Shown here: positions 1-64,000 of the stretch, piece after piece
How positions within the stretch are numbered: position 1 is the stretch's first letter
Layout of the letters: each line of letters begins with the position of its first letter
Assembly: GCA_934086145.1 (NCBI GenBank)
Contig: CAKOHV010000002.1
Span: forward strand, 450 to 64,449
Source: an uncultured Bacilli bacterium
Lineage (GTDB): Bacteria > Bacillota_I > Bacilli_A > RF39 > UBA660
Direction of reading: 5' to 3'
DNA length: 64,000 nt
The notes under the pieces: generated by a model
What the model was told of the DNA's origin: nothing
Databases searched by the model: none
The model's input: only the letters and a program-made list of their open reading frames with translations
Made by a program: the position numbers and the translations under genes

Positions 1-471
1 ATAAGAATAAACAGAATTAAAATCATAATAATAATGTAATGGTAAAAATAACACACACATTACCAAAATAAGAGATATACCATACAAAACACTTTTTTCC
101 AATCGACTCAATTGCACTATCCCACTTGAATCAATTATTTGCGATTTCGTACAAATTATATACATATATAAGGTAAAAGTTATTATAAAAAAACTAAAAT
201 ACACTAAATAACTTCTGTTTAAAATTTCATTTAACAACGGATAATCATTCATATGAATAACACTAAAACAACAACAGAATTCCAAAAATAACCCAATCAA
301 ATTTGATATTAATAACCTTGAGTATAAAATTGTTTCCGAAGATTTAATCCCACTCTTTGAATAATAAACAACACACAATAGAATTGTATACACAAATGAG
401 CACACAATAAATGACATTCCTATAACCATCTTACAACACCCTATCTTGCATAAATTATAACATAAAAAAAA

Positions 472-500
472 TGAGATAACTCACTTTTTGAGATAACTCA
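472..500. repeat. 12-nt direct repeat TGAGATAACTCA x2 in 17-nt register, bracketed by an A-run and a T-run
   Basis: Read directly: aaaaaaaa-TGAGATAACTCA-ctttt-TGAGATAACTCA-tttttt at about 463-506, just 3' of the minus-strand acyl-CoA synthetase stop at 532. The flanking A and T runs can pair, so it may also be a weak bidirectional terminator. Confidence 0.5.
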
Positions 501-531
501 TTTTTTAAATACTTTCTATTCACTACTTTTT

Positions 532-2421
532 CTATACTTTTTTTAATACCATTTGCGAAGACTTATTTTTAATATTTTCATCTTCTTTTTCTAAAGCAAT
601 ATAATCAATTTTTCCAACCGCTGTTAATGGTAGTGATTCTCTGAATTTATAAGCAACTGGTTGAACATATTCAGGCAATTGTTCTAAACATAATAATTTT
701 ATCTGTTCTAAAACAACGTCCTCTTTGTCTTTATATTGTGGCTTTAAGACAATATGAGCTTTTGGTAATTTTCCTTGGCTATGATCCCGGTCAGCTATTG
801 CAACTACCTTACATCCCTCAACAGCTTCATGTTTTCCAATAACATTTTCTATTAAAGAAGGAAATATTTTAAAACCATCATATCTTATCATCATTCTTTT
901 AATTCTATCTACAATAAATAAACTTCCATCTTCATTTATATGACCAATATCGCCAGTATGAACCCATGTTTTTCCATCATTATGTCTTTTTAAAATTTGT
1001 TCGGTTGCTTCTGAATTATTAAAATATCCAAGCATTGTATTTGGTCCAGTTATACAAACTTCTCCATCAACACCATACATTAACTCTTCTTCTGTTCCCG
1101 GTTCAAATACGGAAATTGTCGTCTTTACAAATGGAATTCCAACACTTCCAATATGATTATTTTCATCAACTGTTCCAGCTACTCCTCCAGTAACTTCCGT
1201 CATTCCATACCCTTTTGTAATTTTAGAAGAGCAATTATGTTCTTTTAAATAAGCATTAGCTTGTTCTTCCAAAGTACGATCCATAGCATCTCCTCCTACG
1301 GTTGGAGCTATTATATAAGATAAATCCTTATTAGCTAGTTTTTTACTCTTAATAATAGTTCCCCAATAAGATGGAACACCAACCATATGAATTGGTTTAT
1401 ATTTTAGTAATAACTCATCAAACTTTGCCGGATTAAACTGAGGTATAAGAATTGTTTCCATCCCAATCGTTAATGGCAAATGTAACCCCATACCTACTCC
1501 ATATGCTATAAAAGTTGGCATGATATCTAACCAATTATGTTCTCTTTGCATATCTATGCCTGTTAAAACACTTTGTAAAGCAACTGCATTTATATTTTCA
1601 TTTGATAAAACAACACCTTTAGGAACACCAGTAGTACCTCCAGTATGTTCAATTGCCAACGGTCTATTATTTTTAAACTCAGCCTCCGTATTAATTCTAT
1701 ACTCAGCACCATTTGTAATAAATTGTGACCAATTCATAGTTCCATCTTCTAAAACTATTTTTTCCTTCGGATTTTTTAAGTTATTTATAATTTCTTTTGT
1801 TTTATACCCTATTTTCAAACCAAATGGCAATGATTCTGCCGGAGAAACTGCAACAATTTGTTTTACAACGCTTTCTTTTCGCAATTTTTTTACTTTGTTG
1901 TAACAAGAATCAACAATAATAACAAGATCCGATTCAACTTCTTCAATATAATTTTTTAAACCTTCAACGCTTGTTCTTGGATCAACCATATTGGCAATAG
2001 CACCAATTTTACTCATTGCATAAAACAAATAAACAGCTTCTGGAGTATTAGGCAATGATATAGTAACTATGTCATTTTCTTTAACTCCCATCATTTTCAA
2101 AGCCTTGGCTGTTTCTTCAATTCTCATAAAAAGTTCATCAAAAGTTATCTTTTTACCATAATAACTTAAAGCTATTCGCCCTAAAAACTTTTTATTTCGT
2201 TCAAATAAATACTTATAGGCAGACATTTTTGGCATATCTGTTTCAATTTGTTCATTTGTATAATATTTAAGCCATGGCTTATCAATACTAGGAATACCCG
2301 TTAGTGGTCCCTGAATTTCATTTTCTAGTAATTGTTTTAAATATAAATTTCTTTGTTTTTCTTCAAAGTAAGATAACTTTGATAATTGTTCTTTCAATTT
2401 TATTAATGCACTTTTTTCCAT
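532..2421 (-). CDS. AMP-dependent synthetase/ligase (acyl-CoA synthetase, ANL superfamily)
   Basis: 629-aa ORF with ANL core motifs: TGGTTGVPKG (P-loop), GYGMTE, HTGDIG, VDRIKRMM, and a C-terminal GKIDY lysine. Confidence 0.85.
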   Translation of the reverse strand: MEKSALIKLKEQLSKLSYFEEKQRNLYLKQLLENEIQGPLTGIPSIDKPWLKYYTNEQIETDMPKMSAYKYLFERNKKFLGRIALSYYGKKITFDELFMRIEETAKALKMMGVKENDIVTISLPNTPEAVYLFYAMSKIGAIANMVDPRTSVEGLKNYIEEVESDLVIIVDSCYNKVKKLRKESVVKQIVAVSPAESLPFGLKIGYKTKEIINNLKNPKEKIVLEDGTMNWSQFITNGAEYRINTEAEFKNNRPLAIEHTGGTTGVPKGVVLSNENINAVALQSVLTGIDMQREHNWLDIMPTFIAYGVGMGLHLPLTIGMETILIPQFNPAKFDELLLKYKPIHMVGVPSYWGTIIKSKKLANKDLSYIIAPTVGGDAMDRTLEEQANAYLKEHNCSSKITKGYGMTEVTGGVAGTVDENNHIGSVGIPFVKTTISVFEPGTEEELMYGVDGEVCITGPNTMLGYFNNSEATEQILKRHNDGKTWVHTGDIGHINEDGSLFIVDRIKRMMIRYDGFKIFPSLIENVIGKHEAVEGCKVVAIADRDHSQGKLPKAHIVLKPQYKDKEDVVLEQIKLLCLEQLPEYVQPVAYKFRESLPLTAVGKIDYIALEKEDENIKNKSSQMVLKKV

Positions 2422-2474
2422 TATTTATATTTCTCCTTAAATTTAAAATATATAATATTTCAAAAAATTAAATC

Positions 2475-3179
2475 TTATATTCTTTTCATCAACGACAACT
2501 TTACGCCATCATTATTTAATGTTCCATTTGCTAAAGCTTTTTTATCTTCTTCAACATAATATGCAAGATTAATTTTAGAATTAGACATTCGTTCTAGAGG
2601 TTTATCATAATAAACAATTGAACCTGGTAACCAATTATCTCCTAATTTAGTTGAAACTAAATAATATATTTTTTCTTCCAAATCTTTAAGATCAATATTT
2701 TCACTATAAAGTGAGATATGATACCTTGGAATAAATTGAACCATTTCACCAGGAATCGCTGTAACTAATGATTCTAAAGGAGAATATAATATTGTCGAAA
2801 AATTCAAAGCTTTTTCCGATTTTTTTATATTTTGATAAAAAGTATCAACTGATATTACCATTTTAGGTTTTACCTTTTCTATATCTGCTCTTACTTTTTC
2901 AGCATTATCCAAAGGATTTAAACCAACTGTGATAGCTCCAATTACATTATCTAGAGCATACAATAAATAAACAGATTCTGGCGTATTTAGAGCCATTACA
3001 CCTATTACATCACCTTCTCTAATACCTTTCGCATATAATATTTTTGTATACTTTTCTGTTCTATCATGCAATTCTTCAAAAGTTACTTTTCTTTCTCCAA
3101 AAGATAATGCCGTTAAATTCATATATTTAGCATTATTCTCAAGTAAATAGTTATACTTACTATTATTTGGATTTGCCAC
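2475..3179 (-). CDS. Truncated AMP-binding-enzyme paralog (N-terminal subdomain plus C-terminal remnant, no adenylation core)
   Basis: Residues LSFGERKVTFEELH...GDVIGVMALNTPESVYLLYAL align with residues about 85-150 of the neighbouring 629-aa synthetase. The P-loop, GYGMTE and TGD motifs are all missing. Likely GTG start at 3179 with GAGGTG 7 nt upstream. Confidence 0.5.
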   Translation of the reverse strand: MANPNNSKYNYLLENNAKYMNLTALSFGERKVTFEELHDRTEKYTKILYAKGIREGDVIGVMALNTPESVYLLYALDNVIGAITVGLNPLDNAEKVRADIEKVKPKMVISVDTFYQNIKKSEKALNFSTILYSPLESLVTAIPGEMVQFIPRYHISLYSENIDLKDLEEKIYYLVSTKLGDNWLPGSIVYYDKPLERMSNSKINLAYYVEEDKKALANGTLNNDGVKLSLMKRI

Positions 3180-3204
3180 TTTCTCACACCTCACATTAAT
3201 TCGT

Positions 3205-3232
3205 ATTTTACCATTTTAATCTGAAAAGTCAA
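3205..3232 (-). promoter_or_regulatory. Sigma-A-type promoter for the truncated synthetase paralog
   Basis: On the minus strand: TTGACT (3232-3227), 16-nt spacer, TGgTAAAAT extended -10 (3213-3205). Confidence 0.45.
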
Positions 3233-3315
3233 AAATTACAAAAGCTAAGATATAATTAGACCATATAGGCGATCAAGCCAACCTTTTCCCAAATAAAAAG
3301 CCAACAACCGTTGAC

Positions 3316-5040
3316 TTAATTTTTAGCAGCTTCCATCAATTTATTATAAATTCCTGGTTCAATAACATTAATAGCTCTTATAGCACATTCCAAAGCTTTC
3401 TTATAATCCCCTTGATAGAATAACTTTTCAGCATTACTTAGACTCATTTCTAAATTTTTATTAACAGGACGATATCTATTACCATAAACAATTGCCATTT
3501 CCGTCATAGCTGCCGTTTTAACAATTTCATTAGAAGTATTATATAACTTAAGAGCTAAATCACGAGCTGTATCTACTCTAATATTTAAAGTTTTAATTGA
3601 TATTGGCGTCATTTCAAGTTCTTTAACCATTTCTTTAATAGCAACATTTGCTTCAGATAACTGAACATAGTACATATTAGGTATTATTGGTAAGTTATAA
3701 CTTAATATTTTTTCTTTACTCTTCTTCAAAATATCCTTTATTTCATCTAATTGTTCACGTGCTCTTGATTCATCTTCTTCTAAACTACCTAGATTTCTTA
3801 ATGCTGTTTCTAGTTTTTCTTCCGTATTTAAAAGACGATTATTTAATTGTTCCATTTCTTTACCAAGTCTCGTAAAAGCAAAGGACTTTGTACGATGAGC
3901 ATCAATTATTTGATTATAATCTTTTTTTATCGCAATTAATTCTTGTTTAATTACTTCAATAACTTTAACATCTTCATCTGTTAAATCATAACTATATTTA
4001 ATTTGATCTAACTTTTTATATAAACCATTATTAATTTTTTCTAGTTTGTTAGCTTTTACCAAGACTTTTCTTACATATTCTTCAAAAATAGCACGAGCTT
4101 GTTTTTCTTGATCAAAATCATTATATATTCCATCAAAATAATCTAACATTGTCTTCAATTCAAAGATTGAATCTTCAACATTTAAAACATTCAAACGCGC
4201 AAAGATATCTTGAATTTTCTTTTCTGCTTCTTCAATATTATAAGTTATATTTAAATAATCTAGATTATATCCTTCTGATCGCATTCTTTCATGAATTTTT
4301 TCAATATCACGCATTTTATTAGGAATTAAATTTTTTCCCATCAATATAATGGTCGGAGCTTCATCAATAATTACCCCAAGATTACCAATTAAATCATCTA
4401 TTCCTTTAACTATTTTACCAACTTCTTCATAGCTATTAGCTTCCATAGCTACTTCAAAAGCCGCAAATAACTTATCAACATTTTCAAATTGTAATTCAAG
4501 AGGAGCACAAACTTCTTTATAATCATTTTTATTATTGTTATACTTAGTTACAATTTCACGATAACGAGTTTTAAGTTTAATAATTGTATCTCTATTTCTT
4601 TCTTCGGACAAAGTTATTTCTTTAATCTCATCTAGTAAAAAATTAGCTTTTGTTTTAACGTAAAAAATTTCTAATTCAGCTTTTGCTATCTTGTCATTTA
4701 AGGCTTTGTAATCACTTTCATTAAAGCATTCTTCTATATCAATTAAAGCATCTGTTATTTTTGGTACTTCAACATCTTTAATTTGTTTAAACCTCTTTTG
4801 CCAATCATCATACACTTCTTGCATCTTATCATTATTTACTAAAGCTTCTACTTTATTTAGTTCACTTAAAATAGAAGAAGATATAATCAAGTTTTTATCA
4901 CGCTCTAAGGTTGTAATTTCATCTCTATACTTTTTATTTTCACGACGATTAATAATATTTAGAACAACAACAACTATTATGATACTGACAATATAATAAG
5001 TTATTCCAGCAAGTATATAGGCAGTCTGACTCATACTCAT
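3316..5040 (-). CDS. ezrA: Septation ring formation regulator EzrA
   Basis: About 574 aa. It has an N-terminal TM helix (YILAGITYYIVSIIIVVVVL), a long coiled-coil body, and the C-terminal QNR-patch-like VYGNRYRP. ATG at 5040 follows GGAGGT. Confidence 0.85.
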   Translation of the reverse strand: MSMSQTAYILAGITYYIVSIIIVVVVLNIINRRENKKYRDEITTLERDKNLIISSSILSELNKVEALVNNDKMQEVYDDWQKRFKQIKDVEVPKITDALIDIEECFNESDYKALNDKIAKAELEIFYVKTKANFLLDEIKEITLSEERNRDTIIKLKTRYREIVTKYNNNKNDYKEVCAPLELQFENVDKLFAAFEVAMEANSYEEVGKIVKGIDDLIGNLGVIIDEAPTIILMGKNLIPNKMRDIEKIHERMRSEGYNLDYLNITYNIEEAEKKIQDIFARLNVLNVEDSIFELKTMLDYFDGIYNDFDQEKQARAIFEEYVRKVLVKANKLEKINNGLYKKLDQIKYSYDLTDEDVKVIEVIKQELIAIKKDYNQIIDAHRTKSFAFTRLGKEMEQLNNRLLNTEEKLETALRNLGSLEEDESRAREQLDEIKDILKKSKEKILSYNLPIIPNMYYVQLSEANVAIKEMVKELEMTPISIKTLNIRVDTARDLALKLYNTSNEIVKTAAMTEMAIVYGNRYRPVNKNLEMSLSNAEKLFYQGDYKKALECAIRAINVIEPGIYNKLMEAAKN

Positions 5041-5211
5041 GATTATACCTCCTATTCTAATTTTATATATCAATATCATATCACATCTCTTCTACAAAAT
5101 ATAGCTATAATAGACAAAATATGCTATTTAATCTGTTAATCATTTTGTAAACTCGCTATCTTTTTTGCTTTTTCTTCCCTAAAAACCTTAGCTGAAATAA
5201 TGCCATATTTA

Positions 5212-5239
5212 TTGACTTTTCCCTAAATTTATGTATAAT
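5212..5239 (+). promoter_or_regulatory. Sigma-A-type promoter of rpsD
   Basis: TTGACT (5212-5217), 16-nt spacer, TATAAT (5234-5239). Confidence 0.6.
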
Positions 5240-5402
5240 TATTAATTGCAGATGTATTTGGCAGCGTTGTCATTAAATATAAAGTGTTTATTCCGTAAGT
5301 TTATTAGTAGCTAAGGCTGCCTTAGTGAACATATCAAAATAAACTCCCTATAGTTTAATTGCAACAATCCTATATATCAAATTATGGAAGGAGAGAAAAA
5401 TT
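5240..5402 (+). promoter_or_regulatory. Structured 5' leader of rpsD (possible S4 autoregulatory element)
   Basis: A roughly 160-nt untranslated leader. GGCAGC (5260-5265) can pair with GCTGCC (5315-5320). B. subtilis rpsD is known to be autoregulated through its leader. Confidence 0.35.
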
Positions 5403-6005
5403 ATGGCAAGATACACAGGTCCTGTTTACAAAAAATCTCGTCGTTTAGGTTTCTCAATTCTTGAAAATGGTAGAGAATTAGCAACTCGTCCATATGCTCC
5501 AGGAGCTCATGGAAACGATAAGAGACGTAAATCAAGCGAATATGGTATTCAATTAGCTGAAAAACAAAAAATCAGATTAATGTATGGATTAAATGAAAAA
5601 CAATTCCATAAATTATTCGAAAAAGCATCAAAAATGAAAGGTACTGCAGGTCACAACCTTCTAAATTTACTAGAATCTAGATTAGACAATGTTGTTTATC
5701 GTTTAGGTTTAGCTAAGACTAGAAGAGCTGCTAGACAAGTAGTTAACCATGGTCACATTACTGTTAATGGTGTTAAGGTAGATATTCCTTCATATCAAGT
5801 TAAAGTTGGTGACGTTGTTGCTGTTAAAGAAAATTCTTTAGATCATCCAGCAATCAAAGAAGCTGTTGAAGCATGCTTAAATCGTCCTGCTTATGTTGAA
5901 TTTGATAAAAATTCAATGTCTGGTAAATTAGTAAGATTACCTGATAGAAGTGAACTTAACCAAGAAGTTAACGAAACACTTATCGTTGAATTCTACAACA
6001 GATAG
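5403..6005 (+). CDS. rpsD: 30S ribosomal protein S4
   Basis: 200 aa beginning [16 protein letters not shown], with an S4 RNA-binding domain ([34 protein letters not shown]). GGAGAG RBS upstream. Confidence 0.97.
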
Positions 6006-6008
6006 TAA

Positions 6009-6040
6009 AAAAAAAGATTTTTTCCAAAATCTTTTTTTTA
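6009..6040 (+). terminator. Rho-independent terminator after rpsD
   Basis: Stem agatttt/aaaatct with loop ttcc, followed by a T7 run. An A-run precedes it, so it could act in both directions. Confidence 0.75.
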
Positions 6041-6051
6041 TACCCCAACAA

Positions 6052-6090
6052 AAAAGAATGATTTAACTACCTAATCATTCTTTTTTTACT
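6052..6090 (-). terminator. Rho-independent terminator after the 360-aa gene
   Basis: Minus-strand stem agaatgatt/aatcattct followed by a T-run, just 3' of the stop at 6096. Confidence 0.6.
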
Positions 6091-6095
6091 TAAAT

Positions 6096-7178
6096 TTATT
6101 TACTTAAATTATTAACTTTTTCATATTCAACATGTCTTAAATAACTGTCTTCATTTTTCCAAATAGTATCAGTTTCTTCACTATAATAATAATGTCCTCC
6201 AATATCATTAGCCATCCTAACTAATTCTTGATTACTAACATTTAAGTTTGCACTCATTCCTAAAGTACTATACATAGAAGTAATATCCTCTTTAATAGCA
6301 GTACTATCAACCATACCATAATAATAATCTTGTTTAACAAAAGCATCTACTATTTGCATTAATTCTCCAATAACAAATGACAAATCTTGTTTTGGATAAG
6401 CTTTGCACACTATATATGCCTTTGCTTGATTTACATAGGCTTCGCCTTTAGCACACATTAAATTAAAAGCAAATTTATTTTCTTCTGATAACGAATCATA
6501 ATCAATGCCAATATTAATTTCAGTCAATTCATCGTCTTTCTTTTTATCATCAAAACATCCCCCAGTATCATTACTAGTTGTTGCAATATTTAAATCATAT
6601 AAAGCTAAAGAAGGTAACACAGTTGCTGATTCTGAATAATAAATAACATCGCTCTTACTAGCTATTGGCTTACCAATTCCACTAATTTGTCGGGCCAAAA
6701 CATCTTTAACACGCATTGAACCTAAAACTTTATAATCAACATTATAAGCAACTTTTAAAATATCTTCTCGACTTTGACGACCTAAAAGAACAATATCTTC
6801 TGAGACATCTTCTAATGAAGAATTACCCATTTTTTGCGCGACACTCATAATTGAAGATGGAAATTCATCAAAGAAACCATTTGACATTAAAGTAAAGAAA
6901 TCAATTAAATAATGATAACGGACAACTTCACTTTCTAACATTGTTGTTGGATGAACATAAGTTTCCCCAGTTTTAAAAGAAAATGGACTAATCAACTTTT
7001 TAAAAGTATCAAGTTTATCTTCACAAACACACATGCGAAGCAAATCATGACTATTCTTTCTTATTTTATCTTCTGAGATAACATCCTTATCGACATTTAC
7101 TAAAGTTTGAAATAACTCATTAGTTACTTCTTCACTAAAGCCATATCTTCTTTTATAAAATTCATAACTACGATTCAT
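6096..7178 (-). CDS. Hypothetical cytoplasmic protein (360 aa)
   Basis: Long ORF with no recognisable motif, signal peptide or TM segment. Confidence 0.5.
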   Translation of the reverse strand: MNRSYEFYKRRYGFSEEVTNELFQTLVNVDKDVISEDKIRKNSHDLLRMCVCEDKLDTFKKLISPFSFKTGETYVHPTTMLESEVVRYHYLIDFFTLMSNGFFDEFPSSIMSVAQKMGNSSLEDVSEDIVLLGRQSREDILKVAYNVDYKVLGSMRVKDVLARQISGIGKPIASKSDVIYYSESATVLPSLALYDLNIATTSNDTGGCFDDKKKDDELTEINIGIDYDSLSEENKFAFNLMCAKGEAYVNQAKAYIVCKAYPKQDLSFVIGELMQIVDAFVKQDYYYGMVDSTAIKEDITSMYSTLGMSANLNVSNQELVRMANDIGGHYYYSEETDTIWKNEDSYLRHVEYEKVNNLSK

Positions 7179-7238
7179 AAAAAAACCCCTTTTCTACGAG
7201 TCCTTATTTTAAAGGTTTTGAAAAGAAGTGTCAAATTT

Positions 7239-8525
7239 TTATCCTTTTTTATTAAAAGGAACTAATGATACAATACTATAATTGTCAAAATTTAAATTAT
7301 CTATAATTTTTTGAGCTTCTGCTAAGCATATCTCATTATAAATTTCATAGACATTATCATAAATTTTATCATATAAAATTAATTGATCACAAATATCACT
7401 ATTAACATATTCAATATCATCATAATCATTAATTAAAGAAGCAACATTGGCACGACGACGTCGTTTTAAATCTTCTTCACTAATTTCCATATTTTTTATT
7501 TTATCTTGAATAATTGGAATAACTTCGGCTGGATATTTCGTTTCAAAAGTAATTTCAATTAAAACGATATTCTCATCAATTACTTTACTAAAGCCAATGG
7601 CTGTAATTAATTCTTTTTCCATTAAATCTTCTTTTAATAAGGAAGTATTACCAAAATTATTACGTAAAATGGCCCCCAAATAAACAGCTAATACTAACGA
7701 ATCATAATCTTTAAAATTTTGACGAGCCATTTTATAACAGATTTTAACTTTAGGAATTTCCACATTAGCTTCGATTTCTACTTTTTTCTTATTAACTTCT
7801 ACAGGTTCAATAATTTTTTTCTTGACGGGATTTGTATATTTTAAGAATTTCTTTTGACGTTGATTTTCTTTTATCATCCCAATAGCTTCATAAGGATTGA
7901 AATTGCCTGTAATTACCATAAACATATTACGTGGATGATAAAAAGTATCATAAACAAGTTGTAATTCTTTAGCACTGATTGCTCTAACGTCATCTTCTTC
8001 CCCAGTTACTAAAAATCTCCTTTTATCCTTTTTAAACAAAGCTCTATTCATTCCATAATATAATTTATGACCTGGTCTATTTTTACCCATTTTTACTTCT
8101 TCAACGATAATCCCTTTTTCTTTTTCAACTAACTTATCTGTAAAATATGGCTTTTGAACATAATCTAATAAATTATTTAAATTTTTTTCAAATTCACTAG
8201 AGGCAAAAACTTCATAGGAAGTAAAATCAAAAGTCGTAAAGGCATTTATGGAAGCGCCTAATTTTTCAAATAATTCATGAGCCGTTAAGTTTTCATCAAT
8301 ATTGAAATTAACATGTTCTAAGAAGTGCGCAATTCCATCATGAACTTTTTTATAAGTTTTATCTTCTTCTCTTTTAAATTCTGTATCAACAGAACCATAT
8401 TTTACATTAAGAGTCATATAAAAATTATTTACCTTATCATTAACCCACATATAAACAGGCATTCCATTACTACATTTGTCATAATAGATAACTTCGTCTA
8501 AGCCTTTTATTTTAATCTCTTCCAT
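7239..8525 (-). CDS. M16 (pitrilysin/insulinase) family zinc peptidase, catalytic subunit
   Basis: 428 aa with the inverted zinc motif HxxEH (HFLEH). It overlaps the upstream M16-like gene by 14 nt, giving a YmfF/YmfH-like pair. Confidence 0.8.
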   Translation of the reverse strand: MEEIKIKGLDEVIYYDKCSNGMPVYMWVNDKVNNFYMTLNVKYGSVDTEFKREEDKTYKKVHDGIAHFLEHVNFNIDENLTAHELFEKLGASINAFTTFDFTSYEVFASSEFEKNLNNLLDYVQKPYFTDKLVEKEKGIIVEEVKMGKNRPGHKLYYGMNRALFKKDKRRFLVTGEEDDVRAISAKELQLVYDTFYHPRNMFMVITGNFNPYEAIGMIKENQRQKKFLKYTNPVKKKIIEPVEVNKKKVEIEANVEIPKVKICYKMARQNFKDYDSLVLAVYLGAILRNNFGNTSLLKEDLMEKELITAIGFSKVIDENIVLIEITFETKYPAEVIPIIQDKIKNMEISEEDLKRRRRANVASLINDYDDIEYVNSDICDQLILYDKIYDNVYEIYNEICLAEAQKIIDNLNFDNYSIVSLVPFNKKG

Positions 8526-9789
8526 CTTGTCCCTCCTCTTCTGCTAATAAATATGTTAAATTTAATTTAATCTTTTTAGCTAAGGCCACAATTTCTTCTT
8601 TAGCAACTTTTTTAAATTCTTTTATTCTTTCTTCGTAAAGTGGTAGTTCATCTAAATCATTAAATAAATAATTATTAACAATACCTCCTAAAGTATCTTG
8701 ACTCATTTTTATAGAAGAAATTAAATTTTTCTTAGCATTTTCGATTTCTTCATCACCAAAATTACCTTCTTGCATTTCTTTTAAGGCTTTATTAACTAAT
8801 TCAACACATAAGTCTTTACTTTCGGTATCAATCCCCGCATAAATCATTAGTAACTGATCATACTTTTGATACATAGCCGACGTATTATAACATAATGAAT
8901 TTTCTTCTCGTAAATAACGATATAACTTACTTGTTAACCCCCCACTACCAAAAATAAAGTTAAATAAATGAATGACAATATCTCTTTCTCTTTTACTTAA
9001 ATCAACTAAATTATATAACATAATAAAAGTTGCTTGTTCATATTTACCAGTTTCAATAATATCTAGTTTATCTTTTCTTAGAGTATTTAAAACAAACAAT
9101 GTTTGCTTTTCTTTTTTCTTCGTCTTTACATTAAAGTACTTTTTAATATAAGAAACAATTTCATCCATATCTAAATTACCTATAACATAAATATCACAGA
9201 TACATTCTTTAAAGAACTTATTATAGTAATCGACTAAGTTACTTGGCGTAATATCTTCTAAGTCTTCTAAGTAACCTGTCATATAATAACTAGAAGGACT
9301 ATCTTCATCCATATTACTTAAAGCTCTTTTAAATGCATACTTTGTCGCATTTTCTTTAATGGATTCAATATCAGCTTTTAATCTATTTGTTACAATTGTA
9401 AAACTTCGTTTATCAAATTCATTATTTTCAATATTGGGTTCAGTTAAAAAACCAAAACTAAATTTAAATAGTTCATCTAAGTAATCTTCATCACAATATT
9501 TAGGATCTAAAAAATCAGTTACAAAAGAAGTTATTAAGTAATTTCCCAATCTAGTTACTAATCCTCTTGTATATGAATTATATAAGTTTTCAAATTCAAT
9601 TGAAATATCTCTTCTACTCTTATAGTTTTTAGTTGAAGCTACTAAAATGTCGGTTAACACATTATTAATCGTTATTTCTTCTTTTTGAAGTTTTTTTGTA
9701 AACATTACTTCCATTGAACAATTTTTAAACTTATCTGTTTTTATAGTATGAATTCGATAATTATTAAAATTATATACTTTATATTCCAT
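8512..9789 (-). CDS. M16-family peptidase-like protein, non-catalytic partner
   Basis: 425 aa of matching size and arrangement to the downstream M16 gene, but with no HxxEH motif. Confidence 0.65.
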   Translation of the reverse strand: MEYKVYNFNNYRIHTIKTDKFKNCSMEVMFTKKLQKEEITINNVLTDILVASTKNYKSRRDISIEFENLYNSYTRGLVTRLGNYLITSFVTDFLDPKYCDEDYLDELFKFSFGFLTEPNIENNEFDKRSFTIVTNRLKADIESIKENATKYAFKRALSNMDEDSPSSYYMTGYLEDLEDITPSNLVDYYNKFFKECICDIYVIGNLDMDEIVSYIKKYFNVKTKKKEKQTLFVLNTLRKDKLDIIETGKYEQATFIMLYNLVDLSKRERDIVIHLFNFIFGSGGLTSKLYRYLREENSLCYNTSAMYQKYDQLLMIYAGIDTESKDLCVELVNKALKEMQEGNFGDEEIENAKKNLISSIKMSQDTLGGIVNNYLFNDLDELPLYEERIKEFKKVAKEEIVALAKKIKLNLTYLLAEEEGQDGRD

Positions 9790-9898
9790 GGTTCACCTCT
9801 TTATTTATTATGCCTCTTTTAAATAGTTTTATATCTTTTATTTAAAAATATGCAAAGTTATTATATCATAATCTATCTATATTTTATTAATTAATATC

Positions 9899-9925
9899 AA
9901 AATAAAAGGTTTTATCAAAAACCTT
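9899..9925 (-). terminator. Rho-independent terminator after the 509-aa repeat protein gene
   Basis: Stem aaggtttt/aaaacctt with loop atc, followed on the minus strand by ttatttt. Confidence 0.5.
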
Positions 9926-11455
9926 CTATTTTTCTTTATAGTAATTAGTATTTGAGGCCATGCTTGTTACATCTTCAGCCATCTTTTTACTACTACTTCC
10001 ATTATATAAATACATATCACCATATCGTTTAGAAGAACTAAAGTCTTTTAAGTAATAGATATTTTTATCATTAACATAAACGTAACGATAGACATCTGAA
10101 TCAATCTTTTTTCCTTTACCACCAGTTGTTGTATACAAATCGCCTGAATTAGATGTGTAATCTTTTAGATAGTAAATTCTATTTCCTTTAATTGAAACTC
10201 TTAAATATGAAGCATAAACATCTGAATCAATCTTTTTACCCTTGTTTCCAGTGACGAAATATAAATCACCATTTGATCTCTTATCAGTATCAGCAACTAA
10301 TACTAAGCCTTTTTTGTAAGTTGTAAATCCACTTGGTGCATCTTCTAAAACCGTTTTCACATCACCTATTTTACTACCATTAATCTTAGCATATTTTAAT
10401 TCAGAATCGTCATTAATATAATAAATGCCTTTGCCATTATAAATATATGCAGTAGGTGATTTTTCTAAATCCTCATCAATCTTAACTTCATCACCTTTAA
10501 CCGCCTTTTTATAGTATAAAATAAATTTTTTATCATCTATTTTAGTATAAACAACTTGTTTATTAGCTACATCAACATCAGCTATTTCATAAATCTCACT
10601 AGCGACTTTCTCGCCTTCTTTACCATTATAATAATAAAGTTTACTTTCACTATCATTTGTTACATAATACATATGCTTACAATTAGTATCACAATAGTAT
10701 TCTACAACATCTGAATCAACCTTGTCAGACTTCCCATTACTTATTGTATAATATTTTAAGTCTTTATCTTTATCGGTAATATAAACAACTTTTTTACCAT
10801 CTTCAGTTATTGAAGCATAATATACATTACTATCTTCTACTTTTACTTTATCATCTTTTTTAGCATTTAAACTTCTAATATATAGAGATCCATCTTTTAC
10901 ATATAAAACTTTAGTATCAGTACAAGCTTTAATTGATGTTACATCAGAATCTAATTTTTCTTTATCTTTTTTATAATTATAAGAATACAAATTACCATCT
11001 GAATCAACTGCCACAATATATTTGTCATTTGGTGTAAAATAAGCTACTGATAAATCACTAAGAATCTTTGTTGTATCATCTTTTTTCTTACTATTATATA
11101 AGTATAAGGCATTATTCTTTTCAAACAAGATATATCTATTAGTTTTATTAGCATACACAACATCTCTTGTTTCACTATCTGAAGAAATTTTAATGCCTTC
11201 TTTTTGACTCTTATTAGTAACCAATAACTCCCCATCAGCGTTTTGATAAACCATTGAATATTCTGGATATTCTCCATTGCCTGCGTTATTTTTGTTAACT
11301 ACAAGTAAGAATGCCAAAACAATTATGACAATTCCTATTATAAAGAAATGTCCTCCTTTAAATGGTCCAAATTGCTTTTGGGAAAATTCTTTAACTACTA
11401 AAAAATTAACTTTCATATCTTTCTTTGCTTTTTTTTCTTGTTCGTTACCTTCCAT
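9926..11455 (-). CDS. Membrane-anchored repeat protein (beta-propeller-like, Y/D/K-rich repeats)
   Basis: One N-terminal TM (FFIIGIVIIVLAFLLVV). After it come about 40-45-aa repeats of the type GxKxKIDSDVxxY...IYYLKD...GDLY. ATG at 11455 with GAGGAG 7 nt upstream; the GTG at 11470 lies inside that RBS. Confidence 0.6.
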   Translation of the reverse strand: MEGNEQEKKAKKDMKVNFLVVKEFSQKQFGPFKGGHFFIIGIVIIVLAFLLVVNKNNAGNGEYPEYSMVYQNADGELLVTNKSQKEGIKISSDSETRDVVYANKTNRYILFEKNNALYLYNSKKKDDTTKILSDLSVAYFTPNDKYIVAVDSDGNLYSYNYKKDKEKLDSDVTSIKACTDTKVLYVKDGSLYIRSLNAKKDDKVKVEDSNVYYASITEDGKKVVYITDKDKDLKYYTISNGKSDKVDSDVVEYYCDTNCKHMYYVTNDSESKLYYYNGKEGEKVASEIYEIADVDVANKQVVYTKIDDKKFILYYKKAVKGDEVKIDEDLEKSPTAYIYNGKGIYYINDDSELKYAKINGSKIGDVKTVLEDAPSGFTTYKKGLVLVADTDKRSNGDLYFVTGNKGKKIDSDVYASYLRVSIKGNRIYYLKDYTSNSGDLYTTTGGKGKKIDSDVYRYVYVNDKNIYYLKDFSSSKRYGDMYLYNGSSSKKMAEDVTSMASNTNYYKEK

Positions 11456-11527
11456 AAAAAAACTCCTCACTACGCATCTCTGCTATTTAAATTATAATAT
11501 TTAAAAAGAATAAAATCAATGCCCTTA

Positions 11528-12649
11528 TTAAACTAGGTTTTCGTATTCTTTTAAAATATAATCATCCGTCATCCCCGCTATATAATCAATAACTTTCCGT
11601 TCCATCGATGTTTCTTCTAGGTATTGTGCACTCATGTCATTTAAAAAAACGGTAAAAATATTTTTAGTCGTATCATTACTTTTTAAAGCTTTTAAACATT
11701 TATCAAAGACTGTATTAAAAACTGTTTTATAAAATTCTAACATTTCCTCAGTATTAGCATGGGCATATATATGCTCATAATTAAATTTTTTTAACTTCTT
11801 TATGGCTTCAAAAACTTCATCACTCATCGCTAAATAATTTTTATTTAAACTATGGGCGAGAATATCATTAATTATCGTATCAATTATTTGGGCATTAGTA
11901 ATACCTAAAACATCTGTTATATCTTTTGGTATACTATCAACTTCAATAATTCCTAATCTTATAGCATCTTCTATATCTCGGCCTATATAAGCAATAATAT
12001 CACTAACTCGCACAACACAACCTTCTAAGGTCATTGGTACTAATTTTTTTATTAAACCTTTTTCTTTATATGAATCATAGTATTGTTTTAAAAATTTGGC
12101 TTTAGTCTTTTTAACGGGACGATACTCTTTTAATTCTAATTCTCCATTATGACACATAATAGCATCTAAGACTTGTAAAGTAATATTACTTCCAACCCCA
12201 TTGTTTTCTAAAAACATTAAAGTTCGGACACTTTGAATATTATGATTAAAGTAGCCGGCGCCAACTCTTACACTTATCTCATTTAAAATATGTTCACCAG
12301 CATGACCAAAAGGTACATGTCCTAAGTCATGACCCAAAGCGGCCGCTTCGATCAAATCTTCATTTAAACAAAGAGCCCGCCCAATCGTTCGTGCCACTTT
12401 ACTAACCATTTGAACATGCGTCATTCTTTTACTAATATTGTCATTATCATTAAAACTAAAAACCTGTGTTTTATCCATATACCTAGTATAAGAAAGAGAA
12501 TAAATAATCCGATCTATATCGCGATAAAAAGGTGTTCTAATACTTTCCTTTACTGCAAAAAAACGAATTGCTTCATCATCTTTACACGCAAAAGGCGATA
12601 AATAATTATTTTTAACTAACATATTTTTTTTGATAGTTTTCCAATCCAT
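11528..12649 (-). CDS. HD-domain dNTP triphosphohydrolase-like protein (dGTPase family)
   Basis: 373 aa with the HD motif in AALGHDLGHVPFGHAGEH and length typical of dGTPase-like proteins. Confidence 0.75.
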   Translation of the reverse strand: MDWKTIKKNMLVKNNYLSPFACKDDEAIRFFAVKESIRTPFYRDIDRIIYSLSYTRYMDKTQVFSFNDNDNISKRMTHVQMVSKVARTIGRALCLNEDLIEAAALGHDLGHVPFGHAGEHILNEISVRVGAGYFNHNIQSVRTLMFLENNGVGSNITLQVLDAIMCHNGELELKEYRPVKKTKAKFLKQYYDSYKEKGLIKKLVPMTLEGCVVRVSDIIAYIGRDIEDAIRLGIIEVDSIPKDITDVLGITNAQIIDTIINDILAHSLNKNYLAMSDEVFEAIKKLKKFNYEHIYAHANTEEMLEFYKTVFNTVFDKCLKALKSNDTTKNIFTVFLNDMSAQYLEETSMERKVIDYIAGMTDDYILKEYENLV

Positions 12650-12672
12650 CTTACCTCACCTTGTCCATTTAT

Positions 12673-13836
12673 CTATTTTATTCTAATTTCAATATCACTT
12701 ACAGGATATGTACAACATGGATGAATATAATTCTCATCTTGTTCATTCTTATCGCGTTTATCATTAACTACTTTAACCTTGCCGTTAATAAGCTTCGTTC
12801 GACATAGCCCACAACGCCCCGTATGGCACGCACTAGGAACATATATTTTAGCCTTCTCTAACGCTTCTAAAATTGTCTTATTATTAAAACACTCACATTT
12901 CAAAAAAGCCTCTTCAATTCTAACTATCATATTATACTTTTTAATTTTCTTAATATTACATTTAGGTAAATATTCTTCATACCTAATAAACTTTCGCGGT
13001 AATTTAAACTCTTCTAATTCTTTATTTAAGTACTTTAAGAAGCCTTCATAGCCACATGCAAAAATAGAAAATTCACTTAATCCTAACTCTTTAATCAATT
13101 CCGAAGTTATAAAACCATTTAAGTATCCTTCAACTTCTTCATCACTTAAGATAATTTCTAAATTAAAATTATCTAACTCATCAGCTAATCTAAATAATTC
13201 TCTTTTAAAAATAATATCTTCTTCTCGACGACAATTATATAATAAATATAAATTATAGTCTTCATCATGCGCTTCTAAAGCTTTCGCCATAGCTAAGAAT
13301 GGTGTTATTCCCCTTCCGGATGCTAAACCGACAACATTTTTATTATCACGTAACTTCGTATAATAGAAATTACCAAAAGGCCCCGAAATAGTAAGTTTTT
13401 CCCCTATTTGCGCTTCATCTACCAAATAAGTAGACATTGTTCCATTCTCAACCTTTTCAACCGTAATTCTATATTCTCCCTTTGAAGCATCATCTAAAGA
13501 AGAAGTAATAGCATAAGGCCTTGTAATAAATTTACCATCAATCATTTTGGTAACAGTTATATATTGCCCTGCTCTAAAATAAGGCAATTTCTTTTCATCA
13601 TTAGCTTTTAAAACCAAACTCTTACATATTGCTGTTTCTCTAATGATATTTTTAATATAAACTTCCTCTTCCTTAACCGCCAAGCCCTTTTTTAATTTTT
13701 CTAATGGTTTATTCTTTTCTATTAAGTCATTAGCTCCATCTAAAAGCCAATCTTCACGATCCAAAGCTAAGTTTTTATATTTTAACAAATCTAATTTACT
13801 TAAAGAACTAATTTTTACTTTTACCATCCTATTCAC
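12673..13836 (-). CDS. Ferredoxin-NAD(P)+ reductase-like flavoprotein with C-terminal 2Fe-2S ferredoxin domain
   Basis: Motifs seen: RPYAITS (RxYS FAD site), GLASGRGITP (NAD(P) site), and C-terminal CHTGRCGLC...CC (plant-type 2Fe-2S pattern). Confidence 0.7.
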   Translation of the reverse strand: MNRMVKVKISSLSKLDLLKYKNLALDREDWLLDGANDLIEKNKPLEKLKKGLAVKEEEVYIKNIIRETAICKSLVLKANDEKKLPYFRAGQYITVTKMIDGKFITRPYAITSSLDDASKGEYRITVEKVENGTMSTYLVDEAQIGEKLTISGPFGNFYYTKLRDNKNVVGLASGRGITPFLAMAKALEAHDEDYNLYLLYNCRREEDIIFKRELFRLADELDNFNLEIILSDEEVEGYLNGFITSELIKELGLSEFSIFACGYEGFLKYLNKELEEFKLPRKFIRYEEYLPKCNIKKIKKYNMIVRIEEAFLKCECFNNKTILEALEKAKIYVPSACHTGRCGLCRTKLINGKVKVVNDKRDKNEQDENYIHPCCTYPVSDIEIRIK

Positions 13837-15349
13837 CTTCTATATCTTTTATTGTATACCAAGCACTCTTCATTCCTGCTAAATATAAAGCTTCACTAGT
13901 GGCTCCATAATAAGAATAAGCTCCACCAAACCTTAAACCTTTAAAAATAAGTTCTTTAGATGCTGTTAAAAGACGGGGTAAAACATTATCTAAGCCCTCC
14001 AATTTATAACCATTAATTTGATTATTAGTTCGCAAAGCAAAGGAAACCGGTGTTAAGATTTCAATCTCTTCAATATAATCACTAATATTAACGCCAATTT
14101 TTTTGGAAAATAAATCAATCATTCGACTAGCTATTCTTTCACTTTCACTATAATAATTATCAAGACTTACACTACTCTCAAAGACATTGGTAGAAAAATA
14201 AGAGGTTAACGTAACAATACTGGTTCCTTCTAAGCTAGCATTCGGACATACCTTATTAATACATTGTACTAAAACATCATTATTTTCTCCTATTAAACCC
14301 ATTTTAGAATATTCCACATCACTATCTAAACTATTATATAAATAATAACTATAGTTTTTAATTCCTAGTTCTTCTATTGAACGATTTAAACCTAAATATA
14401 CCTTAACCTCACGCATTCCTAGTTTTCTTTGATTACAAAAACGCAAAGCTTTATCATTTAATTCTTCTGGATTTACCATCTGACTAACTAAAGTATTAGG
14501 ACTAATATTCGCAATTAAATGATTCGTATAATAAATAGTTCCATCATTAACCATAACGGCATTAACTTCACCATAAGTTGTCATAATTTTTTTTACTTCA
14601 CAATTATACTTAATCTCTCCATGATTTTCTAAATAACGATCTAGTAATTTATAAAGAATTTCACTTGTTTTATGAACTGGTATATAAAGACCTAAATCAA
14701 TATAATCATAAAAACTTGCCGCATAAGTAACAAATGATAACTCTGTTTCTGTTGATCCAAACAAAAGCCAAAAAACATTTAAGACTTCTTGAATTTCCAA
14801 TGGAATACCTAGAGCATCCATAACTTTACTTACTGAATAAGAAGCTATTCTAACAAAATTATCATAGTTTTCTTTCATATAATCTTGATCAACTAAACCA
14901 TCTTTTTCATCAATATATTTTAAGGCCTCACGACATTCCGAAGCCAAATCAAAAAAAGGTGTTAAATACTTAGTTGAACCAGGAAAATATTCTTCCATTC
15001 GTTTAATAAAACGTTCAATGCCAAAAGGTAATGTAAAATCTTTTCCACTTCCATCATCCGTTATAACACGAAAAGCTTCTGGTAACCTAACTAACTTTAA
15101 ATCATCGGCTATCTTTAATTCATCAAACACTTTATTTAAATAACCACTTTTATTAGTCATATCGTATAAACCTAGAGGGGTATATGATGTATCAAAACTA
15201 AATCTTCCTTTAACAAAGGTTTTATTATAACCTAAACAATCATTGTTCTTTTCTAAAATTAAAACTTTATATCCTTCTAAAGCAACTTTTAAGCCAGCTA
15301 CTAAACCACTTATGCCCGCACCAATTACTATAACATCATAATCATTCAT
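13829..15349 (-). CDS. FAD/NAD(P)-dependent oxidoreductase (phytoene-desaturase/amine-oxidase-like)
   Basis: N-terminal dinucleotide fold YDVIVIGAGISGLVAGLKVALEGYKVLILEKN. It overlaps the downstream reductase gene by 8 nt. Confidence 0.7.
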   Translation of the reverse strand: MNDYDVIVIGAGISGLVAGLKVALEGYKVLILEKNNDCLGYNKTFVKGRFSFDTSYTPLGLYDMTNKSGYLNKVFDELKIADDLKLVRLPEAFRVITDDGSGKDFTLPFGIERFIKRMEEYFPGSTKYLTPFFDLASECREALKYIDEKDGLVDQDYMKENYDNFVRIASYSVSKVMDALGIPLEIQEVLNVFWLLFGSTETELSFVTYAASFYDYIDLGLYIPVHKTSEILYKLLDRYLENHGEIKYNCEVKKIMTTYGEVNAVMVNDGTIYYTNHLIANISPNTLVSQMVNPEELNDKALRFCNQRKLGMREVKVYLGLNRSIEELGIKNYSYYLYNSLDSDVEYSKMGLIGENNDVLVQCINKVCPNASLEGTSIVTLTSYFSTNVFESSVSLDNYYSESERIASRMIDLFSKKIGVNISDYIEEIEILTPVSFALRTNNQINGYKLEGLDNVLPRLLTASKELIFKGLRFGGAYSYYGATSEALYLAGMKSAWYTIKDIEGE

Positions 15350-15407
15350 CTAAATTCCTCTATTCTAAGTAAAATTATAACATTAAAAAAAGAGTATTTC
15401 TACTCCT

Positions 15408-16988
15408 CTATTTAAATAATTGTTCTTTCATTTTTTGATAATTTAAAAGAATATATCCTAAAATAATAAGACTTCCTAAAATCAAGATAAAAATATGCGT
15501 ACAAACTGCTATCACATATCTACGATAAACTGGTAATAAAAATGGTACTATTCCAATAACTAAAGACACCATTAAAGGAATAAAAATAATTAAACGTTGT
15601 TTAACAATTAAGTCTTCATCTTTCTCTTTCCAAGCACAGAACTTAAAGTCTAATAATATTCCTAAAAGACTTGTAAAAATACAGGCCACAAAAGGGAAAA
15701 CAAAGGAAGCTATTTTCATAAATACCGTTGTGTTAAAAGTCATATTTAAAATTAACCAATTTATTATTATAAAAGGTCCATTAATTATGGTACTAACCAA
15801 AAACTTAACCAATAAAACATTCGCAAAACGTAACGGAATTACTTTATATAATAAAATATTTTCTCTTTCAATTGATAAAGAAGAAACACTATAACAATTA
15901 ATACTAGCTAATAAAGCTAATATTCCCGGAACATACAAATTAAAATAATATTTAAAGTATTCCATCTTTTCAATTTTATTAATTGGTAATAACACACAAA
16001 CAAGAAAAAAGATTAAGGAAAGTCCCAAGCCTAATGAAAGGACTTGACGTAAATATACTTTGTTATTCCATAAACTAATTAACTCTTTTTTAAATAAACT
16101 AACAAATTTTCCATGTTGTTTAACCTTCAAAGCAAGAACTTTTTTCTTAATTTTAACTCCTCTTAATAAAGAACCCATTTTTAAATAATTATAAGATAAG
16201 AACTTAATAAATAAAATAAATAAAATAATTGGTAATGAAAGAGCTAACAAAATAATTACTACATTTAAATTATTTAAAGCAAGATTAGCTAAATACAAAA
16301 AAGGATCAATAATATTTATTTTTTTAATTAATTGGCTAACTAAACCAGATAAACTTTTATAATGAATATTTCTAAATAATAGATAACCACCACCTAATAA
16401 CAAGCCATATATTAATGTTTTACTTAAAATATAAACAATTTTTTGATAATTAACTTTAAGATAGTTATTAAGAAAAGAACAAATTGTGGCAATAACAATT
16501 GGGACTAAAGGTAAAGTTAAAACAATTAATAAATATACAAACCCCATCGTCTCATCCACTTTGACATAATTATTATAAGCTAAGATAGCCGGCAAACAAA
16601 TAACTAACAAGTAAAATAAATTTTTCAAATAAACTTTAAAAAGCTTACTTAAAATAATTTGTTCTTTTGTCAGTGGTAACGAGTATAAAACCTCAAACTC
16701 TGATGTATTAAATAAGGTTCCCGATATTGATAATAAATCATTAAACAAGAGCATTATTGTACAAACAATACAAGAAATATTTAAAAGATCTACTTTATTT
16801 AAAATGATACTTCCTAATAAATTGTAGATATAATACAAGGCAATTCCTAAACCAATCCCAATTATGGCTAAAAAAATTAATTTTAGTTCTGAAGAATCAT
16901 TAACATCTGCTTGTTTAGACATCTGGACACGATTTATATCCCCCAAATCTAAAATATTGACATAAATTAACTTGATTAACTTATTCAT
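15408..16988 (-). CDS. Polytopic membrane protein, putative ABC exporter permease
   Basis: 526 aa with many hydrophobic helices. It overlaps the upstream ABC ATPase gene by 8 nt. Confidence 0.6.
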   Translation of the reverse strand: MNKLIKLIYVNILDLGDINRVQMSKQADVNDSSELKLIFLAIIGIGLGIALYYIYNLLGSIILNKVDLLNISCIVCTIMLLFNDLLSISGTLFNTSEFEVLYSLPLTKEQIILSKLFKVYLKNLFYLLVICLPAILAYNNYVKVDETMGFVYLLIVLTLPLVPIVIATICSFLNNYLKVNYQKIVYILSKTLIYGLLLGGGYLLFRNIHYKSLSGLVSQLIKKINIIDPFLYLANLALNNLNVVIILLALSLPIILFILFIKFLSYNYLKMGSLLRGVKIKKKVLALKVKQHGKFVSLFKKELISLWNNKVYLRQVLSLGLGLSLIFFLVCVLLPINKIEKMEYFKYYFNLYVPGILALLASINCYSVSSLSIERENILLYKVIPLRFANVLLVKFLVSTIINGPFIIINWLILNMTFNTTVFMKIASFVFPFVACIFTSLLGILLDFKFCAWKEKDEDLIVKQRLIIFIPLMVSLVIGIVPFLLPVYRRYVIAVCTHIFILILGSLIILGYILLNYQKMKEQLFK

Positions 16989-17694
16989 CTTTCTCCAACT
17001 CCATAAACACTTCTTCTAATGACTTATCTTGAATAACTCGCTTCATTGTTCCATCAGCTACTAAGATTCCATCTTTAATAATAGCAATTTTATTACATAG
17101 CTTTTGAGCCACTTCCAAAACATGAGTTGAAAAGAAAATAATTTTTCCTTGCTCAGCTTTTTCTTTTAAGATTTCTTTTAAGGTCATACTAGCTTTAGGA
17201 TCAAGACCAACAAATGGTTCATCTAAGATATATAATTTAGGATCATGAACAAGCGCCGCAATTAAAATAAGTTTCTGCTTCATTCCATGAGAATAACTAT
17301 CAATTAAGTTTCCTAAATCATTATATAATTCAAATCTTTTAGCATATTCTTCAATTCTTTCTTGGCGTTTTTTTTCAGGTACTTCATACATATCAGCAAT
17401 AAAATTAATATATTGAATGCCCGTTAAATGTTCATACAAAGTCGGTGTATCCGGAATATAAGCAATCATTTTTTTATATGTTAAAGGGTCTTTTAAAATA
17501 CTAACTTGATCTAATAGTATGTCCCCTTCTGTAATATGATTAATTCCAACTATTGATTTGATTGTTGTACTCTTACCAGCCCCATTACGCCCAACAAAAG
17601 CATATATATCGCCCTCTTTAACATATAAATTTAAGCTTTTAATTATTTTTTTCCCCTTAAAATACTCCAAAGAATAATTCTTTACTTCAAGCAT
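16981..17694 (-). CDS. ABC transporter ATP-binding protein
   Basis: Walker A GRNGAGKST, signature-like YSHGMKQKL, Walker B LYILDEP. Confidence 0.9.
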   Translation of the reverse strand: MLEVKNYSLEYFKGKKIIKSLNLYVKEGDIYAFVGRNGAGKSTTIKSIVGINHITEGDILLDQVSILKDPLTYKKMIAYIPDTPTLYEHLTGIQYINFIADMYEVPEKKRQERIEEYAKRFELYNDLGNLIDSYSHGMKQKLILIAALVHDPKLYILDEPFVGLDPKASMTLKEILKEKAEQGKIIFFSTHVLEVAQKLCNKIAIIKDGILVADGTMKRVIQDKSLEEVFMELEKDE

Positions 17695-18215
17695 TAAAAA
17701 TCACCTTTTTCTATTATTTTTTGTTCATTTCTCAAAACTTCATAAATTACTTTGGCATTTTCTTTTTGATTTCTAAAGCCTTTCCCGACCAACCATCTTC
17801 CATAAACAATTTTTAACTGACGAAAGCGACCGACCTCATCAACAAAAGATATTTTAACTTTACTTATTAACCAACCTTTTTTAATCTCTACATTTTTCAG
17901 AGCATCTTTTCGTACTTCATATGCTTCCTTTACTTTATGAGTAAAATAATTTACTCTAACGATAATAATCTTGTTTTCTGTAATACCAAGAGCGCCAATA
18001 TTATCACATAAAAACCAAAAATAATAACCAAACGAAATAATAAAAGCTATTCCAAACAATTTGGGCCAAAAATTTAAGACTAATACCCATAAAAGAAAAA
18101 TTATCAAAAATGTTTTACCTAAGTTAGTTTGAAAAGTTGCATAAACACCATTATCTATTTTTTCTTCACTATGTTTCTGCAAACAGTTTAAAAAGAAACC
18201 TAAATCTTTTATCAT
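17694..18215 (-). CDS. Small membrane protein, bacterial PH-domain-like (YdbS/DUF304-like topology)
   Basis: Two TM helices followed by a soluble domain of about 80 aa. ATG at 18215 after AGGTGA. Its stop is adjacent to the ABC ATPase start. Confidence 0.4.
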   Translation of the reverse strand: MIKDLGFFLNCLQKHSEEKIDNGVYATFQTNLGKTFLIIFLLWVLVLNFWPKLFGIAFIISFGYYFWFLCDNIGALGITENKIIIVRVNYFTHKVKEAYEVRKDALKNVEIKKGWLISKVKISFVDEVGRFRQLKIVYGRWLVGKGFRNQKENAKVIYEVLRNEQKIIEKGDF

Positions 18216-18287
18216 AACTTCACCTAAAGAAATTATACCATAAAAACTGGCACACAAAAAGATTAGTTATAAATTACAACTAATCTT

Positions 18288-20045
18288 TTATTGACGATAT
18301 TTTTTTAATTCTTTTGATAAACTACATTCATCATCGTCCTCGATAATATCAAACATACATTGACCATTTTCGACAATTGGGGCCTTTAAAGTAACTCCAT
18401 CTTCCCCTACTAACAATAAATTGTCACCTTCAATACCAAAACAGCAATAGAACAAACCTTCTCTTACTTCATCAAGTAAACTTTTATCTTGCCCACGATA
18501 TTTTACTTTATAAAAATTATTAAAATAACCATCGCGCAAAGCAATTAAAACCGCACATAAGTGTTCACAATAAAGTTCTTCCTCACAATTACACCAAATC
18601 ATGGCAAAATCATCATTAATTTGATGAAAAATTACTAAATGTGGTTCCTTATCATCAACAAGCGCCACATACTTATCTTCTAGCTTTTCTAAGAATAGAA
18701 CTTTGCCCTTCTCATATTCCTTTTGGCCTTTTTTAATTAAACTATCACTAAAGACAGTTGTTAAATCAGACTTGAAAAGATCAAACTTAATTGGTTTTAA
18801 AGCATTATATTTATCGGCCATTCCATCTAATAAACCAAATATTTCATTTAACATAACATCCATACCTCTTGGTAAATAAGAGAATAAAATAACAATGAAA
18901 TCGCCTAAGAATTCTAATTCTTCAGGTAAGAAACGATCAAAAACATACTCTCTTTTTATTCCATCAAAAATATTAGTTACTACAACTCGATCACCATATA
19001 TTTTATCATCACTAAAATTAGCACTTGAAGTAAAGGTATTAGCTAAAATATTAACTACTTTATTAGCTAAATAACTAGTCATCGTTTGAATATTAACATA
19101 ATTCTCGATATGTTTTAAATCTATAAAATTCAAATCAACCCAAACAACTTTATAAGCTTTAACAGTATCATCATAATCAAACCTTATATAAATATTATTT
19201 CCATTATAGTTACATAGCAAGATTGAAGCATATTCAATGTGTCCTTTTTTAGTTAAATACTTATCAATCTTAGAAAATACCTTATGTTGTTCCTTAGATT
19301 TTTCTCTATCAAATAAAACACGTTGTTTATCTAATTCATTTATAAATTTTTTCTTAGCTTTCATTGTTTCATTCTTAACACGAGCCGTAATATCTTTAAT
19401 TAATTTCTCACTAGCTTCAAAATTAAAAGCGGAAACCAATCTCTTGTATAAACCACCACGACTAAGTAATATTTCTTTAACCTTTTTCGTAATTTCTTCT
19501 GTACTATCTTTCTTAATTTGCCCAGCAGCTTTCTTAAATCCATTAATAATATTATAAGAAATTATATTATCAACTGCATATATAACAAATAAACTAATAG
19601 CTATCGAATTAAGCACAACTACCGGAATATTAGCTAATATTTTAGTAAAGAAAGGATTAATTAAATACATCATCACCAAGCCTAAAACACCAAATGCTAT
19701 CAAATTATCCAAACAGATACGTCCATTAAGATTATATTTCTTGTCAGAATAATCCCACCATCTAGCTTTAAACAACTTTTCCATAATATAACTTGTAAAA
19801 TATTCCAAAATTGAACAAATTAAAGTTGCCATGGCAAACAAAACAAAAGGATCATCTAAATATTTATGTAATAAAATAATAATTAATAAACATCCATTAC
19901 CATATATTGGACATATTGGTCCTATTAAAAAACCTCTATTAACCAATTTTTTAGTTGTATATAACGTTACAAGAACTTCCATACACCAACCAAAGAAAGA
20001 ATATAAAATAAACAGAATAAACAATGAAGCTAAGTTATATTGCAT
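18288..20045 (-). CDS. Fusion protein: N-terminal polytopic membrane domain (PF06541/DUF1113-like) + large cytoplasmic domain with SWIM-type zinc finger
   Basis: The N-terminus (LYSFFGWCMEVL...VNRGFLIGPICPIYGNG) matches my recollection of the 'putative ABC-transporter type IV' family. The C-terminal region has CNCEEELYCEH (CxC...CxH). Confidence 0.55.
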   Translation of the reverse strand: MQYNLASLFILFILYSFFGWCMEVLVTLYTTKKLVNRGFLIGPICPIYGNGCLLIIILLHKYLDDPFVLFAMATLICSILEYFTSYIMEKLFKARWWDYSDKKYNLNGRICLDNLIAFGVLGLVMMYLINPFFTKILANIPVVVLNSIAISLFVIYAVDNIISYNIINGFKKAAGQIKKDSTEEITKKVKEILLSRGGLYKRLVSAFNFEASEKLIKDITARVKNETMKAKKKFINELDKQRVLFDREKSKEQHKVFSKIDKYLTKKGHIEYASILLCNYNGNNIYIRFDYDDTVKAYKVVWVDLNFIDLKHIENYVNIQTMTSYLANKVVNILANTFTSSANFSDDKIYGDRVVVTNIFDGIKREYVFDRFLPEELEFLGDFIVILFSYLPRGMDVMLNEIFGLLDGMADKYNALKPIKFDLFKSDLTTVFSDSLIKKGQKEYEKGKVLFLEKLEDKYVALVDDKEPHLVIFHQINDDFAMIWCNCEEELYCEHLCAVLIALRDGYFNNFYKVKYRGQDKSLLDEVREGLFYCCFGIEGDNLLLVGEDGVTLKAPIVENGQCMFDIIEDDDECSLSKELKKYRQ

Positions 20046-20091
20046 AAAACACACCACCATTTCCCATATTTTATCATAAAAATTACATTAT

Positions 20092-20550
20092 TTAATTTTT
20101 TTCTTCTAAATATCGTTCAAGTTTTCTTAAAAAATATTTTTGCCCCTGATAAATCTTCTGATAAGCCACTGCTAAGTCAAACCATTCAGCCTGGTCCATC
20201 TCTGAAAATTCTTTAATCTGGCCCGAACCAGGTGGCCATTCTTTCTTAAAAGTATTACTCACGATATTTGTCGTATCTAAATCTTTATTCACAATAAAAA
20301 TATTAAGGATCTTTTTATTCTTTTGCTTATGACCACCCAAATAAATTAATTCGTTTGCTAAAATTTTATGTCCACTCTCTTCATAAAATTCTCTTAAAGC
20401 AGCAGCTAAAGCTCCTTCACTTTTATACTCTCCTTTACAAATACTCCATTCATCTTTACCAATAGCATAAGGACCTCCTGGATGTTCTAAATAAACTTTT
20501 ACTTTACCTTCTTCGATTTTATAAGGTAAAATCCCTGCACTTCTTTTCAC
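20092..20550 (-). CDS. NUDIX hydrolase
   Basis: Nudix box GEYKSEGALAAALREFYEESG (Gx5Ex7REUxEExGU). Confidence 0.8.
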   Translation of the reverse strand: MKRSAGILPYKIEEGKVKVYLEHPGGPYAIGKDEWSICKGEYKSEGALAAALREFYEESGHKILANELIYLGGHKQKNKKILNIFIVNKDLDTTNIVSNTFKKEWPPGSGQIKEFSEMDQAEWFDLAVAYQKIYQGQKYFLRKLERYLEEKN

Positions 20551-20567
20551 AACTTTTCCTCCTCAAT

Positions 20568-20828
20568 CTAAAAAAAGAACCTTCCTAAACAATACACCCA
20601 AATAATTAAAAAGACTAAATGACATAAATGAAATTTCCATTTCAAAGTTTTATGATGAAATACATACATTCCAAGAATGCAACCAAAAACACCACCACTC
20701 ATAGCTATCAATAACAAAGTTCGCTCTCGAATACGATGATGACGACGCATTGCTTGCACTTTATCATAAGCATAGAATATAACTCCTGTAACATTTAAAA
20801 TTATTAAATACCAATATATATACTTCAT
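20568..20828 (-). CDS. DUF1294-family small membrane protein
   Basis: The pattern YAYDKVQAMRRHHRIRERTLLLIAMSGGVFGCILGMYVFHHKTLKWKF is characteristic of DUF1294. Confidence 0.6.
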   Translation of the reverse strand: MKYIYWYLIILNVTGVIFYAYDKVQAMRRHHRIRERTLLLIAMSGGVFGCILGMYVFHHKTLKWKFHLCHLVFLIIWVYCLGRFFF

Positions 20829-20872
20829 TAAATATAACACCATCCCAATTATAGCAAAAAAGAGCTTAAACT

Positions 20873-22165
20873 TTAAGCTCCTTTTTTACCTTGTAAATTA
20901 TGACTTTTAATAACTAAATAAATTATAAGTCCCATCAAAGGTAACGCAATCAAGACAATTAAACTAATCTTTAAAATATTCCCTATATTATTATTTTTCT
21001 TTTCTGGTTCTAAAACATTTGCTTCTAAAACCTCTTCTTTTTCATTTTGACCAATAACCCCATACTGACTCAAGTGAGTCGTTTTAAAGACAATATAACC
21101 ATCTTCAATTGTTCCATCAATATATTCTGCTATTTCGCCATCATCATTTACATAAATTATTTTATAGTTATCATAATTAGTATTTTCATCTAATTTAATT
21201 TTTATTATAAATGAATTATCTTTCATTTCTACTTCTTTTTTACCATTATAAATAGAAACATCGTAAAGGCTAACTATTTCAAAATCCTCTACTTTCTCCG
21301 TATATTCAGATTTTTTATCATCTAAGTCATTAACATTTAGCTTATATTTATTATTTAATTTAGTATCACTTATTAATATAACTTTATCTGTTTTTAGTGT
21401 TGTCGTTTTTGAACTAGTTTTCTTTTTCGTTTTACTAGTTGTTTTAGTAATAGTTGTTGGTGTTGTTTGAACTTCTTCTTTCGTTTCTTCTGTTTTCTTT
21501 TCATATTTTATTATCCCATAACCATCAGCAACGGTTGCTACAAGTTCTGTTTTAATATGTTTTGCCAGCCATGACTCTGTAACACTTACTGAAGTCATAC
21601 TAACGTAATCAACGGCTTGCACCATACTATAATCTTCTTCATTAAATTCCTCTGGTAAATTATTTTTTTCTTTTAATGAAACATAATTGGTCTTAAAGTT
21701 ACTCAAAGTATCCTCATACACTATTTCATCATTAGAAATTAAAGTCTTGTCATTATAAACAAAACGATAAACCATTTCACCATTAACAACTAATTTAACA
21801 TAAGCATCTTCTTTAAATTTTAAGCTTCCTGTTCCTACTACATTTATCGGTAATTCACCGACATGGAACATTGCAATATTATTTTCCTCATTAAGGTTTA
21901 AAGTAACTTCTGTTTTATCCCAGGTTGCGAAATAGTAAGCATTAAAATTGGTCAGCGATATGCTATTTCCTTCTCCTGAATAATAAATGGCTTCTCCAAC
22001 ATTTCCATAACTTTGCCCCTTACAAATATACTTTTCAGTATCCAAACTTGAAGATTGTTTATAAGACGCTAAAACTTGACAATCACCAATCGTTAATGCC
22101 TTAATACTACTTATTTGCCATACCAAACTAAGTAATATTATGACAAAAAAACTTCTCTTTTGCAT
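20873..22165 (-). CDS. Secreted surface protein with C-terminal membrane anchor
   Basis: Signal-peptide-like N-terminus, a T/K-rich linker (TTPTTITKTTSKTKKKTSSKTTT), and a C-terminal TM (ISLIVLIALPLMGLIIYLVI) with a basic tail. Confidence 0.55.
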   Translation of the reverse strand: MQKRSFFVIILLSLVWQISSIKALTIGDCQVLASYKQSSSLDTEKYICKGQSYGNVGEAIYYSGEGNSISLTNFNAYYFATWDKTEVTLNLNEENNIAMFHVGELPINVVGTGSLKFKEDAYVKLVVNGEMVYRFVYNDKTLISNDEIVYEDTLSNFKTNYVSLKEKNNLPEEFNEEDYSMVQAVDYVSMTSVSVTESWLAKHIKTELVATVADGYGIIKYEKKTEETKEEVQTTPTTITKTTSKTKKKTSSKTTTLKTDKVILISDTKLNNKYKLNVNDLDDKKSEYTEKVEDFEIVSLYDVSIYNGKKEVEMKDNSFIIKIKLDENTNYDNYKIIYVNDDGEIAEYIDGTIEDGYIVFKTTHLSQYGVIGQNEKEEVLEANVLEPEKKNNNIGNILKISLIVLIALPLMGLIIYLVIKSHNLQGKKGA

Positions 22166-22267
22166 AAAATATTCACTACTTTCTTAAAAAGGGAACTAGT
22201 CTATGATAACACTTTAAGTTTCAAAAAAAAAGAAATTAAGGAATGATATAACTTATATATATAACTA

Positions 22268-22549
22268 TCAGCTATTGTTATAAGCTACAGTTAATAATTC
22301 ATCATCTTCCAAAATTTCCGTATAATAATGTTGTAAAATCGACTTAATTCGGGCTATTTCTCCAACATTTTCATCATTAATTTCCATCTGATAAACAGCT
22401 TCACGCATTTCCAAATAAAACTGTTCAAAATCCTTTATTTCTTCCGTCGTTACCATTCCAACAACATAAGAATCAATTATTACAAAATGTTTTTTCTCAA
22501 GTTCTATATAGGCCTTTTGTAACTCCGCCATACTATTATACCTTTTCAT
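22268..22549 (-). CDS. Hypothetical small acidic protein (93 aa)
   Basis: The ORF starts 2 nt after the upstream membrane protein gene ends. No motif recognised. Confidence 0.4.
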   Translation of the reverse strand: MKRYNSMAELQKAYIELEKKHFVIIDSYVVGMVTTEEIKDFEQFYLEMREAVYQMEINDENVGEIARIKSILQHYYTEILEDDELLTVAYNNS

Positions 22550-22550
22550 T

Positions 22551-23177
22551 TTAAAACAATCCTATCATAACAATTAATGAAACAATAATTAAGAAAAACA
22601 TACATGTTATATTAAATATCTTATCTTTTAACTCTTGTTCAAAATAAACATCCATATGATCCAAAGGATTAAGTTTTATTTCCTTAATACTGCCAATATC
22701 TGGAACATTTTTTGTAAAATATCTTACATAAGGTACCTCATAGTTTTCATCTTTAACTGAATAAGCATAAATTGGTAAATAAGCTTCTTTCTTTAAGTTA
22801 GGATTCTTTTCTAAATCAACAACTTGAGCTTCAACTACTAAAGTATGAGTTTCTAAAATTTTTTTTCTACGATAACATTCTAAAATAAAAGCTGTTAACA
22901 TCGTAATTACAATACTTAAACAGAAGGTAAAAGTTATAGAATCAGCTAATACTAAAACCTTTGACTTATATAATATAACAGCTATAATCGTACTAAAACC
23001 AATTCCAACACATAAATAACCATAAGTTTTCTTTAATAAGATAAAACATATGCCTAAAATCAATAAAACTACTGAGCCAATAGCCGTTATCAAAAATAAA
23101 TTATTTCTAAAAATCAAAATTAATATTGCTGCAACTACTCCTACTATATACATTATTATATTTATTATTTTTTCCAT
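22551..23177 (-). CDS. Hypothetical membrane protein (4 N-terminal TM + soluble domain + C-terminal TM)
   Basis: Hydrophobicity pattern read from the 208-aa translation. Confidence 0.5.
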   Translation of the reverse strand: MEKIINIIMYIVGVVAAILILIFRNNLFLITAIGSVVLLILGICFILLKKTYGYLCVGIGFSTIIAVILYKSKVLVLADSITFTFCLSIVITMLTAFILECYRRKKILETHTLVVEAQVVDLEKNPNLKKEAYLPIYAYSVKDENYEVPYVRYFTKNVPDIGSIKEIKLNPLDHMDVYFEQELKDKIFNITCMFFLIIVSLIVMIGLF

Positions 23178-23189
23178 TTTACCACCATC

Positions 23190-23408
23190 TCAAACCTTTT
23201 TTTCTGGTACCGGGTCAAAGCCACCTTTACAAAAAGGATTACATCTTAGAACTCTTTTTATTGTTAAATAGCTCCCTTTAACTACCCCAAATCTTTCTAT
23301 AGCTATTATAGCATAATTAGAACAAGTTGGTTCAAAGCGACAACTATTATGCCAAGGTCCCGGTATCATCTGATATAATTTTATCATCTTAATAAACAAA
23401 GCCTTCAT
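23190..23408 (-). CDS. yidD: Membrane protein insertion efficiency factor YidD
   Basis: CRFEPTCSNYAIIAIERFGVVKGSYLTIKRVLRCNPF.KGGFDPVP is the YidD signature. Confidence 0.85.
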   Translation of the reverse strand: MKALFIKMIKLYQMIPGPWHNSCRFEPTCSNYAIIAIERFGVVKGSYLTIKRVLRCNPFCKGGFDPVPEKKV

Positions 23409-23616
23409 ATATTATCACAGAAATAAGATAACATAACATTCCCAATATGTAAAGACAGGAAAAAAGGTCCCTTCCGAGACCAAATACAATTAATATTATT
23501 TCAATTCAAACAATCACTTTAAATTCCAATAAGTAAAAATATTTTTTTTATTTATTATTCTTTCTAAATAAATCCTTACTCTTTTTTATCTATTTAATCA
23601 AAATGATTAAACCTAA

Positions 23617-24348
23617 TTAATCACTGTTATTTTCATTTTTTATCATATAACTATATAAATCATTTTTTAAATCTTTAGCTAACTCATATAATGTTTTTTC
23701 ATTATTCTCCATAAACTCATCTTCATAATTAGTTAAAACATCTACCATATTTAGTAAACCATCTTTGTTCGAAATTAAATAATAAAATTCATAATATGCA
23801 TCTTCTAAAGATTCATAAACGTCATTAAAATTTTTTAAATCAATTTTCTTTTCTAAAATTAAATACTTTTTTATTAATTTATCTTCACACTTTTTTACTA
23901 CTATAACTTTATTCTCTTTTTTTAAATAATCATCTAATAACACAAACTCTAATTTTACTTTTTTATGCAAATAAAACCAATTTCGTGCTTTTATATCATA
24001 CAAATAAAATTCATTTACTTTTTTTTCTCTTTTAATAAATTTCCAAAATTCTTGACGATTTTTAAAAATATACTTTTTCTTCTTTAAATTGCCATCACGG
24101 TAATAAGCTAAAGTAACATCTTTTTGTCTCTCGCAATATTTAAAATTATGAGCTATTAACTTATCAGGCCTAATCTTCTTTCCCAATAAATATATATTAC
24201 CCAAATCTATAAGTTTTCTAACTTTATTTATATTTTTATAATAGTAATTCAAAATAAAACCACATTTTTCTAAACCACCATCACAACGACAATATATTCC
24301 TTCGATCCTTTCTTTATTATCTATAAAAATGTAACTACTATTATTCAT
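23617..24348 (-). CDS. Hypothetical protein (243 aa, K/Y/N-rich)
   Basis: ATG at 24348 preceded by AGAGGTGA. No recognisable domain. Confidence 0.45.
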   Translation of the reverse strand: MNNSSYIFIDNKERIEGIYCRCDGGLEKCGFILNYYYKNINKVRKLIDLGNIYLLGKKIRPDKLIAHNFKYCERQKDVTLAYYRDGNLKKKKYIFKNRQEFWKFIKREKKVNEFYLYDIKARNWFYLHKKVKLEFVLLDDYLKKENKVIVVKKCEDKLIKKYLILEKKIDLKNFNDVYESLEDAYYEFYYLISNKDGLLNMVDVLTNYEDEFMENNEKTLYELAKDLKNDLYSYMIKNENNSD

Positions 24349-24426
24349 GTAATCACCTCTAACATACAAGCTCTACTTATATATTATACTTGAATAATAA
24401 TATTTCTTTTTTATTTTTCAATATTT

Positions 24427-24963
24427 TTATATAAATAACTCACTTCTATTAAATTCTTTATTTCTTCTATCGAACAGATAATCATCTTCCATTTTATTAT
24501 AGTTACAATATAAATTTTTTAGATTTTTCCATTCTTTTAGTAAGCCACTTTTTTGTTTATTTTGATTATAAGTTACACAAATCTTAAACCATAAACTATT
24601 AGAAGCGATATTTACAGTTAAACCTTTTTCTTCAAAAAACATACAAAAGCCTTTTATAGCTTCCTTAATTAATCTTTTATTTTTTTGACTATCATAACCG
24701 GGTATTTCTATATCAATATATAAAGGATACATTTTTTTATTAAAAACATATTTATAAAGCTTTTTTGCTTCTTTAAAAGCTAATTCAAAATCAGTAGCAA
24801 AGCTATGCCAATAGAAGCCTAGTGGTCTATCAACTCGATTCTTTAAATAACAAACTTCTAAATAGTCAGTAACTTTTTTAAAATAAATATCTTCATTTGC
24901 TAATTCATCAATACTTAAATCCGTCATAACTTCATTTTTACTCACTTTTGCACCAACTTTCAT
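24427..24963 (-). CDS. Divergent GH25-like muramidase (endolysin-like, no signal peptide)
   Basis: GFYWHSF...EAKKLY...LYIDIE...FCMFFEEKGLTVNIASNSLWF follows the GH25 pattern GaYHF..EA..F..LDvE..F....G....iYt..w. The N-terminal catalytic Asp region is unclear. Confidence 0.35.
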   Translation of the reverse strand: MKVGAKVSKNEVMTDLSIDELANEDIYFKKVTDYLEVCYLKNRVDRPLGFYWHSFATDFELAFKEAKKLYKYVFNKKMYPLYIDIEIPGYDSQKNKRLIKEAIKGFCMFFEEKGLTVNIASNSLWFKICVTYNQNKQKSGLLKEWKNLKNLYCNYNKMEDDYLFDRRNKEFNRSELFI

Positions 24964-25231
24964 TTTTATATCTTTACTGTCGTTAAACCTTCATATAAAA
25001 TTATTGAACTATATTTTTAAATAATTTTATAATTTTAAATACTTTTCATTGTAGTCAAATTCTTTAACTTATACCTATCACCTCTTTGTTAACCCCGTGA
25101 CTCTAGAATAAACTTTTTTACCTTATAAAATCAATTACTATATAAACAATTCTAATGCTTATTTATGCAACAAGCCCTTAACTTGCTATGCAACACCCCA
25201 CGCAACACCACAAAATTCGACAAAATCCGCC

Positions 25232-25263
25232 ATTTTTCAACTTTTTTCAACTTTTTTCAACTT
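25232..25263. repeat. 10-bp-phased tandem repeat (TTTTTTCAAC x3) = phased A-tracts
   Basis: Read directly: catttttCAACttttttCAACttttttCAACtt. The helical-repeat periodicity predicts intrinsic DNA curvature. Confidence 0.8.
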
Positions 25264-25703
25264 AAAGCATTCATTTCTTTACTTAATCTCACACCTTATC
25301 TTAAATAATATTTTTTTACCTAAAAATTTTTTAAAATCTAAAATTTTAACTTACTACCATAAAAGAAACTTCTTACCAACAAAACATCTTCTCTTAAATA
25401 CCAAGTATACTCCATTACTTAGTATCAAATTGCCTAAAAAAACTTAGTAACTTCTTACGCAACATCTTTATTTACGTCCTATCCTTACTATATAAGAAAC
25501 GCCTTTTTCACGTACATTACCAAGAATTTTTATAATAAAATTTAAAGGCTATTTTTAATAAGCAAACACGTTAACATACTCAATTTTCTACTATAAAAAA
25601 CATTTTATTGCTATAGTATTTAGTATTATCTACCCTACATCATTTAGATAAGATATTTCACTTTAAATAATGATTATCAAAACTTTCAGGAAAAAAATGA
25701 GTC

Positions 25704-25730
25704 AAAAAAAAATCACCGAAGTGATTTTTT
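25704..25730 (-). terminator. Bidirectional rho-independent terminator after the secreted-protein gene
   Basis: Stem aatcac/gtgatt with loop cgaa, flanked by an A8 run and a T run. Confidence 0.7.
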
Positions 25731-25749
25731 CCACTAAAGTGACTTTCTA

Positions 25750-26505
25750 TTACCAAGTACCTTCCCAGTAAACATGGGCTTCTGGTGTATTGTCATATTT
25801 ACTACTAACTGATGTAGCTAAAACAATTCCATAAGTACTTGCTACATATTTTTTTGCTTCTGTAAGAGATGATGTCTTCTGAGCATGTGCATAATCACCT
25901 GTTGCTGCCTGAGCAGTTATTGTACCTTCTTCAGATTTTTTAACATCAAAATACAAAGTTTGTTTTAATGAAGACAATGTTCCTGTAGGCAAGGCAAATG
26001 AAACACCAATTGCATTATCAAAATTCAAAAATGAGCCATTACGTTCTGTTGTACAACTACCACCAGAAATACAATAATATTGAGTAAAAGTTCCGCCAAT
26101 ACGTGGTTTAACGTTACTAGGGTAACCAATTGACATTATGTCATAACTTCTTGTTTTAGGATATTTCTGCCAAACAAGAATATTTTTATAACGATAATAA
26201 CTACCATTAGCTAAAATACTCGTTTCCATGTACTTATATTCTGTAGTTATACCAGCAGAATTATATGGTTCCGCCACATTATCATCCGCTTCGGCTGCAT
26301 CATACTCATCTTTACTTATTTCTACTGTCCTATACAAGTCATTTGAATCAGTACTAAAAGTTGAAACCTCAGGAGCATAGTGAATAGTTTTATAGTATTT
26401 AGTTACTGACGCAACAACATAAAAGCCCTCATCCTCACTTGCATGAACCACAAATGGTACAACTAACAACAAGGCTAGAAGCAAACCCAATCCTTTCTTT
26501 TTCAA
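25750..26505 (-). CDS. Secreted hypothetical protein (251 aa)
   Basis: Signal peptide MKKKGLGLLLALLLVVPFVVHASE. No other motif recognised. Confidence 0.55.
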   Translation of the reverse strand: MKKKGLGLLLALLLVVPFVVHASEDEGFYVVASVTKYYKTIHYAPEVSTFSTDSNDLYRTVEISKDEYDAAEADDNVAEPYNSAGITTEYKYMETSILANGSYYRYKNILVWQKYPKTRSYDIMSIGYPSNVKPRIGGTFTQYYCISGGSCTTERNGSFLNFDNAIGVSFALPTGTLSSLKQTLYFDVKKSEEGTITAQAATGDYAHAQKTSSLTEAKKYVASTYGIVLATSVSSKYDNTPEAHVYWEGTW

Positions 26506-26597
26506 AACTATTTCCTCCTTTCATGCCTTCATTTTATAAAACATTTAATAAAATTCAAAGAAATATTTACGCAACTACAGAAGCTATTTAAGCATCA

Positions 26598-27386
26598 TCA
26601 TACTCTAGACAATACAACATCATATCTTCCAGTTTCTTTACTTTCATAATTTTTATAAGAAATTGAAAGAGTTAAATTTTCATCTATATCAAGTAGTTCA
26701 CTTTCAAAAGACAAATCAAAATAATCAAAAAACGTATGAATTTTTTCAACTTTATCACTTTTAAAAAAAGTATTATAAATCATTTTATTACCTGAATAAA
26801 TATTCAGTGTAACTTCGTTAGCAGATGGCTCTAATTCCTTACCATAATTTTTTGAAACATAATTAATGCTTCGAAGGCTAAACATTTTTTTATTACGATT
26901 AAAAAAAATTTGACCACTACAACTTATTTCACTAGAATCAGATTTAACATTATAAAAATCCCACTTATTATTATTCTTAATTATCCAAAAACAAGTTAAA
27001 AAGATGATAAAAAATAATAATATTGTACCAAAAACCTTAATACATTTATTTTTTATAGAAGTAGTATACATTTCAATTCCATTTAACGTCGCTTCATCTG
27101 TTTCTGCGGCCGAATCATCATCTATTATTTCCCCACATAATAAATCATTAACAGTAACATCTAAAACTTTAGCTAATTTCATCAAACGAAAAATATCCGG
27201 AGCATAACTGCCACTTTCCCATCTCGAAACAGTCCCCTTATTTACACCAACCAACTCTGCCAACTGTAATTGTGTCATATCTTTCTCATTACGAAGTGAT
27301 GCAATAAATTGGCCAAGTTTTTCTGTACTCATTTTTCTTGATCTTTCTACATTTTCATTCGTTATACATTGTCTTTTCATATACAC
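26598..27386 (-). CDS. Membrane-tethered XRE-family HTH transcriptional regulator
   Basis: HTH_3 pattern LRNEKDMTQLQLAELVGVNKGTVSRWESG, one TM (VFGTILLFFIIFLTCFWII), and an extracytoplasmic C-terminal domain. The true start may be an internal Met. Confidence 0.65.
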   Translation of the reverse strand: MYMKRQCITNENVERSRKMSTEKLGQFIASLRNEKDMTQLQLAELVGVNKGTVSRWESGSYAPDIFRLMKLAKVLDVTVNDLLCGEIIDDDSAAETDEATLNGIEMYTTSIKNKCIKVFGTILLFFIIFLTCFWIIKNNNKWDFYNVKSDSSEISCSGQIFFNRNKKMFSLRSINYVSKNYGKELEPSANEVTLNIYSGNKMIYNTFFKSDKVEKIHTFFDYFDLSFESELLDIDENLTLSISYKNYESKETGRYDVVLSRV

Positions 27387-27566
27387 TACTTCCCACTCCT
27401 TTTAATTATCTCAAAAAAAGGTCTTTAAATCATTATAAACTTAATAAACATTTTTCCAAAACTAAAAAAAACTCCCGAAAAATAACCAAAAAATTATTTT
27501 TTCACATTTCCCAGACTTTAAGCATAAGTTAAAATTTATTTGGAATAATAACATTGGGTGATTCTA

Positions 27567-28025
27567 ATGTTAGAAGAGAGATTAAGAGAAACAAGAGAAT
27601 TATTAGAGTTAAAAGGTAAAGATGTTGCTAAGACACTAGGAGTATCAAGTAAAACAATTTATGGTTACGAAAAAGATTATGATACTATTCCACTAAGAAA
27701 TCTTATTAAATATGCCAATGAGTACTCTTTTAGCTTAGATTATCTATTTGGTCTTACAAACAAAAACGTTCCATATGAGCCAATTAAAATCGATTTAAAA
27801 GCCTTAGGACAAAATTTAACAAAACTACGCATCAAAAACAACTTATCTCAAACATATATAACAAATAAACTAAATATTGCTAGCGGTGCTTATTCCCACT
27901 ATGAAAACGGAAAATATCTATGTACCGTCAAATGTTTAAAAGGCTTAATAAAAATATATGATAAGATTTCTATAGATCAATTATTTAACCGAGTAAAAGC
28001 AAACAAAAACACTAAAGCCAACTAA
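27567..28025 (+). CDS. Tandem-HTH XRE-family regulator
   Basis: Two HTH_3-like halves (LKGKDVAKTLGVSSKTIYGYE and NNLSQTYITNKLNIASGAYSHYENG). It is transcribed divergently from the membrane XRE gene. Confidence 0.6.
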   Translation: MLEERLRETRELLELKGKDVAKTLGVSSKTIYGYEKDYDTIPLRNLIKYANEYSFSLDYLFGLTNKNVPYEPIKIDLKALGQNLTKLRIKNNLSQTYITNKLNIASGAYSHYENGKYLCTVKCLKGLIKIYDKISIDQLFNRVKANKNTKAN

Positions 28026-28044
28026 GGAAATTAGTGTTTTTTTA
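28008..28044 (+). terminator. Rho-independent terminator after the tandem-HTH gene
   Basis: aacactaa...ttagtgtt stem followed by a T7 run; it overlaps the stop codon. Confidence 0.5.
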
Positions 28045-28251
28045 TTTACATTATTTTTTTAATACTTTTTTACATTAAATTTATTAAAATCAATCTAAAT
28101 TATTTTTAAATTTTTTATCTTTTTACTAAATATTACTAAAAACATTATAAAAAGCATAATATTTTTATTTTTAAAGAACAAATATCTTGCCACTTGTTAT
28201 ATTTTTTCAAAATGAAAATATAATTTTTAAATAAAATCTATCCAAGTTTTA

Positions 28252-28298
28252 AAATTAAAAAAAGGCATTATAAAAGCCTCTTTAAAAGAGGCTTTATA
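28252..28298 (-). terminator. Terminator region after the tRNA-Arg/tRNA-Pro unit
   Basis: Stem aaagcctct/agaggcttt, then on the minus strand tataatgcc and a T8 run. An alternative short aggc/gcct stem abuts the T-run. Confidence 0.5.
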
Positions 28299-28306
28299 AA
28301 CAAAAA

Positions 28307-28383
28307 TGGTCGAGAAGACAGGATTTGAACCTGCGACCCCTAGTTCCCAAAACTAGTGCACTACCAAATTGTGCTACTTCTCG
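28307..28383 (-). tRNA. tRNA-Pro (anticodon UGG)
   Basis: The minus strand reads CGAGAAGTAGCACAATTTGGTAGTGCACTAGTTTTGGGAACTAGGGGTCGCAGGTTCAAATCCTGTCTTCTCGACCA. Anticodon loop is TT-TGG-GA and CCA is encoded. Confidence 0.9.
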
Positions 28384-28391
28384 ATAAATAA

Positions 28392-28468
28392 TGGTGCGCC
28401 CAAAGGGAGTCGAACCCCTAACCTTTTGATCCGTAGTCAAACGCTCTATCCAATTGAGCTATGAGCGC
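28392..28468 (-). tRNA. tRNA-Arg (anticodon ACG)
   Basis: Cloverleaf GCGCTCA..AGCTCAATTGGATAGAGC..TTTGA-CTACGGA-TCAAA..GGTTCGACTCC..TGGGCGCACCA, anticodon ACG. Confidence 0.9.
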
Positions 28469-28502
28469 ATATAACTGTGCTTTTTCTCATAAACGCAAAT
28501 AC

Positions 28503-28531
28503 ATTATATCTTTATTTATTGAAAAAAGCAA
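28503..28531 (-). promoter_or_regulatory. Putative promoter of the tRNA-Arg/Pro unit
   Basis: On the minus strand: TTGCTT, 17-nt spacer, TATAAT, about 35 nt upstream of the tRNA-Arg 5' end. Confidence 0.45.
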
Positions 28532-28691
28532 GCTTTTTTTTTAAAAAAGTGCAAAATATCTTCATAATCTTTCAATATTTAAAATAATTATCCCTATTAT
28601 CCCTCTTGACACTTATAGATAAGAAAAAATTTACTCTACCTTTTTATCAACAACTATCACAATTATTATATGAATATGTTTTATTTATTAC

Positions 28692-28718
28692 ACAAAAAAA
28701 ACAAGGAAACCCTTGTTA
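28692..28718 (-). terminator. Rho-independent terminator after the five-tRNA unit
   Basis: On the minus strand: aacaagg-gttt-ccttgtt followed by a T8 run, just 3' of tRNA-Lys. Confidence 0.7.
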
Positions 28719-28729
28719 ATTTTTAAAAA

Positions 28730-28805
28730 TGGTGTCCCGCTGGGGATTTGAACCCCAGACCCTCTGATTAAAAGTCAGATGCTCTACCAACTGAGCTAGC
28801 GGAAC
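28730..28805 (-). tRNA. tRNA-Lys (anticodon UUU)
   Basis: GTTCCGCTAGCTCAGTTGGTAGAGCATCTGA-CTTTTAA-TCAGAGGGTCTGGGGTTCAAATCCCCAGCGGGACACCA. Confidence 0.9.
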
Positions 28806-28812
28806 ATAAGAA

Positions 28813-28888
28813 TGGCTGCCTTGGATGGACTCGAACCATCGGAATGTCAGAGTCAAAGTCTGATGCCTTACCACTTGGCTACAAGGCA
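28813..28888 (-). tRNA. tRNA-Gln (anticodon UUG)
   Basis: TGCCTTGTAGCCAAGTGGTAAGGCATCAGA-CTTTGAC-TCTGA...GGTTCGAGTCCATCCAAGGCAGCCA. Confidence 0.9.
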
Positions 28889-28897
28889 ATACAGAAA

Positions 28898-28981
28898 TGG
28901 TGGGAGGACATGGATTTGAACCATGGAACCCGAAGGAACAGATTTACAGTCTGCCGCGTTTGACCACTTCGCTATCCTCCC
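28898..28981 (-). tRNA. tRNA-Tyr (anticodon GUA), long variable arm
   Basis: GGGAGGATAGCGAAGTGGTCAAACGCGGCAGA-CTGTAAA-TCTGT + variable arm TCCTTCGGGTTC + CATGGTTCAAATCCATGTCCTCCCACCA. Confidence 0.9.
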
Positions 28982-28988
28982 ACATTTA

Positions 28989-29064
28989 TGGTGCCGACAG
29001 AGGGAGTCGAACCCCCAACCTACTGATTACAAGTCAGTTGCGCTGCCAGTTACGCTATGTCGGC
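28989..29064 (-). tRNA. tRNA-Thr (anticodon UGU)
   Basis: GCCGACATAGCGTAACTGGCAGCGCAACTGA-CTTGTAA-TCAGTAGGTTGGGGGTTCGACTCCCTCTGTCGGCACCA. Confidence 0.9.
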
Positions 29065-29070
29065 AAAAAA

Positions 29071-29147
29071 TGGTGGGCGATATAGGACTCGAACCTATGA
29101 CCCCCTGCTTGTAAGGCAGGTGCTCTAACCAACTGAGCTAATCGCCC
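29071..29147 (-). tRNA. tRNA-Val (anticodon UAC)
   Basis: GGGCGATTAGCTCAGTTGGTTAGAGCACCTGC-CTTACAA-GCAGGGGGTCATAGGTTCGAGTCCTATATCGCCCACCA. Confidence 0.9.
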
Positions 29148-29169
29148 ATAACTCCTCTGGACAAGACTA

Positions 29170-29198
29170 AGTATACCAATTATATTGATTATTGTCAA
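29170..29198 (-). promoter_or_regulatory. Promoter of the Val-Thr-Tyr-Gln-Lys tRNA unit
   Basis: On the minus strand: TTGACA (29198-29193), 17-nt spacer, TATACT (29175-29170), about 23 nt upstream of tRNA-Val. Confidence 0.7.
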
Positions 29199-29651
29199 CA
29201 ACTTTTTCTCAATATTTTATATTTTTTCTTAATCTCTATTTTCATCTTATAATCTCTCACAAGACAAATATATTATATTATTAAAATTTCAAAAAGTCCA
29301 ACATTTTTTTACACTTTTTGCAATTTTTTGCATATTTTTCTAAAAAATGTCCTAATAATCCCATTTAAGTTCTATAAATTAGATAAAATAAGTCAAATTA
29401 AGCAACAAAAACTTTATTAATTTATTAAAAAAAACATAAAAAACATTTATTAAAAAATTTAATTGAATCAATATTATTCAAGTTCCAGTATAATTATTTA
29501 AAAATATTATTTCTAAATTAATTAATTTACTTTGTTCATTACAAACTAATACATATATTTATTTTCATAGTAAAAGATAATCAAATATTTTTTACATCAT
29601 AATTAATAATATTTTTAATAAATCATCCTTTTTATATTTCATTATATTTTT

Positions 29652-29680
29652 ACAAAATAAAAACCGCATCAATGATACGA
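29652..29680 (-). terminator. Putative terminator after the Ser-fMet-Asp-Phe tRNA unit
   Basis: On the minus strand: cgtatc-att-gatgcg (6 bp, one G-U) followed by gtttttatttt. Confidence 0.4.
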
Positions 29681-29715
29681 TTTGTATTATACTCGATAAC
29701 GAGTTTTCTTCAAAC

Positions 29716-29791
<76 letters not shown>

Positions 29792-29794
29792 AGA

Positions 29795-29871
29795 TGGCGG
29801 TCCGTACGGGATTCGAACCCGTGATCTTCTGCGTGACAGGCAGACGTCATAGGCCTCTAGACTAACGGACC
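29795..29871 (-). tRNA. tRNA-Asp (anticodon GUC)
   Basis: GGTCCGTTAGTCTAGAGGCCTATGACGTCTGC-CTGTCAC-GCAGAAGATCACGGGTTCGAATCCCGTACGGACCGCCA. Confidence 0.9.
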
Positions 29872-29872
29872 A

Positions 29873-29949
29873 TGGTTGCGGGAGCTGGATTTGGACCAAC
29901 GACCTCCGGGTTATGAGCCCGGCGAGCTACCAGACTGCTCCATCCCGCG
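29873..29949 (-). tRNA. Initiator tRNA-fMet (anticodon CAU)
   Basis: CGCGGGATGGAGCAGTCTGGTAGCTCGCCGGG-CTCATAA-CCCGGAGG... It has the C1:A72 mismatch and three G-C pairs closing the anticodon stem, both initiator hallmarks. Confidence 0.9.
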
Positions 29950-29958
29950 ATAATTTAA

Positions 29959-30050
29959 TGGCGGAGGAAAAGGGATTCGAACCCCTGCGCCGCTCACACG
30001 ACCTTCCGGTTTTCAAGACCGGTCCCTTCAACCAACTTGGGTATTCCTCC
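29959..30050 (-). tRNA. tRNA-Ser (anticodon UGA), long variable arm
   Basis: GGAGGAATACCCAAGTTGGTTGAAGGGACCGGT-CTTGAAA-ACCGG + long variable arm + GGTTCGAATCCCTTTTCCTCCGCCA. Confidence 0.9.
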
Positions 30051-30078
30051 ATGCGCTTCTTTCATCAGCGACAAGTAG

Positions 30079-30108
30079 ATTATAGCACAATATATTTTTA
30101 TATGTCAA
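30079..30108 (-). promoter_or_regulatory. Strong promoter of the Ser-fMet-Asp-Phe tRNA unit
   Basis: On the minus strand: TTGACA (30108-30103), 18-nt spacer ending in TGc, TATAAT (30084-30079). This is an extended -10 about 28 nt upstream of tRNA-Ser. Confidence 0.75.
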
Positions 30109-30316
30109 CAAAAATTAGTAAATTATTTAAATTCCGTATATTTATTTGAAAATTTACTAGATGATCGAACAAAATAAAACTAATAAATCCCCTTTTTAGA
30201 ACAATATTTTTATCTTTTTCCATCCCTATAGTAATATAATATATACTAATAACAATAATTAAACACTCCTTAAAAATAGTACTATACAAAAAATCTTACT
30301 CATATATAACATACGT

Positions 30317-30372
30317 ATAATAAATACATAATATACACAATAAATACATAACATACATATAATAAATATATC
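30317..30372. repeat. Imperfect 20-22-nt tandem repeat (AATAAATACATAAYATACA-like, 3 copies)
   Basis: Read directly: aataaatacataatatacac / aataaatacataacatacatat / aataaatatatcatatt, in the divergent tRNA promoter spacer. Confidence 0.6.
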
Positions 30373-30536
30373 ATATTAGACACTATCTATAAAATTAATA
30401 TAATTTTTACCCACAAAAGATCATTTTAATTATTAATCTTTCTCCATAATAATTTGTATTTATTTATAATTGTAAGCAATTTTATCACTAAAAAATCGAA
30501 AAATCACATTATCTTTAAATTTTTTCACAAAAACTA

Positions 30537-30565
30537 TTGCAAAACCAAAAAAAATGCGCTATACT
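30537..30565 (+). promoter_or_regulatory. Promoter of tRNA-Leu
   Basis: TTGCAA (30537-30542), 17-nt spacer, TATACT (30560-30565), about 31 nt upstream of the tRNA. Confidence 0.7.
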
Positions 30566-30596
30566 CAAATAGTCTTATGAAAAGACGCAAGTGCTT

Positions 30597-30685
30597 GCCC
30601 AAGTGGCGGAATAGGTAGACGCACAGGACTTAAAATCCTGCGAGATTTAACCCTCGTGCCGGTTCAAGTCCGGCCTTGGGCACCA
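30597..30685 (+). tRNA. tRNA-Leu (anticodon UAA), long variable arm
   Basis: GCCCAAGTGGCGGAATAGGTAGACGCACAGGA-CTTAAAA-TCCTG + variable arm + CCGGTTCAAGTCCGGCCTTGGGCACCA. Confidence 0.9.
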
Positions 30686-30695
30686 TAATGAAATT

Positions 30696-30726
30696 AACCA
30701 ATAAGTTTTACTTATTGGTTTTTTTA
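30696..30726 (+). terminator. Rho-independent terminator after tRNA-Leu
   Basis: Stem aaccaataag/cttattggtt (10 bp) with loop tttta, then a T5 run. Confidence 0.8.
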
Positions 30727-30730
30727 TTTC

Positions 30731-30762
30731 TAAAAAAAAATACTAAGTTTATACCTAGTATT
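30731..30762 (-). terminator. Rho-independent terminator after the S1-domain gene
   Basis: On the minus strand: atacta-ggtataaact-tagtat followed by a T9 run. Confidence 0.55.
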
Positions 30763-31111
30763 ATTTATTAATCTTCTTTAAAGCTTCAGCAATCCATTCT
30801 GGCAATTTTCTATTTAAAATCTCAAAGCCATTTTCCAATGGTAATACACTACTACCATCCGTTTTATAGTTAATATTCTTAATCGACAATTTTAAATTTT
30901 TCTTTTCATCGTCAACTCCAATAATTCTAGCCACAATATTTTCCCCGATTTTCACATAATCATTAACATCTTTAACAAACTTTTCAGACATTTCTGAAAT
31001 ATGGACTAACCCAGAATATTTTTCATCAGTCACAACAAAAAAACCATATTTTTCAATTCCCGTTACACAACATTTTACTAAATCTCCAACTTTATAACTC
31101 GTCTCAGGCAT
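30761..31111 (-). CDS. S1 RNA-binding domain protein (YugI/general stress protein 13-like)
   Basis: S1 fold pattern VGDLVKCCVTGIEKYGFFV...YSGLVHISEMSEKFVKDVNDYVKIGENIVARIIGVD. ATG at 31111 after AGAGGTGG. Confidence 0.8.
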   Translation of the reverse strand: MPETSYKVGDLVKCCVTGIEKYGFFVVTDEKYSGLVHISEMSEKFVKDVNDYVKIGENIVARIIGVDDEKKNLKLSIKNINYKTDGSSVLPLENGFEILNRKLPEWIAEALKKINK

Positions 31112-31195
31112 AAAAACCACCTCTTTCAAATTATAACATATCCCATTATTTACACAAAGTGAAATATAGTTTATAATGAAAAAGGTGATTTTTTT

Positions 31196-31426
31196 ATGAA
31201 AACTGAAGAAAAAATTAAAGAAATGCTTGCTTCTATCCGACCTTATTTAAATATGGAAGGTGGCGACATCGAATTCGTTAAATACGAAGATAAAATCGTA
31301 TATGTAAAATTAACCGGTGCTTGCGCCGCCTGTATGTTCTCTGATGATACTATTCAATATAGTGTTCTTGAAACTTTAAAAAGTGAAATTCCTGAAGTAG
31401 AAAAAGTAATTAATGTCGAAATTTAA
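31196..31426 (+). CDS. NifU-like (Nfu/YutI-type) Fe-S cluster carrier protein
   Basis: 76 aa with IRPYLNMEGGDIEFV...VKLTGACAACMFS, the CxxC Nfu C-terminal domain. Confidence 0.85.
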   Translation: MKTEEKIKEMLASIRPYLNMEGGDIEFVKYEDKIVYVKLTGACAACMFSDDTIQYSVLETLKSEIPEVEKVINVEI

Positions 31427-32286
31427 TTACTTTTTTTTATCCATGAAAATAAAGAAAAACCAAACATTTCATCAATACATTTTATATATTCTTCATATTC
31501 AAGATATTTATTTATATAATTACTAAGTTCTTTTTCTTGTTGATTATCTAATAATATATCTTCTAAAATTTTAAAATAGTCACTTGGTAAAATTAATCTA
31601 GCATATAGATAATAATAAGCATAATCATGGGAAGCATTTTGCATAAATTGATATAAATAATCATAATCTTGATTATTCTTCACATATAAGCCTAAATCCC
31701 TTGTATAAATATCTATTATAATGTTTAAAGGATTATAAAAATCAATAACATTAAAAGATGATAAACTTCTATGCGCCAATGATAAATATTGCTTCATAGA
31801 AACATCACTAAAATTATTTAAATATTGTAAGACTTCCTCAGTAATTCCTAAATAAAAATCAAAAGAATTATTAATAATTAATCGATTAGATAATTCAGAA
31901 ACTTGATATTCTAAATAATCTAATTTTTTATACCATAACTCTATTAAAGAAACATATTGCTTATAAAATTCCTCATTGAAATTTCGGATTGCATAAAATC
32001 GTTGCATTTCTTTTTCCGTTATTTCATCCCCAAAAATGATTATTTTCATTAAACAATAACCATCTGCATTAACTCGTCCTAATTTATCTAAAATAAATTC
32101 ATGTAAATATACTTGCTTTGTTTTTAATTCTTGAATCATTTCAATTAAAATATTAAAAAATTCATCATCATAATTATGTTTAACAAAATAGTATCTAACT
32201 CCATCTAAAAAAAAGATAATGCCATCTTTATATTCATAGTAGTCATCTATTTCGATTTTATATTTTTCTTTTAATAATTCTTTCAT
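31423..32286 (-). CDS. CotS/YutH-like kinase-fold protein, probably catalytically dead
   Basis: 287 aa at the position of yutH in the Bacillus yut locus. SLAHRSLSSFNVID aligns in spacing with the APH/CotS catalytic HGDxxxxN, but with H-R-S in place of H-G-D. Weak, positional inference. Confidence 0.35.
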   Translation of the reverse strand: MKELLKEKYKIEIDDYYEYKDGIIFFLDGVRYYFVKHNYDDEFFNILIEMIQELKTKQVYLHEFILDKLGRVNADGYCLMKIIIFGDEITEKEMQRFYAIRNFNEEFYKQYVSLIELWYKKLDYLEYQVSELSNRLIINNSFDFYLGITEEVLQYLNNFSDVSMKQYLSLAHRSLSSFNVIDFYNPLNIIIDIYTRDLGLYVKNNQDYDYLYQFMQNASHDYAYYYLYARLILPSDYFKILEDILLDNQQEKELSNYINKYLEYEEYIKCIDEMFGFSLFSWIKKSN

Positions 32287-32328
32287 ACTAATATATATGA
32301 AAAAAAACTCAATGTATAACTGAGTTTT

Positions 32329-34374
32329 TTATTGATTATTATTCACATGCATAGCTGTTTGTTGCATTGGTTGTTGAACCTGTGGTGAGGCTTGTTGCAT
32401 CATTGGTTGTTGATACATTGGCTGTTGCATCGGTTGTTGCATTGGTTGCTGCATCATTGGTTGTTGGTACATAGCCTGTTGCATTGGTTGTTGAACCTGT
32501 GGTGAGGCTTGTTGCATCATTGGTTGTTGATACATTGGCTGTTGCATCATTGGTTGTCTAACCATAGCTTGATTGTAGCCAGTATTTAACATATTCATAG
32601 TTTGATCGTTAATAGCTTGTTCTCTTTGAGCTACAATAACTTCACGACGTTTTAAGTCTTCTTCTCTAGACTTTAAGTCACGATAAACTCTTTCAGTCAT
32701 TACCATTACAAGGTTTTTTACTCCTTCTTGGAATAACTCTTGAGCACCAGCAACTACTTCATCTAGGGTTGCTCTTGCACTCAAATCAGGTTGTGAATCA
32801 AAGTTAAGATTTATTCCTAATTTTTGTAAAGGGGTTTGTTCTGCCGGTTGTTGATTGACAACTGGATTTTGTGGCATAGCCATTGGTTGGGGATTATTAG
32901 CTACTGCAACATTCGCCCCTTGACCACCAGCCATCATATTTTCCATACCTGGAGCCATTGGCATCATATTTGGCATCATGCCTTCAGCTGGATTAACCAT
33001 CATTTCTGGATTTTGTTGTGGCATTTGATTCATCATATTTGGAACTTGCATTCCCATATTATTAACTGACATATTTGCTAATTGTTGCATTTCAGAAGGA
33101 ATTGCCGCAACATTAGGAACTGCCGTATTTAAAATTGGATTAACAACTGCCTCTCCCATAGGTCCCATATCTTGTGCCGGTACAGCCACTGGAGCCTGTG
33201 GAATTGCATTCGGATTTAAAGTATTAATTTCACCATCAGGATTTTCCACGATTGGTTGAACTTGTTCATATGAAACTTCTGGATTTTCGATTGTCGCCTC
33301 TTGAACTGGTTGTACTTCACTGTTTGGATCATAAACCGGTTGTTCAACATCAACCACATTAGCTTCAACTGGCGTTGGTCCATATTGTTCCATTTCTACA
33401 TTTTCTGTAGGATATTCTCCCACCACTTGTTGTTCTGGCGCATATTGTTCTAATTCTGGTTGTGAAACTTCAACTGGTTCATAAACTGGTTGTTCAGCAT
33501 CATCTTGATTAACTTCCATAGGTTCTTGAACATAATCAGAAGCTACTGGTTGTTGTTCATCGACATAATTTTCTGTTTCCTCAGGAACCGTAACTTCAAC
33601 AGGGGCTTCAGAAACAACTGGCGAAATTGTTGGTTCCTCATAATTAACTTCAGAAGGTTCATTTTCTATAACCGGTACTTCAACTGGAGCCTGTTCGACA
33701 ATCTCTTCAGCTACCGGTTCCGTAATAACTTGTTGAATCTCCTCTTCTGGTTGAACCTCCTCTTCTGGTTGAGCAACTACTTCAGGTTCGACAGCTTGAG
33801 CAGCTTCTGGTTGAATAATTGGTTGAATCGCTGGTGAAGCGTTTTCATCAACAGAAGCTGGTGTTGCTTCAATTGTTACTGGTGCCTCTTCAACAGCTAT
33901 CCCGGGTACCACCTCATCTTCATTTTGCATAACCGGTGCCGTTGGGAAAATTGAATCAACACTTGGTTCTAAAGTAGGTTCTGGTACAACAGCATCAGGA
34001 TCGAACTTCTCCCCAGTTGCATAGCTTTCAATCATTGTTTTTGAAGCTGGTTCACTTACTGATATATCACGGGAATACTGACCACTGGCACTTGCTTGAT
34101 TAAAACTTGGAAGATATTGATAAGATCCAACACTACTTGAAATAATAGCCCTCATAACTGTTTTAATTAAAGACCATTCTTCATCTGTTGCTATCTTAAC
34201 AAGGTTGTTTCCTTGAATCTCACTTACATGCAAAACCGTTAGACCATGAGGATCCACTGCGTTTTCAGTAGTAATTATATATCTTTTTCCAGACTCTGGA
34301 ATCATAAAAATCGATACAATATTCGAATTTATAGATTCTCCGCCATCTTTTAAAATTGTGATCTTTTCTGGCAT
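32329..34374 (-). CDS. DUF1292-like N-terminal domain fused to a long acidic P/E/V/Q-rich region, a short coiled coil and a Q/P/M-rich repeat tail
   Basis: The N-terminus (KITILKDGGESI...YIITTE...KIATDEEWSLIKTVMRAI) fits the DUF1292 pattern. About 400 aa of low complexity follow, then VYRDLKSREEDLKRREVIVAQREQAIND, then QQPMYQQPMMQQ repeats. Confidence 0.6.
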   Translation of the reverse strand: MPEKITILKDGGESINSNIVSIFMIPESGKRYIITTENAVDPHGLTVLHVSEIQGNNLVKIATDEEWSLIKTVMRAIISSSVGSYQYLPSFNQASASGQYSRDISVSEPASKTMIESYATGEKFDPDAVVPEPTLEPSVDSIFPTAPVMQNEDEVVPGIAVEEAPVTIEATPASVDENASPAIQPIIQPEAAQAVEPEVVAQPEEEVQPEEEIQQVITEPVAEEIVEQAPVEVPVIENEPSEVNYEEPTISPVVSEAPVEVTVPEETENYVDEQQPVASDYVQEPMEVNQDDAEQPVYEPVEVSQPELEQYAPEQQVVGEYPTENVEMEQYGPTPVEANVVDVEQPVYDPNSEVQPVQEATIENPEVSYEQVQPIVENPDGEINTLNPNAIPQAPVAVPAQDMGPMGEAVVNPILNTAVPNVAAIPSEMQQLANMSVNNMGMQVPNMMNQMPQQNPEMMVNPAEGMMPNMMPMAPGMENMMAGGQGANVAVANNPQPMAMPQNPVVNQQPAEQTPLQKLGINLNFDSQPDLSARATLDEVVAGAQELFQEGVKNLVMVMTERVYRDLKSREEDLKRREVIVAQREQAINDQTMNMLNTGYNQAMVRQPMMQQPMYQQPMMQQASPQVQQPMQQAMYQQPMMQQPMQQPMQQPMYQQPMMQQASPQVQQPMQQTAMHVNNNQ
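32361..32548. repeat. 117-bp (39-codon) in-frame duplication containing a 71-bp perfect direct repeat
   Basis: gttgcattggttgttgaacctgtggtgaggcttgttgcatcattggttgttgatacattggctgttgcatc occurs at 32361-32431 and again at 32478-32548. Confidence 0.85.
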
Positions 34375-34425
34375 TGCAATCCCTCTCTATTCTACTTTTT
34401 ATTATAGCAAATTAAAAATAGGTTT

Positions 34426-34707
34426 TCAATTGCTTTTTTTCTTTAACGCAAACCAACGACAATCATAGGCACAACGATTTGTAATATAATCGTCAAGTCC
34501 CGTGATGTCGTTATATTTTTTGCAATTTTTATTAGTTGGTTCACAGAATCCTTTTAGACGTAGTTTTCCATAAGCCCAATCCCCTACTATGTAATCATAT
34601 TCATCAAAGTAATCTGTAATTTTTTCTTCTAATATTTCTTCATCTAAACCATTTCTTACATTATTAATGACTTCGTATTTAACGTCATTAATAGTTATTA
34701 TTTTCAT
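34426..34707 (-). CDS. YutD-like protein (DUF1027)
   Basis: 93 aa. EEKITDYFDEYDYIVGDWAYGKLRLKGF matches my recollection of the YutD family core (YDYIVGDWGY.QLRLKGF). Confidence 0.6.
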   Translation of the reverse strand: MKIITINDVKYEVINNVRNGLDEEILEEKITDYFDEYDYIVGDWAYGKLRLKGFCEPTNKNCKKYNDITGLDDYITNRCAYDCRWFALKKKSN

Positions 34708-34716
34708 AAAACCACC

Positions 34717-35478
34717 CTATCTAACTCTTATTGCTGGTCGTTTCTTCGCTGTCGTTATTGCTTCGATTAATTTACGCTCTCTTTCCGGATCACTCATATC
34801 AACATTAAAATAAGCAAATATTTGTTTATTAACGCGATCGATTTGATATTGACTTACGCTATTTAAATCTTCCATTTTTACGTCAAGTAAATCATAAATA
34901 TCTTTAGACATAATTCTTTTTCTAATTGGTTCAAAACTTAATTTGTTTGTCATCAAATACATATTTTTTTTGAAGTAACGATCTACTTCATGTGGATTTT
35001 TAGCCATTAAGTAAGCATATGTCTTACGATAAAAATTATTACTACTAGATGTAAATAGTAAGTTATAAAAATTTTGCGCTTGTTTTCCATCAAGGGGCAC
35101 TTTTTTATTTTTGGCAAACATCATATCAATTAAATTCTTTTGGACACGATTAAAATATGGATTTTTTCTTTTAATATGTAGTTTACTTTGATTCATATCA
35201 AATTCATAATACTTTTCAAAATTAATTTTAAATTTTTCTAATTCACTTTGTGGATAGCCATACTTTGTCATATTAGTATCAAAACCACCCATACCTTTTT
35301 CATTTTTAGTATGATAACAGTTAGTTATGTCTAATTCTCCATATAAAAGGACAATCATTCTCATAACAGTAACTAAAAACGTATTAAATTCAATTGAATT
35401 TGGATTAGCTTTTGATTGATAATATTTAATAATTGAATCATTTATTGCATTATTAACAAAAATATATCCTTGTGCCAT
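34717..35478 (-). CDS. Hypothetical protein (253 aa)
   Basis: ATG at 35478 after AGGTGATAGG. No motif recognised. Confidence 0.5.
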   Translation of the reverse strand: MAQGYIFVNNAINDSIIKYYQSKANPNSIEFNTFLVTVMRMIVLLYGELDITNCYHTKNEKGMGGFDTNMTKYGYPQSELEKFKINFEKYYEFDMNQSKLHIKRKNPYFNRVQKNLIDMMFAKNKKVPLDGKQAQNFYNLLFTSSSNNFYRKTYAYLMAKNPHEVDRYFKKNMYLMTNKLSFEPIRKRIMSKDIYDLLDVKMEDLNSVSQYQIDRVNKQIFAYFNVDMSDPERERKLIEAITTAKKRPAIRVR

Positions 35479-35527
35479 ACCTATCACCTATTATAAATAT
35501 TATCATATTTTTCTTAAATAAACTAGT

Positions 35528-36205
35528 CTAACTATTAAGAAGTGGACTAACACTTTCCAGTACTCCATTATAATAACTGGGAACCGTTCCAGGTATAATA
35601 CGCGATGCAATTAATATTGAAAAATCATCTTTGATTTCTTCCTTAGAAACTGGTGTTAATAAACTACTATTAATGGTTATATCTAAATATAATTCTAATA
35701 AGACATTATTAATTCCATAATTCTTTACCTGCGTCTTATATCCCATAGCACTATCCGTTAAAACCTCAATTTTTACCGGTATTTTCGGTCCAAAATTACT
35801 AATTAAAATATTTTTATTCCCAATTCCTATTGGAACCCATAAGACATCTTTATTACTTCCTTTATAATTAACACTAAAATCTATTTGGGCCAAATTATTA
35901 TATAAACTTTCCAGAGATTCTCCAAGCATTACATAAACTTCATTCATCTTATAATCAACAGATATCACTTCTCCATTTTTATTTAAATTAAGACTTATTA
36001 AATCATCAACGCGAAACTTAGCTGCAACTTCTTTCGAAAAAGAATAAAATAAGCAATGATTTACCTCTTTTTTTATGTTTTGCTTGATATAAAAAATAAA
36101 ATTATCATTAATCATTCGCCCTAACAAACTAATCCATTCTAAGGCTAAGATAAATATAATAATTAGTATTATAAATTTATGATTTGTTTTTTTTCTAAAT
36201 TTCAT
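35528..36205 (-). CDS. Sporulation protein YunB-like
   Basis: N-terminal TM, then VPIGIGNKNILISNFGPKIPVKIEVL...GINNVLLELYLDITIN...GTVPSYY. This resembles the YunB family (LGPKIPVK...GEVPQFY). Confidence 0.55.
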   Translation of the reverse strand: MKFRKKTNHKFIILIIIFILALEWISLLGRMINDNFIFYIKQNIKKEVNHCLFYSFSKEVAAKFRVDDLISLNLNKNGEVISVDYKMNEVYVMLGESLESLYNNLAQIDFSVNYKGSNKDVLWVPIGIGNKNILISNFGPKIPVKIEVLTDSAMGYKTQVKNYGINNVLLELYLDITINSSLLTPVSKEEIKDDFSILIASRIIPGTVPSYYNGVLESVSPLLNS

Positions 36206-36251
36206 ACTTAATAATATGTTTAATTTACCTTTTTACAACTAAAAAGAACTA

Positions 36252-37262
36252 TTAAAATAGTCCTAATCCTAATAATTTATTAGCTAATATTAAACATCCC
36301 ACTAAGAAGACAATAATTATTAATATAATTAATATTCTAATAACAATCTTTGTAAAATGCATATCTTCCTTTAAATCATTGAAATCATCAAAATCACTTT
36401 GGGTAAAGTTGAGATTTTGAGATTTCGTTAAGTCACTAGTTGAATCTTTTTCAGGTATTTTAACATCTCTTGTAAAATCCATATCAACATTTATTGGTTT
36501 AATTTCAAGTGGTTTTTCTTCATCTTCTTCTTTGACTTGAGGAATCTCTATTTCTTTTGTAGTATCTTTAGTACCTTTTATTGTCTCTTCATCAATTAGT
36601 AGTTCATCGCTTAAAGCTCCTAATACTTTAGTATTTTCATCAGTTCCTCTTAAGTCACTTAATAAATCAAGGGGATCTAGTTCATCTAAATCTTCTTCCT
36701 TAATTAGTTCTTTAGCTGTTATGGTATTAATTAAATCTTGTAATTTTTTTTCTTCTTTTTCTTTATTAACAGGTACTGGCTTAACTTCTTCGATTTCTTC
36801 TTCATCAAGTTCTTCATCATCTTTTTTTAGAATATCTAAGTCTTTTAAAATATCATACTGTGTATTACGTAGTTTTTTTAAACGATCTTCTTCATAATTT
36901 ATTTCTTTTTCTTTATGAGCTTGCTCTAAAATAGAATTTAAATCATATTCTCGTGTTTCATCAAGGTTTATTTTTCCAATTTCAGGTTCTGTTTTATTAA
37001 GTGGCTTATTCTTAGGAAGTTCTCGATATTTACGGTCTAACATTTCTCTTATTTTATCGATATCAACGTTATTACCCTCGCCAATAACTGAAACGTTACT
37101 ATTTAAATCGAAATCTTCTAATTCTTTACTACTTACTTCTTTATATAAAACTTGATTCTTATCTATTCTTTTTAATGTAGTCGTTTGTTCTAATTCATCC
37201 AAATGCTCTTTATTATTTCCTTCATCAATTTGTTTCGCATAATATTTGTCCATCCTCGACTG
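36252..37262 (-). CDS. Acidic, tail-anchored membrane protein (hypothetical)
   Basis: E/D/K-rich sequence of about 300 aa, followed by a single C-terminal TM (IVIRILIILIIIVFLVGCLILA). Confidence 0.5.
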   Translation of the reverse strand, partial: QSRMDKYYAKQIDEGNNKEHLDELEQTTTLKRIDKNQVLYKEVSSKELEDFDLNSNVSVIGEGNNVDIDKIREMLDRKYRELPKNKPLNKTEPEIGKINLDETREYDLNSILEQAHKEKEINYEEDRLKKLRNTQYDILKDLDILKKDDEELDEEEIEEVKPVPVNKEKEEKKLQDLINTITAKELIKEEDLDELDPLDLLSDLRGTDENTKVLGALSDELLIDEETIKGTKDTTKEIEIPQVKEEDEEKPLEIKPINVDMDFTRDVKIPEKDSTSDLTKSQNLNFTQSDFDDFNDLKEDMHFTKIVIRILIILIIIVFLVGCLILANKLLGLGLF

Positions 37263-37390
37263 CATAAAAAACACTTCCTATCTTCATGTAACTATCATAA
37301 CATAATTCTAAATTATTTAAAATATCTAAAAAATAATTTAGTTGCTTTTACTATTTCAAGTATTATATAATACCTAAAGGAGGAAAGAGT

Positions 37391-37633
37391 ATGAAAAAGT
37401 TAAATGTTGATCATGATAAATGTATTGGTTGTGGTCTTTGTGTATCAAGTTACGAAGAAAATTTTGCTTTTGATAACGAATCAGGTTTATCAACAGTTAT
37501 TTCTCAAGATAATATAACTGATGATATGAAAGATTTATGTCCTGTTGGGGCTATCGAAATTATCGAAGAGGAATGTGAAAATTGTAGCTGTGGTAATAAT
37601 TGTCAATGTGCTAATAAAGCCACTGAAGAGTAA
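37391..37633 (+). CDS. Small 4Fe-4S ferredoxin with Cys-rich C-terminal tail
   Basis: CIGCGLC...CPVGAI cluster ligands, plus the tail CENCSCGNNCQC. GGAGG RBS. Confidence 0.75.
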   Translation: MKKLNVDHDKCIGCGLCVSSYEENFAFDNESGLSTVISQDNITDDMKDLCPVGAIEIIEEECENCSCGNNCQCANKATEE

Positions 37634-37644
37634 AAAATCTTCCA

Positions 37645-38367
37645 TTAATGGGAAGATTTTTTTAAACTATATAATTTTTTAACTTCCTTAGTATCTAGCA
37701 TTCTATACTCACCAGTTTGTAAGCCTTTAACATCTAAGAAAGCATATTTTTCTCTTTTTAATTTCATTACATCATAGCCAAGTTCTTTAAATAGTTTTTT
37801 TACAATATGATTACGTCCTTCAACAATACTAATTTCTACTATTTCATTACCTTTTTCCACGTTTTTCTTCTTGACTTTAACTCGTTTAGGAATACACTTA
37901 ACACCATCTATAACAAGACCATTTTTTAATTTTATTATATCTTCGGTCGTCATAATTCCTTCAATTTTAGCAATATAAACTTTTTCTACATCATTAGATG
38001 GATGCATTAAAATATTAGCTAGTTCTCCATCATTAGTTAAGATTATCAATCCCGTTGTATCATAGTCTAAACGGCCAACAGAATAAATACGTTCATCACT
38101 GGCAATTAATTCATTAACTGTTTTACGCCCTAATTCATCATTAGTACTACAAATATAACCACGTGGTTTATTCAAAAGATAATAAACTTTTTTTATATCT
38201 TTATCTAAAGTTACTCCTTCTACAACAATCTCATCATTATAATTAACTTTAGTTCCTAATTCTTTAACAACTTCCCCATTTACATAAACTTTGCCTTTTT
38301 TTATCAATTCTTCGGCTTTACGACGTGACGTATAACCACTACTAGCAATAACTTTTTGTAATCGTTC
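37645..38367 (-). CDS. rluB: Pseudouridine synthase, RsuA/RluB family
   Basis: N-terminal S4 domain (RLQKVIASSGYTSRRKAEELI..GKVYVNG) and the catalytic motif GRLDYDTTGL. Confidence 0.85.
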   Translation of the reverse strand, partial: ERLQKVIASSGYTSRRKAEELIKKGKVYVNGEVVKELGTKVNYNDEIVVEGVTLDKDIKKVYYLLNKPRGYICSTNDELGRKTVNELIASDERIYSVGRLDYDTTGLIILTNDGELANILMHPSNDVEKVYIAKIEGIMTTEDIIKLKNGLVIDGVKCIPKRVKVKKKNVEKGNEIVEISIVEGRNHIVKKLFKELGYDVMKLKREKYAFLDVKGLQTGEYRMLDTKEVKKLYSLKKSSH

Positions 38368-38417
38368 CATAAAATACACCTCTTTTCAAATATTCATATA
38401 ATACCACATATTCTTCA

Positions 38418-38906
38418 TCAATGAAAATATTTTACATATATAAAAATAACAATTCCTAAAATTATAAAGCAAAACAAAATTAGAAAGAAACGACTAATAA
38501 TTTTTAATTTTTGAATATTACTATTAGTAATTGAATGTTCAGCATCCTTAGGCACAATTTCGTTTTTCTTTCCAAAGATAAAACTATTTATAACAACAAA
38601 AAGAATTATCAAAATCGATAATATTTGTAGTGTCAAATGAATTAAAGTATTCGCTTTATTCTTATCAATTAGTAAATATCCCAATAGTAAAGCCATCAAA
38701 AGAACTGACAAGCTTAAACTAATAATTGTTCTTTTTAAACTATTACCAGCAAATTTATAACCACACTTTTGACATTTAGTAGCTTCAAAGTCATTTTTAG
38801 TAGCACATTTAGGACAACTTTTATAACTATTTTTTAAAATAGTCCCACACTTACCGCACTTACAAACGCCTTTTAAATTATCATAACCACATTTTTGACA
38901 CTTCAT
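38418..38906 (-). CDS. Double zinc-ribbon membrane protein
   Basis: CQKCGY...CGKCG and CPKC...CQKCGY ribbons, followed by 3 TM helices. Confidence 0.6.
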   Translation of the reverse strand: MKCQKCGYDNLKGVCKCGKCGTILKNSYKSCPKCATKNDFEATKCQKCGYKFAGNSLKRTIISLSLSVLLMALLLGYLLIDKNKANTLIHLTLQILSILIILFVVINSFIFGKKNEIVPKDAEHSITNSNIQKLKIISRFFLILFCFIILGIVIFIYVKYFH

Positions 38907-38935
38907 TTGAATCACTTACCTTGACCATAAGTATA

Positions 38936-39424
38936 TCAAAAAAATAGCTTAGCAACAACTACCGCTGCAATAAAACCACAAATATCAGCAAACAAACCAG
39001 CTCCTAAGGCATATCGACTGTTCTTAACACCAACACTACTAAAATACAAAGCTAAAACATAAATTGTTGTATCCGTGGCTCCTTGAATAATACTACTCAA
39101 AAAGCCATAATATGAATCAACACCATACTTATAATAAATATTATTAAGCATTGCTAAACTAGCATTTCCACTAATCGGCCTTAAGAAAAACATCGAAACG
39201 ATATCGCCATGTAAGCCTCTAAATAAATCATTCAAGAGATTACTTCCTAAAAAAACATTAATTGCCAGAATCATTGCAACAATTGTCGGAATAATTTTAT
39301 AAACCGTCTTTAACCCATCAATAGCTCCGCTCAAAAATGATTCATACAAATCAACCTTCTTAAAAAAGCCATGCATAATAATAAATAAAATTAAGATAGG
39401 AATAATATAATTATTTATTTGCAT
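38936..39424 (-). CDS. spmB: Spore maturation protein B-like (nucleoside-recognition/Gate domain membrane protein)
   Basis: 162-aa polytopic protein in the conserved dacB-spmA-spmB arrangement. It overlaps spmA by 14 nt. Confidence 0.7.
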   Translation of the reverse strand: MQINNYIIPILILFIIMHGFFKKVDLYESFLSGAIDGLKTVYKIIPTIVAMILAINVFLGSNLLNDLFRGLHGDIVSMFFLRPISGNASLAMLNNIYYKYGVDSYYGFLSSIIQGATDTTIYVLALYFSSVGVKNSRYALGAGLFADICGFIAAVVVAKLFF

Positions 39425-39986
39425 TTTTCCTCCTTATGATTCCATCTAACGTAAGACCTGCTATTGTACTAACACTCGTAGCAATTATAGCCGGAATGAT
39501 TACGGCCGTTGGATTAACACTTTTATACGCTAAACGTAAAGCTATTACACTCATCGGAATTAACGTCACACCACTAGTATTTAAAACCAAAAAGGTAATC
39601 ATCCCATCCGTCGCTTTTTCTTTCTGTGGATTTTCTTTAGCTAACTCTTCCATTGCCTTTAAACCAAAGGGCGTAGCAACGGAACCTAAACCTAACATAT
39701 TCGCCGCAATATTTGATGAAATATATTCTAAAGCCTTATCATTCTTAACCGATGGAAACAACTTTATTAGCAGCGGTTTTAAAAGATGACTAAATTTTTT
39801 AAGAAGACCACTATCATTAGCGATATTCATAATCCCTGACCATAAGACAATTAATGGCAATAAATTTTTTATCAAATCAAAAGCCGCATTAGAACTATTT
39901 AATACCACATCACTCATATTAATACCGGAGATAAAACTATAAAATAAACCTATTGTAAGTAAAAAAAACCAAATAAAATTAATCAT
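39411..39986 (-). CDS. spmA: Spore maturation protein A-like (nucleoside-recognition/Gate domain membrane protein)
   Basis: Polytopic protein of about 191 aa. Its ATG overlaps the dacB stop (ATGA at 39983-39986). Confidence 0.7.
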   Translation of the reverse strand: MINFIWFFLLTIGLFYSFISGINMSDVVLNSSNAAFDLIKNLLPLIVLWSGIMNIANDSGLLKKFSHLLKPLLIKLFPSVKNDKALEYISSNIAANMLGLGSVATPFGLKAMEELAKENPQKEKATDGMITFLVLNTSGVTLIPMSVIALRLAYKSVNPTAVIIPAIIATSVSTIAGLTLDGIIRRKNANK

Positions 39987-40993
39987 ACCCTTGACCACCA
40001 TGCCATAAATTCTTTTAGACGAAAAACTAAACTAGTCTCCCTTTTAAAAAACAAACTTACTTTATTTATCAATTTCCCATTAACATAAACCTCAATAAAA
40101 TTATCATTAACCTTTGTTTCTACCTTATCATTATCTTTAACTAATAAATAATAATCATCCTTAACATAATAATTTTTATTATACTTTTTATTCTTATCTA
40201 AAATTTTCTTTCTTTGATAAAGACTAAAATTTTTTTCATATAAATTTTTATGATCAACAAAATCATTACCATCATTAAAAGTTACAACAATTAAATTTTT
40301 AGAATCTTTACTAGCTGTCGTAACTAAAGTTCGATGCGCTTTCTTAGTAAAACCTGTCTTGCCTCCAGTACAATATTCATACATATTTAGCAATTTATTT
40401 TTATTATGCCAAGTATATGTTTTATAACTAGACTTTACAATGATATCCTTTGTAGCTACAATCTTTCTAAAATAAGTATTTTGCATTGCATAACGCATTA
40501 ATAAAGCCATATCATAAGTCGTCGATTTATTAGCTGTTCCGTCATTTTCTTCTAAACCAGATGGATTAACAAAAGTTGTATTTTTCATGCCAAGTTTCTG
40601 CGCTTCTTCATTCATCAAAAAAACAAAAGACTTAACATCTCCTGCCACTGCTTTGGCAATTGCTAAAGCCGCATCATTCCCACTTCGTAACATCAACCCA
40701 TATAATAAATCATCCAAAGTTAACTCTTCCCCTATTTCTACATAAATTCCACTTCCATAAGCTTTTAAAATACTATCATCAATCTTCACAACATTTTCTA
40801 TATTACCATTTTCAAGTGCTACTAAACATGTCATAATCTTACTAATGCTCGCAATTAAACTTTCTTTATTAATATTACTTCCTTCTAAGACTCTCTTACT
40901 ATCTTGATCCATTACAATGTAAGAACTAGCTCCAATAGCCTTTACAGAAAAAGGCCAAAGCACTATTAACATCCCTAAAAGTATTTTTTTCAT
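39983..40993 (-). CDS. dacB: D-alanyl-D-alanine carboxypeptidase (S11, DacB-like)
   Basis: Signal peptide plus the SxxK (SISK), SxN (SGND) and KTG (GGKTGFT) motifs. Confidence 0.85.
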   Translation of the reverse strand: MKKILLGMLIVLWPFSVKAIGASSYIVMDQDSKRVLEGSNINKESLIASISKIMTCLVALENGNIENVVKIDDSILKAYGSGIYVEIGEELTLDDLLYGLMLRSGNDAALAIAKAVAGDVKSFVFLMNEEAQKLGMKNTTFVNPSGLEENDGTANKSTTYDMALLMRYAMQNTYFRKIVATKDIIVKSSYKTYTWHNKNKLLNMYEYCTGGKTGFTKKAHRTLVTTASKDSKNLIVVTFNDGNDFVDHKNLYEKNFSLYQRKKILDKNKKYNKNYYVKDDYYLLVKDNDKVETKVNDNFIEVYVNGKLINKVSLFFKRETSLVFRLKEFMAWWSRV

Positions 40994-41051
40994 CTTATCA
41001 CCTAAATAATTCTATGTATAAAAAAAAAGAATAACACATTATATGCTATTC

Positions 41052-41909
41052 CTAATCTTCCTTAACTTCTTCTATTTCATAAGCAAAATAAGCTTCATTT
41101 AAATCGACATTAGCTAAAATTCCCTCAACTCTTCCAATATCTGTATATTGCCACATATCATAGATTCCTTTATAACTAACCCCATCCATATAATGCGCTA
41201 ACCATGTTTTATAATTGCCAAACCTACTTAAGTCCCAACGCATTTCCATGGCAGTTTTATTACCATAAAGCATTCCATTATAACCATGAGCTTTCATATA
41301 ATCTAAGAAAACTAAGGCATTATAATTTATTATTTCATCACTTATTTTAGAAACTCTTCCACTTTCAAATGATTCAAAATCATAAGCTACTGGGTAAGTT
41401 ATTTGATAATCTTTAATTAAATTCAAGGTAAAAGTTGCTTCTTCAAGGACTTCATATTCATTAGTCGCTGACGAAAAAAAATACACTCCGACTGGGACAT
41501 TATAATAATTAGCTTGTTGAATATTATATCTAAAATAACTATCCTCAACAATTTCACCATCGCTTATCTTTCTTACGCCAACTCTAATCATGGCAAAATC
41601 TATTCCCGTATTTTTTAAAGCTTGCCAATCAATTTTTCCTTGCCACCCTGATACATCAACCCCTTTAACATCGCGAGCAATTTCCACAACTTTAGTCTGA
41701 TTTATAATTTCTTTATCATTTTCTTTTATTTCATTGATTAACTGTTGAATTTCATCAAATTCTTCATTACTTTCTTTATATTTATAGGCAAAGCTATGTC
41801 CTAATATTGAAAAAAAAATAACTAAAATTATACTTGATAAGATTAAAATCGTTAAACGACGATGTTGCAAAGTTATATTTTTAAATTTATCAAATAAATT
41901 ATACTGCAT
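41052..41909 (-). CDS. Membrane-anchored GH25 muramidase (lysozyme)
   Basis: N-terminal TM, then GVDVSGWQGKIDWQALKNTGIDFAMIRVG...GVYFF, which is the GH25 signature. Confidence 0.8.
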   Translation of the reverse strand: MQYNLFDKFKNITLQHRRLTILILSSIILVIFFSILGHSFAYKYKESNEEFDEIQQLINEIKENDKEIINQTKVVEIARDVKGVDVSGWQGKIDWQALKNTGIDFAMIRVGVRKISDGEIVEDSYFRYNIQQANYYNVPVGVYFFSSATNEYEVLEEATFTLNLIKDYQITYPVAYDFESFESGRVSKISDEIINYNALVFLDYMKAHGYNGMLYGNKTAMEMRWDLSRFGNYKTWLAHYMDGVSYKGIYDMWQYTDIGRVEGILANVDLNEAYFAYEIEEVKED

Positions 41910-42003
41910 ATCTTATATCTCCTATATTAATTATAGCATGTCTTATATAGAACTTAAAGCTTGCAAAAAAAGAAAGAAGAAATTTCAACAACTTGGTTAG
42001 TTT

Positions 42004-43260
42004 CTATTGAAATTTAATTCTTTCATTTACATAGTCAACTACTTCATTAAGTTTTAAAGTAATTTGTTCCATAGTATCTCTATCTCTTAAAGTAACTATA
42101 CCATTATTAATAGACTCATCATCAACAGTTAAACACCATGGTGTTCCACAAGCATCGGCTCTTCTATACCTCTTACCAATACTACCAGATTCATCATAGC
42201 TCGTCATAAAGTTTTTACTTAACATATTATAAATTTCTCCAGCCTTTTCACTATGATATTTTTTTACAAGTGGCAAGACACATACTTTATAAGGAGCAAA
42301 ATATGGAATAAATTTCATAACCTCACGAGTTTCACCATTTTCAAGCGTCTCCTCAGTATAACTATTATCTAAAATTGCCAGCGTTAATTTATCACATCCA
42401 ATAGTAGATTCAATTATATATGGAATAAACTTTTCATTAGTTTCTGAATCTAAGTATTCTTGATAATTACCAGAATATTCTTGATGTCTTCCTAAATCAT
42501 AATTAGTTCTATTATGAGTACCATTAACTTCTCCCCATCCAAATACATACTTATACTCAATATACAGGCTTCTTTAGCATAATGAGCTAATTTTTCATGA
42601 TCATGAAACCTTAATTTGCCTTCACTAATTCCCAAATTCATAAAATATTTCTTCGCATAATCTTTAAAATATGCATAAAGTTCACTATCAGCGCCTTCTT
42701 TACAGAACGTTTGATATTCCATTTGTTCAAATTCAATTGTTCTAAAAGTAAAGTTTCCAGGGGTTATTTCATTTCGAAATGCTTTACCAATTTGTCCTAT
42801 ACTAAATGGTAGCTTAGCACGCATAGTTCTTTGGACATTTAAAAAGTTAACATATTCCCCTTGGGCATTTTCTGGTCTTAAATAAACTTTATTTTTACCT
42901 TCTTCAGTAACTCCCATATAAGTCTCAAACATTAAATTAAATTGTCTAATATCCGTATAATCGCTCTTTCCACACTTTGGACATGGTATTTTATGTTCTC
43001 TAATATAAACCATCATTTCTTCTTGACTCATTCCATCAGCATGCGCATTTGCATCAAAATCGCTGCATCTACTTCATAAGCATTAGGTCTTTCTTGAATA
43101 AAGCGTTTACGCCAAGAATCCTTAATATTATTTTTAAGTCTTGAACCTAATGGACCATAAACCAGGTATTAGCAAAACCACCATATATTTCACTTCCTTG
43201 GAATATAAATCCATATTTTTTACAATAATTTACTAATTTTTCCATTGTTAATTCTGCCAT
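42004..43260 (-). pseudogene. glyQS: Glycine--tRNA ligase (glyQS, alpha2 type), disrupted
   Basis: Homologous segments lie in three frames. They are MAELTMEKLVNYCKKYGFIFQGSEIYGGFANTW, then YGPLGSRLKNNIKDSWRKRFIQERPNAYEVDAAILM, then ADGMSQEEM...FNLMFETYMGV...AHYAKEA, then YIEYKYVFGWGEVNGTHNRTNYDLGRHQEYSG...C-terminal anticodon-binding domain. The lesions are -1 shifts near 43160 and 42562 and a deletion of about 40 codons near 43050-43060. Confidence 0.85.
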
Positions 43261-43261
43261 A

Positions 43262-43792
43262 TTAAACCTCCAAATATTTTATTAAATCTTCTTTCTTATT
43301 AAATATTTTTATATAATTCAAAATAGAATAATCATTAAATTTATCTTCGATAAGTCTTGTAATAAACTTAATCAAATCACTATAATATCCATCTTGATTA
43401 TAAACAATTATCTCTTTTGTACTTTCAATCGTTCGATTATCCTCTAACATACTGAATAGCTCAGCCAAACTTCCAGTCCCACCCGGAAGAATAAGAACTT
43501 TAGAAGCATCATTATAAATTTTAGCTTCTCTTTCAAAAGTATTTTTTACATAAGTGCAATCAACATTAAATAAGCTTGTATCTTCATGATATAATTTTAA
43601 TGTATAAATCTTGATATTTCTATGCGCATCATTAAAATTACTTAGTATTTTTCCAAACATACCTTCACTTGCAATACCGCCCATAACTAAATCATAGCCA
43701 CAACGAGCTAAGGCCTTACTTATAAAATCAGCATCTTCAATATACTTTTTATCTATCTCTGAATGAGAAGAACAACCTATAAATATTTTCAT
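43262..43792 (-). CDS. LOG-family (TIGR00730) Rossmann-fold nucleotide-binding protein
   Basis: 176 aa with the PGGxGTxxE-type motif LPGGTGSLAELF. The stop lies 1 nt upstream of the glyQS ATG. Confidence 0.75.
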   Translation of the reverse strand: MKIFIGCSSHSEIDKKYIEDADFISKALARCGYDLVMGGIASEGMFGKILSNFNDAHRNIKIYTLKLYHEDTSLFNVDCTYVKNTFEREAKIYNDASKVLILPGGTGSLAELFSMLEDNRTIESTKEIIVYNQDGYYSDLIKFITRLIEDKFNDYSILNYIKIFNKKEDLIKYLEV

Positions 43793-43810
43793 CCTATCAC
43801 CTTCTAAAAA

Positions 43811-43938
43811 TAAAAAAACTCCTAGAATATGTAAGGACGAATTAATATCCGCGGTTCCACCTTACTTATTCTAGAAGAATCAGCTCTTATCTATACTGCT
43901 CAGGGTTTTCCACACCCGTCATCACACTTATTGAAATC
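43811..43938 (-). promoter_or_regulatory. T-box riboswitch-like leader (Gly/U73-type acceptor-binding bulge) with U-run terminator
   Basis: The minus strand reads AAGUAAGGUGGAACCGCGG-auauuaauu-CGUCCUUAC (plus 43828-43866). The T-box consensus is AAUUAGGGUGGNACCGCG...CGUCCCU. The UGGA bulge predicts a U73 tRNA. A 15-bp hairpin (43822-43836 with 43860-43874) is followed by a U7 run (43812-43818). A K-turn-like GUGAUGA...CUGAGC hairpin lies upstream. Confidence 0.7.
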
Positions 43939-43967
43939 AATATAACCCATTTTATACAACTTGTCAA
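43939..43967 (-). promoter_or_regulatory. Putative promoter upstream of the T-box-like leader
   Basis: On the minus strand: TTGACA (43967-43962), 17-nt spacer, TATATT (43944-43939). Confidence 0.5.
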
Positions 43968-44458
43968 CAAAGAACAAAAGACAAATAAAGTTGTCCTTGA
44001 AATCTCACGATTTCAAATTTCTACTTCACAGACACTCTACTGAGTCTTCTCCATAGACTTAAAATCCGATAGTCGCTACCGTACATATTTTTTTATTTTA
44101 TCTTTTTGTTTTTCTTTTTTTATTTAATTATTTATTATTATTTTTGCTAGTTTTTCTATATACATTTTCCCCCAACTAGTTTTTTAATAATATGGTTTTT
44201 ATCATACAATATTGTTGTTCATATAGCAATATATTTTTACACAATTTTTAATTATTTTTTAATGTAATAGATGAACTTTCCTATAAGAAAAAAATTTCCC
44301 CAAAAAACTTTAAAAATGACTTGTTCTAAATGTGGGAGAGAGACAATGGAATATAAAAATGATAATGAATAATCACCATCACTTTTTTGCATGAGTAGAT
44401 TTATTTACCTACCCTTTTTTGTTTATCTACTAAAAACGCCTAATATATAAAAAAACAT

Positions 44459-45010
44459 TTATTCTTTAAAACCATAAATACCATGTATCTTTTCTAAATC
44501 ATCGTTACTTAACTGAACAACTTCCCACTTCTTTTGCTCATTTTTCATAACTTTAAAATTAATATTATATTCAACCATTGCTGTACTTTCATTCATCTTT
44601 TCAAGCTTATAATTTAAAAATAAATTTTTATCATACTTGTTATCACTATTATAAAATTTTTCACTAGCTTCATTTAAATACTTAACAGCTTCTACTTGCG
44701 GGGTATATAAATCAATTACTCTAATTCTTGTCACGACTGTCGCTTTATCCCCATCATAGGTTTCATTAACAATATTATAAGTTAATGTTTTATATTGTTT
44801 TAATAAAATCTTTTTATAGAGTTCTTTTTGTTCATCCGTAAAATCTTCACTATCTACATAATCATTTAATTCGTTAACAATACTCTCGTCATTATTAATA
44901 TAGCCATTTAAATATTCGACAACTGCATCTTTAGCCGTTAAATTCTTATTACATCCTAATAAAATTAACATTATTATTAAAAATAAACAACTTTTTATAG
45001 CCTTTTTCAT
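44459..45010 (-). CDS. Lipoprotein (hypothetical)
   Basis: Signal peptide with lipobox LILLGC, then a 160-aa soluble domain. Confidence 0.65.
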   Translation of the reverse strand: MKKAIKSCLFLIIMLILLGCNKNLTAKDAVVEYLNGYINNDESIVNELNDYVDSEDFTDEQKELYKKILLKQYKTLTYNIVNETYDGDKATVVTRIRVIDLYTPQVEAVKYLNEASEKFYNSDNKYDKNLFLNYKLEKMNESTAMVEYNINFKVMKNEQKKWEVVQLSNDDLEKIHGIYGFKE

Positions 45011-45093
45011 ATTACCTCGCCTCTACAACTAGTATTGTTTATAATTAACTTTTTATACATATTATGCTAAAATACTAAGAGGAAGTGATAAAA

Positions 45094-46098
45094 GTGAAAA
45101 AAACTATTTTAACAGGCTTACGTCCAACTGGCAATCTTCATTTAGGCCACCTTTTTGGAGCTGGCCAAAATTATGTCAAATTACAAAATGATTATGATTT
45201 TTACCTAGAAATTGCGGATGTTCAAGCTTTAACAGATAATTTCAACAATCCAGAAAAGGTTAGAAAAAATGTTAGAGAAATTACAGCAGATCTTTTAGCT
45301 ATCGGTCTTGATCCAACAAAAGTTAATTTTTTTATCCAATCAAAAATTCCCGAAATTGCAGAGTTGACTGTTTATTATTCTAACTTAGTAACAGTTGCTA
45401 GACTTCAAAGAAATCCGACTGTCAAAGCAGAAATAGCTCAAAAGAAGGAACTTTTTGGTGATAATGGCGAAAGCATTACTTATGGCTTCTTAGGCTACCC
45501 TGTATCCCAAGCAGCTGATATTACGTGCTTTGGCGGTGAATTAATTCCTGTCGGCGATGACCAACTACCATTAATTGAACAATGTCGTGAAATAGTTCGT
45601 AAATTTAATAGCATTTATGGTAATGTTTTAACTGAGCCAGAACCATACTTATCTAAAACAACTCGTATCAAAGGTCTTGATGGCAATGAAAAAATGGGCA
45701 AAAGCCTTGGTAACGCCGTTTATTTAATTGACGATGAAGAAACAATTAAGAAAAAAATAATGGGGGCTATCACTGACCCTAATAAAATTAAAAAGGATGA
45801 TAAAGCTAACCCTGACGTTTGTATGGTTTATTACTATCATAAATTAGTCAATGATGAAGAAAATGTAAAACATATTTGCCAAGAATGCCAAGAAGGAAAA
45901 CGTGGCTGTGTTAAATGTAAAACCGAACTAATTGCCAAAATGAACAAATTTTTAAAACCAATCAAAGAACGTCGTCAAAAATACGAAGAAAATCCTGAGT
46001 TAATTGACCAAGTCTTAGAAAAAGGTACTAAAAAAGCTCAACTTAAGGCTAAAGAAGAAATGAAAAAAATTAAAAAAGCAATGAAAATCGATTATTAA
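45094..46098 (+). CDS. trpS: Tryptophan--tRNA ligase (Cys-rich, putative Fe-S-binding subtype)
   Basis: Class I motifs TGNLHLGH (HIGH) and KMGKS (KMSKS). It carries the Cys cluster C-x18-C-x2-C-x6-C-x2-C. GTG at 45094 lies 8 nt after AGAGGAAG. Confidence 0.9.
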   Translation: MKKTILTGLRPTGNLHLGHLFGAGQNYVKLQNDYDFYLEIADVQALTDNFNNPEKVRKNVREITADLLAIGLDPTKVNFFIQSKIPEIAELTVYYSNLVTVARLQRNPTVKAEIAQKKELFGDNGESITYGFLGYPVSQAADITCFGGELIPVGDDQLPLIEQCREIVRKFNSIYGNVLTEPEPYLSKTTRIKGLDGNEKMGKSLGNAVYLIDDEETIKKKIMGAITDPNKIKKDDKANPDVCMVYYYHKLVNDEENVKHICQECQEGKRGCVKCKTELIAKMNKFLKPIKERRQKYEENPELIDQVLEKGTKKAQLKAKEEMKKIKKAMKIDY

Positions 46099-46128
46099 AA
46101 ATTCTTGAAATTCAAGAATTTTTTTTAT
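46097..46128 (+). terminator. Bidirectional terminator after trpS
   Basis: Palindrome aattcttgaa-a-ttcaagaatt followed by a T7 run and preceded by an A-run. Confidence 0.7.
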
Positions 46129-46309
46129 TTGCTAACCACAACAAAAGGCTTCCAATAAAAACTAAATAGCACTCAAAATGCGTAAAGCATTCCTTTAAAT
46201 ACCCCATAATTCCCACTCCAAAAATAAATAAATTCATATACAATATCCAAAAAGCTAAACCAAAGCTAATAAGCAAAACGCCTACTAAAAACATTAAAAT
46301 TTTATTCAT
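46112..46309 (-). CDS. Possible small membrane protein (65 aa, 2 TM)
   Basis: Hydrophobic ORF only; its 3' end overlaps the trpS terminator hairpin. Confidence 0.3.
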   Translation of the reverse strand: MNKILMFLVGVLLISFGLAFWILYMNLFIFGVGIMGYLKECFTHFECYLVFIGSLLLWLANKKNS

Positions 46310-46362
46310 ATTAAATTCTATTTTTTATTACCAAAAATATTATAATAAAAAGGAATGATTAC

Positions 46363-47136
46363 ATGACTATTATAAAATATCTTATTTTAGGCATCATAAG
46401 CGCCATCACAAGCCTCCTCCCTCTTTCTCAAGAACTCCATTTCTTTCTTTATGATAAAATATTTAATACTCAAATATTTACACTTGAATATTACCCTTTT
46501 TTTAGTAATTTCGGCTTAATGCTAGCATTAATAATAATTATTTTTCAAGAAAGGCCCCATAAACTTAACAAATTATCTTTAAAGCACTTTAAAAAAGCTC
46601 CCAAATTAATTTTTCTTTTCTCTAAAGTCTTCTTAATAATAATGTCCCCCATTCTCATTGAACTATTTTTAAAAAAACTCCCAATAACTTTCAAACTAAC
46701 AACCATCTCACTTATCATAAATGCTCTCTTTCTTTTTATTACCAATCAAAAAAAAGGCTCAAAAAGCCTTCGTGACTTAAAATTTTTCCATCTTTTGCTC
46801 ATCATTCCCTTAATAGCCTTCGGCTCCTATCTAAGAATTCCCTACTTTACCATCATTTTCTTTGCCTTAAGCATCTTTAACTTTACTAAAAAAGACTCTT
46901 TATTACTTAGCCTTATCCTTATGATTGCCTCCTTACTTCCTCATCTTCTTACTAACTATTCCATCTTTTCCCTTCTTTTTAATTCATCATCCTATTTGGT
47001 AAACACCATATCAACAACAATTGTGGCCCTTTTAGTATACCCACACCTCAAAAAGAAAGTTCTCAATCAAAAATTATATACCTTTTCTATCCTTTGTCTT
47101 CTAATGGTTATCTTTGAAAGTATTTGGTTTCGTTAA
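46363..47136 (+). CDS. Divergent UppP/BacA-like polytopic membrane protein (catalytic motifs degenerate)
   Basis: 257 aa with about 8 TM helices. The N-terminal GIISAITSLLPLSQELH compares with the UppP motif E(G/F)LPxSS(S/T)GH. The second motif region reads AFGSYLRIP instead of PGxSRSG. Confidence 0.4.
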   Translation: MTIIKYLILGIISAITSLLPLSQELHFFLYDKIFNTQIFTLEYYPFFSNFGLMLALIIIIFQERPHKLNKLSLKHFKKAPKLIFLFSKVFLIIMSPILIELFLKKLPITFKLTTISLIINALFLFITNQKKGSKSLRDLKFFHLLLIIPLIAFGSYLRIPYFTIIFFALSIFNFTKKDSLLLSLILMIASLLPHLLTNYSIFSLLFNSSSYLVNTISTTIVALLVYPHLKKKVLNQKLYTFSILCLLMVIFESIWFR

Positions 47137-47152
47137 AAAAAGGAATAAGTAC

Positions 47153-48223
47153 CTATTCCTCTACATGTTCTATTAAATCTAAATCAACACTATTAATTGA
47201 ATCAAATCTTTTGGTTATTTTTTCCGTTGTAATATTAATATCTTTAATATCTTTAGTAACCGTATCAATACTTCTTGTTAACTTATCCCATCTTTCACGA
47301 TATTTCATAAATTCTCTACTTAATTTACTTAACTCTAAATGTATAACTTGGGCATATTTATCTCTTTCAATATTTTTCAAAATCATTTGAATAATTGTTA
47401 ATGTACTCATCAAAGTCGTCGGACTAGTTAACCAAACTTTTTTTTCATAAGAATACTTCAACAATTCAGGATGATAAGCATTGATTTCCGCAAAAATAGC
47501 TTCTGCTGGTAAAAACATTATAGCCTCATTAGCTGTTTCGCCAGGAATAATATATTTACTACTAATAGCATCAATATGCTTTTTAACATCTGCTTTAAAC
47601 ATTTTAGTTGCTAACTCCCTTTCAGCACTTGAAAGGCTACGATCCGTCATTCGTTCATAATTTTCAAGCGGAAACTTACTATCAATACAAATAGTTCCTA
47701 AAGGTTGCGGAGCAAATATTATTGAATCAGCAATATAACCATTACTCATCAAATGTTGAATATCATAAACTTTACCTTTCTTTTCGCCAAAAACACTAGT
47801 TAGTATATAATTCAAATTAACTTCCCCAAAAATACCACGAGTTTTTTTATCAGTTAAAACACTTTGTAAACTAACAATCTCCGTCGATAAACTGTCAATT
47901 TTCTTTTGTGCTTCATCAATTCTTGTTAATCTTTCTAAAATATTATTAAATGTTTTATTTGTCTTCTCAAAATTTTGATCAATTCTTTCATTAACTTTTT
48001 CATTAATTAATAATAATTTATCTTCAACATTTTGATTTAATTTATTAAAATCCTCAACTAAAAACTTGCTTATATCAAACTTAAAATTATTTAAGTCATT
48101 ATTAACATTTTTTTCTAACTTTCCTAATCTTTCAATTAAATCATTTTGACTATCTTTCTTCGTATAAACTAAAATCAACAATATTATTATTACAATTAAT
48201 AATATTAAAATAACAAAATCCAT
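47153..48223 (-). CDS. rmuC: DNA recombination protein RmuC
   Basis: N-terminal TM, a coiled coil, then TRGIFGEVNLNYIL...IADSIIFAPQPLGTICIDSKFPLENY, the RmuC core. Confidence 0.85.
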   Translation of the reverse strand: MDFVILILLIVIIILLILVYTKKDSQNDLIERLGKLEKNVNNDLNNFKFDISKFLVEDFNKLNQNVEDKLLLINEKVNERIDQNFEKTNKTFNNILERLTRIDEAQKKIDSLSTEIVSLQSVLTDKKTRGIFGEVNLNYILTSVFGEKKGKVYDIQHLMSNGYIADSIIFAPQPLGTICIDSKFPLENYERMTDRSLSSAERELATKMFKADVKKHIDAISSKYIIPGETANEAIMFLPAEAIFAEINAYHPELLKYSYEKKVWLTSPTTLMSTLTIIQMILKNIERDKYAQVIHLELSKLSREFMKYRERWDKLTRSIDTVTKDIKDINITTEKITKRFDSINSVDLDLIEHVEE

Positions 48224-48225
48224 AA

Positions 48226-48816
48226 TTAAACCCTTTCATCAAAATTAAACTTTTTATTAACAACTAAACTTATTAAATAAGCTATAACTACTAAGATTAA
48301 AACTTTTAAGAAAGCTAATGGATTGGTCAAACTTTGAATTAAGCTTGTTCCAACAAACCCCCAAAAGATAATTGTAAATAATTTGCTGATTAACAAAGCA
48401 TACAAGAATTTTCTAGTTTTTATCTTCGATAATCCAGCCCCTAAATTTATAAAAAAAGAAGGTGTAAAAGGAATCGCCATTAGAAGAACTAAATTGGAAA
48501 ACTTGATGTTATCAACAATTTTCATAAATTTCTTTATTTGTTCTTTATCATCAATAAAACGATAAAAAAAGGCTCTAACTCCTTTACGAAAAAGGAAAAA
48601 AGTTAGCATACATCCAATTACTGTACAAATCCACGAAATGATTGTTCCAAAAACGGGCCCTAAAGTCATAAAATTAATTGTTACAAAAACAAATAATGGT
48701 AAAAAAGCTAAAACGCCCTCTAAAATTACTAAAAGTGAACTAAGTACTGGAGCCCATATTCCTGCATGTAACAAAAAGTTATTCAACCATAAATTTATAC
48801 CTTCTAAAAATTCCAT
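48226..48816 (-). CDS. TVP38/TMEM64 (DedA-related, VTT domain) membrane protein
   Basis: Polytopic protein of about 196 aa with a family-typical layout. The call comes from overall pattern rather than a strict motif. Confidence 0.55.
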   Translation of the reverse strand: MEFLEGINLWLNNFLLHAGIWAPVLSSLLVILEGVLAFLPLFVFVTINFMTLGPVFGTIISWICTVIGCMLTFFLFRKGVRAFFYRFIDDKEQIKKFMKIVDNIKFSNLVLLMAIPFTPSFFINLGAGLSKIKTRKFLYALLISKLFTIIFWGFVGTSLIQSLTNPLAFLKVLILVVIAYLISLVVNKKFNFDERV

Positions 48817-48881
48817 AATCATCACACTCTAATTATAAGTTAAACAATAATAAAAGACAATAAACCAATCAAAATTTGACG

Positions 48882-48906
48882 TAAAAAAATACTATAAAAT
48901 AGTATT
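48882..48906 (-). terminator. Rho-independent terminator after the rhodanese gene
   Basis: On the minus strand: aatactat-ttt-atagtatt followed by a T7 run; it overlaps the stop codon. Confidence 0.6.
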
Positions 48907-49156
48907 AATTATTTTTATAAACTAAAGTTACATCGTAACCATAAAATTCCAAGACATTTACAGCTTTTCTTGACTTAACTCCACCATTACAATAAATAAA
49001 ATATTTTTTATTTTTATCTAATAATTCTTTATGATTTATTAACAATCTTTCATAAGGAATATTAATAGCATCAGCTACAACATTACTATTATTATAATTA
49101 ATATCAATAAAAGTTCCCATTTCTTTTTTATAATCTTTTAATAAAATTTTTTTCAC
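48905..49156 (-). CDS. Rhodanese-like domain protein (short)
   Basis: 83 aa with the active-site-loop-like YCNGGVKSRKA. GTG start after TAGGTGAAG. Confidence 0.6.
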   Translation of the reverse strand: MKKILLKDYKKEMGTFIDINYNNSNVVADAINIPYERLLINHKELLDKNKKYFIYCNGGVKSRKAVNVLEFYGYDVTLVYKNN

Positions 49157-49189
49157 TTTACTTCACCTACTATAATTTATGTTGAAAGT

Positions 49190-49215
49190 CAAAAAAAGAG
49201 ATGATTAATCATCTC
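49190..49215 (-). terminator. Rho-independent terminator at the end of the T4SS operon
   Basis: On the minus strand: gagatga-ttaa-tcatctc followed by a T7 run. It includes the coupling-protein stop codon. Confidence 0.65.
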
Positions 49216-52096
49216 CAAAAAAGTCATCAAAGAATTCATCATCAGATATTATGTTATTATCATTTTTAACATCATCAACACTCATGTTTACATTAGGTTT
49301 TTCTTCTAACACTTCAACTTTTGGTTGAATTTTTTCATCTAACACTTCTGGTTGTGATGGCATAATATTCTGATTATAAATATTTAAATTATTATTTAAA
49401 CGTTCATTAGATGTTCTTAACCTATCTTGACTCGTTTCAACACGAGGGATGCTATCAACAAACTTATCGGTTTCATCACGAATATCATCAGCATTTTTAA
49501 CATCATCTTTTAAATTTTCCATTATATTAGGAATTGTATTATAAATATTATATTTCTCTGAATTATCAACTGTTTTAACATTATTGGTACTATAATTAGG
49601 TTTTAAAACATCAACATTTTCAACCTTTGGTAATCCTGAACTAAAATCATAATCATCATCTTCAACAGGACTACTTGTAGCAACAGCGATATTAGATAAA
49701 TCATTACTAACATTAATTTCTGGTTTTGGATACTCGGTTGTATTACTAAAGATATTAAAAGAATTAGTATTTTCTGGTTTTCTATTATCCATATAATTAG
49801 GTTCATTATTCCCAGTAGTATTAGAATAACTTGGTTTAACTTCTTCAACTTTAGCTTCCTTTACAATTGGTTTTGGTTGTACTCCAACTTCTTTTGGCAA
49901 TATAACCTCTTCGGGCTTAGCAAACTCTTCTTTAGAAGAAGATGGTTTACTATCAAACCCAAAATTATCTATTGATTTTAGAAAATCATCAATTGAATCA
50001 TTCTTTGGCAAAATCGGTTCTTCCTTCTTCACTGGTAATGAATCGACAAAATTATCTGTTGCTAAAGAAGGACTAGGTTTAGCCCCAACAATTGGTAAAT
50101 CTTTCGGTGTCTCTGAGGCTTTAGGAATAGATGCATTATCTTTAAGAGCATCTTGTTTCTTTTTCGCTTCTTCTTTTTGACGTGCCTCTTCAGCATCTAA
50201 TTCAGCAATCTTTTTATCGATATCACGCATCATAGCGTCTAAATCAAAACCACCAGTTCCTCCACCAAATGGAGAAGTATCTTTCGGAGTTCCAAATGGT
50301 GAAAAAGGATCTTTAGCACTACCTCCCCCAAAAGGATTAGCCCCAAATGGTGATGGAGCCTTAGAAGCATTATTATCTAAATCATTAATCATTTTTTGAC
50401 GTTTCTTTTCTTTTACAAAAGTTTTAACATCAAATTTTTGTACTTCTTTTACTTGTCTAACAGGATATGTACCTTCTATATGTTCATGTCCCCAATTCAT
50501 CTTAAAATTAGGTGTATATTTCGTCTTAAATGGCGATAAACGCCATCTAATAATAATTGCTTCAAATAATTTTAACTTTTGCAAATCTGTAACAGTTACC
50601 AATGGTGTAGAAGCTGTTTTATCCTTTTCGTCAGATTTTACTTCACCACACATCTTACTAATTTCTTCCAAAGCCGCTAACTCTGTACTGATAAGATAAA
50701 CTAAGTTACCACAGTTACCTTTTATAGTTTCAGCATTTTCAGGACCATAAACACTCTTCAACTGCGCAAAGTTTTGAATAATAAAAGTAAATCGAATCGC
50801 ACGTGAACGAGCTGCTGTAACCATGGTCGTAACATCCTTTAATGGTGGCATATTTGCAAACTCATCCAAAATAAAGTTTGTACGATAAGGTAATTTACCA
50901 CCATTAGCTTGAGCAACATCAATTAAAGTTTCATAACATTGTTTGATAAAAATTGTTGCTAAACCATGATAAGTAGTCTTTTCATCTTGAATTACAATAA
51001 AAACAGCCGTTTTTTGTTTTCCAATATCACGCATATCAAAATCACTATAAGCTAACATTTCTGATAAATTATCACGTGATGCAAATAATCTTATTTTTTG
51101 TCTAAATACAGATAAAATTCCACCTTTTGTTTCATTTGGTGAATTAATTGTATTTGATGCAAAAACATAAGCATTAGAATCTTCACCCTTTAAAGTAAAA
51201 TATTCTTTAATATAAGTACTAGCTGCAAATTTATCTTCACCTACTGTGCTCATATAGTTAATTGAGTTAAGGTTTATCTCTGGTTCTTTAGCATCTTCAA
51301 ATAAACCTAAAGCTAACCCTGAGAAGTAGTCTGCTGCTGATTTTTCCCAGAATGGTTCACCTTTGTTATTAGGATCATATAAAATATTTAAAGCAACGTC
51401 ATCTAGTAACTCTGTTGCTTTATCTTTATTACCATCAGTATAGTATTGATAAGGTAAAGTTAAAGGATTCCATGCATTACCATTTTGTGGTTCACGGAAA
51501 TTTAAAATTATAACTTTATAACCACGTTCTTTCATATAAACACTGGCAGCTTTATAAAGTTCGCCTTTAGGGTCAGTAATTATCATACTTTCGCCTTTTT
51601 TTATCAAAAGTTCTACCATTGGTTCAACAACCGTTTGTGATTTACCTGAACCAGTAGCACCAATTACTAAGTTATGGTACTCACCATTATCAACCCATAG
51701 TCTTTTTCCATCATTAACAAGCGGTATTCCAGCATACTTAGATTCCTGTTCTAATGGGTCAACAATCTCAACTCCCTTATCATTCTTTATTTCTTTATCT
51801 TTTGACCAACGTGAATAACCTTTTTCTTGTTTATCAGCAATTTCAAAACCAATTCCTTTTTTCTTTTCAAAAACAGACTTTGAAACACTTGTAAAAATCA
51901 AGACTAAAAAGATAACAAATAAAAGCATTGTTGTTCCTAAATAATCTTTAAAGGCCGGAAAAGGATTCAAGCCATAAAAAGATCCTTCCGCATTAAAATA
52001 AGTTATATTCGTAACTGCTAGTCCACACAAATATAATAACAAGAGAATAAAGATACCAAACATAATAAGATCTTTACTCGATATACGAAATTTCAT
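49205..52096 (-). CDS. virD4: Type IV coupling protein (VirD4/TraG family) with a C-terminal low-complexity tail of about 390 aa
   Basis: Two N-terminal TM helices, Walker A GATGSGKSQT, DPKGELY, Walker B NFILDEFANMP. The tail has PFG repeats and N/D/S/P/K-rich sequence. ATG at 52096 after GGGGTGA. Confidence 0.85.
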   Translation of the reverse strand: MKFRISSKDLIMFGIFILLLLYLCGLAVTNITYFNAEGSFYGLNPFPAFKDYLGTTMLLFVIFLVLIFTSVSKSVFEKKKGIGFEIADKQEKGYSRWSKDKEIKNDKGVEIVDPLEQESKYAGIPLVNDGKRLWVDNGEYHNLVIGATGSGKSQTVVEPMVELLIKKGESMIITDPKGELYKAASVYMKERGYKVIILNFREPQNGNAWNPLTLPYQYYTDGNKDKATELLDDVALNILYDPNNKGEPFWEKSAADYFSGLALGLFEDAKEPEINLNSINYMSTVGEDKFAASTYIKEYFTLKGEDSNAYVFASNTINSPNETKGGILSVFRQKIRLFASRDNLSEMLAYSDFDMRDIGKQKTAVFIVIQDEKTTYHGLATIFIKQCYETLIDVAQANGGKLPYRTNFILDEFANMPPLKDVTTMVTAARSRAIRFTFIIQNFAQLKSVYGPENAETIKGNCGNLVYLISTELAALEEISKMCGEVKSDEKDKTASTPLVTVTDLQKLKLFEAIIIRWRLSPFKTKYTPNFKMNWGHEHIEGTYPVRQVKEVQKFDVKTFVKEKKRQKMINDLDNNASKAPSPFGANPFGGGSAKDPFSPFGTPKDTSPFGGGTGGFDLDAMMRDIDKKIAELDAEEARQKEEAKKKQDALKDNASIPKASETPKDLPIVGAKPSPSLATDNFVDSLPVKKEEPILPKNDSIDDFLKSIDNFGFDSKPSSSKEEFAKPEEVILPKEVGVQPKPIVKEAKVEEVKPSYSNTTGNNEPNYMDNRKPENTNSFNIFSNTTEYPKPEINVSNDLSNIAVATSSPVEDDDYDFSSGLPKVENVDVLKPNYSTNNVKTVDNSEKYNIYNTIPNIMENLKDDVKNADDIRDETDKFVDSIPRVETSQDRLRTSNERLNNNLNIYNQNIMPSQPEVLDEKIQPKVEVLEEKPNVNMSVDDVKNDNNIISDDEFFDDFFGDD

Positions 52097-52161
52097 GTCA
52101 TTAATCACCCCAAATATATGAATATATTATACTACACAAAATAATTATAATCTATTAATAA

Positions 52162-52902
52162 TTATTTATATTTTCGACTACTAACTTTAGTAATCAGCAC
52201 AACTACTATTAAGAGCAACAATATGGCTCCGATAGCACATAAAATAGCATATTCTTTCTTTATTTTTTCATCTTCACTTTTATCTTTTTTAGTATCATCA
52301 ATTGTTGTAGCTTCATCTTTTTTAGTACTTAATTTTAAATAAATATTTTTTTTATTGTCACTTTGTGTAAACGTCCAATAATATATATCACCTTTTTTAG
52401 AATCAGCATTATTTTCTAAGACTTTTAATTTAGTCTTAACTTTAATCGTTACACTATCTAAATTACTATAATTTTTTAAATAAATTATGCCATTATTGTC
52501 AGTAAACAAAGTTAAAGTCTTGGCTTGATTGTCTTTTTCAAGATAAGCAGATACAAATGATGTTTTTACACTTCGAGCTTTATTATAATTACTTACCGAA
52601 AATTTATTTTTGTAACTAAATAAATAACCATTATCAATTTCTTTCATTGTTTGTTCATAGTAACTTACTCCCGATAAAGCAACATCAGGTTCTGTATCAG
52701 CAACATTAACATCATTATAGATTGGTACATATTTTCTAAAAATACCTTTTAAACTTTCCTTTGTATTATATTGATCAACCAAGGCCGTAATATTTATTTC
52801 TTCTACTACCTTATTTTCATCAATTTCCAAAGTTACATCAGCACTACAACCACAAAGAAATAACATCATAACAAACAGTAATATAGCTTTTCTTTTTTTC
52901 AT
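52162..52902 (-). CDS. T4SS-associated lipoprotein with additional C-terminal TM anchor
   Basis: Lipobox LFLCGC, a soluble domain of about 190 aa, a K/D/E linker, and TM CAIGAILLLLIVVVLITKV. It occupies the PrgL/VirB8-like slot between hydrolase and coupling protein. Confidence 0.6.
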   Translation of the reverse strand: MKKRKAILLFVMMLFLCGCSADVTLEIDENKVVEEINITALVDQYNTKESLKGIFRKYVPIYNDVNVADTEPDVALSGVSYYEQTMKEIDNGYLFSYKNKFSVSNYNKARSVKTSFVSAYLEKDNQAKTLTLFTDNNGIIYLKNYSNLDSVTIKVKTKLKVLENNADSKKGDIYYWTFTQSDNKKNIYLKLSTKKDEATTIDDTKKDKSEDEKIKKEYAILCAIGAILLLLIVVVLITKVSSRKYK

Positions 52903-52906
52903 CTTC

Positions 52907-55273
52907 TTATCCCCTCACATTGGCCGAATTATTATAATATCCATCCATTTTAACCCCCCAATATCCAGGTGATGAGAAACCTCTTTTAGTAAATAAAACT
53001 CCACTAGTATTTCCCATTGCTTCTGCACATATATAATGTTTAGTTTCTTCATCAATCCCAACAATCAAAACAATATGCCCATTAGACTCAAGTAAATCTC
53101 CTGGTTCTAAAACTGCACTATCAGTCAAAACAACTTTTTGAACACCCGACATATTTTGGAATTGGTTCGCCAAAATAGCCCAAGACATATTAAATCCCCC
53201 GTTATGAATAGTCCAGGAAACAAAACCAGAGCAATCAAAACCACAATAGTTATATGACTGACTATTAGCATACGTATGACAAGCTGTACTACCCCAATTG
53301 GCTTTTGCATAGTCATTAATGGGTCCTTCATGACCGCCACCCCAATAATAAGGTATTTTAACTTGATAATTATTACCGAGCTCAGCAATCAACGTAACCG
53401 CCGCTGCCACAACACCAGCCCTTGTTCCATATCCAGCCTTTTTAACATTCTTTTCAATCAAACTATTAAATTCTTCTAAACTTGTTCCCTTACTACTTAA
53501 AAATGACGATAAGTCTTGATGTAAAATTTCATTCCCATCACTAGAAATAGTATAATCACCATAATCAATATTTCCAGCACTATTTGAATGACACTTAGCT
53601 GAACTAAAATCACTTACATTATAAACACTTTGTAAGATTTGTTCATAAGACTTTCCTTCATTAGCCATATTTATAAATTGACTAGACTTCGTACTATTAT
53701 AACTAGTAGCATAAACATTTCCCGTTGAATCAAGTAAGACTTTTCCTTTAACATCTTCTGCTAAAGCTAATACTTCTGTCTTACGTTGCTCACTTAAAGC
53801 ACTTTTCCATAATGTTCCACTTTTAATTTCTGGTGAATAAATTGAAATTTTTCCTCTATCCAAACGATAAATATCTTTCTCGTAATCCCAATAAACTTGA
53901 TCCTGCTCACAAGCACGCATTCTTATTTTTTTAGTCGTTGTATTATATCCATAGAAACAAGAATCAGGGTTGCCTGGACACATTCCACTATTTCTTGTAA
54001 GTGCAAAGTTACGCGCTGCCACAATTTGTGCTTTGATAGCTTCATCAGGTGAATTTGGTCCAATCTCAGCCAAAGCAACTCCTAAAGTATACTTTTCAAA
54101 ATCAATCGTTTCTAAAACGGTATAATTTCCTTGTGTTGCATCACAATTAACAAGTTCAACTTTAACATCATCTAAAGAAACATTACCCGTATTAGTAACA
54201 CCTCTTAAATCATAAGTACATTGTGTTCCAGAATTTCTTTTTTTACTATTACCGGATGAACCAGCCCCAAGGCAAACAAATAAAATAAGAAGAAAAAGAA
54301 TTAAAAAACCTATTATAAACCAAGCAAAAGGATTAGTAAGTAAAAAGTGTTTTAAGGCTCCAAGAGCAGCCTTAGCAGCCATCCTAAAAGGATTACTGGC
54401 ACCTTCCTTAATATTGTTTGTTTTACTTAAAAGACTACCAACTTTTCCTTTAATACCACCACTTTTTTTACTACTTGAGCCATCACTACCACTAGAAGTT
54501 CCAGCAGCATCTCCACTCTTTTTATTGCCAAACTTATTTAAGAAGCCCTTACTTGAAGTGCCTTCTTCTTCAGCACGGCCCTCTTTCATTTTTTTCCCGA
54601 AAGAAAAATTTTTTCGATTCAATTCATCACGTTTAGAATTAGCACGCGAATCTTTGGAATATCCGTTACCAAAAGGCTCACTACCATTCATATTAGAACG
54701 AATACGTGAAGCAGGAGAATTATCGCGAACTGGAACAGAATCTTTTCCAGTCCCCCCAGGATTAGCCTCATTATTACCTTTGGCTTGATTATCTGAAGCT
54801 CCATTTGCTAAAGCTGCCGGCCCAGTTAAAGCTTTCGCTTCTTCATCATTTTCATTCTTTTTTTTATTTTCATCATCATCTTTTTTTGAAGGATCAGCCT
54901 CTTTATTAGCAGAATCAGGACTGGATACTTTATCACCATTCAAATTATTATTTTCGCCGACATTTTTATTATATCCATTTCTTACAGGTCTTCCAAAAGG
55001 ATAAGGTTGATAACTAGAACCTCCATCATCAAAGTCATCTAGTGAAGCAGAATCATCCTGCGGAATATAATCATCAGCCTCCCCATATTGGTTATCAGCA
55101 TCCATATTATGTAAAATATTATTTAAAATAATATCACTTTGTTCATCATCATTATAATCATCAAAGCCAACTTGCGAAGCCAATGAAGAAAGAATTTCTT
55201 GTTCACTTAAGCCATTAGGTACACTTAGCCCTAATTTTTTTGCTATTTCTTTTGTATCATCATTTAGAGCCAC
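52907..55273 (-). CDS. T4SS peptidoglycan hydrolase: disordered N-terminus + TM + SpoIID/LytB-like domain + NlpC/P60 endopeptidase
   Basis: YTLGVALAEIGPNSPDEAIKAQIVAARNFALTR is a SpoIID-type signature. The C-terminal YYWGGGH...GFDCSGFVSW...GHIVLIVG carries the NlpC/P60 Cys-His. TM at FAWFIIGFLILFLLILFVCLG. Confidence 0.8.
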   Translation of the reverse strand: MALNDDTKEIAKKLGLSVPNGLSEQEILSSLASQVGFDDYNDDEQSDIILNNILHNMDADNQYGEADDYIPQDDSASLDDFDDGGSSYQPYPFGRPVRNGYNKNVGENNNLNGDKVSSPDSANKEADPSKKDDDENKKKNENDEEAKALTGPAALANGASDNQAKGNNEANPGGTGKDSVPVRDNSPASRIRSNMNGSEPFGNGYSKDSRANSKRDELNRKNFSFGKKMKEGRAEEEGTSSKGFLNKFGNKKSGDAAGTSSGSDGSSSKKSGGIKGKVGSLLSKTNNIKEGASNPFRMAAKAALGALKHFLLTNPFAWFIIGFLILFLLILFVCLGAGSSGNSKKRNSGTQCTYDLRGVTNTGNVSLDDVKVELVNCDATQGNYTVLETIDFEKYTLGVALAEIGPNSPDEAIKAQIVAARNFALTRNSGMCPGNPDSCFYGYNTTTKKIRMRACEQDQVYWDYEKDIYRLDRGKISIYSPEIKSGTLWKSALSEQRKTEVLALAEDVKGKVLLDSTGNVYATSYNSTKSSQFINMANEGKSYEQILQSVYNVSDFSSAKCHSNSAGNIDYGDYTISSDGNEILHQDLSSFLSSKGTSLEEFNSLIEKNVKKAGYGTRAGVVAAAVTLIAELGNNYQVKIPYYWGGGHEGPINDYAKANWGSTACHTYANSQSYNYCGFDCSGFVSWTIHNGGFNMSWAILANQFQNMSGVQKVVLTDSAVLEPGDLLESNGHIVLIVGIDEETKHYICAEAMGNTSGVLFTKRGFSSPGYWGVKMDGYYNNSANVRG

Positions 55274-55347
55274 ACAACCACCACCTAATTAACAACTACT
55301 TAGAGTATATCACAAAAAAAGCATAAAAAAAAGCTAGTAACAGATTA

Positions 55348-57132
55348 CTATAATCCGCCACCGGCTCCAAATGAATCAAGTTCTTCTTGTGTACATATAA
55401 TTCTAATACGCATTCGTCGACTACCACATATAAATAAGGCATCTCCTTGATTATAATATTTAATACTATCCATTTCACTTTCGTTTAAGTCAACAAGTAA
55501 CGATAAATCCTCAACAGCTTGCTTTTTCAAGTTCATAACTAAATAGTAAGCTGCATTATCAAAAATAGCTTTACCATGCATAATTAAGTTTGGTGCAGCA
55601 AAGTCTGTTGGTTGTTGTGTAATAATAACCGTTCCTGTATTATACTTTCTTGCACGTCTTTGAATTTGCGCTAAGAACTCCGCCCCTAACTCATTTCTTG
55701 TTGATAATAAAACATGAGCTTCATCAACACACAAAACAGTGGTTGTTTCTTTATCTAAACATAAGCCCCAAGCAAATTTCAAGATGTTAAAGAATAAGGC
55801 ATTTCTAATATTCTCATCACTATTCATCAATTCTTTAATATTAAAAACAATAATATTACTATCAATTTTTAAAGTTGTATGTCCCGTAAAATAATATCTT
55901 AACTCACCTACTAAAGGACGAACCTTCAACTCAAGTCTTTCCATAATATCACGTTCACGTGTCTTTTCTGGCATTGATAATAAGCGACCTCTTATTGTTG
56001 CATAAACATCATCAAAAGTTGGAAAGTCTTGAGGTGTTAATTTAGAAAAGTCTGTATTAAAGTCTATTCGATATCTCTTATAAGTATCTTGAACTACTTC
56101 ACTAAACATCGCCAAAACATCTTCTTCAATAGATGGTGAATAATATTTCATAAAAGCTTTTAAAGATTGTAACCCTCTTGTTAATACAGTATACCCTAAG
56201 CCTTGTTCTAATTCTTCTTGGTCAGCATCAGCAACGATTTCCAATGGATTAATCATTCCATAGTCGCCACCTTTACCTAAGTCAAGGAAACTACCATTAA
56301 CATTTTTGCACATTTCCTCAAGTTCACCTTCAGGATCGACACAAATAACTTTATAACCATTTCTAATATGACTTCTAATTAATAATTTAGCAGCAGTTGA
56401 TTTACCACTACCAGATGTACCTAAAATAATCATATTAGCATTATTACGGTTATGTTCTTTCTTTAACTTAAATAAGAACTGATTAAATAAGATAACACCA
56501 CCTGAGAAATCAACACCTAATAAAGTTGAATCACCAGGGTCCTTAATACTATCGAAAACAAAAGGATACATTGCTGAAATAGTTACAGAAGGAATTGGCG
56601 TACCAATTCTTTCTTCAACGTCTTGTTTTGGGAAAATTGGAATCATTGATTTTAAAACTTTTTCTTGTTCAAACATCAGTGGAATGGCACGCATTCCTAA
56701 GGCATCAATATAACTCTTAACTTGCATTAAACGCATTTCTAATTCTTCTGGATTATCAGCAGTAATCATAACATGTAATTGAAAGTCGAAAATACGAGCT
56801 TGTGTAGCTGCTAACATTGAAATAAAACTTTCCAACGATTCATAATCTTGACGAATTCTTTCCTGAATTGTTTGGTCTTTTTCAGATTGATATCTCATCT
56901 TCAAGTCAGCTATTTCTTTATTTAACATTGATCTTAAAGTTGAAAATTCAATCGGAATATGTTTTGCAACAATTTTTACCCCAGCTAAATTAGTAAGATT
57001 AGCTAAAAAGCCTGGACTAATATATTTAGGATAACTAATAACCGACAAAATTGTTGCATTCTTACCACTTATTACGAAATCTTTATAATTAAATAAAATT
57101 CCTTTTGGCGCAATTTCACTTTTTAGATTCAT
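55348..57132 (-). CDS. virB4: VirB4-family T4SS ATPase, C-terminal (ATPase) part
   Basis: Walker A GTSGSGKST, VICVDPEGE, Walker B VLCVDEAHVLL, and IITQQPTDF. Confidence 0.85.
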   Translation of the reverse strand: MNLKSEIAPKGILFNYKDFVISGKNATILSVISYPKYISPGFLANLTNLAGVKIVAKHIPIEFSTLRSMLNKEIADLKMRYQSEKDQTIQERIRQDYESLESFISMLAATQARIFDFQLHVMITADNPEELEMRLMQVKSYIDALGMRAIPLMFEQEKVLKSMIPIFPKQDVEERIGTPIPSVTISAMYPFVFDSIKDPGDSTLLGVDFSGGVILFNQFLFKLKKEHNRNNANMIILGTSGSGKSTAAKLLIRSHIRNGYKVICVDPEGELEEMCKNVNGSFLDLGKGGDYGMINPLEIVADADQEELEQGLGYTVLTRGLQSLKAFMKYYSPSIEEDVLAMFSEVVQDTYKRYRIDFNTDFSKLTPQDFPTFDDVYATIRGRLLSMPEKTRERDIMERLELKVRPLVGELRYYFTGHTTLKIDSNIIVFNIKELMNSDENIRNALFFNILKFAWGLCLDKETTTVLCVDEAHVLLSTRNELGAEFLAQIQRRARKYNTGTVIITQQPTDFAAPNLIMHGKAIFDNAAYYLVMNLKKQAVEDLSLLVDLNESEMDSIKYYNQGDALFICGSRRMRIRIICTQEELDSFGAGGGL

Positions 57133-57716
57133 GAAGGCATCACCGTCCCAAAACTTGTCGTCATTCCACCATTCAAGAAGTTATCTAAAATCATACGTAA
57201 GTCTGAATTTGAAACTTGAACAGAATTAATTGAACAATTTGCCAAACCAGCAATTAAATTATGAATTCTCTTTTGAACTAATTCCAATCTTTTCTCTTTA
57301 AACAAAATGAAATATTCTGTATCAACAACATTATATTCTGCTCCCATAAAAGCATTAGCTTTATTAAGATCTTGCATAATAAGTTTTCTTATAGCTCCAT
57401 CAGTACATCTCTGATAAAGTAATTGTAGTTGTGATAAGTATAAATTTATATCAACCGGTCTATCTGCTACCATTAACCAGAATTCATAATCAATCATATT
57501 ATAGAAATTCTGCAAATTAAACAAGATATTATCAATTTCTCCTGAATCAAGAATAAAAATATTTTTAGGTGATATTTTTATTCCCGTAACGTAAGCTCCA
57601 TTATCTAGTTGAATCATACCATTCATTATATTTCTTATAGGTACCCAATCTTCTGTATATCTACTAGAAGTTTGTACGGCTACCGCGCTTTGGTCTGTCG
57701 CTGCCATAACTAGCAC
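57129..57716 (-). CDS. virB4: VirB4-family N-terminal domain encoded as a separate ORF
   Basis: 195 aa with WVPIRNIMNGMIQLDNGAYVTGIKISPKNIFILD, typical of the Gram-positive VirB4 N-terminus. Its TGA overlaps the ATG of the ATPase part (ATGA at 57129-57132). Confidence 0.7.
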   Translation of the reverse strand: MLVMAATDQSAVAVQTSSRYTEDWVPIRNIMNGMIQLDNGAYVTGIKISPKNIFILDSGEIDNILFNLQNFYNMIDYEFWLMVADRPVDINLYLSQLQLLYQRCTDGAIRKLIMQDLNKANAFMGAEYNVVDTEYFILFKEKRLELVQKRIHNLIAGLANCSINSVQVSNSDLRMILDNFLNGGMTTSFGTVMPS

Positions 57717-58005
57717 ACCATCCTCTCCAATAATACTTTTTAATTCCTGTTAAAAAGCTCCACATATTTTTTAATAAGGTTAAAACATTATGATAATAAA
57801 CTGGTAAAGGGGCTACTAGCAAGGCCGCAATTAAAGCGGGCGATGCTAGTAATAACAAGGTTGCAATATCATTTGTTTTAAATAGCAACAAAAGTAAACC
57901 AGCTATGGCAACTCCTGTTACAAAAATTGTTAAGTCAACGCCAGTAAACAAACCTAGGATAAGCCTTGATTTTTTAGCATTAGCCGGAATAATATATTTA
58001 TTCAT
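57664..58005 (-). CDS. PrgI/VirB3-like small T4SS membrane protein
   Basis: 113 aa with two TM helices (LILGLFTGVDLTIFVTGVAIAGLLLLLF and LLLLASPALIAALLVAPL). It sits immediately upstream of VirB4, as PrgI/Orf17 do. Confidence 0.6.
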   Translation of the reverse strand: MNKYIIPANAKKSRLILGLFTGVDLTIFVTGVAIAGLLLLLFKTNDIATLLLLASPALIAALLVAPLPVYYHNVLTLLKNMWSFLTGIKKYYWRGWCASYGSDRPKRGSRTNF

Positions 58006-58022
58006 TCATCTTTTCCCCTTTT

Positions 58023-60875
58023 CTATTTTTTACTTTCTTGTTTACGTTTTCTACTTTGAGCATCTACGTATTCATCAGACTTAATAATTTCATAAGTTGC
58101 AGATTCGGAAGCCTTTTTCATATCTTTAAACGGATCGCCACTAGGCGCAATTGTCTCCTTGATTTTTGTAGAATTAGTAGAAAGATATCTATTAAATTCA
58201 TCAACAGAAACTTTATTTTTTACTACACTACCATGAGAATCCTTAATAGTATAAGTTGGCCCAGATGAAGTAAATTCAACGTCAACATGATTACTGTTAT
58301 CTAGATTCATTTCGTACTTTTTACCAATCTGCATTTTTGATAAATCAACCTGACCATTTAAAATATTAGCACCAAAACTTTGTTCAAGATAATTTTCAAG
58401 TCGCATACCAGCAATCGTTGCTCCATTAGCTAAACGAAATGCCTCTTGGTTATCTCTAAAATAAGCTCTTATAGCACCTGACATTGCATTTTCACCAGTA
58501 GTAATTGCTTCAACCAACTGAGCTTGTACAGCTTTGGCTTTTTCGGCTTTTAATACATCAGTAGCAGCTTTTATTTGAGCATTTAAATTAGCAGATGCTT
58601 TTGCAAATTCAGGGCTTGTTGGATCCAAGACAAAATCACTAAGTTTTTCGTGTTTAGCTTCAAAATCAGCTTTAAAAGCTTTTTCAAACTTTGTATTATA
58701 TTCACTATCTCCCATTGTCAAAGAATTACCAAAATTTTTTCTAAAATCCTCATAAGCGGCTTTATCAGCTGCAGACATAGCTGCTGGATTGGCATTATAC
58801 TGTGCTTCCAATGCAGCTATTCTTGTTGCAAAAGCAGAATCATATTGAGCGTCAGTCATAGAAGGAGCACGAGCTGCAATTCTTTTACGAGCATTTTCAT
58901 ATTGTGCCTTAAACAAAGGTTCAAACGTCGATTTTTCAGTATTCTGAAGTTCAGTATAAACAAAATCCTTAACACTCATGGCCTTTAATCTATTCAAGTT
59001 ATCTTGTGCAGAATCTATAGTATCAGCTCTAACACTATTTTCAAGATAGGCTTTTAAACCAGCGACTTTATTTAAAGCATTAATTTGATTATCATAGTAT
59101 GACGTATCAACTGATCCGCCAGTTAAGAAAGAGCTAACTGTACTACGTGCATCATTAATATGGCCAGCCATTGAACCCTTTATCAATCCATTGAAAGCTT
59201 CATCATTAGCGTGTTGTTCATTATATGCCTTCCTGTGAACTCTAGCGTCATTAGCCGCTCTAACACCATTAGCTGTAGCATCTTTTACATCACGGAGTTT
59301 CATAGGATTTTTACGGAAATCACGAGCACCTCGATATCCAACTCTAGCACCAGCTGATAAACCACCTGCAACTCCACTAGCTGTCGAACGAATGAACCCT
59401 CTACCAAAAGCCTGAGCTTTACCAGTTAGTGTATCAGCTCTTTTCATTTCACCTCGAGCTCTCTGAACTCCAACACCAAAGTTTTGAGCAAAACTTCCTG
59501 CTGCTGCTAATCCTGTAGCCGCTGCTGTATAAAGACCACCTTCTGCCAATTTTTGACCTAATCCTAACTTCATATCCCCTGCTGGAATACCAAAAGTATC
59601 AGAAATAAGTTTAGGTGCTTGCTTAGCAAAAATAACTAAACCTAAAATCAAAATAACTCTAACAAAAAAGCCAATATCCATACTAAGCTCTTGATTATTA
59701 AATAAAATATTATTAGTTGACGATATTGTATTTAAATGGGTAATTATGTATACAACAACATACACAACTGATAATCGGACAAAAACTTCTAAAAAAGTAC
59801 TAATAATATTTTTTACCCATTTATCAAAATTAGGTCTGAACTTAGGTACAATTTGTAAGATCAAAGGAATTGGGGCAATAATTTGATAATAAGCTAATTT
59901 AGCAGCTCTTACTGCCATATCAATACTAAATGATAAAAAGGCATAAACAACAAAAGCTCCTACAAGTGTTGAAAAGAACCAATAATATTGAATTTCACCT
60001 TTAATATAGTTATCAGCAAAAACTATAAAAATTCCAAAGTCACCAGTACTAGTCGCATATGAGAAGGCTTGAGCCAAAGTAATTTCATCAGCCAGCGCAA
60101 TATCAACAGCATTAGTAACACCACCAATAACACCTGCACTACAAGCAGCGACAGTTCCGGCAACAGCAAGTGCACCAAATCCAAATGTAAAAACACTCGC
60201 CAATATTGCAGCTCCAACACCTATTGCGCACCCAGCAAGACTAATCGTCGTAATAGCCGGATGAACAAAGTAATCAGCATTTTTTCCAACTATATCATCC
60301 TCTGAAATATCATAAAGTTCTGATGGATGAAAAAAAGCCTGCCAAATATAAGTCGCTACAACATTACCTGCCGAATCAAACAAAGCTGAATCATCCTGAA
60401 CTTCACCAGCTGGCAAAGCCACTTCTCCATTGACAACAATATCATCATGAGAAGTTGTTCTAGAATCAGAAGCAAAGAACATTTTTGCTATAATATTACT
60501 TTGTAAAATGATATCTTGGCCCTGATAAATAAGATTAAAAATAACTGGTGTTAAAGCAAGGCCTAAAATACAAGTCACAACGCCTGTAATGACTTTCTTA
60601 CCAGACATATCTCCTTTTCCTAATTGATCAGGGTCAATAATAGCACGCAAAATAGAATAAGCTAAAACAAATAACATAGCAACGCCAATAATTATATATA
60701 ATTTATTAGCAATTGTTTGAAAAGCATCACTTGAAAGCAATTTTTGGGCAGCTAAAAGAGTGTAAATTTTATACATTTTAGCTATAGTTCCATAAACAAT
60801 ACCATCAAGTGTCAATAGCACTCCAGTAAAGGCCGCACCAATAGTTTCCCCAAGATCAAAAATTAATAAGTTCAT
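58023..60875 (-). CDS. VirB6-like polytopic T4SS channel protein with a soluble C-terminal extension of about 480 aa
   Basis: The N-terminal 470 aa or so hold many TM helices. The C-terminal half is Ala/Lys/Asn-rich and helical-looking. RBS GAAGGTGA. Confidence 0.65.
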   Translation of the reverse strand: MNLLIFDLGETIGAAFTGVLLTLDGIVYGTIAKMYKIYTLLAAQKLLSSDAFQTIANKLYIIIGVAMLFVLAYSILRAIIDPDQLGKGDMSGKKVITGVVTCILGLALTPVIFNLIYQGQDIILQSNIIAKMFFASDSRTTSHDDIVVNGEVALPAGEVQDDSALFDSAGNVVATYIWQAFFHPSELYDISEDDIVGKNADYFVHPAITTISLAGCAIGVGAAILASVFTFGFGALAVAGTVAACSAGVIGGVTNAVDIALADEITLAQAFSYATSTGDFGIFIVFADNYIKGEIQYYWFFSTLVGAFVVYAFLSFSIDMAVRAAKLAYYQIIAPIPLILQIVPKFRPNFDKWVKNIISTFLEVFVRLSVVYVVVYIITHLNTISSTNNILFNNQELSMDIGFFVRVILILGLVIFAKQAPKLISDTFGIPAGDMKLGLGQKLAEGGLYTAAATGLAAAGSFAQNFGVGVQRARGEMKRADTLTGKAQAFGRGFIRSTASGVAGGLSAGARVGYRGARDFRKNPMKLRDVKDATANGVRAANDARVHRKAYNEQHANDEAFNGLIKGSMAGHINDARSTVSSFLTGGSVDTSYYDNQINALNKVAGLKAYLENSVRADTIDSAQDNLNRLKAMSVKDFVYTELQNTEKSTFEPLFKAQYENARKRIAARAPSMTDAQYDSAFATRIAALEAQYNANPAAMSAADKAAYEDFRKNFGNSLTMGDSEYNTKFEKAFKADFEAKHEKLSDFVLDPTSPEFAKASANLNAQIKAATDVLKAEKAKAVQAQLVEAITTGENAMSGAIRAYFRDNQEAFRLANGATIAGMRLENYLEQSFGANILNGQVDLSKMQIGKKYEMNLDNSNHVDVEFTSSGPTYTIKDSHGSVVKNKVSVDEFNRYLSTNSTKIKETIAPSGDPFKDMKKASESATYEIIKSDEYVDAQSRKRKQESKK

Positions 60876-60886
60876 TTAGTCACCTT

Positions 60887-61306
60887 CTAACCAATCCCAC
60901 ATGTTCCATACCAACCTAAAAGTTCAAAGAAAAAATTAATTAAACTTGGTATAAAGAATAGCATCAATGCTAAGAATATTCTTTTTCCTGTTTTTTTAGT
61001 GGCTTTCGCCAATGCATCCTTATCTTCACTAGCTATTGCCTTAACAAATTCTACAATCGATAAAACAACTACCAATGATGGCGCCAAAAATTTCATAACA
61101 TTAAAAATTTGTTGCAAATAATTAGCAAAAGTCCCATCAACAGTTGGGTCCCCAAAAATAGCATCACAACCAGCATCTTGACTATCATTTCCATCTAATG
61201 CATAGATAATACTATCATCATTAAGCCCTCGAGCTTCTACTACATTAAAGGATAAAGTGAATATCATTAATAATGCCAAGAAAAAATATAAACTTTTTTT
61301 TAACAT
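60887..61306 (-). CDS. VirB2/TrbC-like pilin candidate A (signal peptide + two hydrophobic helices)
   Basis: ATG at 61306 after AGAGGTG. Signal peptide MLKKSLYFFLALLMIFTLSFNVVEA. The mature part has ..C..-helix-KAIASEDKDALAKATKKTGKR-helix(FFIPSL)-..C. Confidence 0.5.
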   Translation of the reverse strand: MLKKSLYFFLALLMIFTLSFNVVEARGLNDDSIIYALDGNDSQDAGCDAIFGDPTVDGTFANYLQQIFNVMKFLAPSLVVVLSIVEFVKAIASEDKDALAKATKKTGKRIFLALMLFFIPSLINFFFELLGWYGTCGIG

Positions 61307-61381
61307 AAAAACACCTCTAATACCAAAATTATAACACAAAAAAAATGATATTAAAACAAATATCATTTCATATTTAAGCAA

Positions 61382-61705
61382 TTAACAAGTTCCTGAATTA
61401 ACTATACATTCTTTACAAACTGCATAGTCGCCTTCTTCGTTGAAAGTATCTGCTAAAGAGAACGCAAATCCAACGAGTGAAGGAACAAAGAATATTAAAA
61501 TTCCAGCCAAAGCTCTCATACCTAAATTTTTGGCAGCTTTTTTAATTTCTTTATCATCACTTGCTACAACAGCCTTACCTAAATCAATCATACCAAAGAT
61601 TATAACTAATAGAGGTATAACAATTTTAAAAACTCCTAAAATTCTACCTACTAAAACCCAAACATCTTTAGTACCGCTACAAAAAGCAACATCTAATAAA
61701 TTCAT
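61382..61705 (-). CDS. VirB2/TrbC-like pilin candidate B (paralog of candidate A)
   Basis: 107 aa: ..C..-helix(IVIPLLVIIFGMIDL)-KAVVASDDKEIKKAAKNLGMR-helix(FFVPSLVGFAF)-...CKECIVNSGTC. The core is shared with the 139-aa neighbour. Confidence 0.5.
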   Translation of the reverse strand: MNLLDVAFCSGTKDVWVLVGRILGVFKIVIPLLVIIFGMIDLGKAVVASDDKEIKKAAKNLGMRALAGILIFFVPSLVGFAFSLADTFNEEGDYAVCKECIVNSGTC

Positions 61706-61767
61706 ACATACATCTCCTTTACTTACTCATAATTGTACCAAATATTCGTAATCTGTCAAGTTTTTAT

Positions 61768-62844
61768 CTATTCCTTAACGATTCCAAACAACCTAGCCCC
61801 TCTATTGCCATCATTAGCTGGTTTATTCTTATCAAAACCAAGTTTATTTAAGAACTCATCTAAAACACGATGACGCTCTTTTTTATCATCAAGCGGTGGA
61901 ATATTTTGAAATACTGAGCATCTTGCTTCATATTCAAAATCTTTAACATCGTTCGAATCAAGTAAACTTTTATTAAGAACAACTTTCTTTCCCTTAATCT
62001 TATCCAAGATATTACGATCTCTTCTAATCATTTTATTAAGCATTAAGGTCGAAGGCTCAATCAAATAAATCATTTCTGAACAATTAGCTTCTTCTGAGCT
62101 ATCATTAACATCTACAAGAACAACTTGTGTTCCCATTGTATTTCCCTTAATAAAAGCTCCTAATTCTTTACTACTCATACTACGTAGGTTTTGATCGTTA
62201 AAGAACATAAAATCATTTTTATCTAATTCAATTCCTAAAACGGAATAGTTTTCCTCAAGTTGTTTTTTCAACATATATATTAAGGTTGTTGCTCCAGCAT
62301 GATCTGTTAAATCTTTAAAACCAATTACACGAGTTCCACCTACCATAGGCATTGCTATACTGGCATTAATAAAGTTTCTTTCCTCTCTATTATTACCACG
62401 ACGATTATCTTTTCTTGAATTATTTGGGACTTCCATTTCCTGTGAAGCCATCATATTACTAGCACCTAACATATGGTACTGAGCAACATCTTTATACGTA
62501 TTAGGATTATCAATCAAATAAACTATGCCATCTATATTCTTAGTAAAGTTATAAATTCCCATCGAAACAAGTTCTGACATATATTGAGGTGAATTGACCT
62601 CTGGTGAGTCATCTAATAATAGAATAACTCTTGTCATATCCATTCCGAATGATAGTCTTTGTATTTGTGAAATATCTCGATAATTTCTAATAGCAGTTAT
62701 ATCAAGAATCATTTTATTAAAGAAGAAGTTATCAAACTGTGCTACTAATTCATCAGCATCAAATTCTCCATTTATACTTTTTATTAAATCTATATTTAAG
62801 TTTGAAAGCATTGCTGCATATTTATTCGAAACAATTACATTCAT
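61768..62844 (-). CDS. TadZ/CpaE-like protein: receiver-like N-domain + MinD/ParA-fold domain with degenerate Walker A
   Basis: ATG at 62844, 5 nt after the upstream stop, with an AGGA RBS. The C-domain follows the MinD beta/alpha order (RVIGFKDLTDHAGATTLIYMLKKQL, VVLVDVN, MIYLIEPS, KVVLNKS, IPPLDD), but the P-loop lacks GK[ST]. Confidence 0.5.
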   Translation of the reverse strand: MNVIVSNKYAAMLSNLNIDLIKSINGEFDADELVAQFDNFFFNKMILDITAIRNYRDISQIQRLSFGMDMTRVILLLDDSPEVNSPQYMSELVSMGIYNFTKNIDGIVYLIDNPNTYKDVAQYHMLGASNMMASQEMEVPNNSRKDNRRGNNREERNFINASIAMPMVGGTRVIGFKDLTDHAGATTLIYMLKKQLEENYSVLGIELDKNDFMFFNDQNLRSMSSKELGAFIKGNTMGTQVVLVDVNDSSEEANCSEMIYLIEPSTLMLNKMIRRDRNILDKIKGKKVVLNKSLLDSNDVKDFEYEARCSVFQNIPPLDDKKERHRVLDEFLNKLGFDKNKPANDGNRGARLFGIVKE

Positions 62845-62848
62845 TATC

Positions 62849-63385
62849 CTACACACACTCCTGACCAATTGAATCTTGTGGAAATGATATTTTAGATGTT
62901 TTTCCATCAATTTCAAAAGTTAAAATATCACCTATGACAGGCAAATTAAACTTATAAAATACTACAACATCATAGTAAGCAGCATCATTTTCAGCCCCCC
63001 ACATTTTCTCTTTTCTAAAACAATAATAATATTTACCTTTATTTTTTGAATATGAGACTTTTTTATTATAAGCTAGGTCATCTACTCCGCAATAACCAGT
63101 TGGGCAAGTCCCCTTAGTATTATAAGAACTCCCAAGCAAAAAAAGGTTAATTGTTTGCAGTGTTCCAAAATTACCCGTCACAGTCGTCCCCGATTTTACT
63201 TTCGATTCCATACTTTTCCCAGTTTTATTAGTTATTCCATCATGTTTTTCTATAATAGTTAACATTTCATTTTTTATTTTAAATACCTTAGAATAACTTA
63301 TGGAAACTGCTAAATACCCTGAAAACAATAGTATAAATAGAACAATCATTCCAAGTAACCATACATTAGAAATTGCATTTTTCAT
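62849..63385 (-). CDS. N-terminally anchored four-Cys extracytoplasmic protein (paralog 2)
   Basis: 178 aa. It has an N-terminal hydrophobic helix (VWLLGMIVLFILLFSGYLAV), the shared core YSK.(F/Y)K(I/V)K...CP(T/S)...PVIGD(I/V), and a C-terminal Cys. Confidence 0.6.
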   Translation of the reverse strand: MKNAISNVWLLGMIVLFILLFSGYLAVSISYSKVFKIKNEMLTIIEKHDGITNKTGKSMESKVKSGTTVTGNFGTLQTINLFLLGSSYNTKGTCPTGYCGVDDLAYNKKVSYSKNKGKYYYCFRKEKMWGAENDAAYYDVVVFYKFNLPVIGDILTFEIDGKTSKISFPQDSIGQECV

Positions 63386-63401
63386 TAAACGTCACTCCAT
63401 T

Positions 63402-63878
63402 CTAACATGTTGGATTTTTTAGCAGTTCTTTCTTTTCATTTGGAATTACCACAAATGATGTTTCACCATCTAAGGTAAATTTAACAACATCACCAATAAC
63501 CGGCATATCCATTTTGAAGAATACTTTAACTGAATAATATGCTGTTTTAGGATGTCCAATAGCTGTTCTGTATACACAATGTTTTTGGATACAGAAGCTA
63601 TTTGGTGAACCTATTCCTGCATTGAAGTTAAAGCCTATCCAATCATTATCACTAGGACATTTCCCCGTTGTACGATATCCAACTTCGCCTAAATAGTTTT
63701 TTATAGCGGTCGTTGATGAGTCATTTACACCACCATACTGTTCAATATAAAACAATATTTGGTCTTTTACTTTATAGCTTTTTGAATAGTTTATTGATAC
63801 TGACATATAGCAAGCAAAAACAACAACAAACACAATAACGATTGTTAAAAGCCATGATCCACCAATTGCTTCTTTCAT
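63402..63878 (-). CDS. N-terminally anchored four-Cys extracytoplasmic protein (paralog 1)
   Basis: 158 aa. MKEAIGGSWLLTIVIVFVVVFACYMSVSINYSKSYKVKD... parallels the 178-aa neighbour, and it ends ...NPTC. Confidence 0.6.
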   Translation of the reverse strand: MKEAIGGSWLLTIVIVFVVVFACYMSVSINYSKSYKVKDQILFYIEQYGGVNDSSTTAIKNYLGEVGYRTTGKCPSDNDWIGFNFNAGIGSPNSFCIQKHCVYRTAIGHPKTAYYSVKVFFKMDMPVIGDVVKFTLDGETSFVVIPNEKKELLKNPTC

Positions 63879-63886
63879 ATCATCAC

Positions 63887-64000
63887 CTAGCCTCTATATG
63901 GACATTCAAAAGTCTCACTTTTGCTCGTTCCAGGAGAATAGCAATAAGCCATAGCATTTGAGTTGATTCCTACATCACAAATTGCATCAGAACATTTTGC
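63887..64000 (-). CDS. 3' end of a further Cys-rich ORF (partial, continues beyond the window)
   Basis: The last 37 codons read AKCSDAICDVGINSNAMAYCYSPGTSKSETFECPYRG, then TAG at 63887-63889. The RBS for the next gene follows. Confidence 0.5.
   Translation of the reverse strand, partial: AKCSDAICDVGINSNAMAYCYSPGTSKSETFECPYRG

Follow-up and report, generated by a model that had tools for sequence, protein, structure and literature searches.

The locus at positions 42004-43260 (minus strand) of the window, by which we mean the whole 64,000-nt stretch of DNA analysed here (C2:450-64449 of the genome bin G000), is a pseudogene of glyQS, the gene for the α2-type glycyl-tRNA synthetase (GlyRS). 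It has homology to the α2-dimeric glycine--tRNA ligase from end to end, and no reading frame is open across it. Our analyses make it very probable that this gene belongs to a xenologous 2.0-kb unit, consisting of a T-box, a LOG-family gene and glyQS, that came from another lineage of gut Bacilli, and that the redundant synthetase is decaying while a native copy serves the cell. A first-pass annotation of the same DNA had described the locus as a glyQS pseudogene with three independent lesions. Six-frame translation and alignment to the closest intact homologue agree with this description; the xenologous origin of the gene is new.

A glyQS gene broken at three sites

The genome bin from which the window is taken consists of 47 contigs with a total length of 1.66 Mb, has a G+C content of 29% and is ~90% complete. 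As reference for the lesion calls we used L028, which holds the closest intact homologue. Six-frame translation of the minus strand from 43260 to 42004, together with the alignment to L028, gives a GlyRS reading path that runs from frame 0 to frame 2, on to frame 1 and back to frame 0. If intact, the gene would encode a protein of 456-457 aa. The first of the four segments (frame 0) reads MAELT...GGFANTW and meets a stop at 43147-43149. The second (frame 2) reads YGPLGSRL...DAAILM, the third (frame 1) FDANAHADGMSQEEMM...AHYAKEAC, and the fourth (frame 0) (D)IEYKY...ERIKFQ, with its stop at 42004-42006. The earlier view that homology extends throughout the interval thus stands, while the number of frame changes, given before as two, has to be raised to three because the 115-nt deletion described below is itself out of frame.

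All three ORF pieces of the locus (37, 179 and 104 aa) match the NCBIfam glycine--tRNA ligase model NF003211, at model positions 1-28, 115-278 and 356-453 and with E-values of 3e-07, 4e-61 and 8e-34, respectively. Taken separately the pieces score 29.7, 207.2 and 117.2 bits and do not reach the curated cut-off of 312 bits. In a profile search of the G000 contigs with the same model the locus scored 218.7 + 207.8 bits, with internal stops. Motif 2 (FRNE...FRT.EFEQME), the GWGE block and the HGTP anticodon-binding domain can still be recognised. The last of these corresponds to the 104-aa ORF at 42004-42318, and PF03129 is recorded on the 104-aa product in other assemblies.

Lesion 1 (43161-43164, minus strand) is a 1-nt deletion at ~43162 with an adjacent A>T change. 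The ancestral TGGGAT has become TGGTT, which destroys the conserved W-D-Y and leads to the premature stop that ends the first segment. The alignment to L028 bears out the earlier observation that one nucleotide is missing after ...GGFANTW near 43160.

Lesion 2 is a deletion of 115 nt (38 codons and 1 nt) on the minus strand, with its junction between 43050 and 43049, although it can be placed anywhere within 43049-43061. According to the alignment to L028 it takes out HPRVWEASGH...NLIDD. The xPxxWxASGH segment that should follow DAAILM is therefore gone from the locus, whereas in the closest family every one of the 117 full-length members retains it, as do the native enzyme of G000 and the nearest homologues, L028 and L029, so that relatives do not natively lack it. 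The loss of a segment that includes NPxxWxASGH had been recognised before, and only its size, put at about 40 codons, needed correction. In the intact sequence the two breakpoints lie in an imperfect 10-nt direct repeat (TTTTAATGCA / CTTTGATGAG). Because of this repeat a microhomology-mediated (slippage-type) deletion, as had been proposed, is a plausible origin of lesion 2, although the repeat is only suggestive of it.

Lesion 3 (42563-42564, minus strand) is a 1-nt deletion that has changed TGTGAT to TGTAT. It had been placed after ...AHYAKEA near 42562; the deletion is there, and its position is after ...AKEAC, at 42563/42564. The three -1 shifts sum to -3, which brings the C-terminal part back into the start-codon frame.

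Alongside the lesions we counted 10 substitutions at sites where the closest family is at least 98% invariant. One of them is an AGA>AAA change at 42388-42390 (minus strand), which replaces the motif-3 Arg with Lys (GCDR>GCDK). At least 98% of the family have this Arg, and the native enzyme keeps it as well.

An intact glyQS on another contig

We searched the rest of the genome for glyQ/glyS and for another glyQS. Contig C5 carries an intact, stop-free glyQS of 459 aa (G000:C5:27390-28769), which matches NF003211 with 666.7 bits over model positions 1-454 of 454 and is preceded by a T-box-like leader. The first-pass annotation had reasoned that the essential function must be supplied elsewhere, and this C5 gene is predicted to cover it. 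A back-up enzyme of the glyQ/glyS kind was also considered and was rejected, as glyQ (α2β2 type) was not found in the G000 contigs.

In the tree of GlyRS proteins the C5 enzyme falls inside the same-genus clade, as sister to that of G013. We searched 30 other genomes of the genus and class. A match was found in 28, each with exactly one glyQS, and among the genomes searched the second copy is private to G000. That C2 and C5 are linked in one cell is suggested by the same-genus affinity of both contigs and by a repeat that they share, which is described below.

Affinity of the dead copy to the enzymes of another lineage

The dead copy and the native enzyme share 55-64% amino acid identity (~57%). 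The pieces of the dead copy are 93-94% identical to the intact glyQS products of L028 and L029, and ~91% identical at the nucleotide level. A read-through translation of the locus, with X at the junctions, finds thousands of intact 456-aa proteins from metagenomes at 77-84% amino acid identity, and more than 500 loci in species-representative genomes encode this 456-aa type. Because no other GlyRS was found in any of the 12 genomes checked, one closed 1.5-Mb chromosome included, and none of them has glyQ, we predict the 456-aa enzyme to be the ordinary working synthetase of another uncultured lineage of gut and rumen Bacilli. Examples are the MAGs behind L028/L029 and records titled Ca. Faecimonas, Ca. 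Faecenecus, Ca. Onthousia and 'uncultured Tenericutes'. With this clade the dead copy shares the signatures FRTIEFEQMEYQTF, ENAQGEYVNF and GWGE[IV]NGTHNRT as well as the order T-box-LOG-glyQS. The genes of the clade are intact and are the only GlyRS genes of their genomes, whereas the dead copy is broken and resides in another genus that has its own glyQS.

The tree places the dead copy as sister to L028 and L029 (support 100/98) within the 456-aa clade (100/100), and this clade has the same-genus clade as its sister. On the protein level the branch of the dead copy has a length of 0.075, which is ten times longer than those of L028/L029 (0-0.007).

The sister relationship of the two clades means that the two types of enzyme are not very distant, and the short T-box leaders of the two copies in G000 are also similar (76% identical over 145 nt). 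Both observations would fit an ancient duplication within the host's own ancestry, with the second copy since lost in all sampled relatives and no horizontal acquisition. We consider such a history very improbable, as the dead copy is nested deep inside the 456-aa clade beside L028/L029. Its 91% nucleotide identity to these loci also contrasts with the other genes near the L028 glyQS, which mostly show 37-64% amino acid identity to their best matches in G000 (one exception, 86%). Furthermore, wherever a same-genus genome gave a match it had a single copy, and in five of these genomes the site is empty. The dead copy appears from these comparisons to be a horizontally acquired xenolog and not a decayed native gene.

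The single exception among the genes near the L028 glyQS encodes a 464-aa FAD-dependent oxidoreductase-like protein (L028:2395-3789, compared with G000 C27:4249-5640). This may be a further case of exchange between the lineages, or the protein may just be highly conserved.

The 456-aa clade itself (P0001-P0120; L028-L107) sits on a long stem branch of 0.88 changes per site and carries clade-wide substitutions at sites that canonical enzymes conserve: FRT-I-EF for FRT-R-EF, ENAQGEY for ETAQGIF, GWGE[IV]NGTHNRT and IEST.GCDR. The Ile for Arg in FRT-R-EF raised the idea that the family is a neofunctionalised GlyRS paralogue, which we rejected since the enzyme has no other GlyRS beside it in the 12 genomes. 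We take the Arg->Ile position (F-2) to be distinct from the ATP-binding Arg of motif 2 (F-4), which is kept in the 456-aa family.

A 2.0-kb cassette with promoter, T-box leader and LOG gene

The similarity to L028/L029 is not limited to glyQS. It covers a foreign cassette of 2.0 kb (41965-43967, minus strand) with ~91% nucleotide identity, beginning exactly at a promoter and ending ~40 nt beyond the glyQS stop. Within the cassette the order is promoter, glycine T-box leader, LOG gene and glyQS. The predicted promoter (TTGACA-17-TATATT) and a short glycine T-box leader with terminator occupy 43800-43967 (minus strand), based on an Rfam match, a leader alignment and a fold. The Rfam match (RF00230) has a score of 43.7 bits (E=2e-7), which is below the gathering threshold of 93 bits; the related leaders of L001, L028, L033 and L034 score 33-37 bits against the same model. 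When aligned to the leaders of L028, L029 and L033, the cassette leader has both the T-box core and the terminator. The fold of 43800-43935 (minus strand) predicts a small hairpin with GGA in its loop, a second hairpin and a long terminator helix with the T-box core inside it.

The first gene of the cassette (43262-43792, minus strand) is an intact gene of the LOG/TIGR00730 family that encodes 176 aa and whose stop lies 1 nt before the ATG of glyQS. Its product is 87.5% identical at the amino acid level to the LOG protein encoded upstream of glyQS in L028/L029. Both the frame and the PGGTGSLAE motif are kept, and dN/dS is 0.14-0.17. It is the only LOG in G000, and a distant LOG was found in just 4 of 25 same-genus genomes. 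Among 80 loci of the putative donor lineage, 30 have the order T-box-LOG-glyQS (for example L028, L029 and L033), and in the others the T-box stands directly before glyQS (L030 and L034, positions ~5260-6000). The presence of both orders indicates that LOG has been inserted into, or lost from, the T-box operon within that lineage.

A more tentative proposal, which we think possible but would not bet on, is that the cassette persists for the sake of its LOG gene, driven by the T-box and under purifying selection, with the dead glyQS as a decaying 3′ passenger. In that case the transfer would have put a LOG-family enzyme of nucleotide metabolism under the control of glycyl-tRNA charging in a new host.

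The insertion site

The cassette is part of a 2.5-kb insertion (41940-44458) that is absent from the same intergenic spacer of same-genus genomes. G005, G008, G009, G010 and G012 have 46-305 bp between the two flanking genes, and no insertion. Both flanking genes are host genes and are syntenic in the relatives: one encodes a GH25 muramidase-like protein of 285 aa (41052-41909, minus strand) and the other a 183-aa protein with no Pfam match (44459-45010, minus strand). The insertion is made up of the foreign cassette and a host repeat of ~485 bp, and ~25 nt of the old spacer have been replaced.

The repeat (43972-44455) is AT-rich and non-coding and abuts the cassette promoter. At least six copies of it, ~90% identical, are found in G000, often at contig ends (C23:13082-13555, C5:28774-29098, C10:43-345 at the start of the contig, and the ends of C8 and C2), and same-genus genomes contain partial matches. 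The repeat family gave no Rfam match and has no clear terminal inverted repeats. A search for inverted repeats and target duplications around repeat and cassette gave nothing convincing, and neither an integrase nor a tRNA was found at the cassette ends. On C5, a truncated copy of the repeat starts 4 nt downstream of the native glyQS stop codon.

In relatives (spacers of L109-L113) a terminator hairpin (AAGAATAAT...ATTATTCTT) closes the gene for the 183-aa protein and overlaps the stop codon of this gene. At 44440-44470 of the window the distal half of this hairpin has been replaced by the insertion. Transcripts of the 183-aa gene may now extend into the repeat and on into the cassette.

The lesions recur in independent assemblies

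Independent contigs carrying the locus were gathered from public assemblies by exact-protein look-up, using the neighbouring LOG protein or the 104-aa C-terminal fragment. The same look-up with the 179-aa fragment gave no match in public assemblies because other gene callers start this fragment five codons later (174 aa). The set comprises L118, L119, L121, L122, L125 and L127-L130. The contigs originate from Hadza and Nepal gut metagenomes assembled with SPAdes (L118 from Hadza, L122 and L128 from Hadza/Nepal), from two MERR22 samples (the scaffolds L119 and L127), from one MEGAHIT assembly (L129, k141) and from Logan assemblies of other runs (L121 and L130).

Identity to the window is 100% for L119, L121 and L122 and 99.3% for L125, and L118 shows a single difference over 4,200 bases. 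All three lesions are seen in L118, L119 and L121. L122 and L125 have lesions 1 and 2, and these contigs stop before lesion 3. For L127-L130, where gene calls only were compared, the called genes show the identical split into 174 + 104 aa. Host flanking genes are also carried by L118 (62.9 kb), L119 (15 kb), L127 (14 kb) and L128 (11 kb).

A further contig, L120 (Logan, SRR29888868), represents a strain that is 0.9% diverged and has the insertion at the same site. It carries lesions 1 and 2 only, both identical to those in L118, L119, L121, L122 and L125; at lesion 3 it retains the G and consequently has a 337-aa ORF. Lesion 3 is therefore the youngest of the three and still polymorphic. Lesions 1 and 2 are common to all alleles seen in the host context, and no intact copy was seen there.

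The polymorphism of lesion 3 also bears on whether the locus could still be of use, either by programmed frameshifting or through its fragments, the 104-aa anticodon-binding domain and the 179-aa catalytic core. Such a use would be consistent with the net shift of -3 that leaves the C-terminal part in the start-codon frame, with the calling of the fragments as genes in other assemblies, and with the retention of the promoter, the T-box and an intact upstream gene. However, stops follow within a few codons of each shift, no slippery or repeat tracts are found at the shift sites, and with lesion 3 polymorphic the split into 174 + 104 aa is not a conserved architecture. The active site of class II aminoacyl-tRNA synthetases, moreover, needs both the deleted segment and the motif-3 Arg. 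We regard any remaining function of this kind as highly improbable.

Since the genome is a metagenome bin and lesion 1 lies inside a GGG run, one might suspect that errors of sequencing or assembly produced the frameshifts and the deletion and that the cell has an intact gene, which is also what the first-pass annotation had named as a possible objection to itself. Against this, the lesions recur, as far as each contig covers them, in nine or more contigs that stem from different samples, projects and assemblers. Lesion 3 lies outside any homopolymer, a deletion of 115 nt is untypical of errors, and the motif-3 R>K and other changes at invariant sites stand alongside the indels. We conclude that the lesions are genuine and that assembly error is effectively excluded for practical purposes, on the basis of the at least nine independent contigs rather than of read pile-ups.

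Two short contigs have other structures. L124 (ERZ28614571, 1,068 nt) is a mosaic: its LOG part is that of the window (2 differences in 533 columns), but the 5′ part of its glyQS is that of L028, with 2 differences over 382 columns, and here the gene is intact and has neither lesion 1 nor lesion 2. Either the assembly has joined two sequences across the first ~50 nt of glyQS, which are identical, or the contig represents a genuine recombinant or a donor-like genome. In L123 (Logan SRR26844693, 1,289 nt) the cassette resembles that of the window (99%) as far as codon ~26 of glyQS and then gives way to unrelated sequence, which has no match in G000 and encodes a small Cys-rich zinc-ribbon-like ORF. 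L123 is either another structural variant or a chimera.

There is next to no chance that the cassette as a whole is a chimera of bin or assembly, and the property of a co-resident organism of the donor lineage: genomes of the donor lineage (L028) do come from the same kind of sample, Hadza gut metagenomes, and L124 is a mosaic, but L118, L119, L127 and L128 have host genes on both sides within single contigs from independent assemblies, and a broken gene cannot be the sole GlyRS of a living donor.

Timing and selection

Compared with L028, both glyQS and LOG of the window cassette have a dS of ~0.35. L028 is therefore a relative of the donor and not the donor itself. For the dead glyQS compared with L028 the overall dN/dS is 0.10, so that most of the divergence must have arisen under constraint, and the inactivation is recent relative to the split from L028. 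The ratio of nonsynonymous to synonymous changes is 24:31 on the window branch vs 6:20 on the L028 branch, a suggestive difference that falls short of significance (Fisher p = 0.09).

A proposed course of events

With the gene read as a xenolog, we infer that a 2.0-kb transcription unit was acquired from a different uncultured lineage of gut Bacilli, in which the 456-aa enzyme is the only GlyRS, and that glyQS was probably intact when it arrived. Cassette and host ~485-bp repeat would have settled in the spacer between the GH25 gene and the gene for the 183-aa protein. The recipient had its own T-box-controlled glyQS, so the incoming synthetase would have been redundant, and this redundancy is the probable cause of its decay. 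Lesions 1 and 2 would have knocked out the xenolog first, and lesion 3 would have followed later, not yet reaching all strains. Missense changes have also piled up at invariant sites, including the motif-3 Arg. LOG has stayed intact and may be what holds the cassette in place.

Such a course would provide a clean, small case of a redundant acquired housekeeping gene being lost stepwise within a gut species, with the co-transferred LOG retained and an intermediate allele (L120) still in the population. It challenges no current view. In practical terms, annotations should label 42004-43260 a glyQS pseudogene and assign the GlyRS function to the C5 gene, as mis-annotation could mislead checks of completeness and of essential genes on the G000 bin.

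Comparison with known systems

With the α2-dimeric (class IIa) glycine--tRNA ligases described by NF003211/TIGR00389 the dead copy has full-length homology, in pieces. It differs from these enzymes in that it has no open frame, that xPxxWxASGH is deleted and W-D-Y destroyed, and that the motif-3 Arg is replaced by Lys. The dead glyQS is a relic and not a functional member of the GlyRS family.

Extra or xenologous aminoacyl-tRNA synthetase genes are known in bacteria, such as thrZ and tyrZ of Bacillus subtilis and the acquired, mupirocin-resistant ileS2. The glyQS described here resembles them in being a foreign or divergent second synthetase beside a housekeeping gene, a situation in which the second gene often has a T-box of its own. 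Those genes, however, are kept by selection through stress or antibiotic resistance, whereas the extra glyQS has not been maintained. The loss of a redundant acquired aminoacyl-tRNA synthetase is a known kind of event, here observed together with an intermediate allele. A literature search for glyQS pseudogenes returned nothing relevant.

The leader of the cassette can be compared with the glycine T-box of Bacillus subtilis glyQS. Both have the T-box core AAGGTGGAACCGCG, a terminator and a GGA in the loop of a small 5′ hairpin. The cassette leader differs in being much shorter, in scoring below the gathering threshold and in having the LOG gene as the first gene downstream.

Follow-up and report, generated by a model that had tools for sequence, protein, structure and literature searches.

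Can a T-box riboswitch operate when its tRNA acceptor-binding core sits inside the terminator hairpin, and is such a leader, found ahead of a dead glyQS gene, a working regulator or a relic? The minus strand of one stretch of DNA from an uncultured Bacilli bacterium raises this question (the whole 64,000-nt stretch analysed is called the window). T-boxes are a model system for RNA-RNA recognition and have been proposed as an antibiotic target. An earlier reading, made without database searches (the sequence-only reading), had proposed an atypical T-box with the acceptor-binding core in the terminator hairpin and no canonical Stem I. This description was confirmed, as that of a conserved design. 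The minus strand at 43811-43928 carries a T-box discriminator (helix A1, a UGGAACC bulge and helix A2) within a hairpin, and the whole leader is only about 115-120 nt long, with a tiny Stem I and without Stem II. Our favored reading, with a probability of roughly 0.6, is that the leader is a functional T-box riboswitch that is specific for tRNA-Gly, attenuates transcription and has a compact, undescribed architecture. Neither the literature searched nor Rfam 15 provided a description of short-Stem-I glycine T-boxes, minimal T-boxes or nested T-boxes. The features of the locus are as follows.

43939-43967 (-): sigma-70-type promoter, TTGACA (43967-43962), 17-nt spacer, TATATT (43944-43939); consensus match
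43897-43926 (-): minimal Stem I; K-turn base alignment, covariation
43926-24 with 43899-97 (-): C-stem UGU/GCA
43923-19 with 43901-00 (-): K-turn, GAU bulge and G.A/A.G pairs
43918 with 43902 (-): C.U pair above the K-turn
43917-14 with 43906-03 (-): 4-bp helix GGGU/ACCC
43913-07 (-): 7-nt apical loop GUGGAAA
43908-43912 (-): specifier U-GGA-A, glycine codon GGA at 43911-43909; loop comparison
43881-43896 (-): single-stranded linker, conserved UAUA (43895-92) and purine-rich GAUAAGAGCUG (43891-81) with invariant final G
43868-43880 (-): Stem III, AUUCU (43880-76), loop UCU (43875-73), AGAAU (43872-68)
43866-43867 (-): AA between Stem III and A1, part of the discriminator purine string; comparison
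43831-43865 (-): discriminator core ('antiterminator'); Rfam alignment and fold, A1 and A2 covary
43865-60 with 43836-31 (-): helix A1 GUAAGG/CCUUAC; fold, covariation
43859-53 (-): T-box bulge UGGAACC; invariant in MAFFT alignment A2
43852-47 with 43842-37 (-): helix A2 GCGGAU/AUUCGU, G.U wobble first, loop AUUA
43819-43877 (-): intrinsic terminator hairpin enclosing the discriminator; minimum-energy fold, covariation
43877-67 with 43829-19 (-): outer helix, CUUCUAGAAUA with UAUUCUAGGAG, 11 pairs
43866 with 43830 (-): A.A mismatch between outer helix and A1
43806-43818 (-): U-tract U7-A-U5, adjoining the last terminator pair; present in all relatives
43262-43792 (-): LOG/TIGR00730-family protein (PF03641), intact, 176 aa, first regulated gene
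42004-43260 (-): glyQS (class II GlyRS) pseudogene; deletions relative to an intact relative

The core AAGUAAGGUGGAACCGCGGAUAUUAAUUCGUCCUUAC at 43867-43831 (-) was aligned to the Rfam T-box model RF00230 with high posterior probability, in keeping with the close match to the T-box consensus noted earlier; in the cmscan alignment 43869-43830 falls on model positions 181-219. The match of RF00230 to the leader is significant (43.7 bits, E = 2.6e-8 in a 701-nt search), and cmscan did not recover a canonical Stem I. The score lies below the RF00230 gathering threshold of 93 bits, as do those of relatives (35-39 bits) and of the family as a whole (just 35-44 bits), because the Stem I and Stem II model positions are missing; 66-90 Stem I positions are deleted in the alignments of the window and its relatives. 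A search of the whole window at the Rfam gathering threshold found tRNAs only.

The leader could be a canonical T-box with a long Stem I farther upstream (43968-44062) and a conventional terminator that was overlooked. The best cmscan alignment does begin at 44062, and it assigns a hairpin at ~44016-43997 to the Stem II region. However, 66 Stem I positions are missing from this alignment and some 90 nt are inserted, and its upstream 'Stem I/II' is regarded as spurious because of those missing positions; the segment is also unconserved. It lies upstream of a recurrent promoter-like site and differs among the closest relatives, and the intergenic space of relatives is only 172-176 nt. A covariance model of the family (R1) fits the whole element into 43811-43928, and by-eye inspection downstream found no complement to CGUCCUUAC, the canonical terminator partner that the sequence-only reading had named as a refutation. 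We consider a canonical T-box very improbable here. Of the element span given earlier (43811-44090), 43811-43928 holds; 43968-44090 is upstream of the promoter, varies among the closest relatives and was removed. The promoter itself was read correctly: TTGACA-17-TATATT is found at 43967-43939, matches the consensus at 11 of 12 positions and is the best site in 1.3 kb. Transcription would start at ~43932, a few nt ahead of the K-turn stem. There is no general enrichment of promoter-like sites at this place, with 8 found against 9.0 expected. Inspection by eye nevertheless showed a -35/-10-like pair at the corresponding position in L001, L003, L012-L016, L020, L035, L036 and L042.

Upstream of the core, and right after the promoter, there is only a K-turn and a 4-bp hairpin with the loop U-GGA-A. 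This hairpin, GUGAUGA-CGGG-UGUGGAAAA-CCC-UGAGC, occupies 43925-43898, and its GGA (43911-43909) precedes an A, as had been proposed. The absence of GGC from the leader was verified as well, within 43811-43940. The motif GAUGA ... UGA between the covarying C-stem strands qualifies as a K-turn (GA motif). In the relatives L005 and L006 the RF00230 alignment puts this K-turn at the base of Stem I and reduces 78 model positions to 9 nt. All four pairs of the upper Stem I helix covary; the C-stem shows UA<->AU exchanges in 7 of 21 and 10 of 29 sequences, and about 20 leaders carry a variant K-turn 3' strand (NCA or UA). The distal T-loop platform (AG bulge plus distal loop) is absent, with 18 nt between the K-turn strands. 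Across the family Stem I consists of the K-turn and a 3-5-bp hairpin which displays a glycine codon in its apical loop as U-GGN-R. Among ~102 unique leaders the loops read GGA+A in 75, GGC+A in 14, GGC+G in 4, GGU+A in 3 and GGA+U in 1, and five unparsed leaders visibly contain ...UGUGGA or ...GGAUGG. GGA, GGC and GGU are all glycine codons, and a purine comes next in every parsed leader except the GGA+U one. The U ahead of the codon in all parsed leaders is true by construction of the parser. The metagenome search pattern contained neither the specifier codon nor the purine that follows it.

A 16-nt linker between Stem I and Stem III is too short for a Stem II or a IIA/B pseudoknot. Purines dominate the six nt that precede Stem III, and the last of these is G in all leaders. 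Stem III by itself is marginally stable (-0.1 kcal/mol). Its arms are conserved across the family, its loop varies in length and sequence, and the arm variants AUCU/AGAU, AUUUCU/AGAAAU and AUUCUU/AAGAAU are compensated. The pairing rests on these few variants and on paralogues, because the arms are nearly invariant within the glycine family. Stem III has at least 4 bp in 94 leaders, with conserved flanks 5'-RRRxG ... AA-3'. The AA dinucleotide is found in 100 of 103 leaders and is invariant in alignment A2; in the terminator form A43867 has U43829 as its partner. The RRRxG-Stem III-AA motif is known to hold the tRNA 3' end, and tRNA binding is barely detectable with an antiterminator that lacks Stem III (PMC7583486). 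Seven leaders (e.g., L011, L024 and L037) have no Stem III hairpin and keep the nested design; in these our model would require the bare purine string to do the latch job.

In the RNAfold minimum-energy structure helix A1, the 7-nt bulge and helix A2 are all intact inside the terminator hairpin. The lower stem has 17 pairs and one mismatch (43819-43836 with 43860-43877). The 15-position stem described earlier (43822-43836 with 43860-43874, one A.A mismatch) is real and was understated by three pairs, U75.G21, U76-A20 and C77-G19 (last two digits of the positions). Only with these added is it directly followed by U7 (43818-43812), as had been stated. The full window leader folds at -31.7 kcal/mol vs -19.2 kcal/mol when the 3' arm is withheld, and in most leaders the terminator is more stable by ~10-16 kcal/mol (range 5.5-16.3). 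The proposal that antiterminator and terminator are nested and not mutually exclusive is borne out by folds of the window and of the family. Minimum-energy folds, which ignore co-transcriptional kinetics, are nested in 101 of 103 leaders. One classifier called 94 family leaders nested and none canonical; with the same classifier all of the control T-boxes were canonical, a small set of eight. The controls came from IMG/VR contigs, in which 71 matches to a 14-mer were mostly chance and eight had a recognizable T-box leader context. The terminator takes up five or more Stem III nt in 93 of the 94 leaders that have this stem.

A translational T-box that sequesters the Shine-Dalgarno sequence, like the short-Stem-I ileS T-boxes of Actinobacteria, deserves mention at this point, since the other T-boxes known to combine a short Stem I with a specifier in the apical loop mostly act on translation initiation (PMC10482949). 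In this leader, however, U7-A-U5 comes right after the hairpin. The LOG Shine-Dalgarno sequence AAGGUGAU (~43803-43796) lies outside the hairpin and past the U-tract, and it is unpaired in the folds; relatives are alike. We regard translational control as extremely improbable.

The sequence-only reading had offered two explanations for the odd layout, a decayed riboswitch matching the dead glyQS or a truncated-Stem-I variant with altered logic. The gene is indeed dead: compared with a 91%-identical intact relative, the window glyQS has two 1-nt deletions (near 43163 and 42563) and one of 115 nt (near 43049). At the sequence level the sensor is intact in the window, but the glyQS that it would control is a pseudogene. 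If the leader were a relic, its Stem I and proper terminator would have been lost as glyQS died, leaving a constitutive terminator or attenuator; the three disabling deletions and an Rfam score under half of the gathering threshold speak for this. Yet the same short leader, with identical architecture, stands ahead of an intact LOG-glyQS or glyQS (456-459 aa) in relatives. The differences between the window leader and its closest relatives keep all pairings, with no disruptive change. More than 100 distinct sequences conserve the K-turn, the specifier, the bulge and the purine string, and their helices covary. Decay is hardly credible against this background, and the explanation by decay was discarded. 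The truncated variant fared better: its K-turn stem and hairpin covary, its loop reads U-GGN-purine and its terminator is nested in 94 of 94 classifiable leaders but in none of the eight control T-boxes.

The design is common to more than 100 gut and rumen bacterial sequences, whose hosts are low-GC uncultured Bacilli or 'Mollicutes'-like bacteria. Model R1 picks up 29 loci in genomes or assemblies and, at 52-120 bits, 120 of 120 loci from metagenomes; the window copy gives the top score, the window having been among the training sequences. The first or second gene downstream is glyQS in 99 of 109 loci. Covariation was seen in Stem I, A1, A2 and the outer terminator helix. The MAFFT alignment A2 was not fitted to the model; in it 94.6% of cells can pair, both partners change in 11 pairs, and only 0-5 of 500 shuffles reach the observed values over five measures. 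In alignment A4, which covers 29 sequences and was fitted to the model, both partners change in 21 pairs, among them 9 of the 11 in the outer helix.

Long-Stem-I ile and phe T-boxes on related contigs (L077, L096 and L102) are also nested and share the platform rewiring of the minimal Gly leader. The two Stem III strands (5', then 3') and the matching part of the terminator 3' arm read AUUCU / AGAAU / AUUCU in the Gly leader, CAUAG / CUAUG / CAUAG in Ile and UAUAGU / ACUAUA / UAUAGU in Phe, a three-way covariation of the two Stem III strands with the terminator 3' arm. By comparison among leaders, the terminator makes no use of the 3' strands of A1 and A2, and its arm pairs instead with nucleotides of Stem III and with the first of the two A's that follow it. 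Helix A1 is extended by a downstream arm, and the tRNA-binding core is therefore predicted to be folded in both states.

A mechanism may be proposed as follows. During transcription the specifier loop would pair with the tRNA-Gly anticodon loop. This loop-loop contact would include two G-C pairs, with complementarity to U33-U34-C35-C36-A37(-A38) over up to 5-6 nt. The 3' UCCA end of an uncharged tRNA would pair with UGGA in the bulge, and this latch would hold the unstable Stem III (-0.1 kcal/mol) off the emerging 3' arm. With the latch on, formation of the hairpin beside the U-tract would be blocked and RNA polymerase would continue into LOG-glyQS. If the tRNA is charged or absent, the latch would fail and the 3' arm would capture the Stem III strand, extending A1 down to the U-tract with a gain of ~12 kcal/mol in the window and causing termination. 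We infer tRNA binding, charge discrimination and readthrough for the predicted switch. Put more broadly, we would give even odds to a rewiring of the T-box across a whole lineage of uncultured low-GC gut and rumen Bacilli, in which the core never unfolds and a strand exchange on Stem III and its purine latch decides; its glycine form would be a ~115-nt sensor that reads the tRNA only by a kissing hairpin resembling an anticodon loop and by the 3' end, lacking both elbow platform and Stem II. In favor of the mechanism, GGC/GCC pairing has been argued to be strong enough to let glycine T-boxes do without Stem II (PMC7583486). Against it, transcriptional T-boxes are reported to generally require the long Stem I platform, and tRNA is reported to be barely bound by a truncated Stem I without Stem II (PMC7583486). 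The specifier of most family members is GGA, with an A-U third pair that is weaker than that with GGC.

The same tRNA-sensing T-box may control its nested hairpin otherwise than by Stem III capture. Bulge-bound tRNA could distort the hairpin or slow its closure, or the terminator could be leaky and the tRNA complex could affect pausing, RNA stability or processing. Since the discriminator does not unfold in either state, the terminator form might in principle accept tRNA as well. Binding of tRNA and A1 extension may not exclude each other, because a coaxially stacked extension might mimic the geometry of Stem III. The AA is unpaired in 45 of 94 terminator-form minimum-energy folds, and the leaders that lack a Stem III hairpin are nested all the same. 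Such control would, however, account neither for the complementarity between the terminator arm and Stem III nucleotides in 93 of 94 leaders nor for the three-way covariation seen alike in the Gly, Ile and Phe T-boxes. With the bulge 17 bp away from the stem base, steric interference at the RNA polymerase exit channel would not be expected. We judge control of this other kind to be unlikely and keep Stem III capture as the working model.

The leader resembles the class II glyQS T-boxes of Bacillus subtilis, Geobacillus kaustophilus and Oceanobacillus iheyensis (RF00230) in its glycine specifier followed by a purine, UGGA bulge for U73 and K-turn at the base of Stem I. It also shares the single-stranded linker in place of Stem II and IIA/B, RRRxG and AA around Stem III, an A2 that opens with a G.U wobble and an intrinsic terminator ahead of glyQS. 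Unlike in those, the distal Stem I (specifier internal loop, AG bulge and elbow-stacking distal loop) is gone, which puts the codon into an apical loop of 5-9 nt. A1/A2 lie within the terminator, which is not built from their 3' strands, the usual specifier is GGA and not GGC, and the Rfam scores are 35-44 bits vs 93. Like the class III ultrashort-Stem-I ileS T-boxes of Nocardia farcinica and Mycobacterium (Sherwood et al., 2015, as cited in PMC7583486 and PMC10482949), the leader has no elbow platform and a small apical-loop specifier. However, class III T-boxes need Stem II (S-turn) and the IIA/B pseudoknot for tRNA, neither of which this leader has. They are mostly translational, through a Shine-Dalgarno sequestrator, and isoleucine-specific in Actinobacteria, whereas this leader ends in an intrinsic terminator and is predicted to be glycine-specific in uncultured Bacilli or 'Mollicutes'-like gut and rumen bacteria. 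As in the canonical expression platform, the terminator is by far the more stable default, the ligand-bound state would need tRNA and the decision would come before the U-tract. In a canonical T-box the terminator takes its 5' strand from the 3' strands of A1/A2 (PMC7583486); in this leader A1/A2 would persist, and the nucleotides to change partners would be those of Stem III together with the first A of the AA.

If true, the model would mean that the elbow contact is dispensable for co-transcriptional T-box function and that disruption of the antiterminator is not universal in the T-box mechanism. Three statements of current reviews would be contradicted: that transcriptional T-boxes need the long Stem I platform, that a truncated Stem I needs Stem II and that the antiterminator is torn apart. 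The leader would be the smallest natural T-box, suited to structural work and to use as a compact sensor of amino acid or tRNA charging, and it would allow a direct test of what the elbow contact and Stem II contribute to kinetics. It would also provide an independent argument that the decision is carried by Stem III and the purine string, besides A1/A2. The low Rfam scores are a warning that RF00230-based surveys under-count T-boxes of uncultured Bacilli.

The UGGA bulge had been assigned to a U73 tRNA, glycine or cysteine, and glycine is favored by the glyQS genes downstream and by a tRNA gene on a family contig. No tRNA-Gly gene was found in the window or in the 38 loci searched; one was found on L083, a family contig, at 8833-8906. 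It is a tRNA-Gly(UCC) with the anticodon loop CUUCCAA, and its end ...C-U73-CCA is complementary to the UGGA bulge. The invariant UGG of the specifier loop was also considered as a Trp codon and this was rejected: C or U comes next in many leaders, the bulge is UGGA and not UGGC (general rules of bulge identity) and the gene is glyQS.

The compact tRNA-Gly T-box leader lies on the minus strand upstream of a LOG/TIGR00730-family gene and glyQS (class II GlyRS). It is made up of the following elements.

43967-43939, minus: promoter TTGACA-17-TATATT
43926-43897, minus: short Stem I hairpin, with a 3-bp stem (UGU/GCA), a K-turn, a 4-bp helix (GGGU/ACCC) and a 7-nt loop (GUGGAAA)
between the Stem I hairpin and Stem III, minus: linker of 16 nt, UAUA and a purine-rich string with a terminal G
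43880-43868, minus: Stem III, a small hairpin AUUCU-UCU-AGAAU, then AA
43865-43831, minus: T-box core GUAAGG-UGGAACC-GCGGAU-AUUA-AUUCGU-CCUUAC
43830-43819, minus: 3' sequence A-UAUUCUAGGAG, after which U7-A-U5 ends the leader
3' of the leader, minus: Shine-Dalgarno sequence and ATG (43792) of the LOG-family gene (PF03641)

The K-turn of the short hairpin consists of a GAU bulge and tandem G.A pairs. RNAfold retains the two discriminator (antiterminator) helices A1 and A2, together with the bulge between them, inside one long hairpin, as the sequence-only reading had proposed. That reading had also described a 15-bp stem directly before U7. The stem was found, but its lower part counts 17 pairs with a single A.A mismatch (43819-43836 with 43860-43877), and it is the three extra pairs that bring the hairpin up against U7. 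The absence of GGC anywhere in the leader was confirmed. Comparison of 701 nt with the Rfam T-box model (RF00230) gave a match at 43830-44062 with 43.7 bits (E = 2.6e-8), which agrees with a T-box yet stays below the gathering score of 93. The antiterminator half aligned very well; 66 Stem I positions were deleted and about 90 nt inserted upstream. The placement of Stem I/II at 43997-44081 by cmscan was mistaken since this region is upstream of the T-box promoter, and 43968-44090, earlier counted as part of the element, falls outside it. Two minus-strand hairpins, one terminator-like (44081-44067, followed by GAUUUU) and one with a perfect 8-bp stem, UUGAAAUC-GUGA-GAUUUCAA (approximately 44016-43997), probably belong to the end of the upstream gene (44459-45010).

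The glyQS copy in the window (42004-43260, minus) is a pseudogene by comparison with L012, a relative's locus with 91% nucleotide identity. Three deletions disrupt it, of 1 nt near 43163, 1 nt near 42563 and 115 nt near 43049. Upstream, the LOG gene and the T-box leader are both intact. A decayed riboswitch had been suggested as one possibility. Contigs of relatives, found via LOG protein homologs, argue against it: there LOG is followed by an intact glyQS of 456-459 aa, and the same short leader precedes them. In two of them (L003 and L005) the intergenic region upstream of LOG is just 172-176 nt and holds this leader, which is no relic. Either the pseudogenization of glyQS is recent or the leader is retained for the LOG gene. 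No second GlyRS gene was found within the 64-kb window, which leaves either a copy in another part of the genome or an assembly error at this place.

A genome scan identified 34 loci in uncultured gut and rumen MAGs labeled Bacilli, Mollicutes, Tenericutes, Erysipelotrichaceae or Firmicutes, 22 of which have the core GGTGGAACC upstream of LOG. The covariance model R1, built from 21 leaders, found exactly one copy in the window (43811-43928, 122.5 bits) and retrieved six members outside the training set (L018, L019, L024, L031, L039 and L041). A metagenome pattern comprising only the K-turn, UAUA and the 5' half of the T-box matched at least 120 stretches; R1 matched all 120 of those listed, at full length or to the contig end. 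Among the matches listed, the first gene downstream is glyQS at 52 of 109 family loci and LOG at 47, where the LOG/TIGR00730 gene (PF03641) is located between the glycine T-box and glyQS (window 43262-43792, minus; L001-L045 and others). The bulge is changed in two members, to AGAAACC in L039 (859-968) and to a 6-nt UGGACC in L041 (1374-1485). These forms should not pair normally with the tRNA 3' end, and the two members may be decaying copies or assembly errors.

The enclosing terminator is a family property. Minimum-energy folds kept A1, the bulge and A2 inside a helix reaching the U-tract in 22 of an initial set of 23 leaders and, in a larger set among the matches listed, in 101 of 103; these folds are thermodynamic and ignore co-transcriptional kinetics. 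Leaders were classified by the partner of the CC in the 3' strand of A1: nested if it lay upstream, canonical if it lay downstream. Among the family leaders listed, 94 were nested and none canonical; four had odd interiors with the outer helix still present, and nine were unparsed. A small control set of eight T-boxes with recognizable leader context, from unrelated IMG/VR contigs, gave eight canonical and no nested. In the alignment fitted to the model, 9 of 11 outer-helix pairs vary on both sides. The helix differs widely in sequence among diverged members (AAGACUCUAAU/AUUAGAGUCUU, AAGACC/GGUCUU and GGAUUCUCUUU/AAAGAGGAUCC). The terminator form is stabler than the fold before the 3' arm is made by about 10-16 kcal/mol in most leaders (range 5.5-16.3; 12.5 in the window leader).

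Stem III nucleotides, together with the first A of the conserved AA, make up the 5' arm of the outer helix. At least five Stem III nucleotides are captured by the terminator fold in 93 of the 94 Stem III-bearing leaders listed. On its own, Stem III has hardly any stability (-0.1 kcal/mol). Its arms are near-invariant in the glycine family (AUUCU/AGAAU in 59 and AUUC/GAAU in 19 leaders listed); the loop is variable, and the rare arms that deviate have compensating changes (AUCU/AGAU, AUUUCU/AGAAAU, AUUCUU/AAGAAU). The AA is conserved in 100 of 103 leaders listed, and the 5' flank is purine-rich with a terminal G. Seven leaders lack the Stem III hairpin; in them a conserved AAUGAAG(G)AC string also serves as the terminator 5' arm, which would be a simpler version of the same switch logic. 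Three long-Stem-I T-boxes on contigs from the metagenome scan exceed the Rfam threshold among the matches listed. All three are nested, and a fourth is probable.

L096, 5196-5387, plus: upstream of a membrane protein gene and ileS
L102, 27-225, minus: contig ends downstream
L077, 4632-4824, minus: followed by a small ORF without annotation and by putative pheS-pheT (assigned by eye)
L159, 2235-2330, minus: probably a further long-Stem-I nested T-box

Table. Stem III strands and terminator 3' arm (Stem III 5'; Stem III 3'; 3' arm)
L096, L102: CAUAG; CUAUG; CAUAG
L077: UAUAGU; ACUAUA; UAUAGU
Glycine family: AUUCU; AGAAU; AUUCU

We regard this three-way covariation of both Stem III strands and the 3' arm as the signature of a predicted strand-exchange switch, and as the decisive evidence for it. 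Together with the nesting in L096, L102 and L077, it shows that the nested terminator, and with it the putative rewired expression platform, extends beyond the glycine leader to several T-box types on these related contigs. Among the T-boxes on contigs in the matches listed, only glycine leaders had the minimal Stem I.

According to structural work reviewed in PMC7583486, the discriminator includes as an integral component Stem III together with its 5'-RRRxG and 3'-AA purines, which bind in the minor grooves of A2 and of the tRNA-NCCA/bulge duplex. Based on this role and the conservation of the purine motif here, we propose a latch mechanism. Uncharged tRNA-Gly would hold Stem III and the purine string in place on the core, denying the emerging 3' arm its partner (on). 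With charged tRNA or none the latch would not form; the 3' arm would zip onto the Stem III nucleotides, A1 would be extended to the U-tract and transcription would stop (off). Coaxial extension of A1 might mimic Stem III, a weak point of this mechanism.

The upper Stem I helix varies on both sides at each of its four pairs in an unfitted MAFFT alignment, and the K-turn C-stem shows UA/AU and CG/UG exchanges; a 29-sequence alignment left this picture unchanged. The Rfam T-box model places the K-turn of L005 and L006 at the base of Stem I, with 9 nt in place of 78 positions. The short hairpin is thus homologous to the Stem I base, the distal part having been lost. In about 20 leaders (e.g., L021, L032, L035 and L031) the 3' K-turn strand reads NCA or UA instead of NGA (e.g., AUCAGC, CUAGC), a change that points to non-standard pairing at the second sheared position. 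The apical loop is 5-9 nt long in family leaders. Among about 102 unique leaders in the matches listed, it reads U-GGA-A in 75, U-GGC-A in 14, U-GGC-G in four, U-GGU-A in three and U-GGA-U in one; five were unparsed. GGA, GGC and GGU are each a glycine codon, and a purine follows in all parsed leaders except one. The UGG (Trp) frame was rejected: it breaks the purine rule and is mismatched to the UGGA bulge. A family contig (L083) encodes tRNA-Gly(UCC) with anticodon loop CUUCCAA and a U73-CCA end, and so fits specifier and bulge alike. UUGGAA, frequent in specifier loops, is complementary to U33-A38 of this anticodon loop, which suggests an extended loop-loop contact.

T-boxes are sorted by Stem I/Stem II architecture into four classes: Class I (long Stem I, Stem II present), Class II (glycine; long Stem I, Stem II absent), Class III (short Stem I with apical-loop specifier, Stem II required) and Class IV (intermediate Stem I, Stem II similar to Class III). 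Classes I and II generally act on transcription termination, III and IV mostly on translation initiation (PMC10482949). The present leaders have a Class III-like Stem I; like Class II they are without Stem II, for which the linker is too short, and end in an intrinsic terminator. Transcriptional T-boxes generally need the long Stem I platform, truncated Stem I's without Stem II scarcely bind tRNA, and the strong GGC/GCC duplex has been argued to let glycine T-boxes do without Stem II (PMC7583486). Rfam 15 has no family for the leader beyond the sub-threshold RF00230 match. The full-text literature searched, in which subscription journals are partly covered, describes neither a short-Stem-I glycine T-box, nor a short-Stem-I T-box lacking Stem II, nor a terminator enclosing the antiterminator.

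Elsewhere in the window, trpS (45085-46098, plus) gave no T-box match in the roughly 75 nt of intergenic space upstream, so T-box control does not extend to all aminoacyl-tRNA synthetase genes here. The 12 tRNA genes clustered at 28307-30685 (Pro, Arg, Lys, Gln, Tyr, Thr, Val, Phe, Asp, Met, Ser and Leu) include no tRNA-Gly. A closely similar tRNA cluster is found on a relative's contig (L086).

Follow-up and report, generated by a model that had tools for sequence, protein, structure and literature searches.

The window, that is, the whole 64,000-nucleotide stretch of DNA that we analyzed, carries two adjacent genes for small membrane proteins, a pilA-like gene encoding a leaderless protein of 107 aa (type A) and a pilB-like gene encoding one of 139 aa (type B). 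An initial annotation of this DNA had connected the pair with type IV secretion, and the neighborhood bears this out, as both genes sit within a type IV secretion system (T4SS) operon with VirB6-, VirB3-, and TrsD-like genes and the genes for VirB4 and VirD4 (Table 1). The pair lies directly upstream of the VirB6-like gene, and the VirB3, TrsD, and VirB4 genes are ca. 3 kb away. Of 80 related species loci examined, all of them from uncultured gut Bacilli, dozens showed this gene order, and a relative of the 107-aa protein was encoded by 303 species genomes. Across the related loci, VirB4 identity ranged from 72 to 89%, and the TrsD-like gene (TrsD is described in PMC12102498) was separate in every case. 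All five components listed for Patescibacteria-type monoderm T4SSs with a pilin array, which usually go without a relaxase (VirB4, TrsD, VirB3/PrgI, VirB6, and a VirB2-like protein; PMC12102498), are present at the locus. Neither a relaxase nor an integrase domain was found among the 37 window open reading frames (ORFs) scanned, and the locus has no genes for VirB5, VirB7, VirB9, or VirB10.

Several of the neighboring products could be placed only by weak profile similarity or by position. The 950-aa VirB6-like protein matched the NCBIfam profiles pLS20_p028 (E value of 2.1e-7) and the C-terminal part of Mbov_0396 (residues 175 to 303; E value of 8.2e-7), both below the cutoff, while the 113-aa protein gave a weak match to the N terminus of a Mycoplasma VirB3-VirB4 fusion (E value of 0.049). 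For the conserved protein directly upstream of pilA, the L003 ortholog points to ATG 62844 (MNVIVSNKY...) as the likely true start, which gives 358 aa. Pfam and NCBIfam searches with the 178-aa protein, a tentative type IV (pseudo)pilin by its appearance, returned no match.

Table 1. Genes and sequence elements of the T4SS locus, in descending order of position (positions are those of the window)
Feature	Positions	Strand	Length	Basis or remarks
Paralog of the 178-aa protein	63402..63878	(-)	158 aa	MKEAIGGSW, then hydrophobic helix
Candidate type IV (pseudo)pilin-looking protein	62849..63385	(-)	178 aa	MKNAISNVW, then hydrophobic helix
Conserved protein directly 5' of pilA	61768..62916	(-)		No family match; kept in synteny
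Promoter-like site 5' of pilA	61732..61759	(-)		TTGACA, 16 nt, TG-n-TACAAT; 11/12 matches
Ribosome binding site of pilA, AAAGGAGA	61713..61720	(-)		7 nt 5' of the pilA ATG, read from sequence
pilA-like gene (type A)	61382..61705, stop codon included	(-)	107 aa	Leaderless; ORF plus 475 homologs
Terminator- or attenuator-like element, pilA-pilB gap	61333..61369	(-)		11-bp A/U-rich stem, 6-nt loop, U-run
pilB-like gene (type B)	60887..61306	(-)	139 aa	ORF, ATG start, 100 homologs
VirB6-like polytopic membrane protein	58023..60875	(-)	950 aa	Directly 3' of pilB; syntenic in related loci
Small membrane protein in VirB3/PrgI/TrsC position	57664..58005	(-)	113 aa	Position and synteny
TrsD-like protein	57129..57716	(-)	195 aa	Resembles VirB4 N-terminal part; NCBIfam VirB4_plasma residues 98-276, E 6.4e-13
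VirB4-type ATPase	55348..57132	(-)	594 aa	P-loop_TraG E 6.4e-14; AAA_10 E 1.2e-13
Cell-wall hydrolase, VirB1-type role	52907..55273	(-)	788 aa	SpoIID domain, weak NlpC/P60
Putative lipoprotein	52162..52902	(-)	246 aa	No known family; kept across the cluster
VirD4-type coupling protein	49205..52108	(-)	967 aa	T4SS-DNA_transf E 1.5e-55

The start codons of the two genes were settled with the help of homologs and upstream signals. Type B begins at ATG 61306 (MLKKS...), a start that is common to the homologs and has AGAGGTG in front of it; a mechanically called 164-aa ORF from TTG 61381 was dropped in favor of this shared start. Longer 5' starts of some type A orthologs (MSEGDV... and MNEGDV...) were also dropped, because the conserved promoter falls within them. 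Of 79 related loci, 78 have a promoter-like site of this kind (at least 10 of 12 matches) no more than 130 nt upstream of the pilA start, compared with 5.9% of random windows; among the matches listed, it typically lay 26 to 35 nt from that start. Likewise, a hairpin followed by a T-run occurred within 63 nt after the pilA stop codon in 47 of 57 loci (versus 1.3% of random windows), with stem sequences that varied from locus to locus. The element in the window had been missed by the terminator scan, since its stem holds one G-C pair and the scan required a minimum of three. A near-consensus promoter and a terminator-like hairpin of its own fit a pilA product that serves as a major subunit in stoichiometric excess.

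By sequence comparison, the 107-aa and 139-aa proteins are paralogs (BLASTP identity of 34% over 64 residues, E value of 6e-14; comparison of the two family profiles, probability of 98.6%, E value of 8.7e-16). The layout that the initial annotation had ascribed to both was found in all its parts, namely, the charged loop (GKAVVASDDKEIKKAAKNLGMR in the 107-aa protein and VKAIASEDKDALAKATKKTGKR in the 139-aa protein), the FF(I/V)PSL motif in helix 2 (FFVPSL and FFIPSL, respectively), and the flanking Cys, with C-terminal ends reading CKECIVNSGTC and GTCGIG. A signal peptide was present solely on the 139-aa copy, also as proposed. Type B comprises a Sec-type leader, MLKKSLYFFLALLMIFTLSFNVVEA (residues 1 to 25; called from the KK start, the hydrophobic core, the V-E-A end, and an AlphaFold helix at residues 2 to 18), a 37-aa acidic ectodomain with C47, two helices (residues 60 to 92 and 96 to 130), and a C-terminal GWYGTCGIG with C136. 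Type A consists of the hairpin helices (residues 13 to 48 and 51 to 86) and the invariant C9, C97, C100, and C107. We also considered type A as a lipoprotein modified at its N-terminal Cys and as a substrate of prepilin peptidase; both were rejected, the first on account of sequences such as AFC, NFC, or KVC, unlike a lipobox and with no preceding hydrophobic leader, the second for want of a G-x4-EY or G|F-x3-E motif. Homolog searches with the joint alignment returned the same family again, and where its members were named, almost all of them were "hypothetical protein."

AlphaFold2 monomer models gave a two-helix membrane hairpin for each protein (mean pLDDT of 81.5 for the 107-aa and 77.5 for the 139-aa protein, ca. 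90 inside the hairpins), in agreement with the helix-loop-helix topology expected for them. The loop carries charges of +6/-3 or +7/-3, the tails of both types are acidic, and paralogs have Sec leaders and peptidoglycan-hydrolase ectodomains, both N-terminal to the hairpin. On this basis, an extracellular location is predicted for both hairpin ends, which would place the flanking Cys on the same side of the membrane and not on opposite sides. The columns of P31, K44, R64, and P75 were invariant in the joint alignment of types A and B. Foldseek comparison of both models with the PDB, a method that discriminates simple hairpins poorly, gave nothing with an E value of <1 (best, ca. 2) and no conjugative pilin; the matches were all to helical hairpins of a generic kind, among them ATP synthase subunit c and HtrII, with nonsignificant E values.

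The pilin family to which the pair had originally been likened was VirB2/TrbC (PF04956), and here the searches did not agree. This profile was matched by a single one of the 39 type B relatives (E value of 0.05) and by no type A relative (0 of 54), while the joint family profile showed no similarity to Agrobacterium VirB2 (probability of 0.07%). Sequence-profile searches of the PDB with both family alignments produced chance matches to GPCR, TRP channel, and Ebola virus nucleoprotein entries and no conjugative pilin. The family that did recur was PF18895 (T4SS_pilin). The 107-aa protein matched it over profile positions 3 to 70 of 71 (23.8 bits, E value of 4.8e-5), below the 26.6-bit threshold, and the 139-aa protein had no match of its own in the Pfam search. 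At an E value of ≤0.1, matches were obtained for 53 of the 54 type A relatives (best E value, 8.1e-8) and 28 of the 39 type B relatives (best E value, 1.6e-5), and a PF18895 assignment was already precomputed for many cluster representatives. From these profile matches, both families appear to belong to the PF18895 "Type IV secretion system pilin" kind. The function of PF18895 is itself a prediction, and we know of no member for which pilus formation has been shown.

Weaker similarities pointed to two further groups. CagC (PF16943), the VirB2 homolog of Helicobacter pylori, matched the 107-aa protein with an E value of 0.016 and 24 of the 54 type A relatives with a best E value of 1.1e-3, all below the gathering threshold. 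Type B matched the NCBIfam profile NF045889 (Mbov_0396) at positions 39 to 118 of 306 (19.8 bits, E value of 4.5e-4), without reaching the cutoff of 70 bits; weak matches to Mbov_0396 were seen for 20 of the 39 type B relatives and matches to NF045848 (MMCAP2_0566 conjugal transfer family) for 14 of them, with best E values of about 3e-5. Pfam also gave weak, composition-driven matches to GPCR and DUF families. In a tblastn search of 72,556 plasmids, the 107-aa protein found no match. For VirB2 itself, tblastn of the plasmids yielded mainly sequences from close relatives within Rhizobiales.

The Cys residues at the ends of the hairpin had been proposed as a conserved pair that ties the two ends together. 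Conservation was complete in the alignments (54 type A and 39 type B homologs), and the pair exists in both types, with C9 sharing an invariant column with C47 and C107 with C136 in the joint alignment; the count, however, holds for type B, which has two invariant Cys, and not for type A, which has four. These flanking Cys fall outside the stretch of the 107-aa protein that matches PF18895 (residues 13 to 80), and the N-side Cys was kept in 140 of 146 representatives of 50%-identity clusters. In 374 of the 395 proteins of the family, both sides of the hairpin carry an odd number of Cys. Two or more N-side Cys were present in 66 proteins, and in 53 of these the count was odd (binomial P value of 7e-7, not corrected for phylogeny); the odd-plus-odd architectures seen were 1+1, 1+3, 5+3, 7+3, 11+3, and 23+1. 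This parity is consistent with a single disulfide bridging the hairpin ends, although by itself it cannot tell intra- from intersubunit bridges. In VirB2 and TrbC, the two ends are joined head to tail by a peptide bond. The proposed tie between the ends fits the Cys counts, and its role as a stand-in for cyclization is conjectural; the pattern suggests a disulfide staple, in place of cyclization, as a way to stabilize a hairpin pilin.

Taken together, the results make it probable that the 107-aa and 139-aa proteins are structural components of the secretion machinery. Our preferred reading, to which we assign a probability of roughly 0.55, is that type A is the major and type B the minor subunit, both VirB2-like and of the PF18895 kind, of a monoderm-type T4SS encoded on the chromosome. 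Both would insert into the membrane with the basic loop in the cytoplasm and the two ends outside, where one disulfide, from the Cys before helix 1 to a Cys after helix 2, would close the hairpin much as cyclization does in VirB2/TrbC; type A may form a second, local disulfide within its CxxC...C tail. The subunits would be pulled out of the membrane by VirB4 and the VirB6-like platform next to it and stacked into a pilus or a short conduit through the cell wall, whose lumen the invariant K44 and R64 would line. Type B would be a minor subunit, whose position appears to be held in related species by paralogs displaying adhesin-like or peptidoglycan-hydrolase ectodomains.

These paralogs bear on how far a fiber can be assumed. 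In related loci, divergent hairpin paralogs stand in tandem, 2 to 8 to an array, and some of these loci encode NlpC/P60, Amidase_3, Peptidase_M15_4, or VgrG3-like lysozyme domains that carry the type B hairpin at their C terminus. Such fusions suggest a route for delivering wall-degrading enzymes at the secretion machine. Of the 210 hairpin ORFs, 74 exceeded 200 aa and had large ectodomains, which makes tight fiber packing impossible for some members. Both observations favor a different role, in which the hairpin would be a membrane-anchoring and docking module that tethers ectodomains small or large, such as hydrolases and Cys-rich adhesin-like domains, at the T4SS, maybe binding the VirB6-like protein, and the window pair would be minimal channel or assembly subunits that build no fiber. 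We regard this as possible, if on the unlikely side. The analogy is with VirB1-type hydrolases of Gram-positive bacteria, which are membrane anchored, and the idea also gains from Mycoplasma integrative and conjugative element (ICE) proteins that appear to combine a hairpin-like N terminus with a VirB6-like C terminus, from the absence of direct similarity in the profile comparison with Agrobacterium VirB2, and from reviews according to which pili on Gram-positive T4SSs are unreported. A simple anchor, however, leaves unexplained the very high conservation of a 107-aa protein that has neither leader nor ectodomain, the dedicated strong promoter and terminator of pilA, the invariant K44, R64, P31, and P75, and the PF18895 and CagC matches. 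Moreover, minor subunits with large domains accompany a small major subunit in other filament systems.

Subunits of the kind we prefer might use their Cys differently, either to bind a metal (e.g., Zn via C9, C97, C100, and C107) or to link one subunit to the next. The four invariant Cys of type A, with their CxxC, would suit this, as would the fact that the hosts are gut anaerobes, in which extracellular disulfides are less expected, and that no Dsb-like gene came to light. We nevertheless hold it to be decidedly unlikely, given that the two Cys of type B are too few for a Zn(Cys)4 site and that odd-plus-odd parity across many architectures is the pattern expected if the Cys pair in disulfides, one of which bridges the hairpin. 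Finally, that the two are unrelated small membrane proteins (holin-, immunity-, or bacteriocin-like) present in the operon by chance, with a pilin likeness due to transmembrane composition, would agree with the composition-driven Pfam matches and with fold searches that yield generic hairpins alone, but is very unlikely indeed in view of the position kept between the same neighbors in dozens of the 80 loci, the PF18895 match that spans the full domain and recurs in nearly all relatives, the recurrent similarity to Mycoplasma conjugation proteins, and the lack of a homolog in the 72,556 plasmids searched by tblastn.

With type A and type B read as VirB2-like subunits, the novelty of the locus would lie in pilin-like genes of the Patescibacteria kind within a monoderm-type T4SS of Bacilli; with relatives in 303 species genomes, they are concrete candidates for a Gram-positive T4SS pilus, the existence of which is an old question. 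The hosts are common, uncultured gut bacteria with many auxotrophies, so a conserved machine that depends on contact may be of importance to their lifestyle. They probably belong to RF39 and neighboring orders, in which the pathways for fatty acids and for many amino acids are missing (PMC6784871). A bolder proposal, which we consider speculative and fairly unlikely, is that gut Bacilli, probably RF39 and neighboring orders, possess a vertically inherited, relaxase-less Tad-like/T4SS hybrid that builds the first T4SS pilus of Bacillota and is used on neighboring bacteria. If this were true, a pilus of disulfide-stapled VirB2-like subunits and peptidoglycan-hydrolase-bearing minor subunits would attach to and breach neighbor bacteria for nutrients or DNA. 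This would parallel epibiotic Patescibacteria, whose T4SS and pilin array are essential, and the Bacilli system could be a monoderm relative or the source of the Patescibacteria one. The locus itself hints at a possible evolutionary link between the two.

A review (PMC12857230, December 2025) and a survey (PMC12102498, 2025) both describe Gram-positive T4SSs as devoid of VirB2 homologs. The one exception that they make is for the VirB2-like tandem pilin arrays of Patescibacteria, whose origin is given as unclear and which are called unique among monoderms. The window resembles these arrays ("Candidatus Southlakia epibionticum" and TM7x) at the family level, where both involve PF18895. In both, divergent small hairpin proteins stand in tandem beside a monoderm-type T4SS with VirB3, TrsD, VirB4, and VirB6, no relaxase is seen nearby, and the hosts have reduced genomes. 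The differences are that the host belongs to a lineage of Bacilli and not to Patescibacteria, that the window proteins individually stay below the PF18895 threshold, and that neither hydrolase fusions, as seen in related loci, nor the adjoining Tad-like genes are described for Patescibacteria in PMC12102498 or PMC12857230.

The likeness to VirB2/TrbC (PF04956; the Agrobacterium T-pilin and RP4 TrbC) is one of architecture and of setting. These are also small proteins with two long hydrophobic helices, a basic loop, and ends outside, encoded beside virB3, virB4, and virB6. In contrast, sequence similarity was not detected here, the envelope is that of a monoderm, and the covalent joining of the ends, a peptide bond in VirB2/TrbC, would be a disulfide. 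The long cleaved leader of VirB2/TrbC is also missing, the putative major subunit (type A) being leaderless and type B having an ordinary Sec-type leader. CagC (PF16943) shares with the window proteins weak, recurrent profile matches over the hairpin and differs from them in envelope and in the type of secretion system. As for the Mycoplasma ICE proteins (NF045889 and NF045848; ca. 306 to 322 aa), the matches of type B hairpins to their residues 39 to 118 or so are far under the cutoffs (about 20 bits versus 70 to 90). Hairpin and VirB6-like parts appear to be joined there in one protein and are encoded here by separate genes, and Mycoplasma and the host of the window are related lineages (Mollicutes-like Bacilli).

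The stretch from 60887 to 61705 holds two neighbouring open reading frames, both on the minus strand, whose products we call type A (107 aa) and type B (139 aa). The initial annotation had described paired small proteins with a common layout, and we found all of its elements: the K/A-rich loop, the FF(I/V)PSL motif and the terminal cysteines, with a Sec-type leader in the 139-aa protein only. A mechanical listing gives type B as a 164-aa ORF with a TTG start, which we rejected because all homologues start at the internal ATG (MLKKS...). Types A and B were 34% identical over 64 residues (BLASTP, E 6e-14), and comparison of the two family profiles gave a probability of 98.6%; judged from these alignments, the proteins are paralogues.

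Features of the pilin-like locus and the adjoining secretion genes (window coordinates)
Feature	Position	Strand	Remarks
158-aa and 178-aa ORFs	62849-63878		last two members of the Tad-like small-protein set
Protein directly upstream of type A gene	61768-62916 (ORF as listed)		382 aa, TTG start
Promoter-like site	61759-61732	minus	TTGACA-16-TG-n-TACAAT, 11/12 matches, upstream of type A gene
Ribosome-binding site	upstream of type A gene		AAAGGAGA
Type A gene	61382-61705 (incl. stop)	minus	107 aa, upstream member of pair
Terminator-like hairpin	61369-61333	minus	directly after type A stop; 11-bp A/U-rich stem, 6-nt loop, U-run
Type B gene	60887-61306	minus	139 aa, downstream member of pair; ATG at 61306, preceded by AGAGGTG
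VirB6-like (weak) polytopic protein	58023-60875, downstream	same	950 aa; pLS20_p028 E 2e-7; Mbov_0396 C-terminal part E 8e-7
VirB3-position protein	downstream	same	113 aa; assigned by position
TrsD-like protein	downstream	same	195 aa; matches N-terminal part of VirB4, E 6e-13
VirB4-type ATPase	55348-57132, downstream	same	594 aa
Hydrolase	downstream	same	788 aa; SpoIID and weak NlpC/P60 domains
Putative lipoprotein	downstream	same	246 aa
VirD4	downstream	same	967 aa; E 1.5e-55

The window type A protein matched PF18895 (T4SS_pilin) over profile positions 3-70 of 71 with 23.8 bits (E 4.8e-5), slightly below the threshold of 26.6 bits, and CagC, the H. pylori VirB2 homologue, with an E of 0.016. 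At E <= 0.1, PF18895 matched 53 of 54 type A relatives (best E 8e-8) and 28 of 39 type B relatives (best 1.6e-5), while CagC was matched by 24 of the 54. These searches support placing both proteins, at family level, in the PF18895 kind. Direct VirB2/TrbC homology did not hold up: among the relatives of both types, PF04956 (TrbC/VirB2) matched a single type B protein (E 0.05), and the joint family profile reached a probability of 0.07% against Agrobacterium VirB2 (from pTiC58). Sequence-profile searches of the PDB and Foldseek searches returned generic hairpins only, none significant. The VirB2 link is thus drawn from shared architecture, weak CagC matches and gene context, and what stands of the original interpretation is that the proteins are pilin-like, with conserved cysteines and the expected topology.

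AlphaFold2, run on the family alignments, modeled type A as a long hairpin (helices 13-48 and 51-86) followed by a short helix (93-102) carrying a CxxC, with a mean pLDDT of 81.5 (about 92 in the hairpin). The type B model (mean 77.5) has a leader helix (2-18) and then the hairpin (60-92 and 96-130). Each protein has two hydrophobic segments, a loop with 6 to 7 K/R versus 3 D/E, and acidic tails. Given this charge pattern, the loop is predicted to be cytoplasmic and both ends to lie outside, a topology supported independently by the Sec leader of type B and by larger paralogues in related genomes, in which a leader and a peptidoglycan-hydrolase or Cys-rich ectodomain precede the hairpin. Therefore, the cysteines would share one side of the membrane, the extracytoplasmic one, as the proposal of a terminal bridge demanded.

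Homologues formed 475 (type A) and 100 (type B) clusters at 90% identity, and nearly all of those with source names were "hypothetical protein." Conservation of the cysteines was borne out: C9, C97, C100, and C107 were invariant in a diverse set of 54 type A proteins with identities as low as 54%, and C47 and C136 were invariant in 39 proteins of type B with identities as low as 42%. In the joint alignment, the sole invariant columns were C9(=C47), P31, K44, R64, P75, and C107(=C136). A HMMER search through 1.84 billion cluster representatives yielded 10,285 relatives at E <= 1e-3 (6,466 at E <= 1e-10); among the 146 best new representatives, the N-side Cys was kept in 140, the CxxC in about 130 and the last Cys in 116.

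We then counted cysteines in 395 family proteins, the N-side ones after removal of a crude leader estimate. The count was odd on both sides of the hairpin, and hence even in total, in 374. Of the 66 proteins whose N side holds two or more cysteines, 53 had an odd number there (binomial p 7e-7, which overstates the significance since the sequences are related). The N+C architectures include 1+1, 1+3, 1+5, 3+3, 5+3, 7+3, 9+3, 11+3, 17+3, and 23+1. This parity supports, as the pattern expected from it, one disulfide from before to after the hairpin, with the remaining cysteines paired locally; a Cys4 metal site is argued against by type B, which has only two. We infer such a disulfide from these counts, in agreement with the suggested tying of the two ends, although they do not tell a bridge within a subunit from one between neighbours.

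A comparable promoter (at least 10/12 matches) was present within 130 nt of the type A start in 78 of 79 loci versus 5.9% of random windows, typically 26 to 35 nt from the start in the loci printed. Along the same lines, 47 of 57 loci had a hairpin with a T-run behind the type A gene, versus 1.3% of random windows; since stem sequences differ among loci, conservation concerns the structure and not the sequence. A strong promoter of its own and a leaky terminator within an operon are what one usually finds where a subunit must be made in large excess, and on these grounds type A would be the major subunit.

Beyond the secretion genes lie the housekeeping genes DedA, RmuC, UppP and a class I (Trp/Tyr-type) tRNA synthetase, and no relaxase or integrase domain was detected among the 37 window ORFs scanned. 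The VirB3-like, TrsD-like and VirB4 proteins (57129-58005 plus VirB4) are encoded by three separate genes, abutting or overlapping; the same arrangement in every related locus indicates a conserved architecture and not a frameshifted VirB4. The listed 382-aa ORF overlaps its upstream gene by 68 nt, and its orthologues begin with MNVIVSNKY, corresponding to the ATG at 62844 and a 358-aa protein (61768-62844). This protein matches no Pfam or NCBIfam family, and many related loci keep its gene directly in front of the pilin-like gene. In the Mycoplasma ICE families Mbov_0396 and MMCAP2_0566, the N-terminal third weakly matches the type B hairpin, and the C-terminal part of Mbov_0396 also matches the VirB6-like protein, which suggests that Mycoplasma conjugative elements may carry a hairpin-VirB6 fusion. 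Most of the window has a G+C content of 26 to 29%, which rises to 32 to 33% in the T4SS region (52-64 kb) and at 32-36 kb. Other products of the window are a D-Ala-D-Ala carboxypeptidase and a GH25 lysozyme which, with UppP, indicate that this "Tenericutes"-labelled lineage probably makes peptidoglycan.

When one genome per GTDB species was scanned, 303 stretches had relatives of the 107-aa protein, and 80 of these were kept as related loci. All 80 come from metagenome-assembled genomes of uncultured gut Bacilli or "Tenericutes," e.g., Anaeroplasma sp. and Ca. Coprovivens (presumably order RF39; placed by NCBI in Bacilli incertae sedis). Gene order was kept in dozens of them, with identities of 72 to 89% for VirB4, 49 to 86% for type A and 20 to 83% for type B. 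Against loci L002-L017, the window VirB4 was 87 to 89% identical, compared with 46 to 76% for the pilin-like proteins and about 40% for the 158-aa and 178-aa products; as far as sequence identity can tell, VirB4 is under unusually strong constraint. In relatives, the cluster extends upstream past the point where the window ends (L003, 1-9935; L008, 1-9931), where it encodes an ATPase of the T2SSE family (E 2e-26), a protein weakly matching CpaB/RcpC, DUF5411, a pair of polytopic membrane proteins and several small proteins rich in Cys, with an MK(E/Q)A.G N terminus followed by a hydrophobic helix. Judged by its gene content, this upstream part would be a Tad-like filament module attached to the T4SS. 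In some species (L008, 1588-7031; L012-L014, 3900-7000), secretion-unrelated cell-envelope and redox genes separate the gene of the Tad-like membrane protein from those of the small pilin-like proteins. These inserted genes encode a membrane protein of the YfhO family, an FAD amine oxidoreductase and a 511-aa product without a Pfam match, so the cluster tolerates insertions there.

Hairpin-domain ORFs numbered one in 23 loci, two in 34 and three to eight in 24, and 74 of 210 exceeded 200 aa. Expanded arrays of up to eight genes occur in L042, L045, L047, L057, L066, L068, L069, and L073 (about 10000-16500 within loci centred on the match). Wherever arrays were inspected, the first gene was a short, leaderless, four-Cys type A. 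The main rival to a fibre subunit is that the hairpin serves as a docking or anchoring module. In relatives, the type B hairpin forms the C terminus of several long peptidoglycan hydrolases (NlpC/P60; Amidase_3 + NlpC/P60; Peptidase_M15_4 + Amidase_3; VgrG3-like lysozyme), and other long paralogues, up to 744 aa, have Cys-rich ectodomains without a known domain. The window has the minimal two-gene form and a separate hydrolase. Fibre subunits remain our preferred reading, and we infer that types A and B would form a pilus.

RF39 bacteria are strongly genome-reduced, with many auxotrophies and loss of fatty-acid synthesis (PMC6784871), and we found no published link between RF39 and type IV secretion in the literature searched. 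A 2025 survey (PMC12102498) reported that virB2 homologues are missing from Gram-positive T4SS classes and described, through PF18895 and PF04956, arrays of 2 to 11 VirB2-like genes near VirB4 in Patescibacteria, accompanied by TrsD, PrgI/VirB3 and VirB6 and mostly without relaxases; where these pilins came from was left open. A December 2025 FEMS review (PMC12857230) likewise describes Gram-positive T4SSs as lacking VirB2 and VirB5, Patescibacteria excepted, whose systems it considers unique among monoderms for potential pilus production. The window locus has the same component set as the Patescibacteria systems, but its host belongs to a Bacilli lineage.
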